Part shown: positions 1 through 64,000 of the stretch, piece by piece
Position numbering within the stretch: the first letter of the stretch is position 1
Layout: the number at the start of each line of letters is the position of its first letter
Source: a virus
Taxonomy: Duplodnaviria > Caudoviricetes
Strand: one strand, 5' to 3'
IMG/VR virus record: IMGVR_UViG_3300026505_000002
Span: 4,055-68,054 of that record
Length of the DNA: 64,000 nucleotides
Position numbers and translations under genes: made by a program
The notes under the pieces: generated by a model
Told to the model about the DNA's origin: nothing
Database searches by the model: none
What the model saw: only the letters and a program-made list of their open reading frames with translations

Positions 1-66
1 GCATTTGACCGTCTAATCTGATTAGTGATCTGTTGCTTGGGTAAAATTTAATTGTTTTCATGTTAT

Positions 67-99
67 TATTATCCATTAGTATTCGTATTTAGTTTGTAA
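67..99 (-). promoter_or_regulatory. class I (early) phage promoter motif, copy 1
   Basis: TTACAAACTAAATACGA-N8-GGATAATA. Confidence 0.75.
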
Positions 100-260
100 T
101 CTTTTATTAATTGTCTTACTTCTGCACCTAGCTCTTGGTTGTTAGGGTATTCTTTAGCTAGTTCTTTAACTACTAGTGCAAAAGTTGCTAGTAAAGACTT
201 TTCATCTTCTACTTTTTGTAGTTCTTTATCTATAAAATCCCACTCTCTATCTCTATTCAT
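69..260 (-). CDS. small early hypothetical protein (likely start MNRDREW at 260; track start 269)
   Basis: ORF track; its 3' end reads through a class I promoter motif (YKLNTNTNG*). Confidence 0.7.
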   Translation of the reverse strand: MNRDREWDFIDKELQKVEDEKSLLATFALVVKELAKEYPNNQELGAEVRQLIKDYKLNTNTNG

Positions 261-423
261 TATCTGCATTTAATTCTATTATTAATTCACCTTCGTATAT
301 TTTTCTAGCTAGATTTAGTGAGTATGTCCACTTCTGCCACTCTGTTCCACATTTCTGTGTCCAACCGTAGATACCATCCTGTATATCATTAGCGATTGCT
401 TCAATTGCTTTTTGTTCTGTCAT
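253..423 (-). CDS. 56-aa early hypothetical protein MTEQKAIEAIANDIQDGIYGW... (below track cutoff)
   Basis: hand translation: ATG at 423, no internal stop, TAG at 253-255; fills the gap between neighbours. Confidence 0.7.
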   Translation of the reverse strand: MTEQKAIEAIANDIQDGIYGWTQKCGTEWQKWTYSLNLARKIYEGELIIELNADNE

Positions 424-427
424 ATTA

Positions 428-649
428 TTATTTTAAATCTTCATTAGTCATTGGTTGAAATAGTTCACTTTTCATATACTTTACTATCTTTACAGTCATT
501 TCATTGAATAAATTCATGTAAGCATCATTAGTTTCTGGAAAGTTTTCATGTTCTTGTAGTTCATATTCTAGCTCGTTAGCTAGTTTTTCGTATAGTGAGT
601 CAACTACTCTCCAAGTAATCTCGTCTTTTTCTTCGTTAGTTAGTTTCAT
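428..649 (-). CDS. small acidic early hypothetical protein
   Basis: ORF track; tight packing with neighbours. Confidence 0.7.
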   Translation of the reverse strand: MKLTNEEKDEITWRVVDSLYEKLANELEYELQEHENFPETNDAYMNLFNEMTVKIVKYMKSELFQPMTNEDLK

Positions 650-650
650 A

Positions 651-815
651 TTATTTAAATATTGGTAATATTACTTGCATGAATACATCTTTTAATACTA
701 TAGCCATTGTAGGTATCCATATAGCTAAGAATATAGTAGTCATAATAGTAGCATATATTTTTAACATTTTTTCTTCGACCGCTTTGATCGCTATTAATTT
801 AATTGCTTTAATCAT
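651..815 (-). CDS. 54-aa predicted membrane peptide MIKAIKLIAIKAVEEKMLKIYATIMTTIFLAIWIPTMAIV...
   Basis: hand translation; hydrophobic stretch; start overlaps the upstream stop. Confidence 0.6.
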   Translation of the reverse strand: MIKAIKLIAIKAVEEKMLKIYATIMTTIFLAIWIPTMAIVLKDVFMQVILPIFK

Positions 816-1056
816 TGTTGTTTAATTTAGTTAGTAATTCGTCTATTTCATCATAGTTGAAAGTAGAATAGACTTTATCTACTTCCGACTGTACATAGTT
901 GTACGTAAATTCTTTCATTGAAACACCGAACAGTGAGACAACTAGATCGCGAGGTGAATAGCCATAAGGAGATTTATGTTTGTTGTAGATCATGAGTTTG
1001 ATACTACCATCACCGTAATTGATTGCTGTTAAGTTGTCTGTGTTTATATATTTCAT
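808..1056 (-). CDS. early hypothetical protein (likely start MKYINT at 1056)
   Basis: ORF track start 1071 lies inside the promoter motif, so the downstream ATG is preferred. Confidence 0.65.
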   Translation of the reverse strand: MKYINTDNLTAINYGDGSIKLMIYNKHKSPYGYSPRDLVVSLFGVSMKEFTYNYVQSEVDKVYSTFNYDEIDELLTKLNNND

Positions 1057-1061
1057 ATTGT

Positions 1062-1094
1062 TATTATCCATCTCTCGTCGTATTTAGTTTGTAA
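1062..1094 (-). promoter_or_regulatory. class I promoter motif, copy 2
   Basis: TTACAAACTAAATACGA-N8-GGATAATA. Confidence 0.75.
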
Positions 1095-1248
1095 TTAGTT
1101 GTACTTTATATATTACTTCTTCCATTACTATTCCTAATTCTTCCATGAAATCTCTCATCTCATCGCAAATATAGTTTTTATCGTTAGTTAAATATAGTGG
1201 TTCTTCAATGTCACCATAGTATATTTCAAATTCATAGTTATCTATCAT
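1084..1248 (-). CDS. 54-aa acidic early protein MIDNYEFEIYYGDIEEP...
   Basis: hand translation; stop codon lies within a class I promoter motif (ATTACAAACTAA). Confidence 0.65.
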   Translation of the reverse strand: MIDNYEFEIYYGDIEEPLYLTNDKNYICDEMRDFMEELGIVMEEVIYKVQLITN

Positions 1249-1261
1249 ATTTATTTGTTTA

Positions 1262-1477
1262 TTAGTTATTATTTTTATAGTTTAAAATTCCTAGTTCTTC
1301 ACATAGCTTATCAGTTTCACTTTGATAACCTTCTTGTTTCCAAAAAGGAGCTAACCACTTAGGATTATTCATCATCTCATCGTGACACCATTGTTTCTCG
1401 TTATCACCGAGTTGATAGTAGTGCATGTCAAATTCTGACATTGCTACTTTGTCGATTGTAGTATTTAGATTGTTCAT
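1262..1477 (-). CDS. early hypothetical protein
   Basis: ORF track; ATGA-type overlap with the upstream gene. Confidence 0.7.
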   Translation of the reverse strand: MNNLNTTIDKVAMSEFDMHYYQLGDNEKQWCHDEMMNNPKWLAPFWKQEGYQSETDKLCEELGILNYKNNN

Positions 1478-1674
1478 AATACTTGATCTAGTAGTTCATA
1501 AACATCATCTTGTTGAGATTTACTTAATGTCATGAAGACACCGTTAGCTTCTCCGGGATAATTGAGAACGTGGTTTATACATTGCTGAGTGAGTTCAGCT
1601 TGATTTACTGTTTTAGCCATTTCGTCAAAAGCTTTTGACCAAGACCAGTTTGAAGGGTTATTTGAATTATACAT
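1474..1674 (-). CDS. early hypothetical protein
   Basis: ORF track; directly downstream of the class I promoter at 1701-1733. Confidence 0.7.
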   Translation of the reverse strand: MYNSNNPSNWSWSKAFDEMAKTVNQAELTQQCINHVLNYPGEANGVFMTLSKSQQDDVYELLDQVL

Positions 1675-1700
1675 AGTTATTTATTTTAATTAGTTTATAT

Positions 1701-1733
1701 TATTATCCAACGACTATCGTTGTTTGTTTGTAA
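1701..1733 (-). promoter_or_regulatory. class I promoter motif, copy 3 (variant)
   Basis: TTACAAACAAACAACGA-N8-GGATAATA. Confidence 0.7.
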
Positions 1734-1774
1734 CCGAGTGAGAAATCGAATCTCACTTCCAACCATTTCGGCTA
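1730..1774 (-). ncRNA. tRNA-like mini-element (acceptor stem + T-arm, no anticodon arm)
   Basis: minus strand TAGCCGA-AATGGTTGGAA-GTGAGA-TTCGATT-TCTCAC-TCGGTTA-C: 7-bp acceptor-like stem, TTCGATT T-loop, D-loop-like AATGG; no CCA. Confidence 0.6.
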
Positions 1775-1843
1775 TGTGCTTAGTCATATGTTCGTTATAT
1801 TTATACTCTCTAAAGTATGACTATCAACTAAGAGTTTAGTTTG

Positions 1844-2080
1844 TTAAGATATTTCACTTAATTCTCTACAGAATTTTGGAACAGTATTACTATTTGTATA
1901 AGATTTGTACTGTTGAAAACAAGGCATTGACTCGAATTTTTCTTGAAATGATGAGTATATTTCATCGTGATCATAAGTAAAAGTTATATCTTTTTTGTTA
2001 GTGAAAGTGATTACTGTTGAAGTTCCGAGTAATGATTTTCTGATTACAAATCTTTTTGTTGTTAAGTTATTAGTTTTCAT
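1844..2080 (-). CDS. early hypothetical protein
   Basis: ORF track; downstream of the class I promoter at 2112-2144. Confidence 0.75.
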   Translation of the reverse strand: MKTNNLTTKRFVIRKSLLGTSTVITFTNKKDITFTYDHDEIYSSFQEKFESMPCFQQYKSYTNSNTVPKFCRELSEIS

Positions 2081-2111
2081 AGTTATTATATTTATTTTGT
2101 TTAGTTTATAT

Positions 2112-2144
2112 TATTATCCAGTTAATGTCGTATTTAGTTTGTAA
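2112..2144 (-). promoter_or_regulatory. class I promoter motif, copy 4
   Basis: TTACAAACTAAATACGA-N8-GGATAATA. Confidence 0.75.
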
Positions 2145-2369
2145 TTAATATTTGTTATTTATAAAGTTTATTAGTTGATTATTTAATTTATTTGTTAAGT
2201 AGTTTTGGTCGTCAATTAGATAATTTATAATATTAAAGTTTATATATTGTTTAGTTATATTTAAAGTTTGGTTTAAGTTTTTAATAAAAATAGTATAGTT
2301 AATATTATTATAATTTTTGTTATTTGATGTAAAAGTTTTTAATGTTATATTAGTTATTTTAAATTGCAT
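2145..2369 (-). CDS. extremely AT-rich N/I/K-rich early hypothetical protein
   Basis: ORF track; downstream of the class I promoter at 2396-2428. Confidence 0.55.
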   Translation of the reverse strand: MQFKITNITLKTFTSNNKNYNNINYTIFIKNLNQTLNITKQYINFNIINYLIDDQNYLTNKLNNQLINFINNKY

Positions 2370-2395
2370 AGTATATATTTTAGTTTATTTATATA

Positions 2396-2428
2396 TATTA
2401 TCCGAGTATAGTCGTATTTAGTTTGTGA
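2396..2428 (-). promoter_or_regulatory. class I promoter motif, copy 5
   Basis: TCACAAACTAAATACGA-N8-GGATAATA. Confidence 0.75.
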
Positions 2429-2496
2429 AGGTGTAACTTAGTTTATTAGTTAAAATTAGTTGAGAAGTGTTACACATGTCATCTCAATTATTTACA

Positions 2497-2625
2497 TTAA
2501 ATACCATTAAATGATATGTAATTTATTACTCCATATTCTACTATCATATATATTACTGTAGAAATAAATGATACGAGTGATATTTTTAATATTGTTAGTT
2601 CAATGTTTTTAGTTAAAGTTTTCAT
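2497..2625 (-). CDS. 42-aa predicted membrane peptide MKTLTKNIELTILKISLVSFISTVIYMIVEYGVINYISFNGI
   Basis: hand translation; first ORF downstream of the class I promoter at 2659-2691. Confidence 0.5.
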   Translation of the reverse strand: MKTLTKNIELTILKISLVSFISTVIYMIVEYGVINYISFNGI

Positions 2626-2658
2626 AGTTATATTATTATTAATTTTTATTTACATTTA

Positions 2659-2691
2659 TATTATCCAATGTAAGTCGTAATTAGTATGTAC
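2659..2691 (-). promoter_or_regulatory. class I promoter motif, copy 6 (variant, most upstream of the early arm)
   Basis: GTACATACTAATTACGA-N8-GGATAATA. Confidence 0.65.
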
Positions 2692-2854
2692 AAATATATA
2701 TAACATAGACACAATAATATATTAAAGAAATGTCATATATAACAATTAAATTATATAAAACAACGGGGACCCGCAATTATATATTTCATTTTATTATTTA
2801 CACAACATTATATTGTGGTGGCGCTACCCTCAACTTCAATATTTCTAATATATA

Positions 2855-2904
2855 GTGACATTAGCCCCTTAAAGCTACTTAATAACAGGTAAGTGTCACC
2901 CTAT
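2855..2904. promoter_or_regulatory. bipartite inverted-repeat element, copy A (putative operator or origin site)
   Basis: GTGACATTAGCCCCTTA-N22-TGTCACCCTAT; near-identical arms recur at 59911-59959. Confidence 0.6.
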
Positions 2905-2910
2905 TATAGG

Positions 2911-2944
2911 GTAAATAACATAAAATACAAGTGAATTACTAATA
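2911..2944 (+). promoter_or_regulatory. class II promoter-like motif (degenerate) heading the late arm
   Basis: GTAAA...GTGAATTACTAATA; G-to-G spacing 20 nt, as in the other copies. Confidence 0.4.
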
Positions 2945-3027
2945 GTGTACGCGATGGATAAGCGACATAAACTAAATAGGATTAAAAAACAAACTATAAC
3001 ATAGATTATAGATAAATAATATACGAC

Positions 3028-4104
3028 ATGGAATCACCATTAGAAAAAAGAAGAAGAAAAGCTAAGAAAGCGGCTAAAGCTGCTATCAAAGCTGCTAAAA
3101 AATCTGCAAAAGCTAGCGTTAAGACTGCTAGAAAAGCGGACAAGGCCGACAGAAAAGCTGATAGAGCTGATAAGAAGGCAGACAGAAAAGACAAGAGAGC
3201 TACAAAGAAAGCTACAAGAGAAGAAAAAAAGTCTTTACAACCTGTTAAAGCGGGTAAAGCTAAGAGAAAAGCAAAACAAGCTGCAAGAAAAACTAAAAGA
3301 AACGAAGTTAAAGAGGCTCGTCAAGATAAAAGAGCAACTAAAAAGGAAGCTAGAAAAACTAAACGACAAGAAAACAAGTCTGAAAGAAAAGAAGCTAGAG
3401 CATCAAAGAAAGAAGTACGAGCTGCAAGACTAAGAGGAGAAATTACTAAAGACGAAGCTAAAGCTAAAAGAAAAGACATCCGTAAAACTAGAAAAGACGC
3501 TGTTAAAGAAAACAGAGAAGAGAAAAAAGCTGCTAGAAAAGGAGCAAGAGAAGAAATGAGGTCTAAAAGAAAAGATGCTAAGGCTAAAAAGAAAACAAGA
3601 ATAAAATTAGCTAGAGCTAAAAAGACAGGTGAATCTACTAAAAAGGTAGATGTACAAGAAACAAAGCTAACTGATGCGCAAAAAGCTAAGAACACAGCTA
3701 CAAAAGCCAAAAAAGCAGCAGAAGCAGCTAAGGAAGCTAAGCCAGCAGCTAAGCCAGCACCAAAACCATCAGAAGCTCCAAAGCCAAAAGGAGAACCAGT
3801 TATAAAAAAGGATGCTACTAAAAAAGCAGCTCCAGTAGCAGCGTCGGCTAAAGCTGAAGTTAAGTCTGAGGCTGTCAACAAGAAGGCAGGAGCAACTGTA
3901 GCAGGAGCATCGATGTATAGCAAGGGAACATCTATGATGAGAGCAGGGATGAAAGGACCATCTATGGGTGGCAAAATTCAATATGGTGCTCAATCAGGAA
4001 TGAACATGGGAAAATATGCTAAAGGAAACGGTAAACCAGCTATGTACAAAGGACCTAGCATGATTCTTACTAAGCATATGAAAACAAGATCAGGTAATAA
4101 GTAG
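3028..4104 (+). CDS. Lys/Ala/Arg-rich histone-H1-like basic protein
   Basis: KKAAKAAIKAAKK and KADRKAD-type low-complexity repeats, PAPKP linker, Met/Gly-rich C-terminus. Confidence 0.6.
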   Translation: MESPLEKRRRKAKKAAKAAIKAAKKSAKASVKTARKADKADRKADRADKKADRKDKRATKKATREEKKSLQPVKAGKAKRKAKQAARKTKRNEVKEARQDKRATKKEARKTKRQENKSERKEARASKKEVRAARLRGEITKDEAKAKRKDIRKTRKDAVKENREEKKAARKGAREEMRSKRKDAKAKKKTRIKLARAKKTGESTKKVDVQETKLTDAQKAKNTATKAKKAAEAAKEAKPAAKPAPKPSEAPKPKGEPVIKKDATKKAAPVAASAKAEVKSEAVNKKAGATVAGASMYSKGTSMMRAGMKGPSMGGKIQYGAQSGMNMGKYAKGNGKPAMYKGPSMILTKHMKTRSGNK

Positions 4105-4107
4105 ATC

Positions 4108-4614
4108 TTGGCTGTCATATATTCTTATCCATTAAAGACTACGCCACTAGGGGATGATCGCATGATCATCTCCGATATGGCAGATGATGCACGTACGAAG
4201 CAATTAAAGCTAACAGACTTAAAAACTTTAATAAATACTACATACACATTGACCGCTACTGATGCTAACACAGGTACTCAAGGCGGTGAAGTAGATTTAA
4301 AGTTAACAGATAACGAAGGAGGAGTAGATACTATAAAGTTAAAAGGAAAAGGAAATTTTATAGATATTTCTCAAACAGTAACTAACCGAGTAGACTTTGA
4401 AGTTGTTAATATACCAACAGATGCTAACTTTATTTTTACTCAAAGTATACCTTCTGATACTTGGAGCATAGTTCACAACTTAGGTAAATTTTGCTCTGTA
4501 GAAGTGGTTAGTGACTCTAACGTTATCAAATACGGAAACGTAACATATACAGATTCAAACAAATTAACAATAACATTTAGCGCACCTTTTTCAGGTAAGG
4601 CGTATTTAAACTAA
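4108..4614 (+). CDS. virion structural protein (fibre-associated), TTG start
   Basis: TWSIVHNLGK motif typical of phage fibre-associated beta domains; position in the structural cluster. Confidence 0.6.
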   Translation: MAVIYSYPLKTTPLGDDRMIISDMADDARTKQLKLTDLKTLINTTYTLTATDANTGTQGGEVDLKLTDNEGGVDTIKLKGKGNFIDISQTVTNRVDFEVVNIPTDANFIFTQSIPSDTWSIVHNLGKFCSVEVVSDSNVIKYGNVTYTDSNKLTITFSAPFSGKAYLN

Positions 4615-4619
4615 ACGAA

Positions 4620-5903
4620 ATGGCAATAAATTTTTTAGACAACTTAGACTTAAACGCTAATCAATTACTTGATGCTAAGCTACAGGTAGATAGTACTGCG
4701 CCAACAGCAACGGAAGGTAAGATATGGTTCGATTCAGGATCCGCAAAAGCATTTAAGTATTATAACGGAACTCGTTGGGTAGACCCAGCAGCAAGTGGAG
4801 CAACGTATACACTACCAGCAGCTCTTGTAAATAGCGGGCAAGCGAAAATAACTCTTACAGGTAGTGATGGTACTACTGATGATGTGTTTTTTCAAACTAC
4901 AACTTCAAATACTACTGGTACAGGTGGTTTAGCTTTAACAGGTAACTCTAATAGTATAACTTATAATATTAATTATGCAGGTAGCTCAGGTGGATATAAC
5001 AATGTTATAAATGCAGCTACTACTTCAACTGCTTCTTCAGGTCAAGGTTATATCATTAGAACTAATGGTGACAGTACTACATCACAAGAGGTTGTTAAGA
5101 CTAAGATGAGTGATATACCATTAAGTAATTTTGGTACTCCAACTGCTAATATAAGCTTTAACAGTAAAAAAATAACAAACTTATTAGATCCAACAGCTGC
5201 TCAAGATGTAGCTACTAAAGCTTATGTTGATGCTTCATCGGCTGGTTCAGGTGCTTTAATATTTCAAGGCGGCTATAATGCTGCTACTAATACGCCTGAT
5301 CTTGATTCAAGTCCATCAGCAAGTATTAAACAAGGTTGGGTATACGTAGTAACAGCTGCTGGTAACTTCTTTACAGAGGTTGTTGAAGTAGGTGATCTAC
5401 TTATAGCAGACTCAGATTCTCCAACAGCTTTAACAGACTGGGTTACTGTACAGAATAACATTGGGCTAGCTACAACAACTGTTCCTGGTATAGCAAGTTT
5501 TTCAGCTACTAATTTTAATGTATCACAAGCAGGTGCAGTTTCTATTAAAAATACAGGTGTAACTGCAGGCATATATGGTAGTGCTTCTTCAGTACCAAGA
5601 TTTACTGTTAGTTCAACTGGCCAAATATCAGCAGTAGCTACTCAAAGTATTTATGGTAGTTCTGATTTTGCTAGTAATGTTGGATTACAAGTTGCAGCTA
5701 GACAAAAAGTATTAACTAGTTCAAATGCTACTACCCATACATTTACTCATAACTTTGGAACTTACAATGTTACTTGTGAGTTGTATGATACTTCATCTAA
5801 AGAAACAGTATTTGCTTCTATAGATAGAACAAGCACTAATGCAGTAGTAGCTACAACAAGCACGGCTCAAAGCTTAACAGCATTAATTCAAAAAATGGGA
5901 TAA
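4620..5903 (+). CDS. tail fibre/head fibre-like structural protein
   Basis: Thr/Ser/Gly-rich; ITNLLDPTAAQDVATKAYVD fibre repeat; THNFGT C-terminal domain. Confidence 0.7.
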   Translation: MAINFLDNLDLNANQLLDAKLQVDSTAPTATEGKIWFDSGSAKAFKYYNGTRWVDPAASGATYTLPAALVNSGQAKITLTGSDGTTDDVFFQTTTSNTTGTGGLALTGNSNSITYNINYAGSSGGYNNVINAATTSTASSGQGYIIRTNGDSTTSQEVVKTKMSDIPLSNFGTPTANISFNSKKITNLLDPTAAQDVATKAYVDASSAGSGALIFQGGYNAATNTPDLDSSPSASIKQGWVYVVTAAGNFFTEVVEVGDLLIADSDSPTALTDWVTVQNNIGLATTTVPGIASFSATNFNVSQAGAVSIKNTGVTAGIYGSASSVPRFTVSSTGQISAVATQSIYGSSDFASNVGLQVAARQKVLTSSNATTHTFTHNFGTYNVTCELYDTSSKETVFASIDRTSTNAVVATTSTAQSLTALIQKMG

Positions 5904-5924
5904 TATAAAACAAAATTAAATTAA

Positions 5925-7697
5925 ATGGCTATAAATTTTTTAGATACAATAACGGTCAATAGCGGTACTGGTTCTGCTTCTACTATAATTGCCACCGGTG
6001 TTAGACCTGTAACAATTACAGGAGGCGCTATTGGAAGTGTAGCTATAGGTGGAAGTAGCGGTGGATGGGCTACTGGTTATTTGTTTACAGGTTATAGTGG
6101 AACAAATAGAGGAGGTTTTGGAGCTTTTGGTGGTGGAGATTCATTAACTTATTATTACATAGGTGATGCTTACAATGACACTACAATGGTTGTGCAACCA
6201 AATGCCGGTAATGTTGGTATTGGAACTACTAGTCCAACAGCTAAATTGGATGTTAATGGAGACACGATTGTTAGAGGTAATGTAGGTATAAATGGAGCTA
6301 CTTCAATAGATTCACCTCTTGATATAGCCGCGGCTTCAACAGGTAATAATGCTTTGTTTCAAAAATGGTATTACTCTCCAAATGCTGAGACATATAATTT
6401 ACAGCTAAAACAAACAGTAACGGCTGGCGTTGTTAGGTATAACTTTTCAATGGTGAATAATAGCACAGCATACAATGATGTTTTAGTTCTTGACAGAGGT
6501 AACGTAGGTATTGGAACTACTAGTCCTAGTGACGGTGACTTAACAATAGGCACACCTAAACTTCATGTTGCTGTTGGAGGTACATCTGGTACTTTTAACT
6601 TAGCTGCTAGGTTTCAAAGTACTACATCTGATGCTGATAACACTGGTACTTCAATACTTATTAATAGTTCAAACGATAGAGGTTTATTAATAAAAGCTGG
6701 AAGAAAAGATGGCGATAGAGAAGTTGCATATTTTGACGTAGTTACATCAGTTGGTAATACAACTAATATGCTTACAATGGGTAAGTTTAGTTCTGCTTAT
6801 AATGTTGGTATTGGAACTAATACTCCAAGTCAAAAACTTACCGTTGCTGGCACAATAATGTCTACAGCTACTAGCAATCCAACGTTGATATTACAAGACA
6901 CAACACATAGTGATATAACCATAAAAGGTGATTCAGGTACTTTCTCTGTTTCAAACGCTAATGTTGGACAAAACATTACTATGCTTTACAATGGCAGCGT
7001 AGGTATAGGAACCACTAGTCCAAGTGCTAAGCTACATGTAACTGGTGGATACTTAAGATTAGAAGGTGTAGGATGTGGTATACAAATGCCTGATACTTCA
7101 GGAAATCCTCTATTGGCTATAACTACAGATCAAAACACGTTTGCTGGTTGTAATATTGTAAATGGGTGGGGTAATAGCTCAAACACTGGAGTTGGTGTAG
7201 GTACTACTAGAAGTGATGGAACTGCATTTCAAGTGAAAACTGGAGTTACATTAAGTGCTGGACTTGCTACTAATAGTGGTACTCAAAGACTTATAGTTTA
7301 TGGAAGTGGAGGAACTAAATTAACAAAGTCTTTAGGAGTTGGCACTTCAAACCCATCAAATACAACCGGTAGAATAGATGCTTCAAATGATATAGTTGCT
7401 TATTCTAGTTCTGATATTAGATTAAAAGATAACATTAAAAGTATTGACAAAGCTTTAGACAAGGTAAATAAAATACAAGGTATAGAGTTTGATTGGATAG
7501 AAAAAGAAGAAGTCCATGGCAACAGTGGACATGACGTAGGTGTAATAGCTCAAGAAATAGAAAAAGTATTACCAGAAGTTGTAGATACTAGAGACAATGG
7601 CTACAAAGCTGTTAAGTATGAAAAGTTAGTTCCATTATTAATAGAAGCTATAAAGGACTTATCAAAACAAGTTGATGGCTTGAAAAGATTAATATAA
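5925..7697 (+). CDS. tail fibre with C-terminal peptidase S74-type intramolecular chaperone
   Basis: six GNVGIGTTSP-like repeats; SSDIRLKDNI...GVIAQEIEKVLPEVV...YEKLVPLLIEAIKDL. Confidence 0.85.
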   Translation: MAINFLDTITVNSGTGSASTIIATGVRPVTITGGAIGSVAIGGSSGGWATGYLFTGYSGTNRGGFGAFGGGDSLTYYYIGDAYNDTTMVVQPNAGNVGIGTTSPTAKLDVNGDTIVRGNVGINGATSIDSPLDIAAASTGNNALFQKWYYSPNAETYNLQLKQTVTAGVVRYNFSMVNNSTAYNDVLVLDRGNVGIGTTSPSDGDLTIGTPKLHVAVGGTSGTFNLAARFQSTTSDADNTGTSILINSSNDRGLLIKAGRKDGDREVAYFDVVTSVGNTTNMLTMGKFSSAYNVGIGTNTPSQKLTVAGTIMSTATSNPTLILQDTTHSDITIKGDSGTFSVSNANVGQNITMLYNGSVGIGTTSPSAKLHVTGGYLRLEGVGCGIQMPDTSGNPLLAITTDQNTFAGCNIVNGWGNSSNTGVGVGTTRSDGTAFQVKTGVTLSAGLATNSGTQRLIVYGSGGTKLTKSLGVGTSNPSNTTGRIDASNDIVAYSSSDIRLKDNIKSIDKALDKVNKIQGIEFDWIEKEEVHGNSGHDVGVIAQEIEKVLPEVVDTRDNGYKAVKYEKLVPLLIEAIKDLSKQVDGLKRLI

Positions 7698-8113
7698 TGG
7701 GTTTACCTAGTTCTGGTCAAATAAGTATTAATGATATAGCAACTGAGTTTGGCGTATCGTTATCTAACGTAGCTTTAAATGCTACACTAGGTACTTACGC
7801 TAGTAAGGCTTCAGGAGCAACTACAGCAATGTCGGACTTTTATGGTTTATCTAACTTAACTGCATTTAATTATAATTCTGAAGGACAAGAAGGAGGAGCA
7901 GGCGAAGCTTGTAGTTTAGAGGCCACAGAAGATACAGCATATCACAATGGTTCTGGTACATATCCTGATATAGATGATCTTGTATATGAGGATAGCAGTG
8001 GAGAAACAACACTTGAGTCGAATACATATAAGTATGACAATGGTGCACAAAAAGGAGGATTCATATATGTGAATGAAGATGGTGAGGTTGCAAATTTAGG
8101 AAACTGTAAGTAA
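7697..8113 (+). CDS. fibre-associated small structural protein
   Basis: MGLPSSGQISINDIATEF start; coupled to the S74 fibre gene. Confidence 0.6.
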   Translation: MGLPSSGQISINDIATEFGVSLSNVALNATLGTYASKASGATTAMSDFYGLSNLTAFNYNSEGQEGGAGEACSLEATEDTAYHNGSGTYPDIDDLVYEDSSGETTLESNTYKYDNGAQKGGFIYVNEDGEVANLGNCK

Positions 8114-8143
8114 AAAACATTAAGAAATGCGTGATTATATATA
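8110..8143 (+). promoter_or_regulatory. class II promoter motif
   Basis: GTAAA-N16-GTGATTATATATA. Confidence 0.55.
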
Positions 8144-8168
8144 TAAGATAATAACTAAAATAAAACAA

Positions 8169-8504
8169 ATGGCACATAAATCAAATTATATTGAAAAAGT
8201 AGAGCTAGAAAAAATAAAAGAGATACAAAGCAGAATAAGCAATATATCTATAAGTCTAGCTCAAATGTCTTTACATAAAGACGAATTAAAACAAGAGTTA
8301 AAAAAAGTAACTATTGAGCAAGAAAATTTAACTAAAATTCTTGAAAAGAAATACGGAAACGTTAACATAAGCCTAGCAGATGGCGAGTGGATTTCTAATA
8401 ATAAAAATAAAGAACCAGAAATAGACTTAGGAAAAGATCCATCATTTAATATGAGTTCAAGTTCAGGATCAGGATCAGGAGCTGGAAGAAACTGGGGAGG
8501 ATAA
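8169..8504 (+). CDS. coiled-coil protein with KYGxVNI..G motif (paralogue of 17625-17891)
   Basis: heptad pattern; LEKKYGNVNISLADGE; likely start MAHKS at 8169. Confidence 0.6.
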   Translation: MAHKSNYIEKVELEKIKEIQSRISNISISLAQMSLHKDELKQELKKVTIEQENLTKILEKKYGNVNISLADGEWISNNKNKEPEIDLGKDPSFNMSSSSGSGSGAGRNWGG

Positions 8505-8523
8505 TTAAATTAAATTAAATTAA

Positions 8524-9186
8524 ATGATACCAAAAATAATACACCAGCTATGGATAGGCGATAATCCTATACCAGAGCACTGCGCACAGTTTTGTAGAGA
8601 ACTACAAGAACTAAACAAAGATTACGCCTATAGATTGTGGGGTAATGAAGTTTTTGAAGAATTTAAAGATGATCCTTATTTAATAGAATATATTAAACCA
8701 GAAGCTGGAATACCAGCTGCGTTTATATGTGATAGAATAAGGTTATTATTACTAGAAAAATTTGGCGGCATATACTTAGATGTAGACTGTAAGCCAATAA
8801 AATCGTTTGATCATGTGTATGAGCATTTAACAGATAGACACTGTTTCTTTGCTGGCATGAAAAGAACACAAAACCATAATACTTTAATAGATTGTGCAAT
8901 ATATGGAGCCATACCAAATAGTAGAGTTATAGATGATTGTTTAAATACATATGACGATACTAAGTGGGCTAATGGTGGTAAACTATTTAACAACGCTATT
9001 ATAGAGTTTATGCAACCAGACGTAGCCTTATTTGGCTATGAGTACTTTTATGACTGGAAAGTAACCGACAAGACCATCTTACTACATGATGTAGCAGATA
9101 CAAGATTGTTTTCTTGGGTACCTCAAGAAGTAAAAGACGGAACATTACAAACCGCTCCATTGAAAAATGTAGCAAAAGCAAATTAA
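8524..9186 (+). CDS. glycosyltransferase, DXD sugar-binding (GT32/Och1-like)
   Basis: IPKIIHQLW, DRIRLLLLEKFGGIYLDVD. Confidence 0.85.
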   Translation: MIPKIIHQLWIGDNPIPEHCAQFCRELQELNKDYAYRLWGNEVFEEFKDDPYLIEYIKPEAGIPAAFICDRIRLLLLEKFGGIYLDVDCKPIKSFDHVYEHLTDRHCFFAGMKRTQNHNTLIDCAIYGAIPNSRVIDDCLNTYDDTKWANGGKLFNNAIIEFMQPDVALFGYEYFYDWKVTDKTILLHDVADTRLFSWVPQEVKDGTLQTAPLKNVAKAN

Positions 9187-9190
9187 CCAA

Positions 9191-9481
9191 ATGACATTTT
9201 TATATACCCGCACTAACACGTGGTCTAGTGCACCACCACCAGATGAAAAAACCATTGAACTATGGAAATCAATAACTACCAAAAGCAACTGGAGAGTTGT
9301 TCAATTACCAAATGGCTTTTATCAAACCGAATACAAACATCCTGAAAAAGAACAATGGATAGATGTTACTAGAAGAGAAACACTACCAGGAGCTGAAGAC
9401 GCTATAGACGCTTCAATAGCTCATTACAAAAAGAAACTGGAGTTTGTAAAAGGACCAAAAGTAGTAAAAACTTTTGAATAA
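9191..9481 (+). CDS. hypothetical phage protein
   Basis: ORF track; operon packing. Confidence 0.65.
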   Translation: MTFLYTRTNTWSSAPPPDEKTIELWKSITTKSNWRVVQLPNGFYQTEYKHPEKEQWIDVTRRETLPGAEDAIDASIAHYKKKLEFVKGPKVVKTFE

Positions 9482-9503
9482 ATAAAATACAATTAAATTT
9501 AAT

Positions 9504-11051
9504 ATGGAAGAAATCAAGTTAGTAAAAGACTTGGCTTTTGGTGATACAGCCAGAAGCCAGGTCTTAACTGGCGTAGAAAAACTTACTAATGCAGTAGGTT
9601 CAACGCTAGGTGCAAGTGGTAAATGTGTTATACTAGAAGATAGTAACGGACATCCACAAATAACAAAAGACGGAGTTACAGTAGCAAACTCAATAACACT
9701 ACAAGATCCGTTAGAAAATATTGGAGCAACATTAATTAAAGAGGCTGCACAAAGAACTGTTAAAGAAGCTGGAGATGGTACAACCACAGCAACCATACTA
9801 GCTCATGCTATGCTTCAACAAGCTAATGAACATTCATTGTTAGATGATGTTAGAGCTATGAAAGAAGGTATAAACAGCGGTGTTGCTAAAGTTCTAGAGT
9901 ACATAACTAAGAGCTCTAAAAAAGTAACAGGTGATAAGATAGATCAAGTTGCTACTATATCTGCAAACAATGATCAAGAGTTAGGATCTATTATAGGTAA
10001 AGCTTTTAAGTTAGTAAATGAAACAGGTGTTGTGATAATGGAAACAACTGACAAAGCTGACACAAGCGTAGAACTAATAGAAGGCGTACAATATGAACAC
10101 GGTTTAACATCCAACCACTTTGTTACTAATAAAGAATTAAACGTATGTGAATTAAATAATCCACTTGTATTAATATCAGAGTCAACTATAGATAATGTTA
10201 GAAAAATACAAAGTGTATTAGAGTATGTTATAAAACATAATGAAAGCTTATTGATAATAGGTAATGTAGATACTCAAGTATCAAGTGCATTAGCTATGAA
10301 TAAAACTAAGGGCAACATAAAAGTAAACATTATAAGTGCTCCTCATTATGGTATAACTAAAGCAGAGATATTAGAAGATCTATGTGCTGTTACTGGAGCT
10401 ACATTAATTAATGAAGATTTAGGTGATGATATGGACGTTGTAAGTGTGGATCACTTAGGTAGATGTTTAAAATCTATAACAGATAAAAGTGATACATTAT
10501 TAAAAGTAGATTTAAACGACAACGAAGAAGTAAAAGAAATAGTAGATAGACTTAAAAAAGAATTATCTAGCAACAAAAATCCTAATACAGTAATTAGAAT
10601 AGAAAAAAGACTAGCTAGATTAAAAGCTAAAGTAGCTACTGTTAAAGTAGGTGCTAACTCTGAACTAGAGTTAAAAGAAAAAAGAGACAGAGTAGAAGAT
10701 GCTATTTGTGCTACTAAAGCCGCAGTTAAAGAAGGTATAGTGCCAGGTGGTGGTATAGCTTTACTAAATGCTTCACAAAATTTAAAACCATCAAACATAG
10801 GTGAAGAAGTATTATATTGCGCTATACGTAAACCTTATGAAACAATATTGCGTAATGCTGGTATAACAGAATATGTTGATCCAGACGAAGACGGTAGAGG
10901 ACTAAACGTGGTTACAGGAAATACGGTAGATATGGTAAAAGCCGGAATAATAGATCCTTTGTTGGTTACTAAAAGCGCTTTAAAAAATGCGGCTTCTGTA
11001 GCGACTACTATACTGTCTACTGATTGTGTAATAAACAATATTAGAATATGA
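9504..11051 (+). CDS. groEL: phage-encoded group I chaperonin (GroEL-like)
   Basis: TKDGVTVA, AGDGTTTAT, TISANND, KDRVEDAICATKAAVKEGIVPGGG, GIIDP; no GGM tail. Confidence 0.95.
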   Translation: MEEIKLVKDLAFGDTARSQVLTGVEKLTNAVGSTLGASGKCVILEDSNGHPQITKDGVTVANSITLQDPLENIGATLIKEAAQRTVKEAGDGTTTATILAHAMLQQANEHSLLDDVRAMKEGINSGVAKVLEYITKSSKKVTGDKIDQVATISANNDQELGSIIGKAFKLVNETGVVIMETTDKADTSVELIEGVQYEHGLTSNHFVTNKELNVCELNNPLVLISESTIDNVRKIQSVLEYVIKHNESLLIIGNVDTQVSSALAMNKTKGNIKVNIISAPHYGITKAEILEDLCAVTGATLINEDLGDDMDVVSVDHLGRCLKSITDKSDTLLKVDLNDNEEVKEIVDRLKKELSSNKNPNTVIRIEKRLARLKAKVATVKVGANSELELKEKRDRVEDAICATKAAVKEGIVPGGGIALLNASQNLKPSNIGEEVLYCAIRKPYETILRNAGITEYVDPDEDGRGLNVVTGNTVDMVKAGIIDPLLVTKSALKNAASVATTILSTDCVINNIRI

Positions 11052-11308
11052 AAGCAGTAGGCAAATATATAGTAATAAAACCTATAAAGGATACAAACAC
11101 TAAGACTACAGGAGGTTTAATACTTGCTGAAAAGCAAAGAGAAGATATAAGGTACCGCAAGGCTCTAGTTATAGAGCCAGGTACCGATGTAATAGATGTA
11201 GATGCTGGTGATAAAATATATTATGACAAAGCATCTGGTTTTGGTATAGAAATAAAAAACAAACAATACAAGGTTATAAAAGAAAATGACGTTGTAGTAA
11301 TAATATAA
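11048..11308 (+). CDS. groES: co-chaperonin GroES-like
   Basis: IVIKPI...TTGGLILAEK...VIEPG...VDAGDKIYY; coupled to groEL. Confidence 0.85.
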   Translation: MKAVGKYIVIKPIKDTNTKTTGGLILAEKQREDIRYRKALVIEPGTDVIDVDAGDKIYYDKASGFGIEIKNKQYKVIKENDVVVII

Positions 11309-11311
11309 GTT

Positions 11312-11977
11312 ATGAGTAGATTGCGTAAAGGTATAAAATATAACGGCGGTAATTTTGCAAACTCTTTTAAGTCTATGGTTAAAGGTGGGGATTCACCTTT
11401 TGCTGTTATAACGGCAGGCACGACCGAAGCATTAGATTTAGAAGAATCAGACGACGCAAATGATAGACCAGTAGCCGTAGCTACCGATAGAGAAAAAGAC
11501 GCAAGCACTGACTTAGTACCATCAAATACAGACTATTCAAGAAGTGAAGTTGGAGATTTTTTTCAAAGAGTTAAATTAGCAGAAGAGAAAGATGCATTAG
11601 AAGCATTAAGAGATAGTATGAACGAGGGAGAAGATGAAGGAGATGGTGAGTATGATCCAGAGATGAGAGATGAAGACGGTAACTTAATTTATACTGACGA
11701 CTACAATATGGATATGACTGGCAAGGAAAGACGTGCTGAATCTAGACAAAATAAAGGCCAGATAAAAGATAAGTTCAAAGAAGACAAAGCAGATATAAAA
11801 AGTAGGTTATCAGGCAAAGAAAAAAGACAAGCAATGAAAGAACTTAGAGGTGAAAAAAGATCCGCTAAGAAATCTAACAGAGGTCAAAAGAAAGTTGCAA
11901 GACAAGATGCTAAATGTATTAAACTTAAAAGCAAAGGTAAGACGCATAAGTCTTTCTATAGAAAAAATTGTATGTAG
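11312..11977 (+). CDS. hypothetical protein with acidic middle and basic C-terminus (possible virion cargo)
   Basis: charge-segregated low-complexity sequence. Confidence 0.55.
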   Translation: MSRLRKGIKYNGGNFANSFKSMVKGGDSPFAVITAGTTEALDLEESDDANDRPVAVATDREKDASTDLVPSNTDYSRSEVGDFFQRVKLAEEKDALEALRDSMNEGEDEGDGEYDPEMRDEDGNLIYTDDYNMDMTGKERRAESRQNKGQIKDKFKEDKADIKSRLSGKEKRQAMKELRGEKRSAKKSNRGQKKVARQDAKCIKLKSKGKTHKSFYRKNCM

Positions 11978-12415
11978 ATGAGAAGATTATCATCTAGTGA
12001 TTTAAAAGAATTAAATTTACTCAAACATTATAGAATAATAAGAAAGTGGGCTTGTAAAACTAGCAACCTAAATGATGCAGACTTAGAACTGTTAATATAT
12101 TTAGACGCATTAGACCACTTTACAAAACATGATTTTAAACAAGGTACGTACTCATATAGTTGGGATAATAGACGCTGGAACAGATTATTGAAACAAGGGT
12201 GGATTGTTGTGTGGAGAGAACGAAATCGCACTACCCAAAAATATCATATATATAAAGTTTCCTATAAGTGTAAACAACTAATTAGTCGTATGTACCGTAT
12301 TATGTTAGGTGAAGAAGAAATGCCTACTAAAAAATTAAACAACAGTAATAAATACTCTTGGAAAGTTACAGCTAAAGCTATATCATTTGCCAATAGAGAT
12401 AAAAGAATAATATGA
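11978..12415 (+). CDS. putative winged-helix DNA-binding protein
   Basis: LNDADLELLIYL...RWNRLLKQGWI...YKVS pattern resembles MarR-type wHTH. Confidence 0.45.
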   Translation: MRRLSSSDLKELNLLKHYRIIRKWACKTSNLNDADLELLIYLDALDHFTKHDFKQGTYSYSWDNRRWNRLLKQGWIVVWRERNRTTQKYHIYKVSYKCKQLISRMYRIMLGEEEMPTKKLNNSNKYSWKVTAKAISFANRDKRII

Positions 12416-13617
12416 CACTAGCAAGTAAAAGATTAAAGATAGATCTTAAACAAAAAGAAAAAGCAGAACTATCTCCTGTTAGAAATGAGACTGCAGATGG
12501 TACTAACTATATTATAGAGCCTAAACAAGATAATACTAAACCTATGAACGAAGATACATTAAAAGGTATGTCAGCTTACTGCATGAGCAGGCCTGCTAAA
12601 AAAATAGAATACATACAGCAAGTTGGAAGAAAAGGATCTGCTTTTCCTATGGTTGCTCAAATGCCAGAAAAACAAGGCGGAATGCTAGAAGCTGAAGTAA
12701 TGAAAAATAGAGCTGCAGGACCTCAGAACAGAAAAGTGCTAGAAAATAACCCTAACATTATGCAGCCTGATAACAAAGTTTCAGCGGCTAAGTTTGGACA
12801 AGAAAAATTAATGAGTAGCATAGCTAGTGACCCTGGTATACCTAGCCCACAGCCAACTTCAAGCATGAGTTCAGGCGTTGGTTCAGGTGTTGGTCAAGCT
12901 ACAAATGCTACACCACCAACTAATTATGGAGATATGGTTCAAGATCAATCAGCCAACAAATATGCTGATTTATATGCTGGTGCTGGTTCAACTCCTCAAA
13001 CTTCTACTTTTGGAATGTATGATGGCCCAAGTAAAGCTTTAGTAGGTGATCAACATAAATTACCTGATCATTTAAAAGCTAAGATAGAAGCTGCTCCAGG
13101 TATGTTTGGTAAAGAACCAAGAGGCACAAAAGAAGAAATGGCTGCAAGAAAAACTGAGAAAAGAAACGATAGAGTTAGAAAAAGAAATGATAAATCTCTT
13201 GATAAGATGGGCAAAAAATCAAGTAAGATAATTGAAAAGAAAAAAGCAGGAAAAATAACAGAAGCTCTAGCTGGTCAAAAAATAAGAGAAAACTACGACA
13301 AAAGTGATAAAAAAGACTTAAAAGCCAGCAGAATACTTGGCTCTAGAGAAGATGCTAAAAGACAAGCTAAGTTAAAGTCTTTTAATTACAAGCAACCTGG
13401 CATGTACGGTAAGAACACTAAAGTAACTAAGAAAAATGTTAATGCAGCAGAAAGAGATGATGCAGCTCACATGAGTTATTTAAAAAGAGATGTAAACTAC
13501 GATGCTAAGCATGGTGGTAGCAAGAGACAAATGCTTAATGACGAGAAGCATATATCTAAATTAGCTGGTGATTTAAAGTATGATCACAAGAAAAAAAGAA
13601 AATATGACAATGTGTAA
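12412..13617 (+). CDS. low-complexity mosaic protein (possible virion cargo) with repeated PGMYG-like motifs
   Basis: ORF track; GPSKALVGDQHKLPDHLKAKI and ERDDAAHMSYLKRD segments. Confidence 0.55.
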   Translation: MTLASKRLKIDLKQKEKAELSPVRNETADGTNYIIEPKQDNTKPMNEDTLKGMSAYCMSRPAKKIEYIQQVGRKGSAFPMVAQMPEKQGGMLEAEVMKNRAAGPQNRKVLENNPNIMQPDNKVSAAKFGQEKLMSSIASDPGIPSPQPTSSMSSGVGSGVGQATNATPPTNYGDMVQDQSANKYADLYAGAGSTPQTSTFGMYDGPSKALVGDQHKLPDHLKAKIEAAPGMFGKEPRGTKEEMAARKTEKRNDRVRKRNDKSLDKMGKKSSKIIEKKKAGKITEALAGQKIRENYDKSDKKDLKASRILGSREDAKRQAKLKSFNYKQPGMYGKNTKVTKKNVNAAERDDAAHMSYLKRDVNYDAKHGGSKRQMLNDEKHISKLAGDLKYDHKKKRKYDNV

Positions 13618-13646
13618 AAGCATTTAAATATTATGTGATTATAATA
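13614..13646 (+). promoter_or_regulatory. class II promoter motif
   Basis: GTAAA-N16-GTGATTATAATA. Confidence 0.6.
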
Positions 13647-13680
13647 ATACAGCAATAATATAAACGTAAATAAGTAAATT

Positions 13681-13839
13681 ATGCAAAATCAAAAGCCAGC
13701 AGGCAAAAAACTAAAGTGTGGATGCAAGCCTTTAGGAACTAGAATTATGAGATCTAATAATTCTACTATCACACCTACATTAAGAAAAATTGACAATATA
13801 GAGTACAAGGGAAATCCTGCTTTATTAGCTCAAAGATGA
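13681..13839 (+). CDS. 52-aa basic protein MQNQKPAGKKLKCGCKPLGTR...
   Basis: hand translation; downstream of a class II promoter; ATGA overlap with the next ORF. Confidence 0.65.
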   Translation: MQNQKPAGKKLKCGCKPLGTRIMRSNNSTITPTLRKIDNIEYKGNPALLAQR

Positions 13840-13994
13840 ATACATTAGATGATTTAAAGCTGTATTGTTTAAATATAACATCAGCTACGGTTGTTAGTCT
13901 AGGATGGCTAGAGCCTGTATTATCTATACTATTGTTATTAACAACATTAGGTTATACTGCACATAAGTGGTATTTATTAAAGAATAAAAAATGA
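13836..13994 (+). CDS. 52-aa membrane protein, holin-like
   Basis: hand translation MNTLDDLKLYCLNITSATVVSLGWLEPVLSILLLLTTLGYTAHKWYLLKNKK; basic C-terminus; ATGA overlap with the endolysin. Confidence 0.6.
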   Translation: MNTLDDLKLYCLNITSATVVSLGWLEPVLSILLLLTTLGYTAHKWYLLKNKK

Positions 13995-14404
13995 GAGCAA
14001 TAAAAGAAATTATTATTCACTGCTCAGCTACACGAGAAGGCCAAGACATAAGTGTTGACACTATAAGAAAATGGCACGTTGAAGGTCGTGGCTGGTCAGA
14101 TATAGGCTATCATTTCTACATCGACATAAACGGTGAAATACACGGTGGTAGAGATATAGCTAAAATCGGGGCTCATTGTTCAGGGCATAACCGTAATTCT
14201 ATCGGAATATGCTATTGTGGCGGCGTTGAAGAAGATGGAAAGACCCCGAAAGATACTAGAACAGAAAATCAAAAAGATGCTTTATTGTCTGTGCTTTATA
14301 CTTTGAAAGCGATGTACCCTGAAGCTATTATTTATTCACACAATGAGTTTGCTAATAAAGCTTGCCCATCATTTAACGCGACAGAGGAGTATGAAAATAT
14401 CTGA
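13991..14404 (+). CDS. endolysin, N-acetylmuramoyl-L-alanine amidase (T7 lysozyme-like)
   Basis: IIIHCSAT, GWSDIGYHF, GAHCSGHN, SIGICYCGG, HNEFANKACPSF. Confidence 0.95.
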   Translation: MRAIKEIIIHCSATREGQDISVDTIRKWHVEGRGWSDIGYHFYIDINGEIHGGRDIAKIGAHCSGHNRNSIGICYCGGVEEDGKTPKDTRTENQKDALLSVLYTLKAMYPEAIIYSHNEFANKACPSFNATEEYENI

Positions 14405-14792
14405 AAACACTGAGTTTAAAATTGATATAAAAACTGTAATTGGGATAATAATGTTTACTACTACAATAGTAGGTATGTATTATACTTTACAAGAAGACAT
14501 AGCGGAAGCTAAAACTTTACCACCAGTTGAAGTATCTCGTTTAGAGTATGAATTAAAAGAAAAGTGGAATGAAAAAATGATCATGCAGTTGAAAGATCAA
14601 GTAGAAATGCTTGAGCAAACTCAAGACATATTAAAAGAAGAAGTTAGTATAACTGCTAGTATGATTAAAGATGGCACAGAAGCTGATGGTAAGCTAGAAG
14701 AGCTTAATAGACAACTAGAAGCTTTGCAAAATAAAAGACCTAAAGTAATAGTTAAAGAGGTTAAAGTAGACAAAAAAGGTAGAAAATTGTAA
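14391..14792 (+). CDS. single-TM coiled-coil protein (possible spanin-like lysis component)
   Basis: likely start MKISEN; TVIGIIMFTTTIVGMYY TM segment followed by a coiled coil; adjacent to the endolysin. Confidence 0.45.
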   Translation: MKISENTEFKIDIKTVIGIIMFTTTIVGMYYTLQEDIAEAKTLPPVEVSRLEYELKEKWNEKMIMQLKDQVEMLEQTQDILKEEVSITASMIKDGTEADGKLEELNRQLEALQNKRPKVIVKEVKVDKKGRKL

Positions 14793-14795
14793 ATT

Positions 14796-15134
14796 ATGGA
14801 AAGTGGTTTATCTTGTTGGAAAGGTTATAAAAGAGTTCCGGGTACTAGACCAGGTTCAAAAGGTAGCTGTGTAAAATCAAGTGGCCCATCTCTACGTAAA
14901 ACAACAAAAGGTAAAGGTAGAAACTTCTTATCTGTAAAAGAAGGAGCTGGAATGACAGCTGCTGGAAGAAAAAAATATAAAGCAAAAAATCCAGGAAGCA
15001 CCTTATCAGCACCTGTAACAGGCAAGGTTAAGCCAGGTAGTAAAGCAGCTAAAAGAAGAAAATCATTTTGCGCTAGATCAAAAGGTTGGACTGGTGAAAG
15101 AGGCAAAGCAGCTAGAAAAAGATGGAAATGTTAA
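14796..15134 (+). CDS. small basic Cys-containing phage protein (CWKGY and RRKSFCAR motifs)
   Basis: motifs recognised from marine phage hypothetical families. Confidence 0.6.
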   Translation: MESGLSCWKGYKRVPGTRPGSKGSCVKSSGPSLRKTTKGKGRNFLSVKEGAGMTAAGRKKYKAKNPGSTLSAPVTGKVKPGSKAAKRRKSFCARSKGWTGERGKAARKRWKC

Positions 15135-15143
15135 AATAAAATT

Positions 15144-16325
15144 ATGAAAAAAACGAGAAGAGGTTTTAAACTTAAAAGCCCAATGGATGTAGATCCAGTA
15201 GCTAGATATGAGGTTCCATTTATGCCTGACAACATGCAAGATGATAGTGGTTTAGTCGCTAAAGCTAATAAAAACGGAACCATGATCATTAATAAAAATA
15301 TTAAACCAAATGATCCTATAAGAGAAAATGCTCAATCACATGAAGAGCATCATCTTAGGGATATGATGGATGGTAAATTAGATTATGATGATAATGCTGT
15401 ATATCATAACTTAGATGGTAAAGGTGTTAAAAAAGTAAATAGAACAAACTTTGATGAAAGTGACAAGTCTTTACCTTGGGAGAAAAACGCTTATAAAGCT
15501 GGAGATAATTTAGAACAAAAAGATATGAGACCTAAACCTAACAAACTAACGGGACCACCTAATATGTATGAGTCTGACACACCTTTGTCTTTTATAAAAC
15601 AAATGGGTAGAAAGCGTAGAACTGCAGATACTGAAAAAGTTTCTATGAATGAAAAGTTTGGCCCATCAATGGTTAAAAGATTTGGACCTGGTGCTTTTGA
15701 AATATCAAATGATACTGACATAAGTGGTAATTCAGATGGAGATCCACCTAAATCACCATACCAAGGTGATCAAATAAGATATGATAACAAGCTTAATAAA
15801 TTTTTTGGCACGAAGACAGCTGGCGCAACTAATTCACCTGGCACAGGTGACATATATGAAATTAAAGATGGTAATTTCCGAAGTCAAGATTTAACAGCTG
15901 ATATGAAAGTAGGTGATAATAAAACAAACTATAATCAATATTTAAGTTCTGATATGAGAAACTTCCAAAAAAATAAAGCGCAGTTCATGAGAGACACAAA
16001 ACCAATGAGTGTTAAAGGAGCAACGTTTTCAGGCAAGGGACCAAAAGGTAATGAAATAAAATATATACGTACACCAAATTCTCCTGATTTTGACCCTAAT
16101 TTAAGTACCAAAGAAAACATGATGAATCAAATTTTCACTGCTGAATATTATGATAAATCTGGAACGCTTAAAAATTCAGCTAAACCTTTAACAGTACGCG
16201 AAATGAACTCTATTGCTAGAGGTCAAATATTTAGTGATAACACATCACAAAAAAATAAGGCTTTTTTAGAAAGTGATACATATGGAGATTTTGCAAATAA
16301 ATATAAAACGATTTTTAGAAAATAA
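15144..16325 (+). CDS. putative zincin metallopeptidase-domain protein
   Basis: HEEHH (HExxH) at 15339-15353 with downstream PWEKNAY. Confidence 0.6.
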   Translation: MKKTRRGFKLKSPMDVDPVARYEVPFMPDNMQDDSGLVAKANKNGTMIINKNIKPNDPIRENAQSHEEHHLRDMMDGKLDYDDNAVYHNLDGKGVKKVNRTNFDESDKSLPWEKNAYKAGDNLEQKDMRPKPNKLTGPPNMYESDTPLSFIKQMGRKRRTADTEKVSMNEKFGPSMVKRFGPGAFEISNDTDISGNSDGDPPKSPYQGDQIRYDNKLNKFFGTKTAGATNSPGTGDIYEIKDGNFRSQDLTADMKVGDNKTNYNQYLSSDMRNFQKNKAQFMRDTKPMSVKGATFSGKGPKGNEIKYIRTPNSPDFDPNLSTKENMMNQIFTAEYYDKSGTLKNSAKPLTVREMNSIARGQIFSDNTSQKNKAFLESDTYGDFANKYKTIFRK

Positions 16326-16777
16326 TGGCTGAAAAAAAGACGTTTAAAGAAACTAAAGTAGGTGCTTTTCTAGCTAGCAAAGCGCCTAATGTACTGCAAG
16401 CTATTGGAGACATACTGCCTAATCAAGGAACTCTTGGTGTTGTAAAAAATCTTATAACAAGTGATAATAAGATTAAGCCAGTTGATAAAGAGCAGGCTAT
16501 GAAACTTATTGAGCAAGACCTTCAAGAATTAAAAGAAGTATCAAGCAGATGGAGGGCTGATATGAAGTCAGACTCTTGGCTTAGTAAAAATACTAGACCT
16601 TTAGCTCTTATATTTTTAACTGCGTCGTCAGTATTCATGATGGCTGTAGATTCTTTTCATTTACAATTTGATGTGGATGATGCTTGGATAAGCTTATTAA
16701 AAACATTACTGGTAACAGTTTACGTAGCATACTTCGGAAGTCGTGGTGCTGAAAAAATAACAAAAATAAATAATTAA
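16325..16777 (+). CDS. holin-like membrane protein (3TM/GTA-holin-like)
   Basis: SSRWRADMKSDSWLSKNTRPL followed by two hydrophobic helices and YFGSRG. Confidence 0.7.
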   Translation: MAEKKTFKETKVGAFLASKAPNVLQAIGDILPNQGTLGVVKNLITSDNKIKPVDKEQAMKLIEQDLQELKEVSSRWRADMKSDSWLSKNTRPLALIFLTASSVFMMAVDSFHLQFDVDDAWISLLKTLLVTVYVAYFGSRGAEKITKINN

Positions 16778-16779
16778 AC

Positions 16780-17055
16780 ATGAGAGGACTAATAGGAAAC
16801 ACAGCCTCAGAGCCTAGAGTTTTTGGTCACGATGCTGTAGCTTTAACAGCTGGAACAGGAGCAATAGCAAACACAGAAGAAAGAGGCGTTGTAATATACA
16901 ACGGAAAATCTGCAGCTCAAGATATTACTATTACAACAGAAGCTGGTAACGACGTGATATTTAAAAGCGTGCAGCCAGGAACAGTTGTAGGTGATAAAAC
17001 ACCTATGTTAGCTACTAAATTAAAGGTTGGAACAGACTGTGTAGCTATATACTAG
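16780..17055 (+). CDS. small beta-rich hypothetical (likely virion) protein
   Basis: ORF track. Confidence 0.6.
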   Translation: MRGLIGNTASEPRVFGHDAVALTAGTGAIANTEERGVVIYNGKSAAQDITITTEAGNDVIFKSVQPGTVVGDKTPMLATKLKVGTDCVAIY

Positions 17056-17618
17056 TGGCAACGCAAAGATTTAATGCGTGCTTTGAATGGCGTAAAAGCG
17101 GTAGTAATAAAAATTATCAGTTTTTAGGTTTTTTACATTTAATAGATTACATTAGTAATTTATTACCAGATAACTCAAAAGCTTTAGAAATAGGAAGCTA
17201 CATGGGCGAGTCTGCTAAGATAACAGCTGCTTCTGGTATTTTTAATGAAATAGTATGTATAGACCCATTTGAGGGAAAAGAAAGCTTTAACAATATATTT
17301 GGCTATACATGGGAAGATGTTGAAGCTGAATTTAATAATAATATAAAATATTTTGATTTTATAAATCATATTAAAGATTATAGTTACAATGTTATAAATA
17401 GCTATGATGATGGATATTTTGACTTTGCATATATAGATGCTAGTCACGAATACGAAGATGTGCTGAGAGATATTAAAGATTGTATTAGAGTCGTTAAAAA
17501 AGGTGGCATTATATCTGGACATGATTATAGTTGGGATACTGTAAAACAAGCTGTAACAGAAACTTTTGGTAACAACATTAAGCAATTTAAAGATACTTCT
17601 TGGTTAATAATTAAATAA
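17055..17618 (+). CDS. class I SAM-dependent methyltransferase (Methyltransf_24-like), GTG start
   Basis: LEIGSYMGES, YIDASHEYEDVLRD, GGIISGHDY. Confidence 0.85.
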   Translation: MATQRFNACFEWRKSGSNKNYQFLGFLHLIDYISNLLPDNSKALEIGSYMGESAKITAASGIFNEIVCIDPFEGKESFNNIFGYTWEDVEAEFNNNIKYFDFINHIKDYSYNVINSYDDGYFDFAYIDASHEYEDVLRDIKDCIRVVKKGGIISGHDYSWDTVKQAVTETFGNNIKQFKDTSWLIIK

Positions 17619-17624
17619 AATAAA

Positions 17625-17891
17625 ATGAGTAAAGTAACAGTAGACTCTGGAATATTAGATGATAAAGAGTTTGAAGAAATTAAAAATCAACAAGACAAGG
17701 TTAACAGAATAATGTGTGAAATAGGCTATGTAGAGTCTAGAAAACATGCATTACTTCATGAGCTAGCTGACACTAACGAAGTTGTTAAAAATACTAAAGA
17801 TATTTTAAAAGAAAAATATGGAAGTATAAACATTGATATGACAACTGGTAAATGGAAAAGAGAAGAAAAGAAGAAAGATGTCAGTAATTAG
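17625..17891 (+). CDS. coiled-coil protein with KYGSINID..G motif (paralogue of 8169-8504)
   Basis: LKEKYGSINIDMTTGK. Confidence 0.6.
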   Translation: MSKVTVDSGILDDKEFEEIKNQQDKVNRIMCEIGYVESRKHALLHELADTNEVVKNTKDILKEKYGSINIDMTTGKWKREEKKKDVSN

Positions 17892-18102
17892 AAAAATAAG
17901 TATTGGATCAGATTATAAAAACGATGCAATGCATTATTCATTACAGCAAGAAGTATACGGTGGCCATGTAATATCAGATATATTATTTGATGATAAAGAT
18001 CAGTCTTATAATATATATATAACAAAATCAAAAGAAGTTCTTCCTTGGAAAAAGTTCAATCGTAATATGGCTATATCAGTTGAGTACGATTTGAAATATT
18101 AA
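17878..18102 (+). CDS. hypothetical phage protein
   Basis: IRKISIGSDYKNDAMHY; operon packing. Confidence 0.7.
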   Translation: MSVIRKISIGSDYKNDAMHYSLQQEVYGGHVISDILFDDKDQSYNIYITKSKEVLPWKKFNRNMAISVEYDLKY

Positions 18103-18686
18103 TGAAAAGTTTATATAACTTTATTATCAAACCTCTTAATAGTAGGTACGATAATATAAGAAAGGTAGGCGATAAAACGCTTATCATAAATACCACCATA
18201 GAGAACCACCGATTTGTGAGCAAGCAAGCAGTTGTTGTATCGGTGCCAGCTGCTTATAGCTCACATATAAAGACAGGTGACAATGTGTATGTACATCATA
18301 ATATATTTAGAAGATGGTATGATCAAAAAGGAAAAGAACGTAATAGCTCTATGTACTTTAAAAATGATTTATATTTTTGTACTCCTGATCAAATATATAT
18401 GTATAACAACAAACCTCATGGGCCTTATTGTTTTGTAAAGCCTATTTTAAATAAAGATTATTTAAGCATTAATAAAGAGCAACCTAACGTTGGTATAATG
18501 AAATATACTAATAGCTTTTTAGAAGCCGTAGGAATAACACCTGGAACACTTGTAACGTTTACACCAAACTCTGAGTTTGAATTTATCATTGATAATGAAC
18601 GTTTATATTGTATGAAATCAAATGACATAGCTTTAACTCATGAGTACGAAGGAAACGAGAAAGAACATAATCCGAGCTGGGCGTAA
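18102..18686 (+). CDS. tandem GroES-like domain protein
   Basis: FIIKP...AVVVSVP...IKTGDNVYVHH and a second FVKPI...GIMKY...GITPGTLV unit. Confidence 0.55.
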   Translation: MKSLYNFIIKPLNSRYDNIRKVGDKTLIINTTIENHRFVSKQAVVVSVPAAYSSHIKTGDNVYVHHNIFRRWYDQKGKERNSSMYFKNDLYFCTPDQIYMYNNKPHGPYCFVKPILNKDYLSINKEQPNVGIMKYTNSFLEAVGITPGTLVTFTPNSEFEFIIDNERLYCMKSNDIALTHEYEGNEKEHNPSWA

Positions 18687-18921
18687 AGCTGTAGACGAGT
18701 TAATTAAAGTAGCTGAAGAAAAAATCATTACACATACGGATGATGATGTATCAGCTGATAGATTAAAAAATGCTGCAGCAACTAAAAAGCTATGCATAAT
18801 GGATGCTTTTGAAATACTACAAAGAATAGAAGAGGAAGAATCTATTTTATCAGGTGATAGTAATAAGGTAGAAAGAGAAGTAAAATCATTTAAAGGTTTT
18901 GCAGAAGGGAGAAGTAAGTGA
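18640..18921 (+). CDS. putative terminase small subunit or helical partner
   Basis: helical protein directly upstream of and overlapping terL. Confidence 0.4.
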   Translation: MSTKETRKNIIRAGRKAVDELIKVAEEKIITHTDDDVSADRLKNAAATKKLCIMDAFEILQRIEEEESILSGDSNKVEREVKSFKGFAEGRSK

Positions 18922-21143
18922 GTTACGAACAGACGCTTTGGAAAGAAATTAAGGACGTTGTAAATCCTAAGATATTAGCTAAAAACAACAGATATAAAAA
19001 ATGGGAGTATGGTTATAACGTGGAGTATGATTTTGTAGTAATAAGTAAAACAGGTAAAATTGGATCAGTTATCGAAATACAAGGTCTCCGCATTGCTTTA
19101 CCAACAGCAGATGAACCGTATAAACGAAGCAAAAAACAAAAGGAACAATACTGGAAAAGATTTGAATATCCAAAAGAACTACAAAGAATAAAAAGTAGAT
19201 TTGATTGGGAGGAATATCCATTAGACTTTAAAGAAAAATGGTACGATTATATTGACAATGAATTTACTAGACGAGAACAAGGATTTTGGTTTTGTAACAA
19301 TGGTATTGATACTTACATTACTGGTACTCATTACATGTACTTGCAGTGGTCAAAGATCGACATTGGAGCGCCGGAATATAGAGAATCAAACAGATTATTT
19401 TTTATATTTTGGGAAGCTTGCAAAGCAGACACAAGATGTTACGGAATGTGCTATCTTAAAAACAGACGATCTGGATTTAGCTTCATGGCGAGCGCAGAGC
19501 TTGTTAATCAAGCCACAATATCAAGCGACTCAAGATTTGGTATACTCAGTAAATCAGGTGCAGATGCTAAAAAAATGTTTACAGATAAGGTTGTACCAAT
19601 ATCCGTTAACTATCCGTTTTTCTTCAAGCCAATTCAAGACGGTATGGATCGGCCAAAGACTGAGTTGGCATATAGGGTTCCAGCATCCAAACTTACTAGA
19701 AGAAAGCTGGAAGCTAATGAGCAACTAGAAGAGCTAGACGGACTTGATACGACTATTGACTGGAAAAATACTGGTGACAACTCTTATGATGGTGAGAAAC
19801 TAAAGATACTAGCACATGATGAAAGTGGTAAATGGGAAAGACCTGATAATATATTAAATAACTGGAGAGTTACAAAAACTACATTACGTCTAGGATCAAG
19901 AGTTGTAGGTAAATGTATGATGGGCTCAACCTCAAATGCTTTAGAAAAAGGTGGAGACAATTTCAAAAAACTATACTACAATTCAGACGTTACTGAAAGA
20001 AATAAAAACGGACAAACAACTTCTGGACTCTATAGCTTGTTCATACCTATGGAGTGGAACTACGAAGGATTCATGGATACTTACGGACTTCCTATCTTCA
20101 CATCTCCGACAAATCCAATCAAAACAATTGATGGTTCGGTTATTACGACAGGAGTTATCAAGCACTGGGAAAACGAAGTAGAAGGTTTAAAGCATGATCA
20201 AGACGCTTTAAATGAATACTACAGACAGTTTCCGCGTACAGAGCAACATGCTTTTAGAGACGAAACAAGAGATAGTTTATTTAATTTAACAAAGATATAT
20301 CAGCAAATTGATTTTAATGAAGAGTTAAATAATAGTATTAGTATTACTAAAGGAAACTTTGCTTGGGAGAATGGTATAAAAGATACTAAGGTGTTGTTCA
20401 TGCCAAATAATAAAGGTAGATTTTTAGTTTCTTGGGTACCAGACTTCAATATTCAAAATAACGTAATAATTAAAAATGGAACTAAATACCCAGGTAACGA
20501 ACATATTGGAGCTTTCGGCTGTGACTCTTACGATATTAGCGGTACTGTTGATGGTCGCGGCAGTAAAGGAGCACTTCATGGATTAACTAAGTTTAGTATG
20601 GAAAACTCTCCTACTAATCAATTTTTTTTAGAATATGTAGCTAGACCACAAACAGCTGAGATTTTCTTTGAAGACGTTTTAATGGCTTTGCATTTTTATG
20701 GTATGCCTTTATTAGCTGAAAATAATAAACCTAGATTATTATATTACCTAAAGCGTAGAGGATACAGAGGTTTTAGTATGAATAGACCAGATAAACTTTA
20801 CAACAAGTTATCAATAGCTGAAAGAGAAATAGGTGGAATACCTAACTCAAGCGAAGACATTAAGCAAGCACATGCTGCTGCAATAGAATATTATATTGAA
20901 AACTTTGTAGGTCAAATAGAAACGGGTTATGGTAATATGTATTTCCAAAGAACGTTAGATGACTGGGCAAGGTTTAACATAAATAATAGAACTAAATACG
21001 ATGCTGCAATAAGTTCTGGTTTAGCAATTATGGCTTGTAATAAGAATAAATATAGGCCTGTTGCGGTAAGAAATATAACACCTGTTAGTTTAGGCATACG
21101 TAGATACAACAATAAAGGATCTATTTCACAAATAATAAAATAA
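18918..21143 (+). CDS. terL: terminase large subunit
   Basis: Walker A-like KNRRSGFS, Walker B LAHDESGK, nuclease GCDSYD and KYDAAISSG. Confidence 0.9.
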   Translation: MSYEQTLWKEIKDVVNPKILAKNNRYKKWEYGYNVEYDFVVISKTGKIGSVIEIQGLRIALPTADEPYKRSKKQKEQYWKRFEYPKELQRIKSRFDWEEYPLDFKEKWYDYIDNEFTRREQGFWFCNNGIDTYITGTHYMYLQWSKIDIGAPEYRESNRLFFIFWEACKADTRCYGMCYLKNRRSGFSFMASAELVNQATISSDSRFGILSKSGADAKKMFTDKVVPISVNYPFFFKPIQDGMDRPKTELAYRVPASKLTRRKLEANEQLEELDGLDTTIDWKNTGDNSYDGEKLKILAHDESGKWERPDNILNNWRVTKTTLRLGSRVVGKCMMGSTSNALEKGGDNFKKLYYNSDVTERNKNGQTTSGLYSLFIPMEWNYEGFMDTYGLPIFTSPTNPIKTIDGSVITTGVIKHWENEVEGLKHDQDALNEYYRQFPRTEQHAFRDETRDSLFNLTKIYQQIDFNEELNNSISITKGNFAWENGIKDTKVLFMPNNKGRFLVSWVPDFNIQNNVIIKNGTKYPGNEHIGAFGCDSYDISGTVDGRGSKGALHGLTKFSMENSPTNQFFLEYVARPQTAEIFFEDVLMALHFYGMPLLAENNKPRLLYYLKRRGYRGFSMNRPDKLYNKLSIAEREIGGIPNSSEDIKQAHAAAIEYYIENFVGQIETGYGNMYFQRTLDDWARFNINNRTKYDAAISSGLAIMACNKNKYRPVAVRNITPVSLGIRRYNNKGSISQIIK

Positions 21144-23561
21144 ATGAAGATTACAAACACTTATAGCTCTTTTCCAGATCAGATAGTACCTGATGAGGTT
21201 AAACAAAGCATTGATTATGGCAGGCAAGTTGCAATGGCTATAGAAGGTGATTGGTTTAGCGGAACAAGATCTGGAGTTGAAAACAGATTTAATACTAATT
21301 ATAATAACTTCAGGATGCGTAGGCTTTATTCAAGAGCTGAACAACCTGTACAAAAGTATAAAGATGAATTAGCTATAAATGGTGATTTATCATATCTTAA
21401 TTTAGACTGGAAACCAGTTCCTATAATACCTAAGTTTGTAGATATAGTTGTTAATGGTATGGATGATAAAGTCTACGACATAAAAGCTTTTGCTCAAGAT
21501 CCAGAATCAAGACAACAAAGATCTAAGTATGCCGAAGATATATTAAGAGATATGCAGGCTAAAGATTTTTTAGTTTCTTTACAGCAAACTTTAAATTTAG
21601 ATTTATTTAATACTGAAAATCCTTCAAATCTACCTGAAAACAAAGATGAGCTAGACTTACACATGCAGTTAAGTTATAAGCAGGCTTCAGAAATAGCTTG
21701 TGAAGAAGCGGTTAATAATTCGCTTCAAATGAATAGGTATGATTTAACAAAGAAAAGATTACTTGAAGATTTAGTAGTGCTAGGTATGAGTGCTGTTAAA
21801 ACCAACTTTAATAAAGCTGAAGGTGTTACTGTAGAATATGTTGATCCAGCCCGCATGGTTTATTCTTATAGTGAGGATCCAAATTTTGAAGACCTATGGT
21901 ATGTAGGTGAAGTTAAACCTGTTACTTTAGCTGATGCTAAAAAACAGTTTCCTAATTTAACAGATTCAGAATTAGAAAGATTACAACAGTATCAAGGCAA
22001 TAGTAATTACTTGTATAATTACAATGGTAGAAGAGATGGTAATGCTATATATATAATGTACTTCGAGTACAAGACATATAGTGAACAAGTGTTTAAAATT
22101 AAAAAGACAGCTACAGGTCTAGAAAAAGCTTTAGAAAAACCAGATACTTTTAATCCACAAGAAAATGATAACTTTGATAGAGTTAGTAGATCAATAGAGG
22201 TTTTATATAGTGGTGCTAAAGTTCTAGGTTATGATATGATGTTAGACTGGAAGATGTCTGAAAATATGACAAGGCCAAAATCTAACTTAGTTAAAGTTAA
22301 CATGAACTACAACATATGTGCACCTAAAATGTATCATGGTAGAATAGAAAGCTTAGTAAGCCGTATGATGGGTTTTGCAGACATGATACAATTAACTCAT
22401 TTAAAAATACAACAAGTAATATCTAAGGTAATACCTGATGGTGTTTATTTAGATGTTGATGGGCTAGCAGAAGTAGATTTAGGTAATGGAACTACATATA
22501 ACGCTAAAGAAGCTTTAAATATGTATTTTCAAACTGGTAGTATATTAGGTAGATCGATGACTACTGAAGGTGACCCTAATAATGGTAGAGTGCCAATACA
22601 AGAGTTAGTCAAAAGTGATGGTGGTGGTAAAATAAATTCTTTAATACAAACTTATCAATACTATTTGCAAATGATAAGAGATGTAACCGGACTTAATGAA
22701 GCAAGAGACGGTAGTCAGCCAAATTCAGATTCGCTAGTTGGTTTACAAAAACTTGCTGCTGCTAACTCAAACACAGCTACTAAGCATGTATTAAATGCTT
22801 ATTTATACCTTACAGTAAGAACTTGTGAAAACATAGTGTTGAGAACTGCAGATAGTATAGAGTTTGCTTTAACTGAAGAAGCTTTAAAAAATAGTATATC
22901 AACTTGGAATGTTGGTCAATTAGATGATTTACGAAATATACATTTGTATGATTTTGGTTTATACATGGACTTGGTACCAGATGAACAAGAAAAAGAAATG
23001 TTAGAAGCTAATATTCAAGCAGCGCTTGCTAGTGGCAGTATCAACCTAGAAGATGCTATTGATATTAGACAAATAAATAATCTTAAGTTGGCTAATCAAA
23101 TGATTAAGCTAAAACGTAAGAAAGCTGCTGAAGCCGCTCAAGCTGCTAATATGGCAAACATACAAGCTCAGGCAGCTGCAAATGCCGAGGCTAGTGAAGC
23201 TGCTGCTATGGCAGAGGTACAGAAGCAACAAGCGGTGTTAGATACTAAACTAAAGTTTGAAAAAGGTAAATCTAGCTTTGAAGTAGAACGTATGAGAGTT
23301 GAAGCTCAAATTAAACGTGAGTTAATGGAACTTGAGTTTATGTATAACAAAGAACTTGGAGAGCAAAAAATAGGTATTGAAACTCGAAGAGAAAAAGATA
23401 TAGAAGATAGAAAAGATAAAAGAGCTAGAATAGTTGGCACTCAACAAAGTGCTATAGCTAATCAAAAACAAAAACAATTAGATGCAATAGACTTTGAGGA
23501 TCCATCGTCTATCGAGAGTTTACAAGATCCACTAGATAGTATACTACCTGAAGGTATGTAA
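21144..23561 (+). CDS. portal protein
   Basis: position after terL; WKPVPIIPKFVDIVVNG; 805 aa with C-terminal coiled coil. Confidence 0.8.
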   Translation: MKITNTYSSFPDQIVPDEVKQSIDYGRQVAMAIEGDWFSGTRSGVENRFNTNYNNFRMRRLYSRAEQPVQKYKDELAINGDLSYLNLDWKPVPIIPKFVDIVVNGMDDKVYDIKAFAQDPESRQQRSKYAEDILRDMQAKDFLVSLQQTLNLDLFNTENPSNLPENKDELDLHMQLSYKQASEIACEEAVNNSLQMNRYDLTKKRLLEDLVVLGMSAVKTNFNKAEGVTVEYVDPARMVYSYSEDPNFEDLWYVGEVKPVTLADAKKQFPNLTDSELERLQQYQGNSNYLYNYNGRRDGNAIYIMYFEYKTYSEQVFKIKKTATGLEKALEKPDTFNPQENDNFDRVSRSIEVLYSGAKVLGYDMMLDWKMSENMTRPKSNLVKVNMNYNICAPKMYHGRIESLVSRMMGFADMIQLTHLKIQQVISKVIPDGVYLDVDGLAEVDLGNGTTYNAKEALNMYFQTGSILGRSMTTEGDPNNGRVPIQELVKSDGGGKINSLIQTYQYYLQMIRDVTGLNEARDGSQPNSDSLVGLQKLAAANSNTATKHVLNAYLYLTVRTCENIVLRTADSIEFALTEEALKNSISTWNVGQLDDLRNIHLYDFGLYMDLVPDEQEKEMLEANIQAALASGSINLEDAIDIRQINNLKLANQMIKLKRKKAAEAAQAANMANIQAQAAANAEASEAAAMAEVQKQQAVLDTKLKFEKGKSSFEVERMRVEAQIKRELMELEFMYNKELGEQKIGIETRREKDIEDRKDKRARIVGTQQSAIANQKQKQLDAIDFEDPSSIESLQDPLDSILPEGM

Positions 23562-23590
23562 TACTTTATTAATTTATATTATATTATATT

Positions 23591-24763
23591 ATGGCAAATG
23601 AAAAAGATGTTCCTCAAGAAGGGGAATTTAAAATGAAAAGAAAACCTGGTAGACCTAAAAAGTTATCACAGGATAAAAAAGTAACTAAATTAGAAATAAA
23701 AGAAGATGCCGTTCCAGAGCAAAGCACAGGAGTCGTGGATGCGAATAAACAAACCAAAGATGTGGAAAAAGTGGAGGAGAGAGCACCCGAATCAAAACTT
23801 GAAGAGCTTACCTCAGAAAAAGTCGAAGACAAAAATGAAGACAAAGAGGTCACGGTAATTCAAGAAAAACCAGTTTCTAAAGAAGCTGATAAATTAGAAA
23901 AGCAAGCAAAAGATGCTATTAGAGACGAAAGAGTTTCTGGTGTGCAACTGCCTAAAAACGTAGAAAAGCTTGTAAATTTTATGCAAGAAACAGGTGGAAC
24001 TGTTGAAGATTATGTTACTTTAAATAAAGATTACACTAAGTTCGATGACAGTTTACTTGTTAGAGAATATTATAAAAAGACTAGACCGCATCTTACGGAC
24101 GATGAAATTAGCTTTGTAATGGAGGATAATTTTAAGTTTGATGAAGAGACGGACGAAGAAAGATTTGTACGTAAGCAAAAGCTTGCATACAAAGAAGAAG
24201 TTGCGAAAGCCAAGAACTTTTTAGAGCAAATGAAAAGTAAATATTATGATGAAATCAAGTTGAGGCCATCTGTTACTAATGAGCAGAAAAAAGCAATGGA
24301 TTTTTTCCAACGATACAACCAAGAACAACAAACCATACAAGAGAAAAGAAATGACTTTGTTAAAAACACTGAGGACTTCTTCACTAATAAATTCAAAGGT
24401 TTTGAATTTAACTTAGGAGACAAAGCGTTTAGGTATAGTGTTTCTAATCCAACTGAAATGGCAAACGCTCAAACTGATGTTTCAAAAGTTATTAGTAAAT
24501 TTACTGATGAAACAGGAAGCATAACAGATTTGGACGGCTACCATAAAGCTATTTACGCTATGAGAAATGCTGATAGATTAGCACAACATTTTTATGAGCA
24601 AGGCAAGGCCGATGCTACTAGAGATGTTATTGCAAAATCTAAAAACATTAATCAAGATCCAAAACCTTTAGCTACAGAGGCGACTTTGTCTAATGGTTGG
24701 AAAGTAAAAGCAATAACTGGTGTTGATAGTTCTAGGTTGAAAATCAAAAATAAAAAATCATAA
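23591..24763 (+). CDS. capsid scaffolding protein (acidic, helical)
   Basis: between portal and MCP; E/K-rich. Confidence 0.65.
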   Translation: MANEKDVPQEGEFKMKRKPGRPKKLSQDKKVTKLEIKEDAVPEQSTGVVDANKQTKDVEKVEERAPESKLEELTSEKVEDKNEDKEVTVIQEKPVSKEADKLEKQAKDAIRDERVSGVQLPKNVEKLVNFMQETGGTVEDYVTLNKDYTKFDDSLLVREYYKKTRPHLTDDEISFVMEDNFKFDEETDEERFVRKQKLAYKEEVAKAKNFLEQMKSKYYDEIKLRPSVTNEQKKAMDFFQRYNQEQQTIQEKRNDFVKNTEDFFTNKFKGFEFNLGDKAFRYSVSNPTEMANAQTDVSKVISKFTDETGSITDLDGYHKAIYAMRNADRLAQHFYEQGKADATRDVIAKSKNINQDPKPLATEATLSNGWKVKAITGVDSSRLKIKNKKS

Positions 24764-24776
24764 TAAAAAATAGAAC

Positions 24777-26252
24777 ATGAGTTTTGTAAATGGAGGTTCA
24801 TTTCCAGCAAGTATTACACCTATGCCAAGTCAAGTCACTGTACAAGACAACTACATAGATTTTAATAACTTAACTGGTGGACAATGGGCACAACAATATC
24901 TACCTGAGCTTTATGAGCAAGAAGTAGAGAGATACGGAAACAGAACATTATCTGGCTTCCTAAGAATGGTTGGCGCTGAGATGCCAATGACATCGGATCA
25001 AGTAATTTGGTCTGAACAAAATAGATTACACGTAGCATATGACAACGTTGCTGTTGCAGCTGGCGGTAAAGCTTTTCCTAAGTTTAGAGTAACTATTACT
25101 AAAGGTGCTGGTAACCCAGCTAGTTCAGGTATTAGAGTTGGTAACACAATTTTAATTTCTGACAACGCTACTGGATTAGTAACACTTAAAGCTTTAGTAT
25201 TATCTAATACTGATAACGGTACTTCTGATGGTTATACATTAGAGTGTCACGCTTATGAAGGAAGCGCTTTAACTAACACATCTGGTTCAAATAGTTTATT
25301 TGTTTATGGTTCTGAATTTCCAAAAGGAAGTGAAGGAATGAAGCAAGCTATTGAGCCTAATGTAACTACTTTCACTAATTCTCCAATTATCTTAAAAGAT
25401 AACTACGAGTTAAGTGGATCTGATACAGCTCAAATTGGTTGGATCGAAGTTGCTACTGAAGACGGTACTTCTGGATACTTATGGTATCTAAAAGCTGAGT
25501 CTGAAACTAGACTAAGATTTGAAGACTATCTAGAAATGTCAATGGTTGAAGGTGTAAAAGATGATAACTCTGGTACTTTTGGAACTGGGTTTGGTCCTGC
25601 TGGAGCAAATGGTTCTGAAATTAAAGGTACTGAAGGTTTATTTGCTGCTATCGAAGCAAGAGGTAATGTATACTCTGGTTTTGCTGGTGCTGCTGCTCCT
25701 GGTTCAGGTGCTTTAGCAGATTTTGATCAAATACTAAAACAACTAGATAAGCAAGGTGCTATTGAAGAAAATATGTTATTCTTATCAAGACAAACTGCTC
25801 TTGATTTTGATGATATGTTAGCTGCTACAAACGGTAGTTATGCTTCAACAACAGCTGCTTCTTACGGTTTATTTGACAATGAAGCTGAAATGGCACTTAA
25901 CTTTGGTTTCTCTGGTTTTAGAAGAGGTTCTTATGACTTCTATAAAACTGACTGGAAATACTTAAATGATGCTACTACAAGAGGTATGTCTAGCGCTATT
26001 GATGGTGTTATGATACCAGCTGGTACATCTACAGTATATGATCAAATGTTAGGATCAAACATCAGACGTCCTTTCTTACACGTAAGATTTAGAGCTTCTG
26101 AAACTGAAGACAGACGATTCAAAGCTTGGATCACTGGTTCAGTTGGTGGAGCTTACACTTCTGATCTTGATACAATGAGAGTTAATTTCTTATCTGAAAG
26201 ATGTTTAGTAACTCAAGCTGCTAATAACTTCGTGTTATTTAAAGGAGCTTAA
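24777..26252 (+). CDS. major capsid protein
   Basis: position; WAQQYLPELYEQEVERYGNR, WSEQNRLH; followed by a strong terminator after one more gene. Confidence 0.8.
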   Translation: MSFVNGGSFPASITPMPSQVTVQDNYIDFNNLTGGQWAQQYLPELYEQEVERYGNRTLSGFLRMVGAEMPMTSDQVIWSEQNRLHVAYDNVAVAAGGKAFPKFRVTITKGAGNPASSGIRVGNTILISDNATGLVTLKALVLSNTDNGTSDGYTLECHAYEGSALTNTSGSNSLFVYGSEFPKGSEGMKQAIEPNVTTFTNSPIILKDNYELSGSDTAQIGWIEVATEDGTSGYLWYLKAESETRLRFEDYLEMSMVEGVKDDNSGTFGTGFGPAGANGSEIKGTEGLFAAIEARGNVYSGFAGAAAPGSGALADFDQILKQLDKQGAIEENMLFLSRQTALDFDDMLAATNGSYASTTAASYGLFDNEAEMALNFGFSGFRRGSYDFYKTDWKYLNDATTRGMSSAIDGVMIPAGTSTVYDQMLGSNIRRPFLHVRFRASETEDRRFKAWITGSVGGAYTSDLDTMRVNFLSERCLVTQAANNFVLFKGA

Positions 26253-26282
26253 TTATTTATTAACATTTAAAATATAGAAATT

Positions 26283-26636
26283 ATGGGTTTAGTAAAACTA
26301 ACAACAAATAAAGTTGTACAAGCTGATAGCATATTACAACTTACAGCAGCAATATCAAGTAACACACTTACAATTGATGTTATCTATGCTTTAGATATGG
26401 GATCAAACAAGTTAGCAAAAGCTAATATTGTCTATACTAAAGGTGCTTCTAACTCTTTCACTTTGACTGAGGCAGAATACTTAGATGCATTTGTAAATGC
26501 GTTTGGTAATGCAATGGGAACAAGCGGACCAGCTTTAGTTGGGCCAATTGTTCAACAAAAAGTAACTGCTACTGGAGTACTAGTAGGTACAATTACGCCG
26601 GTAATTACGTTAAAGCTTAATGCAGCTATATCATAA
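26283..26636 (+). CDS. probable capsid accessory/decoration protein
   Basis: co-transcribed with MCP before the terminator. Confidence 0.5.
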   Translation: MGLVKLTTNKVVQADSILQLTAAISSNTLTIDVIYALDMGSNKLAKANIVYTKGASNSFTLTEAEYLDAFVNAFGNAMGTSGPALVGPIVQQKVTATGVLVGTITPVITLKLNAAIS

Positions 26637-26650
26637 TTAAGGTTATACTT

Positions 26651-26680
26651 AAGATCCCGCTTCGGCGGGGTCTTTATTAA
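26651..26680 (+). terminator. intrinsic terminator
   Basis: AAGATCCCGC-TTCG-GCGGGGTCTT hairpin followed by a T-rich tract. Confidence 0.8.
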
Positions 26681-26698
26681 TTTATATTATATTATATT

Positions 26699-27499
26699 AT
26701 GGAAGAAACAAAAGAAAAAAAGGCTCCGGTCAAAAAGGCCGCGCCTGTAGTAAAAAAGCCAGTAGATAACTGGGAATATAAAGATAGAAATTACTATCTT
26801 ATAGGTAATAAAACCCCACTAACTTACACATTACCTTGTAAGCATACACAAAGATACCCTTTAGTTTGGTTTGATCCAAAACAAGGTTATGAAAGAGAAA
26901 TGAGATATGCTACAAATCAAAAAAGTATTTTTGTAGATGAACAAGAAGGGCAGATAACTTTAAAGCACATTGTATTTAACAATGGGCATTTATTTGTACC
27001 TAAAGAAAAAAGAAACTTGCAAGAGTTTTTAAATATACATCCACATAATGACAAAATATTTCGAGAATTTGATACCGTCTTACAAGCAGAAACAGAGATG
27101 GAAGATTTAGAATACGAAATAGAAGCATTAAACACAGCTTATGAAATGGATATAGACCAAGCAGAAGCAGTGTTAAGAGTAGAAGTAGGATCAGAAGTTT
27201 CAAAATTATCTTCTAAAGAATTAAGAAGAGATTTACTATTGTTTGCTAAACAACAACCAGAGTTGTTTTTAGATTTAGCTAATGATGAAAATGTAATACT
27301 TAGAAACTTTGCTATAGTAGCAGTTGAGTCTGGTATAGTTAGCTTAAGTCCTGATAACAGATCTTTTACTTGGGCTAGTAATGGTCGTAAATTAATGAAC
27401 GTTCCTTTTGATGAGAATCCATATTCAGCTATGGCTGCGTGGTTTAAAACTGATGAAGGTTTAGAAGTTTATCGATCTATAGATAAAAAACTAAAATAA
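26699..27499 (+). CDS. conserved structural-region protein of unknown function
   Basis: ORF track; position between head and tail genes. Confidence 0.6.
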   Translation: MEETKEKKAPVKKAAPVVKKPVDNWEYKDRNYYLIGNKTPLTYTLPCKHTQRYPLVWFDPKQGYEREMRYATNQKSIFVDEQEGQITLKHIVFNNGHLFVPKEKRNLQEFLNIHPHNDKIFREFDTVLQAETEMEDLEYEIEALNTAYEMDIDQAEAVLRVEVGSEVSKLSSKELRRDLLLFAKQQPELFLDLANDENVILRNFAIVAVESGIVSLSPDNRSFTWASNGRKLMNVPFDENPYSAMAAWFKTDEGLEVYRSIDKKLK

Positions 27500-27514
27500 C
27501 AAGTGATTATAATA
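27482..27514 (+). promoter_or_regulatory. class II promoter motif
   Basis: GTGATTATAATA at 27503-27514; upstream element degenerate (GATAA). Confidence 0.55.
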
Positions 27515-27515
27515 T

Positions 27516-27542
27516 AGGGTGGTATACGCCACCCTTTTTTTT
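27516..27542 (+). terminator. intrinsic terminator
   Basis: AGGGTGG-TATACG-CCACCCT followed by a T run. Confidence 0.8.
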
Positions 27543-27553
27543 AAACATACACT

Positions 27554-28312
27554 ATGATAGACGTAAACACGGTATATACAACTGTATTAAGTATTCTTAA
27601 TAAAGAGCAAAGAGGTTACTTAACGCCTTTTGAATTTAACAATTTAGGCAGACAAGTACAATTAGAAATATTTGAAAGTTACTTTGAAGATTTAAATCAA
27701 ATGTTAAGAGTACCACAAGAAACTACAGAATATGCTGATCGTGTTAAACTTCTTAGAGAAAAAATAGCTACATTTGAAACATCAGCAGCGGTTACCGTTG
27801 CATTATCTGGTAGTTTTGGTCAATATGATTTTTCAGCACAAAACCCTGCTGTTCATAGATTTGGCATGCTAGAATACACTAATGGTTCAAACTTACCGGT
27901 TGAAGTAGAAAAAGTCACACGTCACGATTTTCTTTCGTATAGACGTTCTCCATTAACAACTCCCACTGAAGATTATCCTATATGCTATATAGAGGGAACA
28001 AATATAAAAATATTACCTGGTATAGCGTCGGCTGCAGCTGGAGCCAACGGCTCACCTGCTAAAGTTTATACACTAGAGTATGTTAAGAAGCCAATTGATC
28101 CTGTTTGGAATTACACTGTCGGAAGTGTAGGTCAATATATATTTGACCCAGTATCTAATGGAACTAGTAAGAATTTTGAAATATCAGACGTAGATCAAAC
28201 AGAGCTTATTACAAAAATATTAATGTATGCTGGTGTTATAATAAGAGATCCAGAAATAGTACAAACAGCCGCTGGTCTTTCTAACCAGCAAGATGTAAAT
28301 GAAAAAAGCTAA
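27554..28312 (+). CDS. putative head-tail adaptor/ring protein
   Basis: position; YLTPFEFNNLGRQVQLEIF. Confidence 0.5.
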   Translation: MIDVNTVYTTVLSILNKEQRGYLTPFEFNNLGRQVQLEIFESYFEDLNQMLRVPQETTEYADRVKLLREKIATFETSAAVTVALSGSFGQYDFSAQNPAVHRFGMLEYTNGSNLPVEVEKVTRHDFLSYRRSPLTTPTEDYPICYIEGTNIKILPGIASAAAGANGSPAKVYTLEYVKKPIDPVWNYTVGSVGQYIFDPVSNGTSKNFEISDVDQTELITKILMYAGVIIRDPEIVQTAAGLSNQQDVNEKS

Positions 28313-28315
28313 CAC

Positions 28316-29542
28316 ATGACTAAGACATCCGCTACAATTCCAATAACAGAAAACGACGCGCAATATTATGCAGGGCAATATGGACCTATACAAAATACTT
28401 CTGGTGCAAATAAAATGGTTTGGAGTTTTCCAGATTTAAATACTGTATTAATTAGTAATTATGATGTCTTTGGTACTCAAGTTAGAGACACGGGTAATTT
28501 TACTTTGCATTTACTAGCTACATCGACTACTATACCTAGTGCAACTAATCAAATACCTGTTGAAAATATAATAGTCACAAATACTACAAACAACACAATT
28601 GAATTAAAGAATATTCAAGCGTCAGCTGTGCCTAATGGTCAGTTTATATTTTTACAATTAACTGACATAGCTAGAGGAGATAACTGGGGTAGTTACAGTT
28701 ATTTAACTTTAAACGAAGTAATAGATAATTTTTTAAACATATATGTTGGTGATGATCAAATGATAAAAAGCTTGCAAAGAAAACAAGTTTTATTTCACGC
28801 AAGAAGAGCAATGCAAGAATTATCTTATGACACTTTAAAAGCTTATAAATCTCAAGAGCTAACTGTTCCTACGGGATTAAGTGTACCAATACCTAAAGAT
28901 TATGTTAACTATACTAGAGTAGCTTGGGCAGATACTTCAGGTGTTCTTCATACTATATATCCATTAAACGGCCTTAGTGGTAATCCCTACGAACTTCCTA
29001 TAACTGACGGAGCTACAGGTATACCATCACAAAGTAGCTACGATACCAACTTAGAAGCTTCTCAATCTTTAATAGAAGATAAGTGGAAAAAAGCTAATCA
29101 AGATGATATAGTTGGAAATTACGATGCTTACAGTGCTGCAGGTGTTTTTGATTATGTATGGTGGAAACAAGCATACGGACAGAGATATGGCTTAGATGCT
29201 GAGGTATCACAAACAAATGGTTGGTTTAGTATAAACGAAAGAACAGGTAAGTTTAGTTTTAGTAGCAATTTAGTAAATAAAGTAATACAATTAAGTTATA
29301 TCTCTGACGGTCTTTCCTATACACTTAACTCTATAGTGCCTAAGATGGTAGAAGAAGCTTTATATGCTCAGATATTAAACAGAGTATGTATGACTAGAAG
29401 AGATATTGATGGTGCTACTAAAGGATTTTTTAAGAGAGACTCTTATGTTAAAACAAGAAACGCAAAGTTAAGAATACAAAACTTAAAGCTTGACGAGATA
29501 GTTCAGACTTTTAGAGGACAATCAAAGTGGCTTAAACACTAA
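28316..29542 (+). CDS. putative tail ring/connector protein
   Basis: position; VPIPKDYVNYTRVAW, KMVEEALYAQI. Confidence 0.5.
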   Translation: MTKTSATIPITENDAQYYAGQYGPIQNTSGANKMVWSFPDLNTVLISNYDVFGTQVRDTGNFTLHLLATSTTIPSATNQIPVENIIVTNTTNNTIELKNIQASAVPNGQFIFLQLTDIARGDNWGSYSYLTLNEVIDNFLNIYVGDDQMIKSLQRKQVLFHARRAMQELSYDTLKAYKSQELTVPTGLSVPIPKDYVNYTRVAWADTSGVLHTIYPLNGLSGNPYELPITDGATGIPSQSSYDTNLEASQSLIEDKWKKANQDDIVGNYDAYSAAGVFDYVWWKQAYGQRYGLDAEVSQTNGWFSINERTGKFSFSSNLVNKVIQLSYISDGLSYTLNSIVPKMVEEALYAQILNRVCMTRRDIDGATKGFFKRDSYVKTRNAKLRIQNLKLDEIVQTFRGQSKWLKH

Positions 29543-29546
29543 TTAA

Positions 29547-32500
29547 ATGCAAAAAAAGTTTCAACACACATTTACTAAGTCTAAGATGAATAAAGACTTA
29601 GACGCTAGACTATTGGGCGCTGACGAGTACAGAGACGGTAAAAATATTGCCGTATCAAGATCTGAATCAGATGATGTTGGTGCTTTAGAAAATATATTAG
29701 GCAACGAAGTATTAAGTAGTATAGGTATTAATTTAATACCTGTAGAAAATAATAAACCATCAGTACCTCCACTTAATAGAAGTAATATAGCTAGTTACGA
29801 TAATTATACTTCAAGATGTATCGGCTGGCACATAAATGAAAAAACAAATAAAGTTTATTTATTTGTTACTAATTGGCAAGATAGTTCTGATGATCAAATA
29901 TCAAACTTTCAACCTATAACTTCTGATTTTCCTCCAAACAGATACGACCAAAGTAGAATAATAATGGTTGATACTGTTACTAAAAATACTATAATAATAG
30001 TAAGAGGTAGGTTTTTAAATTTCTCAATTAATAGCCCTATACTAGACACGGTAATGATAGAAGATTTATTATTTTGGACTGATGATAGAAATCAACCTAG
30101 AGTAATAAATGTAGTTACAGCTGAAAACAATAATACATATTATACACACGAAGATCATGTTTCTGTAGTAAAATATTATCCTTATAAGCCAATGGAGCTT
30201 AGTGAAACTTTCAGTATAAAAACAACTATTATAAGTGCAACTCAAGCTAGAACTTTAGGTGATGTACAATTTAACGCTCTGTATAGTCCAATATTAATAC
30301 AAGCTAGCTCGTTGACTGAGTCTCAAAAAGATATTTTAAGAAACAACATTGGTTTAGATGCCTGGATGATAGCAACAAGTGGCTCGTATCCTGGTGATGT
30401 TATTAGTTTTAAAGTAGCATATGTTTATGAAACTCCAACAACCGGAAGCTATACTTTTCCAGGAGATTTTTCAGGCTGCTTAATGATATTTCCAGACAGA
30501 GACTTAAGTGCTTTTACTACTATCACTACAAGTTCATATATAGCACCTAGCGTTGTTGTAGGTTTCAATTGTCCTACATCTAAAAACGTATCTTCTCCAT
30601 GGTTAAAAGAGGGCCAAACTAAACTTACTGTACACGCTGCTGCTACTACATCAGGTAATGTTTACTATACAGATACTACAGCAAATAATTATGGATATGC
30701 AAGATCTATATTTGAATATGGTAGTAGATCTCCTTATAATTATCTTTACAACCCTGCAACCACAAACACTGGTTCAAATTTCCCAGCACGTATGATACCA
30801 GGAAAACTAACTAAAAATACTGGAGATGCTGCTAATCTTTACTGTAGAGTTACACATCCAAGGTTAGATCCAAATAAGTATTATATAATACATATGGCTG
30901 GTAATCCTCAACCAAATACTACTGGTAGATATTTTTTAATAGCCGAGTTAACATCGCTTGAAAACGGAACTATAAGTCCTATTACTAATGCTTCTGACGT
31001 TGTACAGCCAGACGATGTTCTTACTATACATTGGCCTAACAAGTATTATAATGCTGAATTTATAGGTGATAGCGCTTTTTTAGAAGACAAATTTGTAAGA
31101 TTTGCGTATAGGTTTAGATATGATGATGGACAGCATTCTTTAATATCTCCATTTACTCAAGAAGTTTTTATACCTAAACAAGGTGGATATTTCACAAAAG
31201 AAGTAGATAGTGAAAAATCAAAAGAAGGTCCAAACAACTACATAGATCAAGTAGCTAAAGCTGGTCAAACTACGATCAACAATGAGATAATGGAAAATGA
31301 CGTTACTCAAGTTAGCTTAAGAATACCTTGTGAGTATCCTATTAATACGTTAGTAGATAATCTAAAAGTATCTGAAGTAGAAATACTCTATAAAGAGTCT
31401 ATGTCTAGCAATATAAACATAGTAGAAAAGATTAAAGTTAGTGAGGCTTCAATAGCGGATAATAGCACTAACTTCTTGACTTACACATACGAGTCAAAAG
31501 AACCTATAAAAACTTTAAGGTCACAAGAAACTACTAGGGTTTATGATAATGCGCCAGTTAGAGCTAAGACTTTATCTTCTTCTGGTAATAGATTAATATT
31601 AGGCAATTTCTATGATAGACATAGTTCTCCTGGAACTTTAAATTATTATGTTGGAGCTGGTTCAAAGCTAAAGCCAAGCGAAGCTCCAGTTACACTTTTC
31701 AATGCTAAAGACGATTCTAGTTTAAAACCTAAAGCTTTTAATAAGAATAGCTACGTAGCATATCCTAACCACAGTTTAAAACAAAATAGAACTTATCAAG
31801 TTGGTTTGATATTGCAAGATAGATACGGAAGGTCTTCAGATGTAATAATATCTAATATAGAAGAAGATAGTTTTCAAATAAATGGCGCTTCAGTTTCTTC
31901 AGGAGCAGGCGCTCCTTATAAGACTCAACCCGCTACATACGGTGGATCTACTGTTTTTCACCCATACAAAGATTCTGTTTTATTACCAGCGCAAGCCGCT
32001 AGCGTACCTGAAACTAGAACTGGTATAATAGATTGGCCTGGTGATTCATTAAAACTTTTATTTACACAAACTATACCTACTTCATTACCGTTAGTGCAAG
32101 GTTATCCAGGCTTATATGATGATCCTTTTGTAACTACAGTATCTGCTAATATAAGTGCTAATAGCCAATACTATTGTATAGTCCCTACAGGCGGATTAAA
32201 CGATAACCTACAACCTGGTATGAAAGTTCAATACACTTTTGCAGACGACTCTCCTGAGTTTCCAGGTAAATCTTTTACTTATTATATATATAGAGTTTTA
32301 AATGGTGCTCCATCTCAAGGAAACTTAATAAGCTTAATGGACATAAAAGGAAAAGGTCCTTTATCAACTGAGCTGCCTGGTTATAGAACTCAAAATAGAG
32401 GAATAAAAATAACTTTTAGCTTTTTCAGTAATCCACTAGGTTGGAACTCGTATAAAGTTGTTGTAAAACAACTACAGCAAGATTATTATAATGTGTACAT

Positions 32501-34460
32501 GCCTAGCTTATTAGATGGCACACCTGTCATTAAACCTTTTAAATTAAACTGCACGTTTGAAAAAGACAGTAACAAAGTTACAGTAGATCCTATAGGTGAT
32601 ATAGAATATTTAACTTTTCCTTTATTAGAAGGTATGAAAGTTCAAGCAGGTACTAATACTTATTATATAAACAATATATTAAATTACAAAGAGTTTGAAA
32701 TAACAGCACCGGCTGTTGCAGATTTTACTGCTCAACCTGCTCCTCTAAAAACTTTAAGCTTTGGTTATTTTCAACCGGTGCAAGCTGATATGACTGCTGG
32801 TACTTCTATAACAGGTATTGCTGTACAAAATAATGCTACAGATGGTGGTAACGGTAGTGGCGCTATAGTAACAGCACAAGTTACAACCGTTTCAGGAACA
32901 AAAGAACTAAAGATTACATTAACATCTAATGGTGTTAATTATAAAAATGGAGATAAGTTATTTATACCAGCTAATGTTGCAAGCACTGGATCTAGTGGTT
33001 ATCCTCAAATAGATTTTATATTAACATCTGGCAATATAGAAAATAGACAAACAAACTTTAGTACTCAATCAAGTGATGGAGTTTTAAACACTTCTACGTT
33101 GTTAACTGACAATGCTAATAAAGTTCCACCTGCTTTAAATGAAGCCTCACCAGTTCAAGTAAACTATTCTACTAGTGATAGTATGTTAATACCTAGAACT
33201 GCTAGACAAACTGATTGGACAGCTACGGCCAATAGTCCTTTTTATACTACTAACGATCATACAATGCCTATATTTCCTGGCACACGTTTTTCAAAAGTAC
33301 AGACTATAGGTAATTTTGAAAACTTGTTTAAGAGAGGTAGTTACAATGGTTTATATGCCGCAGATACAGATCCGCCAACAGCGATAATAGATAACAACTT
33401 TAAACTAGGAGAAGATTCAGAAACTGCTAAACCAACTTCTGAGAAAACTGCTGTACCAGCTATTTATGAAACTTCACCTACTATTTCTAACTTAGAAATA
33501 TACTATGAAACTAGTACAGCTGGATCAATAAGAGAGCTAAATCAATTTATAAGAGAAACAATTAGTGTTCCTACTTACGCTAATGTGTACGGTGATACTA
33601 CAGCTATACAAAGAGTTATAGTAGCTGAAAGCATTGATTATACTTCTGACCCTACAGTTGCTACCGTACAATTAAGAGATCAAAACGGTAATTTATTAAA
33701 ATACTATGATACTAATAGTTCATTAATTAATATTAAAAATATAAGTATATCAGAGCCTGTATATTCTGATGGAACTACAGTTGCTGGAGGAGGTATATCT
33801 TTCGTAAAGAATTCAAGCACAGACACTGATAATAGGTTTTTAATAAAATTATCAGAAACTTTTCCAGGTTATAACAGCCAGTACGATAATGTTAATAATA
33901 TATTGTTTAATGTAAATTTAGAATATAAAGTGTTAAACTCTACTAAAGGAATTAATAAAGACGTATACAATACATATTCTATACCTTTTAAATTATTCAT
34001 AGATAACGTAGCACCACAAATAAATGGAGCTAGCGTAAGTGGCAGTGTTTATTATTTGAAAAATAATACTAATGAAGTAGATCCTACTGCATACGAGTCT
34101 AATGGTACTGTTGTGAAAACATGGACAAACACCAACGGAGACAGCACAACTTTAAGCGCAGCTACTAATGGTGGCAATGTAAATAATACTTTTCAAGATG
34201 CTAATGCTAGTGAGCTTAAGTATAGATTATTAATAAAGTTTGATGGAGCAGCAGATTATGTAGAAGCCAACACTGTTGATCAATCAGGTCTTTATTTAGA
34301 TAACCAAGGTCTTTTACCAGGCGAAGTATTACTAGGGGTTACTGGAAGAAGTATAATAGTAGATAGCAATATAGACGTTAGGATTGATGCTACAGATAAC
34401 AACGGCTTTGGTATTACAAAAGTTATATCAGCTTTTACAATAAGATTTTTACCAACGTAA
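29547..34460 (+). CDS. large tail protein (nozzle/hub-like)
   Basis: 1637 aa; MNKDLDARLL..EYRDGKNI N-terminus typical of podoviral tail tube B/stabilisation proteins; beta-rich. Confidence 0.6.
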   Translation: MQKKFQHTFTKSKMNKDLDARLLGADEYRDGKNIAVSRSESDDVGALENILGNEVLSSIGINLIPVENNKPSVPPLNRSNIASYDNYTSRCIGWHINEKTNKVYLFVTNWQDSSDDQISNFQPITSDFPPNRYDQSRIIMVDTVTKNTIIIVRGRFLNFSINSPILDTVMIEDLLFWTDDRNQPRVINVVTAENNNTYYTHEDHVSVVKYYPYKPMELSETFSIKTTIISATQARTLGDVQFNALYSPILIQASSLTESQKDILRNNIGLDAWMIATSGSYPGDVISFKVAYVYETPTTGSYTFPGDFSGCLMIFPDRDLSAFTTITTSSYIAPSVVVGFNCPTSKNVSSPWLKEGQTKLTVHAAATTSGNVYYTDTTANNYGYARSIFEYGSRSPYNYLYNPATTNTGSNFPARMIPGKLTKNTGDAANLYCRVTHPRLDPNKYYIIHMAGNPQPNTTGRYFLIAELTSLENGTISPITNASDVVQPDDVLTIHWPNKYYNAEFIGDSAFLEDKFVRFAYRFRYDDGQHSLISPFTQEVFIPKQGGYFTKEVDSEKSKEGPNNYIDQVAKAGQTTINNEIMENDVTQVSLRIPCEYPINTLVDNLKVSEVEILYKESMSSNINIVEKIKVSEASIADNSTNFLTYTYESKEPIKTLRSQETTRVYDNAPVRAKTLSSSGNRLILGNFYDRHSSPGTLNYYVGAGSKLKPSEAPVTLFNAKDDSSLKPKAFNKNSYVAYPNHSLKQNRTYQVGLILQDRYGRSSDVIISNIEEDSFQINGASVSSGAGAPYKTQPATYGGSTVFHPYKDSVLLPAQAASVPETRTGIIDWPGDSLKLLFTQTIPTSLPLVQGYPGLYDDPFVTTVSANISANSQYYCIVPTGGLNDNLQPGMKVQYTFADDSPEFPGKSFTYYIYRVLNGAPSQGNLISLMDIKGKGPLSTELPGYRTQNRGIKITFSFFSNPLGWNSYKVVVKQLQQDYYNVYMPSLLDGTPVIKPFKLNCTFEKDSNKVTVDPIGDIEYLTFPLLEGMKVQAGTNTYYINNILNYKEFEITAPAVADFTAQPAPLKTLSFGYFQPVQADMTAGTSITGIAVQNNATDGGNGSGAIVTAQVTTVSGTKELKITLTSNGVNYKNGDKLFIPANVASTGSSGYPQIDFILTSGNIENRQTNFSTQSSDGVLNTSTLLTDNANKVPPALNEASPVQVNYSTSDSMLIPRTARQTDWTATANSPFYTTNDHTMPIFPGTRFSKVQTIGNFENLFKRGSYNGLYAADTDPPTAIIDNNFKLGEDSETAKPTSEKTAVPAIYETSPTISNLEIYYETSTAGSIRELNQFIRETISVPTYANVYGDTTAIQRVIVAESIDYTSDPTVATVQLRDQNGNLLKYYDTNSSLINIKNISISEPVYSDGTTVAGGGISFVKNSSTDTDNRFLIKLSETFPGYNSQYDNVNNILFNVNLEYKVLNSTKGINKDVYNTYSIPFKLFIDNVAPQINGASVSGSVYYLKNNTNEVDPTAYESNGTVVKTWTNTNGDSTTLSAATNGGNVNNTFQDANASELKYRLLIKFDGAADYVEANTVDQSGLYLDNQGLLPGEVLLGVTGRSIIVDSNIDVRIDATDNNGFGITKVISAFTIRFLPT

Positions 34461-34489
34461 AACACATTAAAAAACAAGTGATTATAATA
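34457..34489 (+). promoter_or_regulatory. class II promoter motif
   Basis: GTAAA-N16-GTGATTATAATA ending at the ATG (near-leaderless). Confidence 0.55.
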
Positions 34490-36417
34490 TGAGTGCAGTA
34501 AATTTACCTATAATAGAAGTAGACTACTACAATTGCATGTGGAATAAAAGAATTTTAACTCCACAAGGTTCGATGCAGACTGGAAATGCTACTGTGCCTG
34601 GCAGTACCGGTGTTGCTGCTCGTTATGGTACTTGGCCAATGAATAATGTTTACGCTAATCCAATGAGCACTACATATACAGCTGCTTTAATACCTCCTTT
34701 TAATGGTTCTAATATTAACGCATCTAGAGTAAAAGAGAACTTCTATATAGAAGAGATGTATCTTAGAGGCGGTTTTAACGACGCTTCTATGTCATACGGT
34801 GTTAGAGCTTACTTAGATGAAGAAGAACCATTACAGCAGCATAGATTTAATGCTTTAATATATTCAGGTATATATAATTCTAGAACTGGTATTAATAGAA
34901 CTAACGAATATGCTGTTGGAACTAATATAACTAAAGCTGCTAATCCTCAATATGGATCTATACAAAAGATATATGCTGAGGAAAACAACTTAATAGTACT
35001 ACAAGAAAATAAATGTAGTAGAGCTTTAATAGATAAGTCTGCTATATACAATGCTGAGGGTGGAGGTAATGTTACTACAACAAATCAAGTTATAGGTGAA
35101 ATAGTTCCTTATACAGGTGAGTACGGCATAAGTAAAAATCCAGAATCTTTTGCTATATATGCTTTTAGAAAATATTTTGTAGATAGAAATAGAAATGCGG
35201 TGCTAAGATTATCACATGACGGCATAACTGAAATATCAGAATATGGTATGCGTGATTATTTTAGAGACTCATTTGCAGAACTAACAGACGAGTTTGAGTT
35301 TACACAAACCACTATACCTGGTATAGGTACTACTAACCCTGCTAATTATAGTCAAAATTTATTAGGATTCAATAGTACAATTCCTAATACAGGTAACGCT
35401 GGTTATTCTTTTCAATATGGTGTAATGGGTAGTAAAATACTAGTACAATATAATAATACTGGTGATTATGTAGATTTAAACATTTTCTTTCAAGGGATAC
35501 AGTATTTATCAGGTAATAACTTTATAGTTTTAAATAGAACAATAACACCTGGCGAGCAGAACAATATAACAAGTATCAAGCTTGTAACTTTTAATAGAAG
35601 TAGAGTTTATGGTGGTTGGGATGCATACAATAAGCAATATGTAGTTTCTATACAACCTAACGAGTCTTTTACTTACACTCAGTCAACTACATTAGCCAGT
35701 CAAACTATACCTAAAAGATCTGTAAAATATGCTACATTAGGTTTTGACGAGCAAGTATCTGGTTGGCCTAGTTTTTATACTTACAAACCCAGTCAAATTG
35801 GTAGTTTAAAAAGCACATTTTATACTGTAAATTCAGATTGGTGGAATGACAATACAACTTTAATAAAACCAGGCATGTATTCACACTACTCAACAGCAGT
35901 GCCTCATAGTCAATTTTATGGTGTAAATAATAGAGCTGAGGTAAGTGTAATAGCTAATTCAATACCTTCACTTCAGAAAAACTTTTTAACTGTAGATTAT
36001 GAAGGAGATAGTGGTTGGCAAGCTAGCATATTAACTTCTGATAGAACAGGGTTTGACGATAAAAGAACTTTAAATGGTACTTGGACTGGTGATTGGGTAA
36101 AAAGTGTAGATTCAGGTGATCTTATATATAGCTACTTAGAAGGATCATATGATTCTGCAGGCAATACAGGATTAAATGCTAATCCTCAAAATCAACCTAT
36201 GGGTCACGCTGGTTTTAATAGAAAAGAAAATAGATATGTTGCTAACATAGTTAACAAGAGTACACCAGCCGCTGGAGAAGTTATATTTGGTGATAAGATG
36301 ACTGGCTTAAAAGGATTTTACATGGATGTAACATTTAGCACAGACGTAACTACAGATCCAGGCGGTATGAAAGAACTTTACTCTATAGGTTTAAACTATA
36401 GCGTATCATCACTTTAA
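34489..36417 (+). CDS. tail protein (propeller/stabilisation-like)
   Basis: GEYGISKNPESFA, DRNRNAVLRLSHDGITEIS, GWPSFYTY. Confidence 0.6.
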   Translation: MSAVNLPIIEVDYYNCMWNKRILTPQGSMQTGNATVPGSTGVAARYGTWPMNNVYANPMSTTYTAALIPPFNGSNINASRVKENFYIEEMYLRGGFNDASMSYGVRAYLDEEEPLQQHRFNALIYSGIYNSRTGINRTNEYAVGTNITKAANPQYGSIQKIYAEENNLIVLQENKCSRALIDKSAIYNAEGGGNVTTTNQVIGEIVPYTGEYGISKNPESFAIYAFRKYFVDRNRNAVLRLSHDGITEISEYGMRDYFRDSFAELTDEFEFTQTTIPGIGTTNPANYSQNLLGFNSTIPNTGNAGYSFQYGVMGSKILVQYNNTGDYVDLNIFFQGIQYLSGNNFIVLNRTITPGEQNNITSIKLVTFNRSRVYGGWDAYNKQYVVSIQPNESFTYTQSTTLASQTIPKRSVKYATLGFDEQVSGWPSFYTYKPSQIGSLKSTFYTVNSDWWNDNTTLIKPGMYSHYSTAVPHSQFYGVNNRAEVSVIANSIPSLQKNFLTVDYEGDSGWQASILTSDRTGFDDKRTLNGTWTGDWVKSVDSGDLIYSYLEGSYDSAGNTGLNANPQNQPMGHAGFNRKENRYVANIVNKSTPAAGEVIFGDKMTGLKGFYMDVTFSTDVTTDPGGMKELYSIGLNYSVSSL

Positions 36418-36418
36418 T

Positions 36419-37009
36419 ATGAAAGAAATAAATAATCAAATCAAAAATAATCCAATAACAAAAGAAGAAGCTAAAAAACAGTTTGTAGAAAAAACAAAAG
36501 AGCTAGGGCTAAAGCACGCTTTTGATTTTGAAGATGCTTGGGAGATAGGTAAAGAACTTCAACGTAAGAAACACTATAGAGCTAAAATGGAAGAGCTAAG
36601 TGAAAAATTACATAGTAATCCTGATTTTATTACAGGTGAAGAAGTTAAAAAGCTTAATCCACTTAAGCACATGTTTGCAGATGGTTGTTATATAAGAGAG
36701 ATATATAACCCAGCTGGTCAAATATTGTTAACTAAAATACACAAGAAAAAACATCCTTTCTTTTTAATGGAAGGTGAGATGCTTGTATTAACAGATAAAG
36801 GTATAGAAACCTTGGTAGCGCCACATTATGGTATAACAGAACCTGGTACTCAAAGAATTATTTATTCTAAAACAGGTTGTAAGTTTGTAACTGTTCATGC
36901 TACTGAAAGTACTAATATAGAAGAAATTGAAAAGGAAGTTATAGCTGATAACTATAAAGATCCTGAAATAACATTAGATCAAATTAACTTAATAAAAGAA
37001 AACATATGA
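36419..37009 (+). CDS. cupin-like domain protein
   Basis: HMFADGCYIREIYNPAG..LTKIHKKKHPFFLMEG. Confidence 0.6.
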   Translation: MKEINNQIKNNPITKEEAKKQFVEKTKELGLKHAFDFEDAWEIGKELQRKKHYRAKMEELSEKLHSNPDFITGEEVKKLNPLKHMFADGCYIREIYNPAGQILLTKIHKKKHPFFLMEGEMLVLTDKGIETLVAPHYGITEPGTQRIIYSKTGCKFVTVHATESTNIEEIEKEVIADNYKDPEITLDQINLIKENI

Positions 37010-37716
37010 GTTTTGTAGTAGGTACAATATTAATTTCAGCTGGAGTAGCAGCGGCCGCAGGTGTAACTGTTAGCAGTATAAACGCTAATCAAGCTAAGAA
37101 AGAAAGGTTTAGACAAGAAGATATAGCATCAACACAAGAACAGATGTTAGCAGATCTTGAAGCTAGCAGACCTGAGTTTAAAAACCCATATGAGAATATG
37201 CAAAATCAATTTAAAGATTTGAATAATCCATACGCTAATCTAACTGTAGCTACAGAAGCTTTTAAAATGGAGGCTGAACAAGCTGATCAAGCTTTAGCAA
37301 ATAGTTTAGACGTAATGATGGAAACAGGTCAAGCTGCTGGTGGTGCAACAGCTTTAGCTCAAGCAGCGTTACAAAGTAAAAGAGGTATAGCAGCTAGTAT
37401 ACAAGCTCAAGAAACTCAAAACAGAAAAATGGCTGCTCAAGGTGAAGCTAACGTAGCCATGGCAAAAGCTCAAGGAGCTCAAAGAGTAGATGAACTTAGA
37501 TCAAGAGGAGATGCTATGGAGCAACAAGACGCTATTGGTTTTCATGAGATGAAAATGGATAGAGCTGCTGGTTTAATGGAAAATGCGCAACAAAACGCCA
37601 AGGACGCGCAAGCAGCTAGAACTGCAGCTATCATGGGTATAGGTGATTCAATTGCTAGCGGAGCTTCAATGGTTGGTAGTGCTGCAGCTGGTGGGGCTGG
37701 AAAGTGGGGAAAGTAA
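37006..37716 (+). CDS. internal virion/ejection protein (N-terminal hydrophobic, Ala/Gln-rich coiled coil); probable -1 frameshift extension to 37814
   Basis: T7 gp14-like composition; G GGA AAG at 37707-37713 immediately before TAA. Confidence 0.6.
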   Translation: MSFVVGTILISAGVAAAAGVTVSSINANQAKKERFRQEDIASTQEQMLADLEASRPEFKNPYENMQNQFKDLNNPYANLTVATEAFKMEAEQADQALANSLDVMMETGQAAGGATALAQAALQSKRGIAASIQAQETQNRKMAAQGEANVAMAKAQGAQRVDELRSRGDAMEQQDAIGFHEMKMDRAAGLMENAQQNAKDAQAARTAAIMGIGDSIASGASMVGSAAAGGAGKWGK

Positions 37717-37824
37717 AAACCGGGAGCGGTGATAATACTTCAGCTGGAAATGATTATGACGATCTAGATTTAGGTAGTTTTGATTCTTCAAACCCAATGT
37801 ACGGTATAGGTTAAAAAAAATATT

Positions 37825-39462
37825 ATGAGTTATAGAAACCCAAAAAGAATAGTAGATAAAAGATTTGATGTAATGCTCAAAGGAGCTAGTCAAATAACTA
37901 ACACCATGATGCAGGGTGTTCAGCAAATGACTAATAATGTTATCAAACAAAAAGAACAAGTTAGAAAGCAACAAGAATTAGTAGATAATGAAATGCAGAG
38001 CATGTATAGCATGGCTAACAAGTTCGGCACTTCAGGAGATCCTTTGTTAGATAATAATTTAGTTAGTTTTTGGAATGGTAAAGTTGATGAATACTTTGAT
38101 GTAAAAAATAGAATGCAATCTGGTGAAATATCTAGACAAGAAGGCAACATGGCTTTATCTAAAATAAAAGGATTAGTTCCTAAGTTTCAAACTATGTTTG
38201 GTTATATAGCTCAAGAAACAGCAAGCTATGGTGAAAATTTAAAAAATAATAATGTATCTTCTACTGGGTCTATGCAGAACAAAGATATGTTAGGTACTTT
38301 TATGCAAGGTGGAGATATTCAAATAGCAGAAAGAGGTGGTAATATATATTTCTTCAAGCCAAATGATGCTGTAAAAGGAGAAGCTGAGTTTTCACTTAGC
38401 GAAGATATGAAGACTGGTAATGCTTCTATGTTAAATGGAGATGAGCTAATAGCTATGGCTAATCAAGGAAAAAGTCTTTTTAATCAAAAAGCAGATATAT
38501 CACAGTTGACAACTACATTAGCTGAAAAAATTAGTAATCCTGATGGACCTAGTCCTTATTTTGAAACTATAAAATTAAGAGCTGGTAGTCAAGATCCTTT
38601 TAATCCAGATAGAACTATAGAAAACATACCGGAAGGTATGGAATATGAATATCAAACAATGATACCTGAGCAAAGAGAACAGCTATTACTTGATATGGAA
38701 AATAGTCCTATGACACAAACTATAATGTCAGATGATAAAAGAATGTTATCTGTTTTTCAAGATGATATTCCTGACAATGCAGAAGCTAGCAATGGTAATG
38801 GCATGTCTATACAAGAAATTTCTGCTAGGTTAATTGAAGACTCTGGCTTAACTGAACAAGAGTGGTTGTCATCAATGGGTTTAACTAGTATGAACGAACT
38901 TGAAAACTCTTCATGGCATGAGGCACCTGCTAACTTATCGCTTGAGCAAAAAACAGCTTTATCAAATACTCAAGATCAAATAGCTAAGAAGTTTATAGCA
39001 CTTAAAGCGTTCAACGACAACATAGATTCTGATGGTATTGGTAAACTATTAACTAAAAACAAAATAATTACTGAGCCTACAGACTCTGAAAGTGCAGGAT
39101 CTGAAGTAGTAGACTTTGATAAAGGTTTTTCTGCTGCTACTATATATAGCCCTAATGATATAAAGACTTACAAAGCTTTAATGAAAGATGAAGAGTTCTT
39201 AGACAAAGAAATAAAAGATATAACAAATAGAGTTGATAGCGGAGAGGAAGTTGATTTTGATGCTGAAAGAAAAAGGCTAGCGCAGTTACAGGGATATGGG
39301 TCAATAGGCGATGATGATAATTATGGCTTCGTATCAACAGCAGGTCAACTTTTAACAGCTATTAGAGAGATTAAAAAGATGGATCAAGAATATCTAGATT
39401 TTAAATCTAAGTATAGTCAATATCAAAACAAATCAAATAATAATAAACCAACTCTATATTAA
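37825..39462 (+). CDS. internal virion/ejection protein
   Basis: position between small and giant ejection-type genes; helical. Confidence 0.5.
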   Translation: MSYRNPKRIVDKRFDVMLKGASQITNTMMQGVQQMTNNVIKQKEQVRKQQELVDNEMQSMYSMANKFGTSGDPLLDNNLVSFWNGKVDEYFDVKNRMQSGEISRQEGNMALSKIKGLVPKFQTMFGYIAQETASYGENLKNNNVSSTGSMQNKDMLGTFMQGGDIQIAERGGNIYFFKPNDAVKGEAEFSLSEDMKTGNASMLNGDELIAMANQGKSLFNQKADISQLTTTLAEKISNPDGPSPYFETIKLRAGSQDPFNPDRTIENIPEGMEYEYQTMIPEQREQLLLDMENSPMTQTIMSDDKRMLSVFQDDIPDNAEASNGNGMSIQEISARLIEDSGLTEQEWLSSMGLTSMNELENSSWHEAPANLSLEQKTALSNTQDQIAKKFIALKAFNDNIDSDGIGKLLTKNKIITEPTDSESAGSEVVDFDKGFSAATIYSPNDIKTYKALMKDEEFLDKEIKDITNRVDSGEEVDFDAERKRLAQLQGYGSIGDDDNYGFVSTAGQLLTAIREIKKMDQEYLDFKSKYSQYQNKSNNNKPTLY

Positions 39463-42400
39463 TGAGTCCAAACGAACAACGATTAAGATCTTTATACAAT
39501 AAAGCTGTTCAGCATTTTAGCTTACCAGACTTTGAAAAATTTGTACAAGACATACAGAATCCTGACGTATTAGAAAAGGTTAGAGAAGGTTTATCTGAGT
39601 ATTATAATGTTCCATCTTCAGAGCAAATGATGGAAGATTTATTTAACATAGTACCTGGAAAAGAAGATCGTATTAATTCAGCCGTTGCTGACAAACTGCC
39701 AGAGCCAGATATGGATTTAGCTAAGACAATGTTTGAAGCTATAGATAACAAAGACGAGGAAAGCGGCTTCTTACCACCTGAGGAAATATCAATGGTTGCT
39801 GACCAAGTTGTACAACCTGTTTATAATATAAACGCAATACAGCAAGATTTAGAAAATCCTTTAGTAGCTGCAGAAATAAAACATGAACAAGATAAGTATG
39901 ACAAGTTAAGTCCAGTAGATCAGTTTGAGTTTAGAGAACCAGAAACAGCTGCCAAATTAAAACCTTTAGTAGAAGAGTATAGACAAACGTTATCTAATAT
40001 AAACGAGTCTGACGAAGAATATAAGAAAACTTTGCTTGCTAACTTTATAGAAGAAGATTTAAGTGAACCTACTTCAGAGGGAGAAAAATTAAATTTAGAA
40101 ACGGTAAATTTGCCAGATGCTCCAACACCAATGGAGAGACTTGATCGGCTTGTGGGTACTAATGCTGTAGACAGGTTATTTATAGATGATGAAAAGCCTG
40201 CTTGGATGTCTGATCAAGTTTATCAAGAAGTAAAACACTACAAAGAAACTGGAGAAATAAGCGATAGTGTAATAGATAAAGCATCTGATCAATTAAAAAC
40301 TCAAACACTAAACAAAGTTAAGTCAGACAAACTTAATGCGTTCTACCATGCTAATAAAGATTTAACTCAAACAGATAGAAATAAATTAACAGCTTTACTT
40401 GCTGATCAAGTTGAGGGAGGTTTAGACTTTAAGAGTGTTATGGACTTGTCTAATAATCCTAGCTTAATGGATTTACAAGCTAAAAATATACAACTTAGAT
40501 CTAGTGAGATTTCTAAAAAAATGAAGTCTATACAAGAGCAACAAGATGAGTTAGATAATAATGAACAATTTTTAGAGTTAAATAGCCAAGCAGAAGAAAT
40601 ACAAAAGCAGCTAGATGTAATGGACAAAAATGGAATTAGCAATGATTCTCCTGAGTCTATTAAGAAAGAGTATAATGGTTTGTTAGCATCTTACAATGGT
40701 GTTATTGATGAGTACAAATCTAGTGGTTTATTAGATAAAAGAGAAAAGCTAGCTGAAGATATTATAGCTTGGAATAAAGAACGTGATTCTTTATTATCAG
40801 ATTCTAATGAACTAGGAGATGTATCTTTAAGCTTGGAACTTGCCACTAAAAACTTTTCTTCTTTAGATAAAGCTATTTTAGCTATGGAACAGTCATTTCT
40901 AGGCGCTACAGCATCTACAGTTGGAACTACATTAGGAATGGTAGGTGAGGTTATAGACGAAACGATAGGTGAAAAAGACGCCAATGCTTTATCTAGTTTT
41001 TTAAATAAAGTAGAAGGTGTAGCTTTAGATTATAATGAAAGCTTACAACAAGAGATGGCGGTAGCAATGGCACCTAAACCCTCAATGAGTGATGCTTGGG
41101 ATGCTGGAGCTTTAAGCGGTTATATTAGCCAAAGCTTTGCAGAAGGTACGCCTAGTATTGCTACAGTGCTTATGACTAGATTTGGAGGTAAAATGTCAAG
41201 TCCTAGTAAAAAAGCTATTAACAAAGCTTCTGGTCCTGAAAGATTTAAGCTACAAGCTAAAGCTAACGTGGCTCAAGCTAGAGCTAGTAAAATTGCTCAA
41301 GGTATATTTTTTAATATGAGTTATGGACTAAAAGGTTCAGAAATAAATATAGCCCAACGTAACGCGCCTAAAGCTATAATGGAGTTAGAAAAAAAGCTAG
41401 ACTCTGGCTTGTTAAGTCCTTTTGAAATAGCTGAAACTAAAAATCAAATAGAAGAACTTAATAGAGTTAAAGACCTTAATGTACTTCAAAAAGCAGGATC
41501 TCAATTAATTTCTGGCAGTGTAGATATGTACAGTGAACGTTTAGGTACATTAAGCTATATGAAGAACTTAAACAGAATAGCAGCGCCTGTAGGATCTACA
41601 ATGTTTAAAAAAGCTATGTATCAAGGGTTAAACCTAGGTATAAACGTAGGTACTGAAATAGTAGAAGAAACAGCGGCTCAAATAGGTAACAATCTTTCAG
41701 ACATATACATACTAGGTGAAAACAAATCTATACTAGACGGCATAGATGCTGAGTTTGCTTTTAATGTTGGTTTAACTAGTTTAGCTATACAAGGCCCTAG
41801 TATTGGTAGTAATTTATATGCCATGCTAGGAGACAATGTTAAAACTAAAAGGGATTACGAATTTGACAAGTCTAACTTTGATAGATTAATAGAAATAGAA
41901 AACTCTTTGAATGATGGCACTAAAAGATCTAAAAAAGAAAAACAAATATTAAAAGCTGAACAAGACTTAATATTAGAACAAGCTGCTTTTAGAAATATAG
42001 AAAACGTAGAAAAGCTAAGCGCTTTGAGTGAGGCACAACAAATAGAATTATTTGATTTAATAAGCCAAAGAAAAAAATATATAAGCAATTTAAGAGAGCT
42101 TGGTGACAGAGCTGGTCAAGCAGATCCTGGAAGTAAAGCTATAAAAAAACAAAAACAACAATTTGTTAATGAGTATAAATCTGTAGATACACAAATAGAA
42201 AAGCTTTTAAACACTAGAAGAACAAAAGCTGCTGAAGATCAAAAAAATGCTACTGATCCTGCCATGGCGGCTTACCATCAAGGATTGTTTGAATTTTACA
42301 ATAATACAGTAGGTGTATCACAAGAATTAAACGGTAAGAAGTATACAGAAGTTGATAGTCAAACAACAGTTGAAGAATTAAGAGAACTTTATGGAGACAG

Positions 42401-45400
42401 AGCAGAACAGTTAATAGAAGCTAGAAATAATAATCAAAACGCTACGTTTATAGGAGAAGATATAATAATATTTAGAGATAATATTGCTAGAAACATAGGT
42501 CAAACTGCAGATAAATATGTAGCTTTACTATCCGCTGTTGCTCCTATACATGAGTTACAACATATACAAAATAGAAAAGCTGGTATAGTTAAAGATGGCG
42601 TTGTTGTTGAATCTACTCAATTAGCACTAGAGCAAGCGGAAAAACAGTTAGAAATAAATAAAGAAACAGGAAAAATATCTCAAGAAGATTATAATAATTT
42701 TTTAAATAGAAAGCAAGCTTATACTTCTAGCATAAGAGAATTGCAAACTCAACTAAGCAATGGGGAAATAACTAAAGAACAATACGATGATCTTGTTAAA
42801 AACAAAGGTGTAGATGTTGAAGAAGTACTAAACCTGTTTGGAGATATGGTTGCTGCTGGTGTTTTAAGTAAATATGATTTTAATAAAATATCAGGTTTAA
42901 AATACATGCTTAAAAGCTTAGCTAACAAGTTTAATCCTAAGACTGGCTTTTTAATTCCATTAAAAACTGGAGATGATGTTTTTAATTATATAAAAAGTTT
43001 TCAAAGATCTGTAAAAGATTTTAATTTACAAGCCGGTCCACCAGAAGATGAGACTGATGGTAAGCTTTCTAAAGGACCTAGTGAAGAAGTTCAAAGATTA
43101 TACGATGAACAAGGCGAAGCTGCAGCATTTGATATTATAGAACAGTTCAAGCCTATTACAAATAAAATAGTACAACGTAGAAGTGAAGCTCCTGGTTTTG
43201 ATAGGCAATTACTTACTGATGAAATAGAAACTGGTGAACGTGGTATATTAGATTTAATAAGAGCTTATGATCCTGAATCAGGTGTACCTTTAGCAGCTTA
43301 CATAAATAAGTTTTTACCCTCAAGAGCTATTGAAGCATCAAAAAGAGTTTTAGGTGAAGAGTTTACTGATGATATTACAGAGCAAGTTGGTTTAGCTGCT
43401 ATCGAAGAAAGTGACAGTGAAGTTTTAGAAAAACCAAAAAGAAAAATCAAACTTAAGAAAAGATTAACTGGTGATATTGTTGAAACTACAGATAAGATTA
43501 AGCAAGAAATTAAAAATCTACCTATAGAACAATTAAGTTTTAAAACTTTAAAAGACGTAGCCTTAGAAGAAGTACAAAAATTATTTGGCATTAAACCTAA
43601 ACCTGGAAACTTAACTAAGCAAGATGTTGCTAATGCTCAACAGTATATTAATAAAAATGCTCAAGCTTTAATAACAATGCTGCCTGAAGGAGCAACGCCA
43701 AGCGGTACTTCTACTGGAGTTCAAAAGGTTTTATTAGATAATTTTTATAACAAGACTGAAAGAGCTAAGATGTCTAAAACTGGTAGTAAAGCTGGTTTAG
43801 CTATATACGAAAAAAGAACAGACATAACCCCTGCTGAGTTTAAAGAAGTATTTGGTATAACACCGCCAGGCCAACCTAACTTGTCAGATAGAAATACAAG
43901 TGCTAGAATAAAATCTATAGTAGCTCAAACAGAGCGTATGCTTACAAATCAAGAAGTAAGAGAAGAGTTAGAAAAACAAGGTAGAAACATACCTCAAGCT
44001 TTAACAGAAGGCAAATCACAATTAATGTTTTCTCAAGGCCCTAAGTTAAGTAAAGCTCAAATAAAAATATTAGATAAAGCTAGAAAAAGTTTTGAATCTA
44101 ATATGGATTATGGCCCTGACATTACTAGTAAGTCGTATTGGAATGCTATTATTAAATACTATGGTTACGAGCCTATTAATTTAAACACTTTAAAAGGTAA
44201 GCAGAAGTTAGAAGCAATTATATTTGAAGGTATAGACGGTAATGAACCATTAATAAGATTTTTACCTAAAAGTTTTATAACAGACAATAGAGGCACTTGG
44301 TCTAATGGTGGTATGTATGAAACCATTAAAGATGAAAACGGAAGGCCTATACTACTTGAGGAAAGTGAAAGAAAGTTTTTAAGTGAAAATGGTTTTAGAG
44401 TAAAAGCAAACGAGCCAATAAAAAGATTTAAATTAAGAAATGGTGAAACTGTATTGAATACAGATAAAGAATTTGTTACTGATGAAATACAATTACAAAT
44501 TATGCCTGGTATGGGAGGTATGGGTAATAATCGTTTTATATTTGCTAACGGTCTACAGATAGACGAAGCTATAAGAAGAGCTGAAGAGCTAGCGCAAGAA
44601 GAAGGAGTACCTGCATTTGCACCTGAAAATACTAATATAAATTTAGCAATTAAAAGAACGGGTTATAGCAAGCTATTTAGAAATGGTTTTACAAAAGAGT
44701 TCAATGCTGATCAGCAAGGCAAAAGAAAAGGATTAAAAGATATTTTTAATGTATTTGATGAAAGAATACAAGCTGATCCTAAAACTTATATTCCTGCTGT
44801 AGCTGCAATATTATCAGCAACTAGTCAAGGCCAAGGTCATTTTATGAGGAAAGGTTCTATAGTAGAATTTTTAAACGACTTAGGTTTTAAAAATGTAGAA
44901 GAACATACCCAGCCAGCTTCTTTTCTAGCTAAGTTTTTGTTTGATAGAATGGTACAAAACAACTACGACCTGTATGTAGATAATGCTTTAAAAACATTTT
45001 TTCAAGGACCTTTGCCAGAGCTTAATGATAACATGTTGAAAGGTGAAGGATTCAACTACACGGAAGCTGTAGATAAAAAATACAGGCTAGACGTGCTTAA
45101 AGGTAAAATACCTATATGGATAAGATACTTTAACCCGTTTGTTAACAAACAAAAAATTACATTAAAAATAAATGGTAAAAACGTCACATTTACAGGTGTT
45201 GATCCTAATAGATTATTTTTGTCTAATGGTAATAGTATTTCTAAGGAGTATGATTTAGATGTAGATAATGATCTACTAACTCCATCCGTGGTTGCTAAAC
45301 AGCAAGATTTGCTTTTTAAAATATTCACAGGAGAACTAACACAACAAGCTGCTAAACAAAGACTAAATAAATTTTTGAATACTGCTCCAGGTTTGAAAGC

Positions 45401-48400
45401 TAGCAAAGGAGTTAACATTAATAATCTTAAAACTACTGGTGTATTAAGTGTTGATGATAATATGACATCTGAAACTATATTAGAAAAAGCCTCTACTATA
45501 GACGTTGCATTACAATTAGCTAATAAGCTAGATCAACCAATTAAGAAAATTAGAGTATTTGACTTTGATGATACTATTGCTGAAAGTAATAGTTTAGTTT
45601 TTTACACAAAAGAAGACGGAACTATAGGAGAGTTAACAGCTGAACAATTCGCAAGTGATGGTGCTCAGCTAGTTGAGCAAGGCGCTGTTATGGACTTTTC
45701 AGACTTTGACATAGTTAGAGATGGTAGACGTGGTCCATTGTTTGATATAGCTAAGAAAATAAAAGATGCTAGAGGTAATGAAGATTTATTCATCTTAACA
45801 GCTAGATCGCCTTTATCTCAAGATGCTATATATGAATTTTTAAAATCTGAAGGTTTAGAATTTAAAAAAGAAAATATAATTGGTTTAGGTAATTCAACTG
45901 GCGAGGCGAAAGCAGAATGGCTTGTTGGTAAGGCTGCTGAAGGTTATAATGACTTTTATTTTGCAGATGATGCAGCACAGAATGTTGATGCTGTTAAAAA
46001 AGCTATGAATTTACTAGATGTCAAATCTAAAGTGCAGCTAGTCAAGCAGAATTCGCTTAAGTTTTCTAGAGGTATAAATAATCTACAATGGGAAACAGAT
46101 GCTGCCGACAACATGAAAACAACTTTCAACATAGACAATAAAGAATATAATTTTAATTTATACTCTAGAGATGATTATGGATCTTACGATGTAGAGTTTG
46201 ATCTTGATGGCAAACAGAATCTTACTAACACAGGAGATGCTGTTAAAGTAATAAGAACTGTTTATAACGGCTTATTAGACGCAGTTAATCAAAACACTAA
46301 AATAAAAAAACTTGAGTTTTCTTCTCTTAAATCTGAGCAAAGTAGAGTTAAACTATATACCACATTGATGGATAAGGTTGCTAAAAAACTAGGCTGGAAA
46401 ACAGATATATGGGAAAGCAATGACTTTATAACACCAGAACAAAGTAGCTATGACTTTGAAATAACTAAACCTAAAAAGAAAAGATCTTCAGCTGTTAGTA
46501 AAGTTTTAAAAGTTGTTGACATTAAGTCTCAAGATCAACAAGCTAAGTTAAAGTTTTCACAAGGGTTAGATCAAGAGTTTGATCAGCTAATAACTATGAA
46601 GAAAGATCCTATGTTTAAGAAGGAAATATCTAAAGAAAAAGGTAGACTTCTTGGTAAAGACAAAGATAGCTTTAAATTCTTTATTCCTTATTCAGCTGAA
46701 GATTTAGTAGGTTTAATATATCCTACTCTAGCTAAAGGTCCATTAGGTAATTTACAAATGTCTTGGTATAAAAAACATTTATTAGATCCTTTAGCAAAAG
46801 CTGATGGAAATTTAAGAGCTGATAGACTACAGTTGATAAATGATTTTAAGAAACTTAAAAAAGATTTAAACATACCTAAAGATTTAAATAAATCTACTAG
46901 TATTGGAGGATTTACAAAAGAGCAAGCCATAAGAGTTTACTTGTGGTATAAAAATGGTATAACTAATATACCTGGAGTAAATGCAGAAGACTTAAAAGAA
47001 ATGACTGAGATTATTGAAAATGATCCTCAATTAATAGAATTTGCAGAAGAGCTTTTAAAAATAACTAAAGGAGATGGCTGGTCAGAGCCTGCTAGCGGTT
47101 GGACTGCTGGAACATTAAGCACAGACATACAACAGCTTCTCAATACTACTAAAAGATATAAGTATTACGAAGATTTTAATCAAAGAATAGATAAGATATA
47201 TAGTGAAGCTAATTTAAATAAGCTAGAAGCTATGTATGGAAGAAAATATAGAGATGCGCTAGAGAATATGATTAAGCGTATTAAGACTGGTAAGAACAGA
47301 TCATCAGAAGGAACTAGACTTAGCAATAGGATATTAGACTATATTAATGGATCTAATGCTGCTATAATGTTCTTAAACACTAGATCTGCAGTGCTTCAAA
47401 CTATATCTGCCATAAACTATGTTAATTGGAATTTTAATAATCCTTTAAAAGCTGGTGCTGCATTTGCTAATCAACCTCAGTATTGGAAAGACTTTATGAC
47501 ATTGATGAATTCTGACTATTTAAAAGACAGAAGACAAGGTTTAAGAATAAATGTAACTGAATCTGAAATAGCTGACGCTGCAAAGACTGCAAAAAATAAA
47601 GCTAAAGGAGCAATAGCTTACATAATGGAAAAAGGTTATGCACCTACTCAGTTTGCTGATAGTTTCGCTATAGCTGCTGGTGGTGCTACTTATTATCGTA
47701 ATAGAATAAACGATCTAATGGAAAACAGTGGGCTTGATGAAAAGCAAGCTACTGAACAAGCGTTAAGAGAGTGGAAAGAAATATCAGAAGAATCACAACA
47801 GTCAAGTAGGCCTGATAAAATATCCCAACAACAGTCAAGCGACTATGGTCGTTTAATATTAATGTTTGCTAACACACCAATGCAGTATGCTAGAATACAA
47901 AAAAGATCTATACAAGATTTAATAGCTGGTAGAGGAGACTGGAAAACTAACGTAAGTAAAATAGCTTATTATGGCTTTGTTCAAAACTTAATATTCAACT
48001 CTCTTCAAAACGCCTTGTTTGCTATTGGAGCTGGTGATGGAGATGATGATGAAGATGACAAGAAAGTATATAGAACTATTAATGGTATGTCTGACTCAAT
48101 GCTAAGAGGTTTAGGTATAGGTGGTGCATCTGCTTCTGTTGTTAAGAATTTATTATTAGACATATATGAAAGATCTAAAAGATCTAGACCAGAGTATGTT
48201 GACGCTACTTGGAAGTTGCTTCAGTTTTCTCCACCTATAAGTAGTAAAATATCTAAGATTAGAGGAGCTGCTTATCAGTTTGATAGTAAAAAGCGTAGAC
48301 AAGAAATGATTGATAAAGGTTTTGCTATTGATAATCCAGCTTATTTAGCAGGTGCTAAAGTAGTTTCAGCAACAACAAACATACCTCTTGATAGAGCTTT

Positions 48401-48587
48401 ATTAAAGTATGATAATTTTACTGGAGCTTTTGAAGAAGAAAAAGAGTGGTGGGAAAGTGTAGCGATGATATTAGGATGGCCAGAGTGGCAATTAAAATCT
48501 GAAAAGAAACAAAGCTCTAGAAGCAGAAGTAGTAGAACTAAGTCTTCTAGATCTAGTAGTAATAGAAATAAAAGTAAAAGAAGATGA
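39462..48587 (+). CDS. giant multidomain virion/ejection (polyvalent) protein with HExxH, sigma-70 region-2-like and HAD phosphatase domains
   Basis: IHELQH (aa ~1030); GILDLIRAYDPESGVPLAAYINKFL (aa ~1250-1285); VFDFDDT / ILTARS / FYFADD (aa ~2030-2170). Confidence 0.7.
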   Translation: MSPNEQRLRSLYNKAVQHFSLPDFEKFVQDIQNPDVLEKVREGLSEYYNVPSSEQMMEDLFNIVPGKEDRINSAVADKLPEPDMDLAKTMFEAIDNKDEESGFLPPEEISMVADQVVQPVYNINAIQQDLENPLVAAEIKHEQDKYDKLSPVDQFEFREPETAAKLKPLVEEYRQTLSNINESDEEYKKTLLANFIEEDLSEPTSEGEKLNLETVNLPDAPTPMERLDRLVGTNAVDRLFIDDEKPAWMSDQVYQEVKHYKETGEISDSVIDKASDQLKTQTLNKVKSDKLNAFYHANKDLTQTDRNKLTALLADQVEGGLDFKSVMDLSNNPSLMDLQAKNIQLRSSEISKKMKSIQEQQDELDNNEQFLELNSQAEEIQKQLDVMDKNGISNDSPESIKKEYNGLLASYNGVIDEYKSSGLLDKREKLAEDIIAWNKERDSLLSDSNELGDVSLSLELATKNFSSLDKAILAMEQSFLGATASTVGTTLGMVGEVIDETIGEKDANALSSFLNKVEGVALDYNESLQQEMAVAMAPKPSMSDAWDAGALSGYISQSFAEGTPSIATVLMTRFGGKMSSPSKKAINKASGPERFKLQAKANVAQARASKIAQGIFFNMSYGLKGSEINIAQRNAPKAIMELEKKLDSGLLSPFEIAETKNQIEELNRVKDLNVLQKAGSQLISGSVDMYSERLGTLSYMKNLNRIAAPVGSTMFKKAMYQGLNLGINVGTEIVEETAAQIGNNLSDIYILGENKSILDGIDAEFAFNVGLTSLAIQGPSIGSNLYAMLGDNVKTKRDYEFDKSNFDRLIEIENSLNDGTKRSKKEKQILKAEQDLILEQAAFRNIENVEKLSALSEAQQIELFDLISQRKKYISNLRELGDRAGQADPGSKAIKKQKQQFVNEYKSVDTQIEKLLNTRRTKAAEDQKNATDPAMAAYHQGLFEFYNNTVGVSQELNGKKYTEVDSQTTVEELRELYGDRAEQLIEARNNNQNATFIGEDIIIFRDNIARNIGQTADKYVALLSAVAPIHELQHIQNRKAGIVKDGVVVESTQLALEQAEKQLEINKETGKISQEDYNNFLNRKQAYTSSIRELQTQLSNGEITKEQYDDLVKNKGVDVEEVLNLFGDMVAAGVLSKYDFNKISGLKYMLKSLANKFNPKTGFLIPLKTGDDVFNYIKSFQRSVKDFNLQAGPPEDETDGKLSKGPSEEVQRLYDEQGEAAAFDIIEQFKPITNKIVQRRSEAPGFDRQLLTDEIETGERGILDLIRAYDPESGVPLAAYINKFLPSRAIEASKRVLGEEFTDDITEQVGLAAIEESDSEVLEKPKRKIKLKKRLTGDIVETTDKIKQEIKNLPIEQLSFKTLKDVALEEVQKLFGIKPKPGNLTKQDVANAQQYINKNAQALITMLPEGATPSGTSTGVQKVLLDNFYNKTERAKMSKTGSKAGLAIYEKRTDITPAEFKEVFGITPPGQPNLSDRNTSARIKSIVAQTERMLTNQEVREELEKQGRNIPQALTEGKSQLMFSQGPKLSKAQIKILDKARKSFESNMDYGPDITSKSYWNAIIKYYGYEPINLNTLKGKQKLEAIIFEGIDGNEPLIRFLPKSFITDNRGTWSNGGMYETIKDENGRPILLEESERKFLSENGFRVKANEPIKRFKLRNGETVLNTDKEFVTDEIQLQIMPGMGGMGNNRFIFANGLQIDEAIRRAEELAQEEGVPAFAPENTNINLAIKRTGYSKLFRNGFTKEFNADQQGKRKGLKDIFNVFDERIQADPKTYIPAVAAILSATSQGQGHFMRKGSIVEFLNDLGFKNVEEHTQPASFLAKFLFDRMVQNNYDLYVDNALKTFFQGPLPELNDNMLKGEGFNYTEAVDKKYRLDVLKGKIPIWIRYFNPFVNKQKITLKINGKNVTFTGVDPNRLFLSNGNSISKEYDLDVDNDLLTPSVVAKQQDLLFKIFTGELTQQAAKQRLNKFLNTAPGLKASKGVNINNLKTTGVLSVDDNMTSETILEKASTIDVALQLANKLDQPIKKIRVFDFDDTIAESNSLVFYTKEDGTIGELTAEQFASDGAQLVEQGAVMDFSDFDIVRDGRRGPLFDIAKKIKDARGNEDLFILTARSPLSQDAIYEFLKSEGLEFKKENIIGLGNSTGEAKAEWLVGKAAEGYNDFYFADDAAQNVDAVKKAMNLLDVKSKVQLVKQNSLKFSRGINNLQWETDAADNMKTTFNIDNKEYNFNLYSRDDYGSYDVEFDLDGKQNLTNTGDAVKVIRTVYNGLLDAVNQNTKIKKLEFSSLKSEQSRVKLYTTLMDKVAKKLGWKTDIWESNDFITPEQSSYDFEITKPKKKRSSAVSKVLKVVDIKSQDQQAKLKFSQGLDQEFDQLITMKKDPMFKKEISKEKGRLLGKDKDSFKFFIPYSAEDLVGLIYPTLAKGPLGNLQMSWYKKHLLDPLAKADGNLRADRLQLINDFKKLKKDLNIPKDLNKSTSIGGFTKEQAIRVYLWYKNGITNIPGVNAEDLKEMTEIIENDPQLIEFAEELLKITKGDGWSEPASGWTAGTLSTDIQQLLNTTKRYKYYEDFNQRIDKIYSEANLNKLEAMYGRKYRDALENMIKRIKTGKNRSSEGTRLSNRILDYINGSNAAIMFLNTRSAVLQTISAINYVNWNFNNPLKAGAAFANQPQYWKDFMTLMNSDYLKDRRQGLRINVTESEIADAAKTAKNKAKGAIAYIMEKGYAPTQFADSFAIAAGGATYYRNRINDLMENSGLDEKQATEQALREWKEISEESQQSSRPDKISQQQSSDYGRLILMFANTPMQYARIQKRSIQDLIAGRGDWKTNVSKIAYYGFVQNLIFNSLQNALFAIGAGDGDDDEDDKKVYRTINGMSDSMLRGLGIGGASASVVKNLLLDIYERSKRSRPEYVDATWKLLQFSPPISSKISKIRGAAYQFDSKKRRQEMIDKGFAIDNPAYLAGAKVVSATTNIPLDRALLKYDNFTGAFEEEKEWWESVAMILGWPEWQLKSEKKQSSRSRSSRTKSSRSSSNRNKSKRR

Positions 48588-48742
48588 GAAAATGTAAAAC
48601 ACCTTTCAATAAGTACGAGTCACCTGTAGCTTTAAAAGATGCTTGTTATAAAAAAGCAAAAGCTAAGTACGATGTATTTCCGTCTGCTTATGCTAGCGGT
48701 TATATAGCTAAGTGTAGAAAACGTGGTGGAAATATAAAATAA
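48584..48742 (+). CDS. 52-aa basic Cys protein (DACYKKAKAKYDVFPSAYASGYIAKCRK)
   Basis: hand translation; ATGA overlap with the giant gene; PSAYAS motif seen in marine phage small proteins. Confidence 0.7.
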   Translation: MRKCKTPFNKYESPVALKDACYKKAKAKYDVFPSAYASGYIAKCRKRGGNIK

Positions 48743-48743
48743 T

Positions 48744-49271
48744 ATGGCTAAGTTAAAAGACTTTGACTATAGTAAGTACAAAAAAATAAAGCCACCTAAA
48801 GATAATTCTTTAGAGACTTTTAAAGAAATAAAAGATATTGATAAGCTAAGATCAGATGAATCTTTTGTTAAAGATAACGACAACTTAATCAAAGCTTATA
48901 AGCCTATTGTTGGCGAAGACAAGCAGGTTAAAAATTTAGTAGACGAATCTCAGCCTATAATACTAAAGTTGAAAAAATATTTTAATAGACCAAGGCCTAA
49001 AGAGTTAGCTAAAAACTTTGGTGTTAAGTTAAAAGATATAGAGCTAGACTCTATGAAGACTCCTTCATATCCTTCTGGTCATTCAACTCAAGGTTATTTA
49101 ATATCTGAAATGTTAAAAGATAAATATCCAGAAAAATCAAAAGAACTAGATCAGAAAGCTAAAGATATATCTGATAGTAGAAATATAGCTAGAGCACATT
49201 ATAAATCTGATAGTGAAATAGGTAAAAAATTAGGTTTAGATATGGCTAAACATTTAAAAGGTAACGTATGA
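48744..49271 (+). CDS. PAP2 superfamily phosphatase/haloperoxidase-like protein
   Basis: KKYFNRPRP, SYPSGHS, SRNIARAHYKSD match the three PAP2 motifs. Confidence 0.85.
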   Translation: MAKLKDFDYSKYKKIKPPKDNSLETFKEIKDIDKLRSDESFVKDNDNLIKAYKPIVGEDKQVKNLVDESQPIILKLKKYFNRPRPKELAKNFGVKLKDIELDSMKTPSYPSGHSTQGYLISEMLKDKYPEKSKELDQKAKDISDSRNIARAHYKSDSEIGKKLGLDMAKHLKGNV

Positions 49272-49609
49272 AAGCAAAGCTTAAATGGAGAGAGTTATTT
49301 GAAAATAAAAAAGACTCATCAGAAATGTACATGGCATCTTCAAGATCGCCCTTGTCTGCTGTTCGTAAAACTAAAAAAGGCTCAAACTTAAAGCGTTGGT
49401 TTAAAGAAGAGTGGAAAGATGAAAAAGGAAATGTTTGTGGGTCTGAAAAAAATAAAGATACTAAAGTGTGTAGACCATCTAAAAGAGTTAGTAAAGACTC
49501 ACCTAAGTCTTGGAACGAAATGAGTAAAGGTGAAAAACAAAAAGTTACTAAAGCTAAAAAGAAAGTTGGCATGGGCAAACGTAGAAGCTCTAGCAGCAAC
49601 GTATCATAG
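49268..49609 (+). CDS. small basic phage protein (LKRWFKEEW...CRPSKRVS)
   Basis: motif recognised from marine phage hypotheticals. Confidence 0.65.
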   Translation: MKAKLKWRELFENKKDSSEMYMASSRSPLSAVRKTKKGSNLKRWFKEEWKDEKGNVCGSEKNKDTKVCRPSKRVSKDSPKSWNEMSKGEKQKVTKAKKKVGMGKRRSSSSNVS

Positions 49610-49656
49610 GAACACGATATAACTGGGCACCATACCCAAAAGTTCCTGTAACCAAG

Positions 49657-49682
49657 AAAGGGGATCGTAATGATCCCCTTTT
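49657..49682. terminator. bidirectional intrinsic terminator between the convergent arms
   Basis: AAAGGGGATC-GTAAT-GATCCCCTTT with A and T tracts on either side. Confidence 0.85.
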
Positions 49683-49687
49683 ATTAT

Positions 49688-49726
49688 TTAGCAGCTACCG
49701 CAGTAGCCATTACAATATTCGCACAT
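49688..49726 (-). CDS. 12-aa cysteine-rich micro-ORF MCEYCNGYCGSC
   Basis: ATG TGC GAA TAT TGT AAT GGC TAC TGC GGT AGC TGC TAA; last ORF before the terminator. Confidence 0.5.
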   Translation of the reverse strand: MCEYCNGYCGSC

Positions 49727-49904
49727 CTTTTAGTTTTTTTATTGTTTGACATTTTTCATATTCTTCTTCACCTTCAAAGTATCTTAATAATACTTCTGGA
49801 TCTTCATGATCAACAGGTAAATAAAACATTTTATTTTTAGACAACTCATCATAAGTTGTTTTGCCTATCATTAAATTATAGGCATTTAACCAGGAGCTTC
49901 TCAA
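49710..49904 (-). CDS. small hypothetical protein with UVR-like EEEYEKC motif, TTG start
   Basis: ORF track. Confidence 0.6.
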   Translation of the reverse strand: MRSSWLNAYNLMIGKTTYDELSKNKMFYLPVDHEDPEVLLRYFEGEEEYEKCQTIKKLKDVRIL

Positions 49905-50056
49905 AATCTTATAGTGACTCCGACTGATAGTGTGACAGCACCAACCGCTATTGCTAATTCATTTGGCCCAAACTTTGGTTTTTGCTTATGCCATATCATA
50001 TTAGTGCTAGCCATTGTAATCATGCCTATTCCTCCTATTATCATTAACTTTTTCAT
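49901..50056 (-). CDS. 51-aa membrane peptide MKKLMIIGGIGMITMASTNMIW...
   Basis: hand translation; ATGA overlap with the RNR stop. Confidence 0.6.
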   Translation of the reverse strand: MKKLMIIGGIGMITMASTNMIWHKQKPKFGPNELAIAVGAVTLSVGVTIRF

Positions 50057-51915
50057 ACTATCTCACATGCGCCTCCTGCACAAGCTAATTCACCAGCTAG
50101 ATCAGTTTCATCTTCAACTTCTACTATATCAGTAAGACTAACATCAGTTAAACTTTTCATCATAGTTTCGTATTTAGATTTATCTATATCTTCAAATGGT
50201 GCTTGAGTGTATGTACCACCATCATAAGGTAATACAGATAGCCCGTTGTAATAATCCCTATTTTCCCACATCCAGTCACCTGCTTTATCCCACTCATTTT
50301 CTTTTAAACTAACAGTAGCTGAAACATTGTGAGTATTACTACCACGCTTGTGACCTGGTTTAACCCATTCAGTTGCTACTTTCTTTATACGTTCAAGCAA
50401 ATCAAATGGTGACTCAGTTCTAAGTATAGCATTAGCCGGAGCTTTTTGTGGTATACTAATTACAGCAGTATCATGAGGTCTAAAGTATTCATCTTCAATT
50501 AAATCAGGATGGTTTTCAACTAAGTATTTATACATACTTTCGTTTTTACCAACTCTAACTCTACGGACATAATAATCATTATGCCATGCGTGAATACCAG
50601 ATGAAGTTCCTAGCGCCAGAGATGTTGTCCCAGCAGGCTTCACGGTTGTACATCTAGCTGCGGGTTTAATACCAATTAACTTAGCTAGTTTTTTGTTTTG
50701 GTTTACTACTATATCTGCAGCTTCCTTCATATCCAACTGCAGCACAGCGGCAGAGCCTATTCCTGTCATTGATACACCTATAAGGGCGTCCTTCTCTGTC
50801 GTATCTTTCCATACATCTCTTAAATAATGAAAGTCAGTGTAGCCTGCCTGTAGTGTACCTATAAAAGAAGCTACTTGACATCTCTTGTTAAAATCATTTT
50901 GATCTACTATATCACTAGCGTTTACTTCACATAGGTTGCAAAACTGAAAAGGTCTTAATGCTATTTCACAACAAGGGTTAGTTCCCCAGTCTTTATCATT
51001 ATTAAAATAAATACCTGGTTCACCTGCACCTGAAAGCTCAACACGCTTCCATAGATCCATAAAAAATTGTTTACTTATTTTATGTCTCATTAATACAGCT
51101 GAGTTGTTAGCGCGACCTCGTTGAGGTGCCTCTTCCCACCAGTGACCTGACTTACAACCTATCATAGCTTCGTCGTCTGCAGAAAACAAACTAATTAAAG
51201 CTGCTCTACGTATACCACCCGCTAATACAGCATCAGCTATATGACAAACAATATCGTGAGCTTGTATTGTAGTTAATTTATCTCCGTCTTCTACATCTTG
51301 TAGTATTCCTTGTACTTTTATAACACACTCTTTTAAAGGTTGTGGACCTGGTGCTTTGCCACCAGACGTAACTAATTGTGCGCCCTTTGGTCTTATATCA
51401 GAATAATCAAATATAATCTTAGATGATCTCTTAGAGCCCATATAAGATGTGATTAATATCTTTATTGCGTCAGCCCAGCCTTCAATACTGTCACCAATTA
51501 AATGTCTTCTAGTTCTTTTACTATAAGGTTGGTTAACTGCAGGTAACTTATCAACGTGATGTCGTTGAACAGAGTAACCTACACCAGTACCACCTAGTAA
51601 TAAAAACATTATTTCATGGAAACACTCAGTGCTATCAATAGGTAGATAAGCACAATTATAAACTCTATTAGGCGAGATTTCAATTGGTTTACCTCCGAAC
51701 TGTAGCGAACGCATACTTGGTAAAACTTTCTTTTCATATACTAATTTATAAGCTTCTTCAATAGACTCAGCAAGATCAGGATATTTCTTAATGTGCATGT
51801 TCTTGTTTCTAGTAACTAGTTCTTCCCATGTTTCTCTTCTATTTAATTCTGGTATGTACTTAGCATACTTCATATAAACAGTTATATCACTTAGTATCTT
51901 GTTGCTTATCTCCAT
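50053..51915 (-). CDS. nrdJ: class II (B12-dependent, monomeric RTPR-type) ribonucleotide reductase
   Basis: YNCAYLP, GTNPCCEI, FCNLCE, TTVKPAGTTSL, C-terminal CAGGAC. Confidence 0.9.
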   Translation of the reverse strand: MEISNKILSDITVYMKYAKYIPELNRRETWEELVTRNKNMHIKKYPDLAESIEEAYKLVYEKKVLPSMRSLQFGGKPIEISPNRVYNCAYLPIDSTECFHEIMFLLLGGTGVGYSVQRHHVDKLPAVNQPYSKRTRRHLIGDSIEGWADAIKILITSYMGSKRSSKIIFDYSDIRPKGAQLVTSGGKAPGPQPLKECVIKVQGILQDVEDGDKLTTIQAHDIVCHIADAVLAGGIRRAALISLFSADDEAMIGCKSGHWWEEAPQRGRANNSAVLMRHKISKQFFMDLWKRVELSGAGEPGIYFNNDKDWGTNPCCEIALRPFQFCNLCEVNASDIVDQNDFNKRCQVASFIGTLQAGYTDFHYLRDVWKDTTEKDALIGVSMTGIGSAAVLQLDMKEAADIVVNQNKKLAKLIGIKPAARCTTVKPAGTTSLALGTSSGIHAWHNDYYVRRVRVGKNESMYKYLVENHPDLIEDEYFRPHDTAVISIPQKAPANAILRTESPFDLLERIKKVATEWVKPGHKRGSNTHNVSATVSLKENEWDKAGDWMWENRDYYNGLSVLPYDGGTYTQAPFEDIDKSKYETMMKSLTDVSLTDIVEVEDETDLAGELACAGGACEIV

Positions 51916-52102
51916 CGCTTGTTTCTTTTACTTTGTTTTTAACTTTACCTAAAGCATCTTCATATTCTGACATATGCTTCATTGTTTCTAATGTACCAAA
52001 TGATACTGTTCTTAAGTATTCAACCTCAGTATACAAATGCTGAACTACATTTGTTAGTGATTGAACTTTATTTTTCATTTCTATTAAAGTCTGCTCTTTC
52101 AT
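51887..52102 (-). CDS. hypothetical coiled-coil protein
   Basis: ORF track. Confidence 0.6.
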   Translation of the reverse strand: MKEQTLIEMKNKVQSLTNVVQHLYTEVEYLRTVSFGTLETMKHMSEYEDALGKVKNKVKETSDGDKQQDTK

Positions 52103-52233
52103 CTTCCTTGTCCTATATATTTTTTCTTATAGTTAACACTATTTTTTGAATTAGATGTTTTACTTTTAGAGTGAACACCAGGTCTTTTTCTACGGGTTCT
52201 TTCTCGATACGGTAATAACGTTAGTTTCGCCAT
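52099..52233 (-). CDS. 44-aa highly basic peptide (RPGVHSKSK...KKYIGQGR)
   Basis: hand translation; ATGA overlap with the downstream ORF. Confidence 0.6.
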   Translation of the reverse strand: MAKLTLLPYRERTRRKRPGVHSKSKTSNSKNSVNYKKKYIGQGR

Positions 52234-52384
52234 ATTTTTTTGAATATTTAATTAAGTCTTTATATTTTAAATAACCTTTAGCTTCAATACTCCAGTCTAT
52301 GAACTTCTGTAATTGACGCTCGGCATATTTTCTTCTTGCTAAATCTTTTCTTTCCCAAGAATTAAGCTCACGGTTTCGTCGCAT
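52190..52384 (-). CDS. hypothetical protein
   Basis: ORF track. Confidence 0.5.
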   Translation of the reverse strand: MRRNRELNSWERKDLARRKYAERQLQKFIDWSIEAKGYLKYKDLIKYSKKYGETNVITVSRKNP

Positions 52385-52824
52385 TCCTTTTGATTTTGAG
52401 GTTTATATAACGAATACTGCGGCATTTTATATGCAATATATTTTTTAAATAATTTCCAACGTATTGGGAAAGACTCGTTAGGTCTACCTTTACATTCAAT
52501 GATGAAGTTATCTCCAATAAAATCAGGCGTATAACGTATGCCGCGTATTTTTTTATCGCTTCTATCTTTAAACTCTCCTTTAGAGTTTGCTTGTCTTTCA
52601 TAACATTTATTTTTAAAGTTAAAAGAAGGGACAAGCTCGTAAGTTTGCCCCTCATATTTAGCCTTTATCTTAGCTTTTTTTAAAGCTATGTACATGTATT
52701 TTTCAAGACCTGACTGAAACGTTATGCCGTCGTGTTTGACCTTTTTAGATCTAACAGGACCTTGTTTCTTATACCGGCGAGATCGCATCTTCATTTTCTT
52801 CGCCTGGTAAAGGTGAGTTAACAC
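52339..52824 (-). CDS. PD-(D/E)xK endonuclease, T7 endonuclease I/Holliday resolvase-like
   Basis: FQSGLE, YTPDF, IIECKG. Confidence 0.8.
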   Translation of the reverse strand: MLTHLYQAKKMKMRSRRYKKQGPVRSKKVKHDGITFQSGLEKYMYIALKKAKIKAKYEGQTYELVPSFNFKNKCYERQANSKGEFKDRSDKKIRGIRYTPDFIGDNFIIECKGRPNESFPIRWKLFKKYIAYKMPQYSLYKPQNQKECDETVSLILGKEKI

Positions 52825-53161
52825 CTAGTATATTCTCATCATCCCAGTCTAATTGAGCTGACGAAGCATGTGATGGATGTGGTGGTCTAAAACTAGCTTT
52901 ATTAACTTCTTCAATAGCTTCATTAACAGACTTATCATTAAGCTCTTCTTTAGCAGCTTGAATATAAAGTATAGCATCCATTAACTCTTCTTGGACATCG
53001 TTTAAATATCCAGCTAAATCTTTATGTCCACCTGTTCTTTCATCGTGTAATGTTCTACCATACTTAGCATAGCCAACATCTGATCTTGTAACGAACTTAT
53101 CGCAGACTCTTTCTACAACAGGATCTCTGAATAATATAGTCTTACTTTTCATCTTTAACAA
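52769..53161 (-). CDS. all-alpha NTP pyrophosphatase-like protein
   Basis: RSDVGYAKYG...LNDVQEELMDAILY (EExxD helix motif). Confidence 0.6.
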   Translation of the reverse strand: MLKMKSKTILFRDPVVERVCDKFVTRSDVGYAKYGRTLHDERTGGHKDLAGYLNDVQEELMDAILYIQAAKEELNDKSVNEAIEEVNKASFRPPHPSHASSAQLDWDDENILGVNSPLPGEENEDAISPV

Positions 53162-54002
53162 ATGTTCCGTTAACCATTTTACCAGTACGTTTAGATATTA
53201 CCTTGTATGCTGCATCTATACACTCTTCAATAGTTGTACCGCTTAAATGAGCCATGTTAGTTAATACTACTACCATATCACCTATAGCATCGACTATTTC
53301 AGGCTGATCTTGCTTTAGTATAGCACGACCTAGTTCACCAGCTTCTTCCATTAATTTACAAAACTGAGTCTTCTTATCGCCTTTAGTATATAAACCTCTT
53401 TCACCTGCCCAGTCTCTTATCTTTTGAAACCTTTCGCTATCATCATTATCATATCTCCAATTACCATTTCTATTAGACCTGTTATTTAGAGTATCAAAGT
53501 ACGCTTGATAAGCATCTTTTTCTGCTTGGCCTTTAACTTGGAAATATTTAGCAAATGCTTTATTATATATATAACATCTCTCCATTGTGTATTGAGACGT
53601 TGTTACGTTATTCATTATCCAATCAATAGTGTCCATATTAATTTCAAATGTACCGTGTGTTGTTTCCCACGTTTTACCCATATTATCCATTAGTCTACCT
53701 TTTAATTTAGACTCAGGACAAGGGAACGTAGAAGTCTGCTCTGTCGCGTTTATGTGCATTGTATTAGATTTTATTTTATTAATATATAGATCTTTATATT
53801 TTTGTCTGTCAACCCTATAGCCGTAAGACTGTTGAAGTTCTAACTCGCGGTCAGATATATAATCTATATCTGTACTTTGCTCTAGAACTTCTATTTCGTC
53901 TAAGTCATAACCTTGCTGGTCAACAACTCTAGATATAAGATCACGTGTAACACCTATTTTTTTACCCGGTATATGGTATAAATAATAATTAATTTTATCC
54001 AT
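53142..54002 (-). CDS. fusion: N-terminal GIY-YIG-like domain + C-terminal MazG-like NTP pyrophosphatase
   Basis: YYLYHIPGKKIGVT..R....E; KLMEEAGELGRAIL...DAIGDMVVVL. Confidence 0.65.
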   Translation of the reverse strand: MDKINYYLYHIPGKKIGVTRDLISRVVDQQGYDLDEIEVLEQSTDIDYISDRELELQQSYGYRVDRQKYKDLYINKIKSNTMHINATEQTSTFPCPESKLKGRLMDNMGKTWETTHGTFEINMDTIDWIMNNVTTSQYTMERCYIYNKAFAKYFQVKGQAEKDAYQAYFDTLNNRSNRNGNWRYDNDDSERFQKIRDWAGERGLYTKGDKKTQFCKLMEEAGELGRAILKQDQPEIVDAIGDMVVVLTNMAHLSGTTIEECIDAAYKVISKRTGKMVNGTFVKDEK

Positions 54003-54681
54003 ATGTTCTAGCTCTTGATGTTAGCGGGTTTTGTTCAGGTAATTTATCATTATAAATATGTAGGTTATGCGCAAAATGATAGTATGTACCCATATCGTAT
54101 TCTGTTCTTTCTGATACTAACTCTTGCAGTTTACTGAAACAGTATTGATCATTGCAAAAGCCATACCATAAGTCATTAGATCGCATTACAACACACATAT
54201 TTAATTTTTCTTTCACAACTGTAAATTGCACAGCATAAGTACAAGGCGTATCATATTTATATTTAGATATTTCTTTACCATCATATATAGATATTGACGC
54301 TTGCCTAGTGTCAGGATTATCTTTTAATTGTGCTATAACTTTATCTAGTTGCCAACCTCTTTCCCATTGCCAACCATAATTAGAATTAACATTACCGTTG
54401 CCATCAGACATTCGCTGCCATATCTGAGGTATCTTACCGTATATTTCACCGAGTTTAGCTGTTGATCTATCACCTGATAAATACCATTGCCATTCGGCTT
54501 CGGCATATTCCATGTTGAACTCGCGCTTTTCATTAGCAATCATTCGTTCCCATGGCCTTTCAATAATGAAGCCTTGATTAAACATAGCTTTAGTACCTGC
54601 AAAGTCTATACCTTCATAGGGTATTGTGCCGTAGTAAAAATCAAAGGCTTCGCTAGCATTATTAAATGTTAGTTGTCTCAT
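53995..54681 (-). CDS. dCMP hydroxymethylase/methylase (T4 gp42-like thymidylate synthase superfamily)
   Basis: IWQRMSDGNGNVNSNYGW, NPDTRQA, DTPCT, MRSNDLWYGFCNDQY (Asp at the dCMP-specificity position). Confidence 0.8.
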   Translation of the reverse strand: MRQLTFNNASEAFDFYYGTIPYEGIDFAGTKAMFNQGFIIERPWERMIANEKREFNMEYAEAEWQWYLSGDRSTAKLGEIYGKIPQIWQRMSDGNGNVNSNYGWQWERGWQLDKVIAQLKDNPDTRQASISIYDGKEISKYKYDTPCTYAVQFTVVKEKLNMCVVMRSNDLWYGFCNDQYCFSKLQELVSERTEYDMGTYYHFAHNLHIYNDKLPEQNPLTSRARTYG

Positions 54682-54938
54682 TTAAATAAAACCTTAAATT
54701 GTTTTAAATCATTAGCGCAGCTATCTAAGCTTCTAACCATTTGCATATAGAAGAAAGCATAATCACTATCTAACGTGCCTTCTTCATATTGTTCTTCAAA
54801 CATGTCTTCAAGCATTCTTGATCTAGTTTGAATAAATTCTAATCTCATATCATACTGAGTAGGGTTAACTCTTACATGATCTGATGTGAAAGATAGTAAT
54901 GAAAACATTACTACTAATATTAACGTTGTCTTTTTCAT
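54678..54938 (-). CDS. hypothetical protein with N-terminal signal/TM segment (likely start MKKTT)
   Basis: track start lies within a class I promoter motif. Confidence 0.6.
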   Translation of the reverse strand: MKKTTLILVVMFSLLSFTSDHVRVNPTQYDMRLEFIQTRSRMLEDMFEEQYEEGTLDSDYAFFYMQMVRSLDSCANDLKQFKVLFK

Positions 54939-54943
54939 ATTTA

Positions 54944-54976
54944 TATTATCCATTTGGTTTCGTATTTAAATTGTAA
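54944..54976 (-). promoter_or_regulatory. class I promoter motif, copy 7
   Basis: TTACAATTTAAATACGA-N8-GGATAATA; drives the nucleotide-metabolism cluster. Confidence 0.7.
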
Positions 54977-55209
54977 TAGTGCCGATATAACTCAAATATT
55001 TTAGGATATATCTCTGCTCTATTGTAATCTCCTGGGCTAATCATTTCTTTATTGTTTGCAACGATTCGTATTTTCCAAGATCCAACATCAAAGCCTGGTG
55101 TAGCAGCTATTGCTCCTATTTTAATCCCATGATTAACACACCATCTATATGCTTCTTTATCTTCTTTAGTCCATTTAACTTCGTCAAACGTAAACTTCTT
55201 TAGTCCCAA
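54946..55209 (-). CDS. hypothetical protein
   Basis: ORF track; C-terminus reads through the promoter motif (YNLNTKPNG*). Confidence 0.6.
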   Translation of the reverse strand: MGLKKFTFDEVKWTKEDKEAYRWCVNHGIKIGAIAATPGFDVGSWKIRIVANNKEMISPGDYNRAEIYPKIFELYRHYYNLNTKPNG

Positions 55210-56909
55210 GGCATTTTCTCATCTAAGTCAGGCATCTCGTGTGGGACAAAGCAGCCAGACTTTGGTTCCCAAGTAAAATGGGCTTCAGCTCCGTTCTCAC
55301 CTAAGTTTTGAAACTTACATTTCAATACCTTAACTTTTGTTGTTTTATTTTCGTAGTCTCTATGGACTAACAAGCCGTGGTAACTAGCATCATACCATTC
55401 ACCACCACCTTTTATATTATACATTGTTGGCTCTTCGATCTTACCGTCTTGTGTTTTATACATTTTAGTTGGATGTGCAACTATAAATACTAACACATCA
55501 TACTTTTTAGCAAACGTTTCGATCTTAGTTAGATACTCCATTGTGTAACGATTAATGTCCTCTGTCTTACAATCAATGTCTCTAACCTTATTAAATGGAT
55601 CTATAACTAGACATTTAATACCTTTACGTTTAACTAGCTCAGCACCTTTACGTAACACAGACTCTAAAGTATAACGCTCCATATCAATAAAGAAAAAGTT
55701 ATCATTAACATGGTTAGCTACTTGATTCCATTTGTCTCCACCAATATGGCCTTTGTTAGGCATATCACCCCATACTTTACGCATAAGCTTGTGTGCGTGT
55801 AAGAACGTAGGAGCATTTTCAGGAGATGCAAAAGCTGTCTTCCATTTATACTCTCTATTATAACCTACAACCATTTGATCTACAAAGTCTGACTTACCTG
55901 AACTAGGTATACCTGTTACAGTTATGAACTGTTTAGTATACGTAGAAAAGATGTTATCAAAATTAGGTAAACCAATTTGAAAGCCACGTTTAAAACCATT
56001 ACGAACAAAGTCTGTAACTTCATCTTCAATGTCTTTAAATGTTGTAACGTTTTCCAATGGCACAGGTCTTGCATCTAACACCTTAGACTTAAGCTCTGAC
56101 GCATTATATTTAATTAGATATTCATTTGCATCTTTACAGTCATCAAATGATGCTAGATAACAAACCTCAGCACCAAGACGTCTTACAAGCTCTGACTGCA
56201 AGGCTAAGCCTGGTGGATCATTATCTACTGCAATGATTATCTTTTCTTTGTCTGTAAAGTAATCAATACAATTATCTAAGTAATCTAAGTTATTACTGTT
56301 TAATGTAGCACCGTTTGGAACTGATATAGCATTTGTAATACCTGCTTCATGTAAAGCTAATACATCCATTTCGCCTTCAACTATAATACATGTATCATGT
56401 CCTACAGTATTATCTATATTGTAAAATACTTTTTCTGCTCCTTTATATAGCTTAAAGTTTTTACGTCCATCTCTATATTTAACATTAGTTAAGTTACCAC
56501 CTAAATAATAATTAAATTGAATAGTATTCTCGGGTTTACCGGTCTGTGGCATAAACTCTTTACCTTCACCTACACCAACCTCATTTAAGGTTTGTTTAGA
56601 TATACCTCTTTCTTTAAACCAGTCTACAATTTTAGATTCAACTGGTTTGTGTTTTACTTCAGGCATCACATACTTACGCTCGGCTTTGCCTTTACGTTTA
56701 AATGTATGTAGTTGAAAAGTTTTATCACAGTTATGGCAAGTACCGATACCACGACCCCAGTCATAAGAAGAGCATTTAGCTTTCTTATTTTCAGGTTTCC
56801 TAGAAGACGAACACAGGGGACAAATCCCCTGCGTTTTACCTACTTCTAAGCCGTGCTGATTAAAAGTTTCAATTAAGAAACCATTTATTTCTTTATCTTC
56901 GACTTGCAT
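55200..56909 (-). CDS. primase-helicase (Zn-binding + TOPRIM + DnaB/T7 gp4-like)
   Basis: CPLC..CHNC, IVEGEMD, DNDPPG, DANEYL, TGIPSSGKSDF, LVIDP, VAHP. Confidence 0.9.
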   Translation of the reverse strand: MQVEDKEINGFLIETFNQHGLEVGKTQGICPLCSSSRKPENKKAKCSSYDWGRGIGTCHNCDKTFQLHTFKRKGKAERKYVMPEVKHKPVESKIVDWFKERGISKQTLNEVGVGEGKEFMPQTGKPENTIQFNYYLGGNLTNVKYRDGRKNFKLYKGAEKVFYNIDNTVGHDTCIIVEGEMDVLALHEAGITNAISVPNGATLNSNNLDYLDNCIDYFTDKEKIIIAVDNDPPGLALQSELVRRLGAEVCYLASFDDCKDANEYLIKYNASELKSKVLDARPVPLENVTTFKDIEDEVTDFVRNGFKRGFQIGLPNFDNIFSTYTKQFITVTGIPSSGKSDFVDQMVVGYNREYKWKTAFASPENAPTFLHAHKLMRKVWGDMPNKGHIGGDKWNQVANHVNDNFFFIDMERYTLESVLRKGAELVKRKGIKCLVIDPFNKVRDIDCKTEDINRYTMEYLTKIETFAKKYDVLVFIVAHPTKMYKTQDGKIEEPTMYNIKGGGEWYDASYHGLLVHRDYENKTTKVKVLKCKFQNLGENGAEAHFTWEPKSGCFVPHEMPDLDEKMPWD

Positions 56910-56922
56910 TTATTTAATTTAA

Positions 56923-57240
56923 TTAAAATGGTAGATCTGGATCAGCAGCTACCGCTTGTGGTTTATTGTTTTGTGGTTGGGGTTGGTTATCTCTTGGAGC
57001 AGGCTCTGGAAACGTTCCATTAGTCCATACTACTTTACAATTGCCTAAGTAAGTTTTAGCTGTCTTAGCTTCTCTTTCCTCTTTGCTTTGATCAATTATA
57101 ACTGGACCTTGATTTCCAAACTGGTCTGGCTCGTCATTTACCGTAATCGTAATAGGTAGGTATTTACCTTTCTTGCCTTCGATTATTTTTGATTTATCAA
57201 TTGAACTTAAATTGATACTTGCTTTTATTATTCCTGCCAT
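56923..57240 (-). CDS. probable single-stranded DNA-binding protein
   Basis: acidic DPDLPF C-terminus; position in the Erf-exo-SSB-primase cluster. Confidence 0.65.
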   Translation of the reverse strand: MAGIIKASINLSSIDKSKIIEGKKGKYLPITITVNDEPDQFGNQGPVIIDQSKEEREAKTAKTYLGNCKVVWTNGTFPEPAPRDNQPQPQNNKPQAVAADPDLPF

Positions 57241-57241
57241 A

Positions 57242-57976
57242 TTATAGGGTTTTATTTATAAAATAATTGTGAGGGTCAAATCCCTCTGTTTTGTAGAACA
57301 AATCATATATTTCTGACGCTTTTTCAACTTTATTAAATCCAGATGATAAAAATTCATCTGAGCAATCAAAAATACCTATTTGCCCTGTATTCTTATCTAT
57401 AGCTATAAATATCATATCATAGCCAAACAAGTTCTTATATACAAAAGCTTGTGAATCATAGTTGTATTTTTTAGCTGACCAATGAAACTTTTCTAAGTCT
57501 GCAGTTGTCTTTAAATCAATAACTAACTTTTCACTGTGGTTGACAATATCAGCTTTACCTTTCCACCAGTTACCTGCTAATTGACAGACACCAGGAACTT
57601 CAAACTCATTACCTTCAGCGTGTATAAAATCACGACAAACTTTATTGTTCATCATTTTTTCAACTAACGCTTCAACTTTGTCAACCTCATGTTGTAATAA
57701 ACAAACTTCACCGCCTGTTATCTCTTTGTAAGCCTTAGTATTACGTGAGCTAGCTTCTACTATCTTGAAATTTTTAATTTTATCTGGCTCAAGAATAGCA
57801 GTGTGAAAATAGCCTCCTATAAGAAAGTGAGGAAACTGTTCAGACGGCTTTTTAAATTCTAATGGGTTCGTCATTAATGTTCTTATATCTGAATTAGATA
57901 TAAATTTCCTACCAAACTCACCATAGTAATGTTCGTCGTCTTTTAGCTTCTCTAGTACTTCTTTTTTGTCTTTCAT
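57242..57976 (-). CDS. RecE/exonuclease VIII-like PD-(D/E)xK nuclease
   Basis: ISNSDIR, GGYFHTAILEP, WKGKADIV, IDLKTT, YDSQAFVY. Confidence 0.8.
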   Translation of the reverse strand: MKDKKEVLEKLKDDEHYYGEFGRKFISNSDIRTLMTNPLEFKKPSEQFPHFLIGGYFHTAILEPDKIKNFKIVEASSRNTKAYKEITGGEVCLLQHEVDKVEALVEKMMNNKVCRDFIHAEGNEFEVPGVCQLAGNWWKGKADIVNHSEKLVIDLKTTADLEKFHWSAKKYNYDSQAFVYKNLFGYDMIFIAIDKNTGQIGIFDCSDEFLSSGFNKVEKASEIYDLFYKTEGFDPHNYFINKTL

Positions 57977-58530
57977 AACGTTGCTAATTCCTGCTCTTGT
58001 TCTTTTGTTAATTTATATTTAGATTTTATTGCATCTAATTTACCGCCGCTTTTAACATATTCTTTAGCTTTAATTAATTGAGCTGTTGATATGGCTGCTT
58101 GAGTAATTGTTTGTTTTTTACCGTGTGTATTTGTAGCATCTGCATCTTGAGTATCATCAATCAAGAACAGATTACCTAGTGCATACTTCTTACCATAAGA
58201 ACTTGCTGCACCATATCTTTGTGGCATTTGCATACCTTTCTGATCTAAGTCGACACCTACGATAGCTACAGCTGCAACTGACTTTGTATTGTCTGTACCT
58301 TTCTCAAGTATGCCATCAGTTAGTATTGCACTAACTTGCATAACAGGAGGATTGAAAGAAATTAATTCTTCTTTAATCCTAACTGATACATCTAGCTCCT
58401 TTAAAAAGGGTTTTGTAGCTTCGAGAATGTCTTCGGCAGATCGGAAATAATACTTGCCGAAAGAGTTATATCTACTTTTCTTCGATTTGAACTCTTGTTG
58501 AATTTTGGATAATTTTTGGTATATTGTCAT
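57973..58530 (-). CDS. Erf-family single-strand annealing protein
   Basis: KYYFRSAEDIL, GAASSYGKKYALGNLFLIDDTQDAD. Confidence 0.85.
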   Translation of the reverse strand: MTIYQKLSKIQQEFKSKKSRYNSFGKYYFRSAEDILEATKPFLKELDVSVRIKEELISFNPPVMQVSAILTDGILEKGTDNTKSVAAVAIVGVDLDQKGMQMPQRYGAASSYGKKYALGNLFLIDDTQDADATNTHGKKQTITQAAISTAQLIKAKEYVKSGGKLDAIKSKYKLTKEQEQELATL

Positions 58531-58532
58531 AC

Positions 58533-58564
58533 TATTATAATCACATATTTATTTATTAATTTAC
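58533..58564 (-). promoter_or_regulatory. class II promoter motif driving the recombination/replication genes
   Basis: GTAAA-N15-GTGATTATAATA; the GTAA overlaps the stop codon of the sigma gene. Confidence 0.6.
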
Positions 58565-59310
58565 AGGTAGTCAAGCACTTGCGAGTGATCTACCGTGTCA
58601 ATAAGCTTTTGTACAGCTTGTTTTTTTAGTTCAGAAACTCTTACATAATCAGAAGAACCTTTTATACCTAAATCTGCTGCTATTTGTTTAGCTGATAATT
58701 TTTTACCAGTCAAACCGTAACTCTTGCATAATACGTAAGATTCATCTTCTGTTAAGTATTTATTTAACAAACTAATTAAATAAGCATTTAACAACTGCTC
58801 GTTGTATGGGTCTGATTTATCTGGTATTTGATAAACCATATCTTCATTAGCCGGTGTTGCATCGATACTTAAAAATATACTATTAAAAAACATAGCAACC
58901 ATTTTTTTATCTTTACCACCATCTTTTCTTATTTGCTCCATTTTGTGTTCTGGTATACGCATTGTACCTCTATTTTTATCAATAGCTCTACGTATGCCAC
59001 CTCTTACACGTTTTGATAAAAAAGATTTTAAACTTAGTTCAATATCTTCTGAGTCTACTAATTTTTCCCAGTCTATTTTATCTATTGCTTTTATTAAATT
59101 TACATAACCTTCTTGTATTATATCTAATATAGATAAAACTCCGGATGCTTCTTGAGATGTAGCAAACTTTTTAGATATGTTTTCTACAAGCGGCATGAAC
59201 TTAACAATAAGCTCATCACGAGTATAAAAAGAATAAGACTTATCTGAAGGCATAGCTAATTTTATATCTTCTTTATGCCTTATGTAATTTTGTACATTAT
59301 ACTTTTTCAT
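58561..59310 (-). CDS. phage sigma-70 family factor
   Basis: region 2: ELIVKFMPLVENISKKF / DIIQEGYVNLIKAIDK / RVRGGIRRAIDKNRGTMRIP; region 4 HTH: LSAKQIAADLG..VRVSELKKQAVQKL. Confidence 0.85.
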   Translation of the reverse strand: MKKYNVQNYIRHKEDIKLAMPSDKSYSFYTRDELIVKFMPLVENISKKFATSQEASGVLSILDIIQEGYVNLIKAIDKIDWEKLVDSEDIELSLKSFLSKRVRGGIRRAIDKNRGTMRIPEHKMEQIRKDGGKDKKMVAMFFNSIFLSIDATPANEDMVYQIPDKSDPYNEQLLNAYLISLLNKYLTEDESYVLCKSYGLTGKKLSAKQIAADLGIKGSSDYVRVSELKKQAVQKLIDTVDHSQVLDYL

Positions 59311-59917
59311 ATTCTTTATTTAATAATTTTTTCTCTTGTTTGAGTTCTTCGCTCATGTTTCTATATATTGTTCTTGTGGTACATTTTAAAGCCGATGCTA
59401 GTTTAGGTATAGTAATTACCTCTGTTTCATGTATGTAAAGCATAGCTTCATATATGTCATCAGGTTTTATACCTTTTGCTTGGCCTATTATTTTTCCTAC
59501 TATTTGTAATTTTTCTTTAATTGATAAACCACTTGAGTCTTTAAATACTATTTTACGTAACCTGTTCTTAGGTGGATAGTCCAGATCTTGTTTATAAACA
59601 TCGGTTAATACATTTTCTAATAGTTTGCTACTTACATCAAATGTTATAAACCCATTTGGCTTATAACATATAACTTCAGCCATTTTATTAAATTTACCTA
59701 TGTCCATGTCAGGATTTAAATACCACAAAGTTAATAAATGCCATTTAAGCGATCTAATAGATGTTATCTTTGCTTTAGTATTAAATAAAGCATAATACCC
59801 ATAAGTACCATCAGCATAGTACCAACCCCAGCTATGGCTCGATGTTGGTATATCTGAAGAGTACCTACGATATATAATTCTATTATTGTTTAAATATTTT
59901 AAATTTCTTTGTGACAT
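59297..59917 (-). CDS. DNA-binding protein with C-terminal HTH (possible regulator or origin-binding protein)
   Basis: ITIPKLASALKCTTRTIYRNMS HTH; start codon inside inverted-repeat element B. Confidence 0.55.
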   Translation of the reverse strand: MSQRNLKYLNNNRIIYRRYSSDIPTSSHSWGWYYADGTYGYYALFNTKAKITSIRSLKWHLLTLWYLNPDMDIGKFNKMAEVICYKPNGFITFDVSSKLLENVLTDVYKQDLDYPPKNRLRKIVFKDSSGLSIKEKLQIVGKIIGQAKGIKPDDIYEAMLYIHETEVITIPKLASALKCTTRTIYRNMSEELKQEKKLLNKEYEKV

Positions 59918-59959
59918 TTGCCCCTTACTCTATATCCTTAGACCTATTTGTCACCCTAT
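59911..59959. promoter_or_regulatory. bipartite inverted-repeat element, copy B
   Basis: GTGACATTTGCCCCTTA-N21-TGTCACCCTAT. Confidence 0.6.
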
Positions 59960-60068
59960 CGTGTAGCGTAGCCCAGTATAATTGATGTTCATTTTTTAAA
60001 CCTCTTTGATTTATTTCTTCATTTAGCCATTTTTGGCTATAATATAATATCCAGTCCGAGTTTTTCAT
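59925..60068 (-). CDS. 47-aa hypothetical protein MKNSDWILYYSQKWLNEE...
   Basis: hand translation; fills the gap; ATGA-type overlap. Confidence 0.55.
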   Translation of the reverse strand: MKNSDWILYYSQKWLNEEINQRGLKNEHQLYWATLHDRVTNRSKDIE

Positions 60069-60289
60069 AAAAATTTTAAATGGTTTTTATATTTTAATAA
60101 TTGTTTTCTTTTTTCTAAATTAACAAGACCAGTATCCATTGCTTCTTGAAATATTTCGTTTTGCAGTTCTTGCATTCTATAAGATACATATCTTTTATGA
60201 GACAAGCATCGTCTTTTTTTCATAAATTTTTCTATCATACCTACAAATGCCCGCACCTTGTGAGTGCGAGCTAGTATTATCTTTCCCAA
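60065..60289 (-). CDS. small basic hypothetical protein
   Basis: ORF track. Confidence 0.55.
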   Translation of the reverse strand: MGKIILARTHKVRAFVGMIEKFMKKRRCLSHKRYVSYRMQELQNEIFQEAMDTGLVNLEKRKQLLKYKNHLKFL

Positions 60290-60392
60290 CTATATTTAGT
60301 TTTGTCTCTTATTTTATTTAGCTTATCAATTAGTTTGTAAGCAACGTCTTCGCTGATCTCATCAGCATAAAACATGTCATATATTAATCTTC

Positions 60393-60557
60393 TCATATTT
60401 CTTCGTCTAAACAATCTGGACATATGTCACAGAATTCATAATCTTCTTTTGTAATATCATTACCACAAATTTCACATTTGTAAAAGCCTGTGTTTGTACT
60501 AGCCCATGGCTCATCTTTTTTGACAAGCCAAGGCATATAACTTATTGGATCACTCAT
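60393..60557 (-). CDS. small zinc-finger-like protein (CEIC...CDICPDC); likely start MSDPIS
   Basis: the track's longer start overlaps the ligase gene. Confidence 0.6.
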   Translation of the reverse strand: MSDPISYMPWLVKKDEPWASTNTGFYKCEICGNDITKEDYEFCDICPDCLDEEI

Positions 60558-61407
60558 AGTTACGTAAGCATTTGTAATGTGGATGTCTGTAGCTACCAGC
60601 TTTTGTACGCTCGAAGTATGTAAATGTAGCCCATTGACCAATATAGTTATGTATATTTTCTAACATATTAGCTAGATCTTTGTAGTTATAACCTTTACCT
60701 GGTGGACAACCGAACTCTACGCCTTCATGATCTTGCATAATAAATTTACCTAGTGTACCTTCACGTTTACCTTTACCTATTTCATAGCCAACGATATGAG
60801 CTTCTGCATCGTGAAAGTCTTTAAACTTCATAAGATCCCATGATCTAGTACCTTTGTACTTGCCTTCAAACGATCTGTATATAGAGCCTTCGTAACCTAG
60901 TTTAAGGTTTTTAGCATGTAGCTTTTGTGCATCGTCAAAATCTAGAGCTACTTGAGTATCACTTATACATAAACAACTGCTAGTTCTAAACATAGCTGAA
61001 TTTTTAAGTGAGTTTACAAAATTCATACGCCAAGTGTAAGTAGCATGAGGAAAGCTAGCTACATCATATATATGATATTGTACTAGTTCTGCAGCTTCTG
61101 CTTTGTCATCATCTGTTGGTTTTTTCTTCTTTACAAGAGATATAATCTTTTCAAAGTCATCTTTTAGCCCGTGATTGTATAGCTCGCCGTCAAGAATTAG
61201 CGTAGGGTATCTGTTAAATACAGGCTTTAAATCTTTTGTTATGTGATCTACATTCATAAACTGGTTATTAGCACGAGAGAACGCGCCTTTGGCAGTAAAT
61301 AGACAGCGTACACCATCTAGTTTTGGTTGAATGAATGCTGGGTAATCTGCTTTGTCCTCATTGTATTTGTGAGCAAGCATTGCTTTAATATTTTCCACTT
61401 CCTTCAT
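60550..61407 (-). CDS. ATP-dependent DNA ligase
   Basis: QPKLDGVRC, LDGELY, YHIYD, EGSIYR, LMKFK. Confidence 0.9.
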   Translation of the reverse strand: MKEVENIKAMLAHKYNEDKADYPAFIQPKLDGVRCLFTAKGAFSRANNQFMNVDHITKDLKPVFNRYPTLILDGELYNHGLKDDFEKIISLVKKKKPTDDDKAEAAELVQYHIYDVASFPHATYTWRMNFVNSLKNSAMFRTSSCLCISDTQVALDFDDAQKLHAKNLKLGYEGSIYRSFEGKYKGTRSWDLMKFKDFHDAEAHIVGYEIGKGKREGTLGKFIMQDHEGVEFGCPPGKGYNYKDLANMLENIHNYIGQWATFTYFERTKAGSYRHPHYKCLRNYE

Positions 61408-61690
61408 TTAATTTTCTATTTATTATTTTAATTTTCTTTAGTATTATTGCAGCTTTTTCATATTCTTCTTTATCTTCAAGAATCATCATTATAGTCTGCA
61501 TCTTAGCTAATTCACCAACTAGTTTTTCTTCTTCGTTTATACCTAGCCTTTCAGTTACGTCATCTATAACATATCCGTTATTAATTAGATTTGTTATTTG
61601 ATTATGATATTCTTCGTCGGCTTGGTCTTGCTTTTCCATTATTTTGTCAAACAATAGTTGAGCTAATTTTTCTATTGCGTCGTCTTTCAT
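61385..61690 (-). CDS. helical hypothetical protein with UVR-like EEYEKAA motif
   Basis: ORF track; downstream of a class I promoter. Confidence 0.6.
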   Translation of the reverse strand: MKDDAIEKLAQLLFDKIMEKQDQADEEYHNQITNLINNGYVIDDVTERLGINEEEKLVGELAKMQTIMMILEDKEEYEKAAIILKKIKIINRKLNEGSGKY

Positions 61691-61695
61691 ATTAA

Positions 61696-61728
61696 TATTA
61701 TCTGTTAGTGTTCGTATTTAGTTTGTAT
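61696..61728 (-). promoter_or_regulatory. class I promoter motif, copy 8
   Basis: ATACAAACTAAATACGA-N8-AGATAATA. Confidence 0.7.
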
Positions 61729-61943
61729 TATACTGACTGTAACTTTTTAAGTCTTTTATTTTTTTCTTCATTACTTAAAGTATCCCAATTGCTTGGTGGT
61801 TGCCAGTCAGGTATGCTAGCTCTCATTGTAGCAAAAGCTATTCTTTCTTGGTATTTGACGGCTACATCTGATAGCTCGTCGCCTTGTTTAGTTGATAGAT
61901 CTCCTAACAACATAAACGCTTTCATTGCTTGTATATTATTCAT
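61728..61943 (-). CDS. early hypothetical protein (likely start MNNIQ at 61943)
   Basis: track start lies inside the hairpin element. Confidence 0.65.
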   Translation of the reverse strand: MNNIQAMKAFMLLGDLSTKQGDELSDVAVKYQERIAFATMRASIPDWQPPSNWDTLSNEEKNKRLKKLQSV

Positions 61944-61944
61944 A

Positions 61945-62007
61945 CCACGAAAAGCCCGTACCGTCACCTGTGGGCTTACGCCGAAGGGAAAGTACGAGCT
62001 AACGTGG
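61945..62007 (-). other. structured RNA hairpin element, copy A (terminator or RNase III-site-like)
   Basis: CCACG-TT-AGCTCGTAC-(30 nt)-GTACGGGCT-TTT-CGTGG. Confidence 0.55.
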
Positions 62008-62021
62008 AAACTAAACTACTA

Positions 62022-62294
62022 CTAATCTAACAACACGTAGTATGCTTCTGGGTTATTAACCCTAAACCAGTTTAATGCTTTATTAAATTCATTAGTTCTT
62101 TTTGGTGTAACTGTAGCAGGTGCTGATTCAAAAATCATTTGACTGCCCATTATAAAGTCGTAAAGGCTTAGTTCTAAGCCAGTTAACTCATAAGATTCAC
62201 CTGAAAAAGGATTAGTTACTTCTTCTCCTTTTTCATAAATCATACCTTTAAACCATTTAGGTTTAATCTGTTTCTTCTTCAAGTCCATGTTCAA
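62022..62294 (-). CDS. early hypothetical protein
   Basis: ORF track. Confidence 0.7.
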   Translation of the reverse strand: MNMDLKKKQIKPKWFKGMIYEKGEEVTNPFSGESYELTGLELSLYDFIMGSQMIFESAPATVTPKRTNEFNKALNWFRVNNPEAYYVLLD

Positions 62295-62700
62295 TTTTTA
62301 AATAGTTAATTTCTTCTTCTGTCATATCTAAGTCTTCATTTTCTATTATATCTTCAATATTTTCAGAAAACATTTCTAACAAACTGTCTTCAAAATAACA
62401 GTCATCATATATTCCTTCACAAATATAAAATGTTTTATCACCATATCTTATTTGTTCCATGAATGCATTTGCAAGATCGCTATCGTAATAATACACATCT
62501 TCGCAAATACTAGGGTTTCTTACATCATTAGTACATACGTAAACATCATAACCATCTGCAGTTGCTTCACTGTATATGTGGCAATCTACATTTTCAAAAT
62601 CACTAATATCATTTGATATTGATATTTCTAAGTGGTTTTTAACTAGTTCTATCATTCTAGACTCTAGTATATCTCCTTCTACTGGTATCTTATAACTCAT
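62263..62700 (-). CDS. highly acidic early protein
   Basis: D/E-rich, e.g. EDSLLEMFSENIEDIIENEDLDMTEEE. Confidence 0.65.
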   Translation of the reverse strand: MSYKIPVEGDILESRMIELVKNHLEISISNDISDFENVDCHIYSEATADGYDVYVCTNDVRNPSICEDVYYYDSDLANAFMEQIRYGDKTFYICEGIYDDCYFEDSLLEMFSENIEDIIENEDLDMTEEEINYLKIEHGLEEETD

Positions 62701-63040
62701 TGTTAATTTTTTTAATTGTGTATAAAAATAGTCTTTTTAGTCTTTCAGCTCTGTTCCATATCAACATTCTGTTGTTTCTGTCAGTTACAAACTCTCTACC
62801 ACTGTGGGTAATTGTTTTGAAAACTGTTTTATATTGTGGATTTAACTGATAACAACTGTGAAACTTCAAGTTTTTCTGTTCAGACATTAAGTATTTTCTG
62901 ATATAACCTGATTTAAATTCAGCTACAGTGTCACCTGTAGGTAATTCAAACATAGTTGTTCCATTTTTCTTTTGTCTATCGGTCGTAACATTTTTACAAC
63001 CTAACGCTTTCAATGCGTCTTCATATTTTAATTCTTGCAT
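62690..63040 (-). CDS. early hypothetical protein
   Basis: ORF track. Confidence 0.65.
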   Translation of the reverse strand: MQELKYEDALKALGCKNVTTDRQKKNGTTMFELPTGDTVAEFKSGYIRKYLMSEQKNLKFHSCYQLNPQYKTVFKTITHSGREFVTDRNNRMLIWNRAERLKRLFLYTIKKINNEL

Positions 63041-63045
63041 GTTAT

Positions 63046-63267
63046 TTATTTATTAGTTAGCCAATCACCCCATATAATGTCTCTTTGAGTTAGATCGTGA
63101 TACCATACATCGCCAAATGTACATATAGATCTTATTTCGTCGATAGTTAAGTCAGAATAACTGTGTTTTTGTTTTAGTATATCAAGTAGCCAGTTTACAG
63201 TTTTATACTCTTCAGCATTTTCTTTCATCTTAGCTTTGATATGTGGTTTAAGTCTGTCGTATATCAT
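63046..63267 (-). CDS. early hypothetical protein
   Basis: ORF track; downstream of a class I promoter. Confidence 0.7.
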   Translation of the reverse strand: MIYDRLKPHIKAKMKENAEEYKTVNWLLDILKQKHSYSDLTIDEIRSICTFGDVWYHDLTQRDIIWGDWLTNK

Positions 63268-63272
63268 ATTTG

Positions 63273-63305
63273 TATTATCTTATAGTGTTCGTATTTAGTT
63301 TGTAA
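63273..63305 (-). promoter_or_regulatory. class I promoter motif, copy 9
   Basis: TTACAAACTAAATACGA-N8-AGATAATA. Confidence 0.75.
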
Positions 63306-63492
63306 TTTGTTTCTTAGTCATAGACTTTACTTTATCTATTAACTCTTTTGACACATTAGTGTAGAAACCAGGTGCAAATATTGATCTTTTACCTTCTTTT
63401 TCTGCTTCTAATATATCTTTTTCTACTTGTATTATGTAGTAGTTGAGCGCTTCTACTATAAGATGTGACTCCATTCCGTTAAATTTCTTCAT
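63295..63492 (-). CDS. early hypothetical protein
   Basis: ORF track; stop lies within the promoter motif. Confidence 0.65.
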   Translation of the reverse strand: MKKFNGMESHLIVEALNYYIIQVEKDILEAEKEGKRSIFAPGFYTNVSKELIDKVKSMTKKQITN

Positions 63493-63830
63493 TATTTTAA
63501 GTTTTTTAGTAGTTTATGTATTATTTTACCATGATTTTCATGATAAAACTCGAACCATTCATCTTCAAATAGTTCTAAGCCTGCTTCAGTTAAGTATTCT
63601 GTTGAGTCAAACACATAGTGATCATTCATTTCATCACAAACAGCTTGAAATATTAAGTCGTACATGTGACCATCTAACTTTTCTACTATTGTTTCAACGG
63701 TTTTATCTACATCTGCATGAGAAAAAGGATTTTTATAAAAGTTTTCACCTTTTAATTCTCGCGCACTTAGTTCAACAGCTTGTTTATACTCTTTCGAGTT
63801 CATTATTTCATTTAGTGTCCTATTTTTCAT
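63492..63830 (-). CDS. acidic early hypothetical protein
   Basis: ORF track. Confidence 0.65.
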   Translation of the reverse strand: MKNRTLNEIMNSKEYKQAVELSARELKGENFYKNPFSHADVDKTVETIVEKLDGHMYDLIFQAVCDEMNDHYVFDSTEYLTEAGLELFEDEWFEFYHENHGKIIHKLLKNLK

Positions 63831-63846
63831 ATTTATTTAGTTTATC

Positions 63847-63883
63847 TACCACGAAAAGCCCATACCGGTTAAGTATGAGCTGA
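63847..63883 (-). terminator. hairpin element, copy B (terminator or RNase III-site-like)
   Basis: AGCTCATAC-TTAACCG-GTATGGGCT-TTTCGTGGTA after an upstream TAA. Confidence 0.6.
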
Positions 63884-64000
63884 CCTTATTTTAAATTGTA
63901 AGGCACCATGTTCGTCAGTTGTTTGTCAACTTGTTATGTAAGTTAAGCCTTTGTAGTTAAACCAGCTTGTATATTCGTCTGGTATATTATTAATAGTATA

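Follow-up and report, generated by a model that had tools for sequence, protein, structure and literature searches.

A probable programmed -1 ribosomal frameshift site at the 3' end of a putative cargo protein gene in podovirus-type phages of marine flavobacteria

Introduction

C-terminal extensions derived from ribosomal frameshifting are well known among the structural proteins of phages, including the G/GT proteins of lambda and proteins of Listeria phages. The G/GT site of lambda is a fixed-ratio device in virion assembly. Some slippery sequences are favoured: in Escherichia coli, the heptamers G_GGA_AAG and A_AAA_AAG are highly shift-prone, and gene 10 of phages T7 and T3 frameshifts as well, the two forms being known as 10A and 10B (PMC5009743). 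Frameshifting at GGGAAAG has been described in the capsid gene of the Proteus podophage Privateer, and in phiEco32-like phages (PMC7881722). In the crassvirus crAss001 the cargo proteins gp45 and gp46 follow the muzzle protein gp44 in gene order, and precede giant polymerase-related cargo proteins (PMC10172136). A search of the literature on crassviruses and flavobacterial podophages found no report of frameshifting in a cargo or ejection gene.

The sequence analyzed here, called the window, is a stretch of 64,000 nucleotides from the IMG/VR virus record IMGVR_UViG_3300026505_000002 (positions 4,055 to 68,054 of the record), and belongs to an uncultured podovirus-type phage of marine flavobacteria. 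A first-pass annotation, made from the letters alone, had pointed to a GGGAAAG heptamer at the end of one gene, regarding this heptamer as usual in the tail-assembly chaperones of long-tailed phages and its presence in a podoviral internal/ejection protein as unusual. The gene class is unusual indeed, but the occurrence in podoviruses is not, as Privateer and the phiEco32-like phages, along with T7/T3 gene 10, already illustrate. Comparison with homologous loci suggests that the gene at 37006-37716 very probably holds a genuine programmed -1 frameshift site, from which two isoforms differing at the C-terminus would be made (probability about 0.87).

Results

The putative shift site in the window

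Features of the locus are listed in Table 1. The 0-frame of the gene ends with the codons ...GGA AAG TGG GGA AAG TAA, and the slippery heptamer is made by the last G of TGG and the two codons that follow. The extension frame starts at GTA, the G of which is shared with the heptamer, and terminates 10 nt upstream of the ATG of the next gene. The hairpin, made by 4 bp, starts exactly 5 nt past the heptamer. Codons at the gene end, phase of the heptamer directly before the stop, 33 open codons filling the 108-nt gap up to TAA, and the ACCG-GGAG-CGGT hairpin had all been reported in the first-pass annotation, and all are seen as claimed.

Table 1. Coordinates of the features found at the candidate frameshift locus of the window.
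Feature	Position	Strand	Remarks
0-frame gene	37006..37716	+	236 aa (P0001); all-helical model; without Pfam/PHROG family; >2714 homologues
Slippery heptamer G GGA AAG, X XXY YYZ phase	37707..37713	+	same or equivalent in-phase heptamers in 16/18 cassette loci
0-frame stop TAA, abutting the 3' end of the heptamer	37714..37716	+	first three of the five spacer nucleotides (37714-37718)
Putative stimulatory hairpin, stem ACCG/CGGT, loop GGAG	37719..37730	+	-5.1 kcal/mol; covariation; sole consensus structure
-1-frame extension, 33 codons plus TAA at 37812-37814	37713..37814	+	homologous extensions in L009 and L004
AATACT (Asn-Thr in the extension frame)	37734..37739	+	nucleotide-level conservation in 11/12 homology-found cassette loci
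Next gene, 545 aa	37825..39462	+	bounds the 108-nt gap filled by the extension; N-terminus of the M-S-Y-x-N-P-x-R-I type conserved

Each component of the site is rare in the window. Only 0.1% of the -1-frame positions in the large genes are open for at least 33 codons, and perfect stems (4 bp or longer, 3 or more GC pairs) closing loops of 4–6 nt start at 0.066% of the positions. In-phase GGGAAA[AGT] or AAAAAAG heptamers are found 11 times in the window ORFs, and the one at 37707-37713 is the only one featuring both a hairpin 5 nt downstream and an abutting stop. The co-occurrence of heptamer, hairpin and open -1 frame exceeds chance.

The interval is present in 20 public seawater runs. Contigs assembled from two DNA and two RNA-library (metatranscriptome) runs were compared with the window over positions 37300-38100 (801 nt), and neither differences nor gaps were found; as contigs were compared, rare RNA variants and expression are invisible in these data, and DNA may be present in RNA libraries. 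The 236-aa protein is encoded without change on 81 contigs, and near-identical variants ending with the same C-terminus occur in other assemblies. An assembly indel at the site, against which the first-pass annotation had advised a check, is excluded, since the contigs of all four runs match the window across the site.

Gene order and predicted protein

The gene resides in an array encoding, in order, a 1637-aa protein, a 642-aa muzzle-like protein, a fibre-like protein, the 236-aa target, and proteins of 545 and 3041 aa. The muzzle-like protein matches crAss_MUZ_C below the Pfam cut-off (23.9 vs 27 bits). The ATG of the target gene overlaps the stop of the fibre-like gene (ATGA, 37003-37009), as would suit translational coupling within a densely packed late operon. 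PHROG matches elsewhere in the window identify a terminase (18918-21143), a portal (21144-23561) and capsid-like proteins. The portal is the only protein that finds cultured relatives, namely Elemovirus, Cellulophaga, Maribacter and Tenacibaculum phages (40–47% identity). No match to cultured phages was obtained in a DNA search with the interval 36400-39500, nor in tblastn searches with the 236-aa and 545-aa proteins. In Flavobacterium phage elemoF the corresponding position is taken by gp20, which carries the annotation of a virion structural protein; its similarity to the target is marginal (E = 0.013), and the cassette, as the combination of heptamer, hairpin and open -1 frame is called here, is absent from it.

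The target protein has a hydrophobic segment at its N-terminus and is predicted to form long helices; its C-terminus is rich in Gly and Ala. The AlphaFold model is all-helical and of low confidence (pLDDT 62.7). Neither Pfam nor PHROGs hold a family for the protein; 26 members of its family have no Pfam match at E values up to 5, and the family profile finds no match among PDB sequences, the crAss001 cargo proteins included. In a language-model search, the nearest named neighbours were clusters of T7 gp14-like and P22 gp7-like proteins (0.94 and 0.89), which HMMs did not confirm. Membership in the T7 gp14 or P22 gp7 ejection protein families (PF24072, PF25688) was rejected, as both are language-model neighbours only, with no Pfam match. 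Assignment to the tail assembly chaperones of the lambda G/GT type was similarly rejected, the gene being located between the muzzle-/fibre-like and the 545-aa/3041-aa genes, with no tape-measure context. Judging from gene order and architecture only, the 236-aa protein is probably a cargo or ejection component of the virion. The first-pass annotation had called it an ejection protein; location downstream from muzzle-/fibre-like genes and upstream from the 545-aa and 3041-aa genes, hydrophobic N-terminus and helices speak for the name, but no family match was obtained.

Short Asn-Pro motifs recur in the region. The 545-aa protein starts with M-S/G-Y/F-x-N-P-x-R-I/V in the window (37825-37870) and in very divergent lineages (L005, L014, L171, L173, and others). 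Two similar N-P-Y motifs are found in the target protein, at about residues 60–76, and an Asn-Pro or Pro-aromatic motif also closes several of the extensions. The N-P motifs of the target, the extensions and the 545-aa protein may represent a short linear motif shared by putative cargo proteins.

Homologous loci

Homologous loci were fetched from viral and metagenome collections, and 147 out of 168 have distinct 3' ends. Relatives in IMG/VR number about 534, and up to 80 per search entered the comparison. In 140 of the 147 distinct loci the next gene starts less than 60 nt away. The gap measures 91–164 nt in the remaining 7, and in each of these the -1 ORF fills the gap, ending 7–20 nt before the next ATG. 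An eighth gap-type locus, L025, is interrupted by the contig end. In-phase GGGAAAN or AAAAAAG heptamers adjoining the stop mark 6 of these 8 homology-found cassette loci, as against 1 of the 140 gapless loci (Fisher p = 1.5e-8).

The set was enlarged in two ways. Further look-ups of homologues added the cassette loci L171/172, L173/174, L175/176, L177/178 and L179/180. A DNA pattern derived from the cassette produced six matches, corresponding to five more distinct loci (L230, L193, L226, to which L201 is identical, L185 and L194); in these five, hairpin similarity is by construction. All adjoin distant homologues of the target protein (41–53% identity). The cassette loci analyzed are thus 18 distinct ones, the five found by pattern included, with protein identities of 40–100%.

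Eight loci carry G GGA AAG at the shift site, and G GGA AAT and A AAA AAG were found in four loci each. The two remaining loci lack a canonical heptamer at 5-nt spacing: L004 carries T TCA AAG, and in L010 the heptamer would be C CCG GGG, with a spacing of 2 nt, or G GTC CCG, with one of 5 nt. A conserved heptamer and an open -1 frame in homologues, which the first-pass annotation had suggested looking for, are both found, heptamers being in phase in 16 of the 18 loci and the frame being open in all.

The hairpin

A GC-rich hairpin is located exactly 5 nt past the heptamer in 17 of 18 cassette loci. The 0-frame stop immediately follows the heptamer in 13 loci and is found 3 nt further downstream in 5, yet the 5-nt spacer to the hairpin is kept. 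Since the position of the stop varies and that of the hairpin does not, the conserved distance is the one between heptamer and hairpin, as expected of a frameshift stimulator.

Five unrelated hairpin sequences were found, which correspond to the RCCG/GNAG/CGGY class and to the hairpins of L128, L025, L157 (5 bp, 6-nt loop) and L074 (6 bp). Predicted energies range from -4.5 to -9.5 kcal/mol across the cassette loci. In the 15 loci in which stem arms and loop all measure 4 nt, each of the 60 cells is paired, and all 4 pairs feature double (compensatory) changes; none of 500 shuffles came up to these values of pairing or covariation. The closing pair, A-T in 5 loci and G-C in 10, is never mismatched, and its 3' base falls at a synonymous third position of the extension frame. 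The hairpin nucleotides double as codons of a conserved Gly-Ser-Gly motif, and RNA and peptide constraints are therefore partly confounded.

This hairpin alone is present in the RNAalifold consensus. A larger structure, in which AAGUA at the shift site would pair with a conserved downstream UACUU, was considered and rejected, being found in some lineages only and absent from the consensus. The sequence AATACT, a few nucleotides past the hairpin, is kept at both synonymous positions, also next to unrelated hairpins (L128, L025). This constraint may act on RNA or on the peptide.

The extension as coding sequence

Among the six frames, the proposed -1 frame is the only one free of stops in all 18 loci. 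Synonymous exceeds non-synonymous divergence (pS > pN) in the extension frame in 10 of 10 pairs, and less consistently in the other two frames; pN/pS is about 0.2–0.8 in these short and noisy alignments, which points to weak purifying selection. Extensions vary in length from 18 to 54 codons, in keeping with the length of the gap. They share a motif just past the shift, and diverge thereafter.

In the window, 7 of the 33 residues of the extension are Asp, and the sequence ends in an Asn-Pro-Met-Tyr-Gly motif. An Asp-rich stretch and a C-terminal Pro-Met-Tyr-Gly are common to the window, L009 and L004. A second type, rich in Thr, Ser, Gly and Pro, is found in L010, L173, L177 and L179. The acidic tail reported in the first-pass annotation is therefore a feature of the window and not a general one, several lineages having neutral Thr/Ser/Gly/Pro-rich extensions. 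In-frame fusions of either type were not found among longer proteins, which is weak evidence, because the candidates were crowded by low-complexity words; the first-pass annotation had held that homologues encoding the extension in frame would speak against frameshifting, and with the same reservation no such version was detected.

A relative at 85% identity, L170, carries a run of 11 A residues at the position of the shift site (L170:1890-1903), and reads on in frame for about 27 aa, the tail stopping 10 nt short of the next gene. The A11 run would itself be prone to slippage or sequencing error. Homology of this tail to the window extension was considered and is unsupported (E = 0.21).

In L175 and L176 gene callers treat the downstream portion of the extension as a small ORF of its own, starting from an internal ATG (L175:1655-1756, L176:1093-1158). 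By this route, public protein sets come to contain fragments of extensions as orphan peptides.

Alternative readings of the locus

The -1 ORF could be an independent small gene, measuring 36 aa from GTG 37704 in the window, and translated through its own initiation or through termination-reinitiation. The GTG that precedes the shift point by 3 codons in the -1 frame, and the separate ORFs called in L175/L176, would agree with this. However, 6 of the 18 -1 ORFs lack any ATG, GTG or TTG, and most others have start codons only after the Gly-Ser-Gly-x-Asn-Thr motif. An independent gene would moreover leave unexplained both the phase of the heptamer relative to the upstream gene and the invariant 5-nt spacing of the hairpin. 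This reading is highly improbable.

In a second reading, the polymerase rather than the ribosome slips, and a subpopulation of the mRNA is one base shorter. Runs of 6–7 A residues are found at the site in L009, L171, L175 and L179, and the A11 run of L170, where the tail is read in frame, would suit such a process. In the window and in most lineages, however, the site contains only three A residues (GGGAAAG or GGGAAAT), too few for known cases of transcriptional slippage, and a hairpin conserved at 5 nt fits a ribosomal mechanism. Contigs from the RNA libraries are also identical to DNA, though contigs cannot reveal minority variants. Transcriptional slippage is accordingly rated a little lower than the independent gene.

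It is very hard to believe that the 108-nt gap is non-coding, either as a spacer with a small regulatory hairpin or as part of an antisense gene, and that the open -1 frame is incidental. The extension does evolve fast, and a minus-strand ORF of 102 aa, starting with TTG, spans 37666-37974. Yet none of the reverse frames stays open consistently in the 18 loci, and this ORF was rejected as a gene on these grounds, whereas the proposed frame is open in all. Stretches of open -1 frame as long as that of the window are as rare as noted above, and the length of the extension follows that of the gap over its whole range, from 18 to 54 codons.

A last view is that the arrangement arose through an indel, introduced in assembly or sequencing, or through recent breakage of the C-terminus, which would have left a pseudogenised in-frame tail. 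It draws on the close relative L170 (P0014), whose in-frame tail is comparable in length and position. For practical purposes this view can be set aside, given that four runs yielded independent contigs with the same sequence over the site, 18 distinct lineages, with junctions that differ in sequence, have the -1 arrangement, the tail of L170 is not significantly similar to the window extension, and an in-frame version of either extension type was not found among 5.8 billion proteins (weak evidence in itself).

Distribution of the cassette

To account for its distribution on a tree of 165 family members, the cassette must have been gained or lost no fewer than 8 times (11 by parsimony). In the clade of the window it is found in 9 of 11 rows; elsewhere it marks single lineages, the sisters of which are without it. 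Hairpins of the RCCG/GNAG/CGGY class and the adjoining AATACT have nearly identical nucleotides in lineages whose proteins are 41–53% identical. Near-identical copies of hairpin plus AATACT are located at L185:8777-8818, L194:533-574, L226:2878-2919, L193:1671-1712 (minus strand) and L230:1279-1320 (minus strand), the five loci found by pattern, in which the likeness is partly by construction. The near-identity of the 3' nucleotides hints at either strong constraint or exchange of a 3' module between phage lineages.

The near-identical nucleotides at 41–53% protein identity, taken with the at least 8 gains or losses on the tree, are the ground for a bolder proposal, which is tentative and on balance doubtful. 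Heptamer, 5-nt spacer, mini-hairpin and Gly-Ser-Gly-x-Asn-Thr extension might form a portable 3' recoding module, spread by recombination among distant marine flavobacterial podophages, which would set a fixed sub-stoichiometric amount of tagged ejection-protein isoform. If so, the module would dock a few copies of the protein to, for example, the portal, the muzzle or the next cargo protein. It would also be the first described recoding event in a component of the podoviral ejectosome, relying on a minimal 4-bp stimulator in Bacteroidota translation.

Discussion

The locus combines several of the features by which programmed -1 sites are known: a heptamer in phase, a -1 ORF kept open, a covarying hairpin, a -1 ORF that lacks any start codon in 6 of 18 loci, and no assembly error. 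What the sequences show is an in-phase heptamer, a hairpin conserved in spacing and pairing, a gap filled by the maintained -1 frame, and a shortage of independent start codons. The proposal of the first-pass annotation, a programmed -1 frameshift giving a short and an extended isoform, gains support from the same set of observations: there is no indel, homologues carry the cassette, start codons are missing from several -1 ORFs, the hairpin covaries, and no in-frame version was detected. The putative hairpin is small (4–6 bp) compared to classical stimulators. That ribosomes slip here, how often they would do so, and that the hairpin stimulates the slip are what we infer.

The site might work as follows. 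Most ribosomes would read GGA AAG and stop at TAA, and the 236-aa protein would be the major product. In a fraction of the ribosomes the tRNAs paired to GGA and AAG would slip in tandem, and re-pair on GGG and AAA. The GC hairpin found 5 nt downstream is the proposed promoter of the slip, to which slow decoding of the adjacent stop could contribute. Ribosomes that slipped would read GTA AAA ACC... and go on for 33 codons, to make a minor isoform of 269 aa with an Asp-rich tail. The extension would consist of a flexible linker and a short C-terminal Pro/aromatic motif, marking a fixed minority of the copies. As a speculation, the Pro/aromatic motif may tether the marked copies to another part of the virion.

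The locus is a well-supported new example of a known trick, almost certainly shared, as far as sequence comparison can tell, by the phage of the window and at least 17 related lineages. Gene callers truncate the protein, or leave a gap, in every lineage examined. The putative isoform of a virion-module protein is thus missing from the annotations of a very abundant group of marine phages (>2700 homologues). Translation in Bacteroidota is largely without Shine-Dalgarno interactions, and heptamer, 5-nt spacer and 4-bp hairpin make up a compact natural test case for -1 frameshifting in these bacteria. The missed isoform and the minimal stimulator are where the main value of the locus lies. The locus also suggests that phages adjust the relative amounts of cargo or ejection proteins through recoding, in the way known for capsid and tail proteins.

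Among known systems, the cargo proteins gp45 and gp46 of crAss001 are comparable for position, downstream from a muzzle-like gene and upstream from very large virion proteins, and for the predicted transmembrane helix and helical character. They differ because they have no detectable sequence similarity to the target and measure about 800 rather than 236 aa, and no frameshift is reported for the crAss001 cargo genes.

The dnaX gene of E. coli (tau/gamma) also features a heptamer, A AAA AAG, with a stem-loop a few nucleotides downstream, and four of the lineages described here use the same heptamer. The dnaX stem is much longer, is assisted by an upstream Shine-Dalgarno-like stimulator, and the frameshift truncates the product. 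At the loci analyzed here the hairpin measures 4–6 bp, no upstream element was identified, and the frameshift would extend the protein.

With lambda G/GT the window shares the identical heptamer, similarly placed close to the end of the upstream ORF. In contrast to lambda, tape-measure and tail-tube genes are missing from the context, the -1 ORF encodes a short tail rather than a second domain, and a conserved hairpin is present.

Further parallels are T7/T3 gene 10 and the capsid genes of Privateer and phiEco32-like phages. The products of the T7/T3 and Privateer genes are major capsid proteins, whereas the protein described here is small, helical and membrane-anchored by prediction, and is encoded at a cargo/ejection position. 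The extension is of low complexity and measures 18–54 aa, and the cassette is found in a minority of the family members. The heptamer is the same GGGAAAG as in Privateer. In these capsid genes a -1 slip close to the end of the gene yields a major short form and a minor form extended at the C-terminus, as it would in the virion-module gene described here.

Follow-up and report, generated by a model that had tools for sequence, protein, structure and literature searches.

To our knowledge, phages have three routes to early transcription, namely the host holoenzyme as it is, an injected RNA polymerase (N4, crAss-like phages, and phiKZ), or an injected modifier of the host polymerase (T4 Alt). Virion RNA polymerases enter the cell with the DNA and start early transcription at phage-specific promoters; the gene of the giant protein (N4 gp50, gp66 of the crAss-like phage phi14:2, or the phiKZ vRNAP) ends the structural module of the genome, as it does in the locus described here. 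T4 Alt is also delivered by the virion and reprogrammes host RNA polymerase at entry, as we propose for the present locus; however, it is a packaged ADP-ribosyltransferase that modifies the alpha subunit, not a sigma-like subunit. A phage-encoded minimal sigma-2-like module is likewise found in T4 gp55, which is synthesised in the infected cell as an independent protein of 185 aa and works with gp33 and the sliding clamp, whereas the module considered here is a domain of a probable virion protein. Polyvalent proteins (Iyer et al. 2017, PMC5512222), which carry several unrelated domains per polypeptide, are predicted to accompany the DNA into the cell, where they would counter defences and jump-start transcription; zincin processing belongs to the same theme. 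The word "sigma" does not appear in that survey, nor does its domain list include a sigma-type domain. Our literature searches likewise found no injected or packaged sigma described, in agreement with an earlier note on this DNA, whose author knew of no such arrangement. SU10 was considered as a precedent for a packaged sigma and rejected, because its phage sigma is represented by one peptide among those of DNA polymerase and other non-structural proteins, which is no evidence of packaging.

The window (the whole stretch of DNA analysed, 64,000 nucleotides) comes from an uncultured marine flavobacterial phage of 68 kb. A giant ORF, whose layout is given below, comes after the genes for terminase, portal, virion structural proteins, and tail fibre.

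39462..48587, plus strand: giant multi-domain ORF of 3041 aa, a single open frame, with no further large gene behind it in the virion-structural operon
40701..41627, plus strand: N-terminal stretch (aa 414-722) with weak similarity to phi38:1 gp101
42549..42563, plus strand: single HExxH motif (HELQH, aa 1030-1034), from a motif scan
43074..43361, plus strand: sigma-70 domain-2-like module (aa ~1205-1300), predicted from AF2, structural matches, ESM Atlas, and conservation
43362..43475, plus strand: acidic linker (aa ~1301-1338), pLDDT <50 in both AF2 models and poorly conserved
43476..44051, plus strand: conserved downstream domain (aa ~1339-1530), pLDDT ~80, family unrecognised
45531..46025, plus strand: HAD-type phosphatase domain (aa 2024-2188) with a DFDDT motif, phrog_415 E 1.5e-5
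46452..48494, plus strand: conserved C-terminal domain (aa 2331-3011, ~680 aa), kept across relatives

The earlier note had read a sigma region-2 pattern in the giant ORF at 43090-43350; we found the string at aa 1221-1297 (43122-43352), within about 30 nt of that position, and structural prediction bore out the fold that the pattern implied. More specifically, an AF2 model of aa 1190-1330 reached a pLDDT of ~90 or more over model residues 21-110, and a second, separate AF2 model (aa 1190-1560) gave the same sigma-2-like fold and the same list of structural matches. By means of a structure search independent of Foldseek, the best 20 of 48,161 PDB representatives were all sigma entries, with Z 6.4-8.3 (a Z of ~8 being middling for helical folds according to the tool's own note) and rmsd of ~3 A across 80-90 residues. 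The best match was SigB (8x6g_H; Z 8.3, rmsd 2.9 A, 88 residues), and further matches included sigma28, the T4 late complex 7d7d_F (Z 7.5), chain F of which we take to be gp55, as well as SigK, SigE, AlgU, sigma32, and sigma70. Cyclin/TFIIB-like helical folds appeared from rank 21 onward, at Z ~6. Similarly, Foldseek searches against PDB and viral proteins returned mostly sigma factors, with weak E-values, and of the 30 clusters nearest to the segment in the ESM Atlas, 21 carried PF04542 (viral Sigma70_r2), with a top score of 0.97 on a scale on which about 1 in 100 shuffled proteins reaches 0.95. These models and searches confirm that the predicted resemblance of the segment to sigma region 2 exceeds chance, and we regard aa ~1205-1300 as a highly diverged but, on the predicted structure, genuine sigma-70-type domain 2.

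Sequence comparisons pointed to the same alignment without reaching significance. The Pfam model Sigma70_r2 matched neither the whole protein nor the excised segment (E up to 10); 19 relatives and a six-frame search of the genome gave no match for the segment either, although the model does match the standalone phage sigma. When the segment was aligned by hhalign with 24 Flavobacteriaceae sigmas and phage sigmas, P ranged from 0.004 to 0.12 and probabilities were <10%, always in the expected register, as compared with P of 0.07-0.57 for reversed and unrelated controls. The family profile searched against PDB sequences found as its top match a SigE region 2.2/2.3 fragment, again in the expected register (E 0.36), and regions 2.1-2.4 as set by this match and by all hhalign alignments fall where the earlier note had placed them. 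BLASTP of the module segment against the standalone phage sigma (see below) gave no match. An hmmsearch with the family profile over 1.84 billion representatives gave 323 matches, and the 150 listed all belong to the same giant-protein family, so that no bridge to sigma factors is visible among them.

In an ungapped comparison with E. coli sigma70 401-439, the residues kept are D403, I405, G408, G411, F419 (as Y), G424, Y430, and W434 (as F), and the equivalents of D403, G408, G411, F419, Y430, and W434 are nearly invariant across the module family; within the module, invariance is highest in the region 2.3/2.4 equivalents. With domain 2 of SigB, sigma28/FliA, SigE/SigK, and AlgU (group 3 and ECF sigmas), the module shares the predicted fold, the order and register of regions 2.1-2.4, a DxIExGxxG-type region 2.2 motif, and the Y430 equivalent. 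In contrast to these factors, in which domain 2 starts proteins of 180-300 aa, the module lies at residue ~1200 of a 3041-aa late/structural protein, goes undetected by Pfam, has no clear sigma-3 or sigma-4 domain beside it, and differs at most positions of the -10 pocket. In that pocket, only the F419, Y430, and W434 equivalents are still aromatic and the canonical residues are mostly lost, most of those of the A(-11) pocket (R423, Y425, and W433) having been replaced.

The module occurs in at least 941 clusters at 90% identity and in 323 clusters at 50% identity, nearly always in proteins of 1.7-3.8 thousand residues from marine metagenomes, and it is the best-conserved part of this giant-protein family (>900 marine members). 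Across 39 IMG/VR loci, it is 57-92% identical, as against 26-72% for the adjoining domain. Searching 50,697 phage records by tblastn with the module and the C-terminal domain gave no match in isolated phages. Likewise, local HMM searches of the giant proteins of phi38:1, elemo, and MW202828 found no sigma-2-like domain, only noise; since these isolated relatives have giants without the module, the gene slot does not require it. Three candidate free-standing modules were set aside: in P0127 the split falls at homopolymer runs together with a change of frame and is probably an artefact, and the contigs of P0164 and P0171 are short or N-containing.

In phi38:1, elemo, and MW202828, the slot of the giant ORF is filled by gp101, gp18, and a further giant, respectively, and the slot giants of the phi38:1 and elemo phages were annotated "structural" by their depositors. 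Residues 414-722 of the present protein align with phi38:1 gp101 at 22% identity (E 3e-5; BLASTP against a seven-sequence database). From gene order, depositor annotation, and this weak N-terminal similarity, we infer that the giant protein is probably packed in the particle. Like the polyvalent proteins, it combines unrelated parts (the sigma-2-like module, the HAD phosphatase domain, and the HExxH motif), and its relatives carry Zeta_toxin/AAA_33 kinase domains and SLT domains; the sigma-2-like module, as modelled, would be an addition to the polyvalent virion protein theme. By analogy with Iyer et al. (2017), HELQH is a possible zincin-type processing peptidase, and one homologue has AHEFMH at a comparable spacing 5' of its sigma-2-like domain. 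The HAD domain, with a DxDxT motif at aa 2034 in the motif scan, looks like the phosphatase half of polynucleotide kinase. The C-terminal domain is present in about 200 of 261 relatives (37-97% identity across 53 IMG/VR loci); neither for it nor for the downstream domain (aa ~1339-1530) did the PDB profile search, Pfam, or ESM Atlas return a family.

The giant protein as a whole matched no sigma or polymerase family in Pfam, PHROG, or PDB sequence searches. Like the earlier note, we found no RNA polymerase signature in it: motif scans gave no NADFDGD-type motif, and the only DxDxD strings are DLDVD (in a loop) and DGDDD (in an acidic run). No recognisable phage RNA polymerase was detected in the genome. 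Unlike the giant proteins of N4, crAss-like phages, and phiKZ, which are polymerases, this protein would offer only a specificity or docking module, so that synthesis would fall to the host core. The genome does encode a separate sigma factor, and the earlier identification of this gene holds.

58561..59310, minus strand: standalone phage sigma-70-family factor of 249 aa, with Sigma70_r2 and Sigma70_r4

Sigma70_r2 matched it at E 2.5e-5 (24.4 bits against a cut-off of 24) and Sigma70_r4 at E 1.3e-3, the only Pfam r2/r4 matches within the genome. This standalone sigma is present in all three near-complete relatives that have the giant protein and was not found in phi38:1, elemo, or MW202828.

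Nine class I promoter-like sites had been described, and on reading the sequence we found all of them as described.

67..2691, minus strand: six class I promoter-like sites of ~33 nt each (starts 67, 1062, 1701, 2112, 2396, and 2659), from the sequence read
54944..54976, minus strand: class I promoter-like site, from the sequence read
61696..61728, minus strand: class I promoter-like site upstream of the early arm holding the sigma gene, from the sequence read
63273..63305, minus strand: class I promoter-like site, from the sequence read

The layout of a site is TTACAAACTAAATACGA-N8-GGATAATA, i.e., a long motif with fixed spacing that covers -38 to -22, plus TGGATAATA, and it is conserved in the relatives G002, G004, and G006. 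At five of the nine sites an ATG lies exactly 6 nt past GATAAT, and several class I promoters look leaderless. The class II late promoters are TATAAT-type. The primary sigma of Bacteroidota has an unusual promoter specificity, and the Bacteroidota TTTG/TAnnTTTG consensus had 1 match versus 3.4 expected, i.e., host-type promoters show no enrichment. The phage-specific class I set of the earlier note is supported, whereas the premise that an imported sigma is needed has been weakened by the phi14:2 study. In that study, the T7 A1 promoter was transcribed by Cellulophaga baltica RNA polymerase, and -35/-10-like phage promoters were assigned to the host polymerase. Because sigma-70-type promoters are within reach of a polymerase from a related genus, the host holoenzyme might read class I sites unaided, and an imported factor is not logically required. 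The extended -10-like box of T4 late promoters, TATAAATA, may be compared with the class I box, GGATAATA, and by this analogy the module could in principle read such a box.

Our preferred reading, tentative and given somewhat less than an even chance, is that a diverged sigma-2 module within a packed and ejected polyvalent protein docks on the host core polymerase; the interpretation in the earlier note is as a whole partly supported. Standing last among the large genes of its virion operon, the giant gene would be expressed late, and its product would most likely be capsid cargo that is ejected together with the DNA, like the same-slot giants of other podoviruses. In the cytoplasm the protein would be whole, or cleaved at the disordered linkers flanking the module. 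In all sigma factors known to us, domain 2 grips core RNA polymerase at the clamp helices of beta-prime, and the sigma-2-like module may dock on the host core in this manner, whereby the phage would have a hold on transcription before any phage gene is expressed. The module might then act either as a class I-specific sigma, with a weakly sigma-4-like segment, or simply as a tether or diversion of the polymerase. A complex prediction for the module with residues 1-420 of Flavobacterium johnsoniae beta-prime scored 0.59 and one unrelated control 0.41, a difference smaller than the required margin, so that the prediction speaks neither for binding nor against it. If this reading is true, delivery of a sigma-type subunit by the virion would add a fourth and cheaper route to early transcription, in which the specificity module is brought and the catalytic core borrowed, and it would make testable how Bacteroidota phages get their first genes read. 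The module occurs in >900 protein clusters from marine metagenomes, where the standalone sigma of these phages is also very common, so such a mechanism, if it exists, would be ecologically widespread.

A stronger form of this idea, which we consider unlikely, is the full cascade proposed in the earlier note, in which the ejected sigma-2 and a diverged sigma-4 would specifically fire class I promoters with the host core, leading to expression of the standalone sigma, which would then fire class II. The sigma-4 part concerns aa ~1340-1381 (the first 43 columns of the downstream domain), which align weakly onto sigma region 4.1/4.2: hhalign against the 24 Flavobacteriaceae sigmas gave P 0.003-0.006 (controls, 0.07-0.45), Foldseek gave ~300-column alignments to whole sigma factors (E 0.15-1), and Pfam Sigma70_r4 had no match in the giant protein. 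This colinear signal is consistent with the cascade, as are the invariance of the region 2.3/2.4 equivalents, the long and fixed-spaced class I motif that is conserved in diverged relatives and stands upstream of the sigma-gene arm, and the ATG spacing, which fits a true -10 element of leaderless mRNAs. Module and standalone sigma also occur together in 3/3 near-complete relatives and are both absent from phi38:1, elemo, and MW202828; however, this co-occurrence equally leaves room for the standalone sigma to read class I as well as class II, the -10 boxes of which are alike. Against the cascade also stand the loss of the canonical -10 recognition residues, the P of ~0.005 as the evidence for sigma-4, and the usability of sigma-70-like promoters by Flavobacteriia polymerase. 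Its broader version, a two-sigma cascade with a virion-borne first sigma that is widespread in marine flavobacterial phages, is unlikely to the same degree.

That the sigma-2-like bundle is an exapted fold with a task unrelated to polymerase, such as attachment to the portal, to the inside of the capsid, to the end of the genome, or to a host defence protein, appears distinctly unlikely. Sequence comparisons fall short of establishing homology to sigma factors, the cyclin/TFIIB-like folds follow the sigma entries in the structure search, and isolated relatives live without the module, all of which would suit such a role; yet all top structural matches are sigma domain 2 in the correct register, and the language-model neighbours are Sigma70_r2 proteins.

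An improbable alternative is that the ejected module occupies the clamp helices without initiation, displacing the host primary sigma or parking polymerase at the entering DNA end. Such displacement would shut off host transcription. Retention of the region 2.2-like core-binding motif together with extensive loss of -10 pocket residues would be expected of a decoy of this kind, and there are known cases of phage proteins acting as mimics of initiation factors or displacing them, gp53-gp52 of D29, described in a preprint, reportedly being an example. However, with a few copies entering per particle, the decoy would be swamped by the polymerases of the cell, and the invariance of the region 2.3/2.4 surface would go unexplained.

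Lastly, it is highly improbable that the giant protein is not virion cargo and instead a late intracellular polyprotein releasing a late-gene sigma like T4 gp55, because a dedicated standalone sigma with matching class II late promoters already exists and the slot giants of relatives are annotated structural, even though the giant gene is expressed with the late genes, gp55 is sigma-2-only with its complex among the top structural matches, and in one contig in-frame stops bracket the module as a 107-aa ORF.

The window spans bases 4055-68054 of a 68,054-bp IMG/VR virus record, rated complete by CheckV. Genes for terminase, portal, virion structural, and tail-fibre-like proteins form a plus-strand block, which ends with the gene for the giant protein:

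39462-48587, plus strand, single open frame encoding the 3041-aa giant protein

The string quoted in the earlier note as a sigma-70 region-2-like domain was located at aa 1221-1297 of this protein (window 43122-43352), at most ~30 nt from where it had been placed. AlphaFold2, using an alignment of 34 IMG/VR relatives, modeled aa 1190-1330 with a pLDDT of ~90 across 90 residues. When this model was compared with 48,161 PDB representatives by a search independent of Foldseek, all of the first 20 rows were sigma-factor entries (Z 6.4-8.3, rmsd ~3 Å, 76-100 residues aligned), including SigB, sigma28, the T4 late complex (7d7d chain F), pro-SigK, SigE, ShbA, AlgU, sigma32, SigA domain 2, RpoS, sigma70, SigR, BldN, SigW, SigC, CnrH, and SigI. 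A second model, built for aa 1190-1560 from a different alignment, yielded the same list of sigma matches. Foldseek itself, run against the PDB and viral models, likewise returned mainly sigma factors, although with weak E-values. In the ESM Atlas, the segment lands in the neighbourhood of small viral clusters labelled "Sigma-70 region 2" (PF04542 in 21 of 30 neighbours), with a top score of 0.97 that shuffled proteins attain in ~1 of 100 cases.

At the sequence level, the sole match of the whole giant protein to Pfam, PHROGs, and PDB sequences was a HAD/polynucleotide-kinase-type phosphatase (aa 2024-2188), and the excised sigma-like segment matched nothing in Pfam up to E 10. The Sigma70_r2 and r4 models, applied to the genome in six frames, matched only the standalone gene at 58561-59310 (minus strand), which is a bona fide sigma-70-family protein, as had been claimed. 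Among PDB sequences, the family profile best matched a fragment of SigE (region 2.2/2.3; E 0.36), aligned in the expected register. Similarly, hhalign comparisons with 24 sigma genes of one Flavobacteriaceae genome and 10 phage sigmas gave the correct register every time, with P values of only 0.004-0.12 versus 0.07-0.57 for reversed or unrelated controls. The earlier observation of the domain is therefore confirmed by predicted fold and by PDB and ESM Atlas neighbours, but not by Pfam or a significant profile match: as modeled, it is a real sigma-2-type fold, and remote homology is very probable, although by sequence it does not qualify for the family.

Residues were mapped without gaps onto E. 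coli sigma70 401-439, in the register of the family-profile match to SigE. D403, I405, G408, G411, F419 (as Y), G424, Y430, and W434 (as F) are retained and near-invariant in the family, whereas R423, Y425, and W433 are substituted, so that the core-binding face seems better kept than the canonical -10 pocket. The most invariant stretch is the helix equivalent to regions 2.3/2.4.

Coverage by 261 relatives defined three conserved modules (aa ~1100-1550, 2000-2200, and 2330-3010) behind a variable N-terminal portion of 1100 residues. Identity across loci is 57-92% for the sigma-like domain, 26-72% for the following segment, and 37-97% for the C-terminal domain. An acidic disordered linker directly follows the sigma-like domain and leads to a folded domain (pLDDT ~80) that matches no known family; its opening 43 columns align with sigma region 4.1/4.2 (P 0.003-0.006), and this alignment is colinear with the one to sigma-2; we regard this sigma-4-like similarity as a hint rather than a finding. 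One HExxH motif lies ~175 residues upstream of the sigma-like domain, and relatives carry extra Zeta-toxin/AAA_33 kinase or lytic transglycosylase domains. Polyvalent proteins (Iyer et al. 2017, PMC5512222) have the same architecture; that survey emphasises zincin processing and the jump-starting of transcription but nowhere mentions a sigma domain. At one related locus (2968-3324 of the 19-kb metagenome contig ENA ERZ1283806 k141_683285), the homologous giant frame has two in-frame stops, TGA and TAA, inside both linkers flanking the sigma-like domain, and the called 107-aa ORF equals the domain; this is either a true split or readthrough, or else an assembly error.

The terminase and portal share 35-63% identity with their counterparts in Flavobacterium elemo phages, Cellulophaga phage phi38:1, and a freshwater podovirus, in which the same slot holds a giant gene (3694, 1691, and 3859 aa, respectively). 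Depositors annotated the elemo and phi38:1 giants as "structural protein", and aa 414-722 of our protein are weakly similar to phi38:1 gp101. On these indirect grounds, the giant protein is a probable virion polyvalent protein. The sigma-like domain is absent from the giants of these three relatives, and their genomes hold no Pfam-detectable sigma gene; in the uncultured marine clade, the standalone sigma occurs in 3/3 near-complete records having the giant protein. The standalone family is very abundant (all of at least 8000 scored candidates matched; the best 120, largely of marine metagenomic origin, were 85% identical or more), and phages of this group must accordingly be common in marine waters.

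The nine early promoter-like (class I) sites in the window are real, and the complete genome has 12, every one on the minus strand, the extra three lying within 4 kb to the left of the window (record bases 739, 2767, and 3480). Their motif, TTACAAAC..AAATA...-N-TGGATAATA, is retained in relatives down to ~65-70% protein identity; three related genomes (G002, G004, and G006; proteins ~65-90% identical) carry the same pair of boxes in clusters of 5-8 copies. Five of the nine have an ATG exactly 6 nt after GATAAT:

67-99, minus strand, class I site
1062-1094, minus strand, class I site
54944-54976, minus strand, class I site
61696-61728, minus strand, class I site
63273-63305, minus strand, class I site

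This spacing would fit a true -10 box, and the five early mRNAs are thus probably leaderless; the other four sites, without an adjacent ATG, may yield non-coding or long-leader RNAs. The Bacteroidota-type promoter consensus, TTTG-N17-21-TAnnTTTG, is not enriched (1 match versus 3.4 expected). The class II sites each have a perfect TATAAT within GTGATTATAATA and GTAAA ~20 nt upstream:

13635, class II site
27503, class II site
34478, class II site
58533, class II site

The earlier note envisaged a cascade in which the virion-borne domain fires class I sites and the standalone sigma then fires class II. Its coherence derives from the class I set, the non-enriched consensus, and a search of the larger ORFs that found no phage RNA polymerase, but these data do not single out the reader of class I. 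We tentatively favor, at somewhat below an even chance, a sigma-2-type polymerase-docking module on a probable virion polyvalent protein. The standalone sigma is a candidate class I reader in place of the giant-protein domain, as the promoter facts do not separate the two; because class I and class II -10 boxes are alike, a single sigma might in principle serve the two classes. Host holoenzyme is also a candidate on account of the phi14:2 study, in which Cellulophaga polymerase transcribed T7 A1 and -35/-10-like phage promoters were ascribed to host polymerase. The full injected-sigma cascade appears unlikely. Our literature search found no published description of an injected or packaged sigma, and phage SU10 fails as a precedent, its paper showing no packaged sigma.

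A scan of bacterial genomes detected a 45%-identical copy of the domain (loci L123/L149) in the Flavobacteriaceae MAG CBDICL01 (4.5 Mb), on the separate contig_5 (117,301 bp), which also carries a phage-type sigma. Its giant protein has 2025 aa, with an insertion in the 2.2-2.3 loop of the domain. Being ~2x the genome size of this phage clade, contig_5 may be a concatemer or co-assembled phage. Two further copies are on short contigs that had been assigned to unrelated MAGs. The CBDICL01 copy and the isolated relatives jointly point to Flavobacteriia as hosts; contig_5 by itself is only a hint.

The minus-strand replication arm (window 50053-62000) encodes a primase-helicase, ligase, exonuclease, Erf, resolvase-like nuclease, class II RNR, thymidylate-synthase-like enzyme, and MazG; the ORFs that were scanned yielded no DNA polymerase. 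The phage also encodes a full-length GroEL/Cpn60-type chaperonin (window 9504-11051, plus strand; Pfam E 3.5e-53), and in an elemo relative a gene annotated GroES adjoins the terminase.
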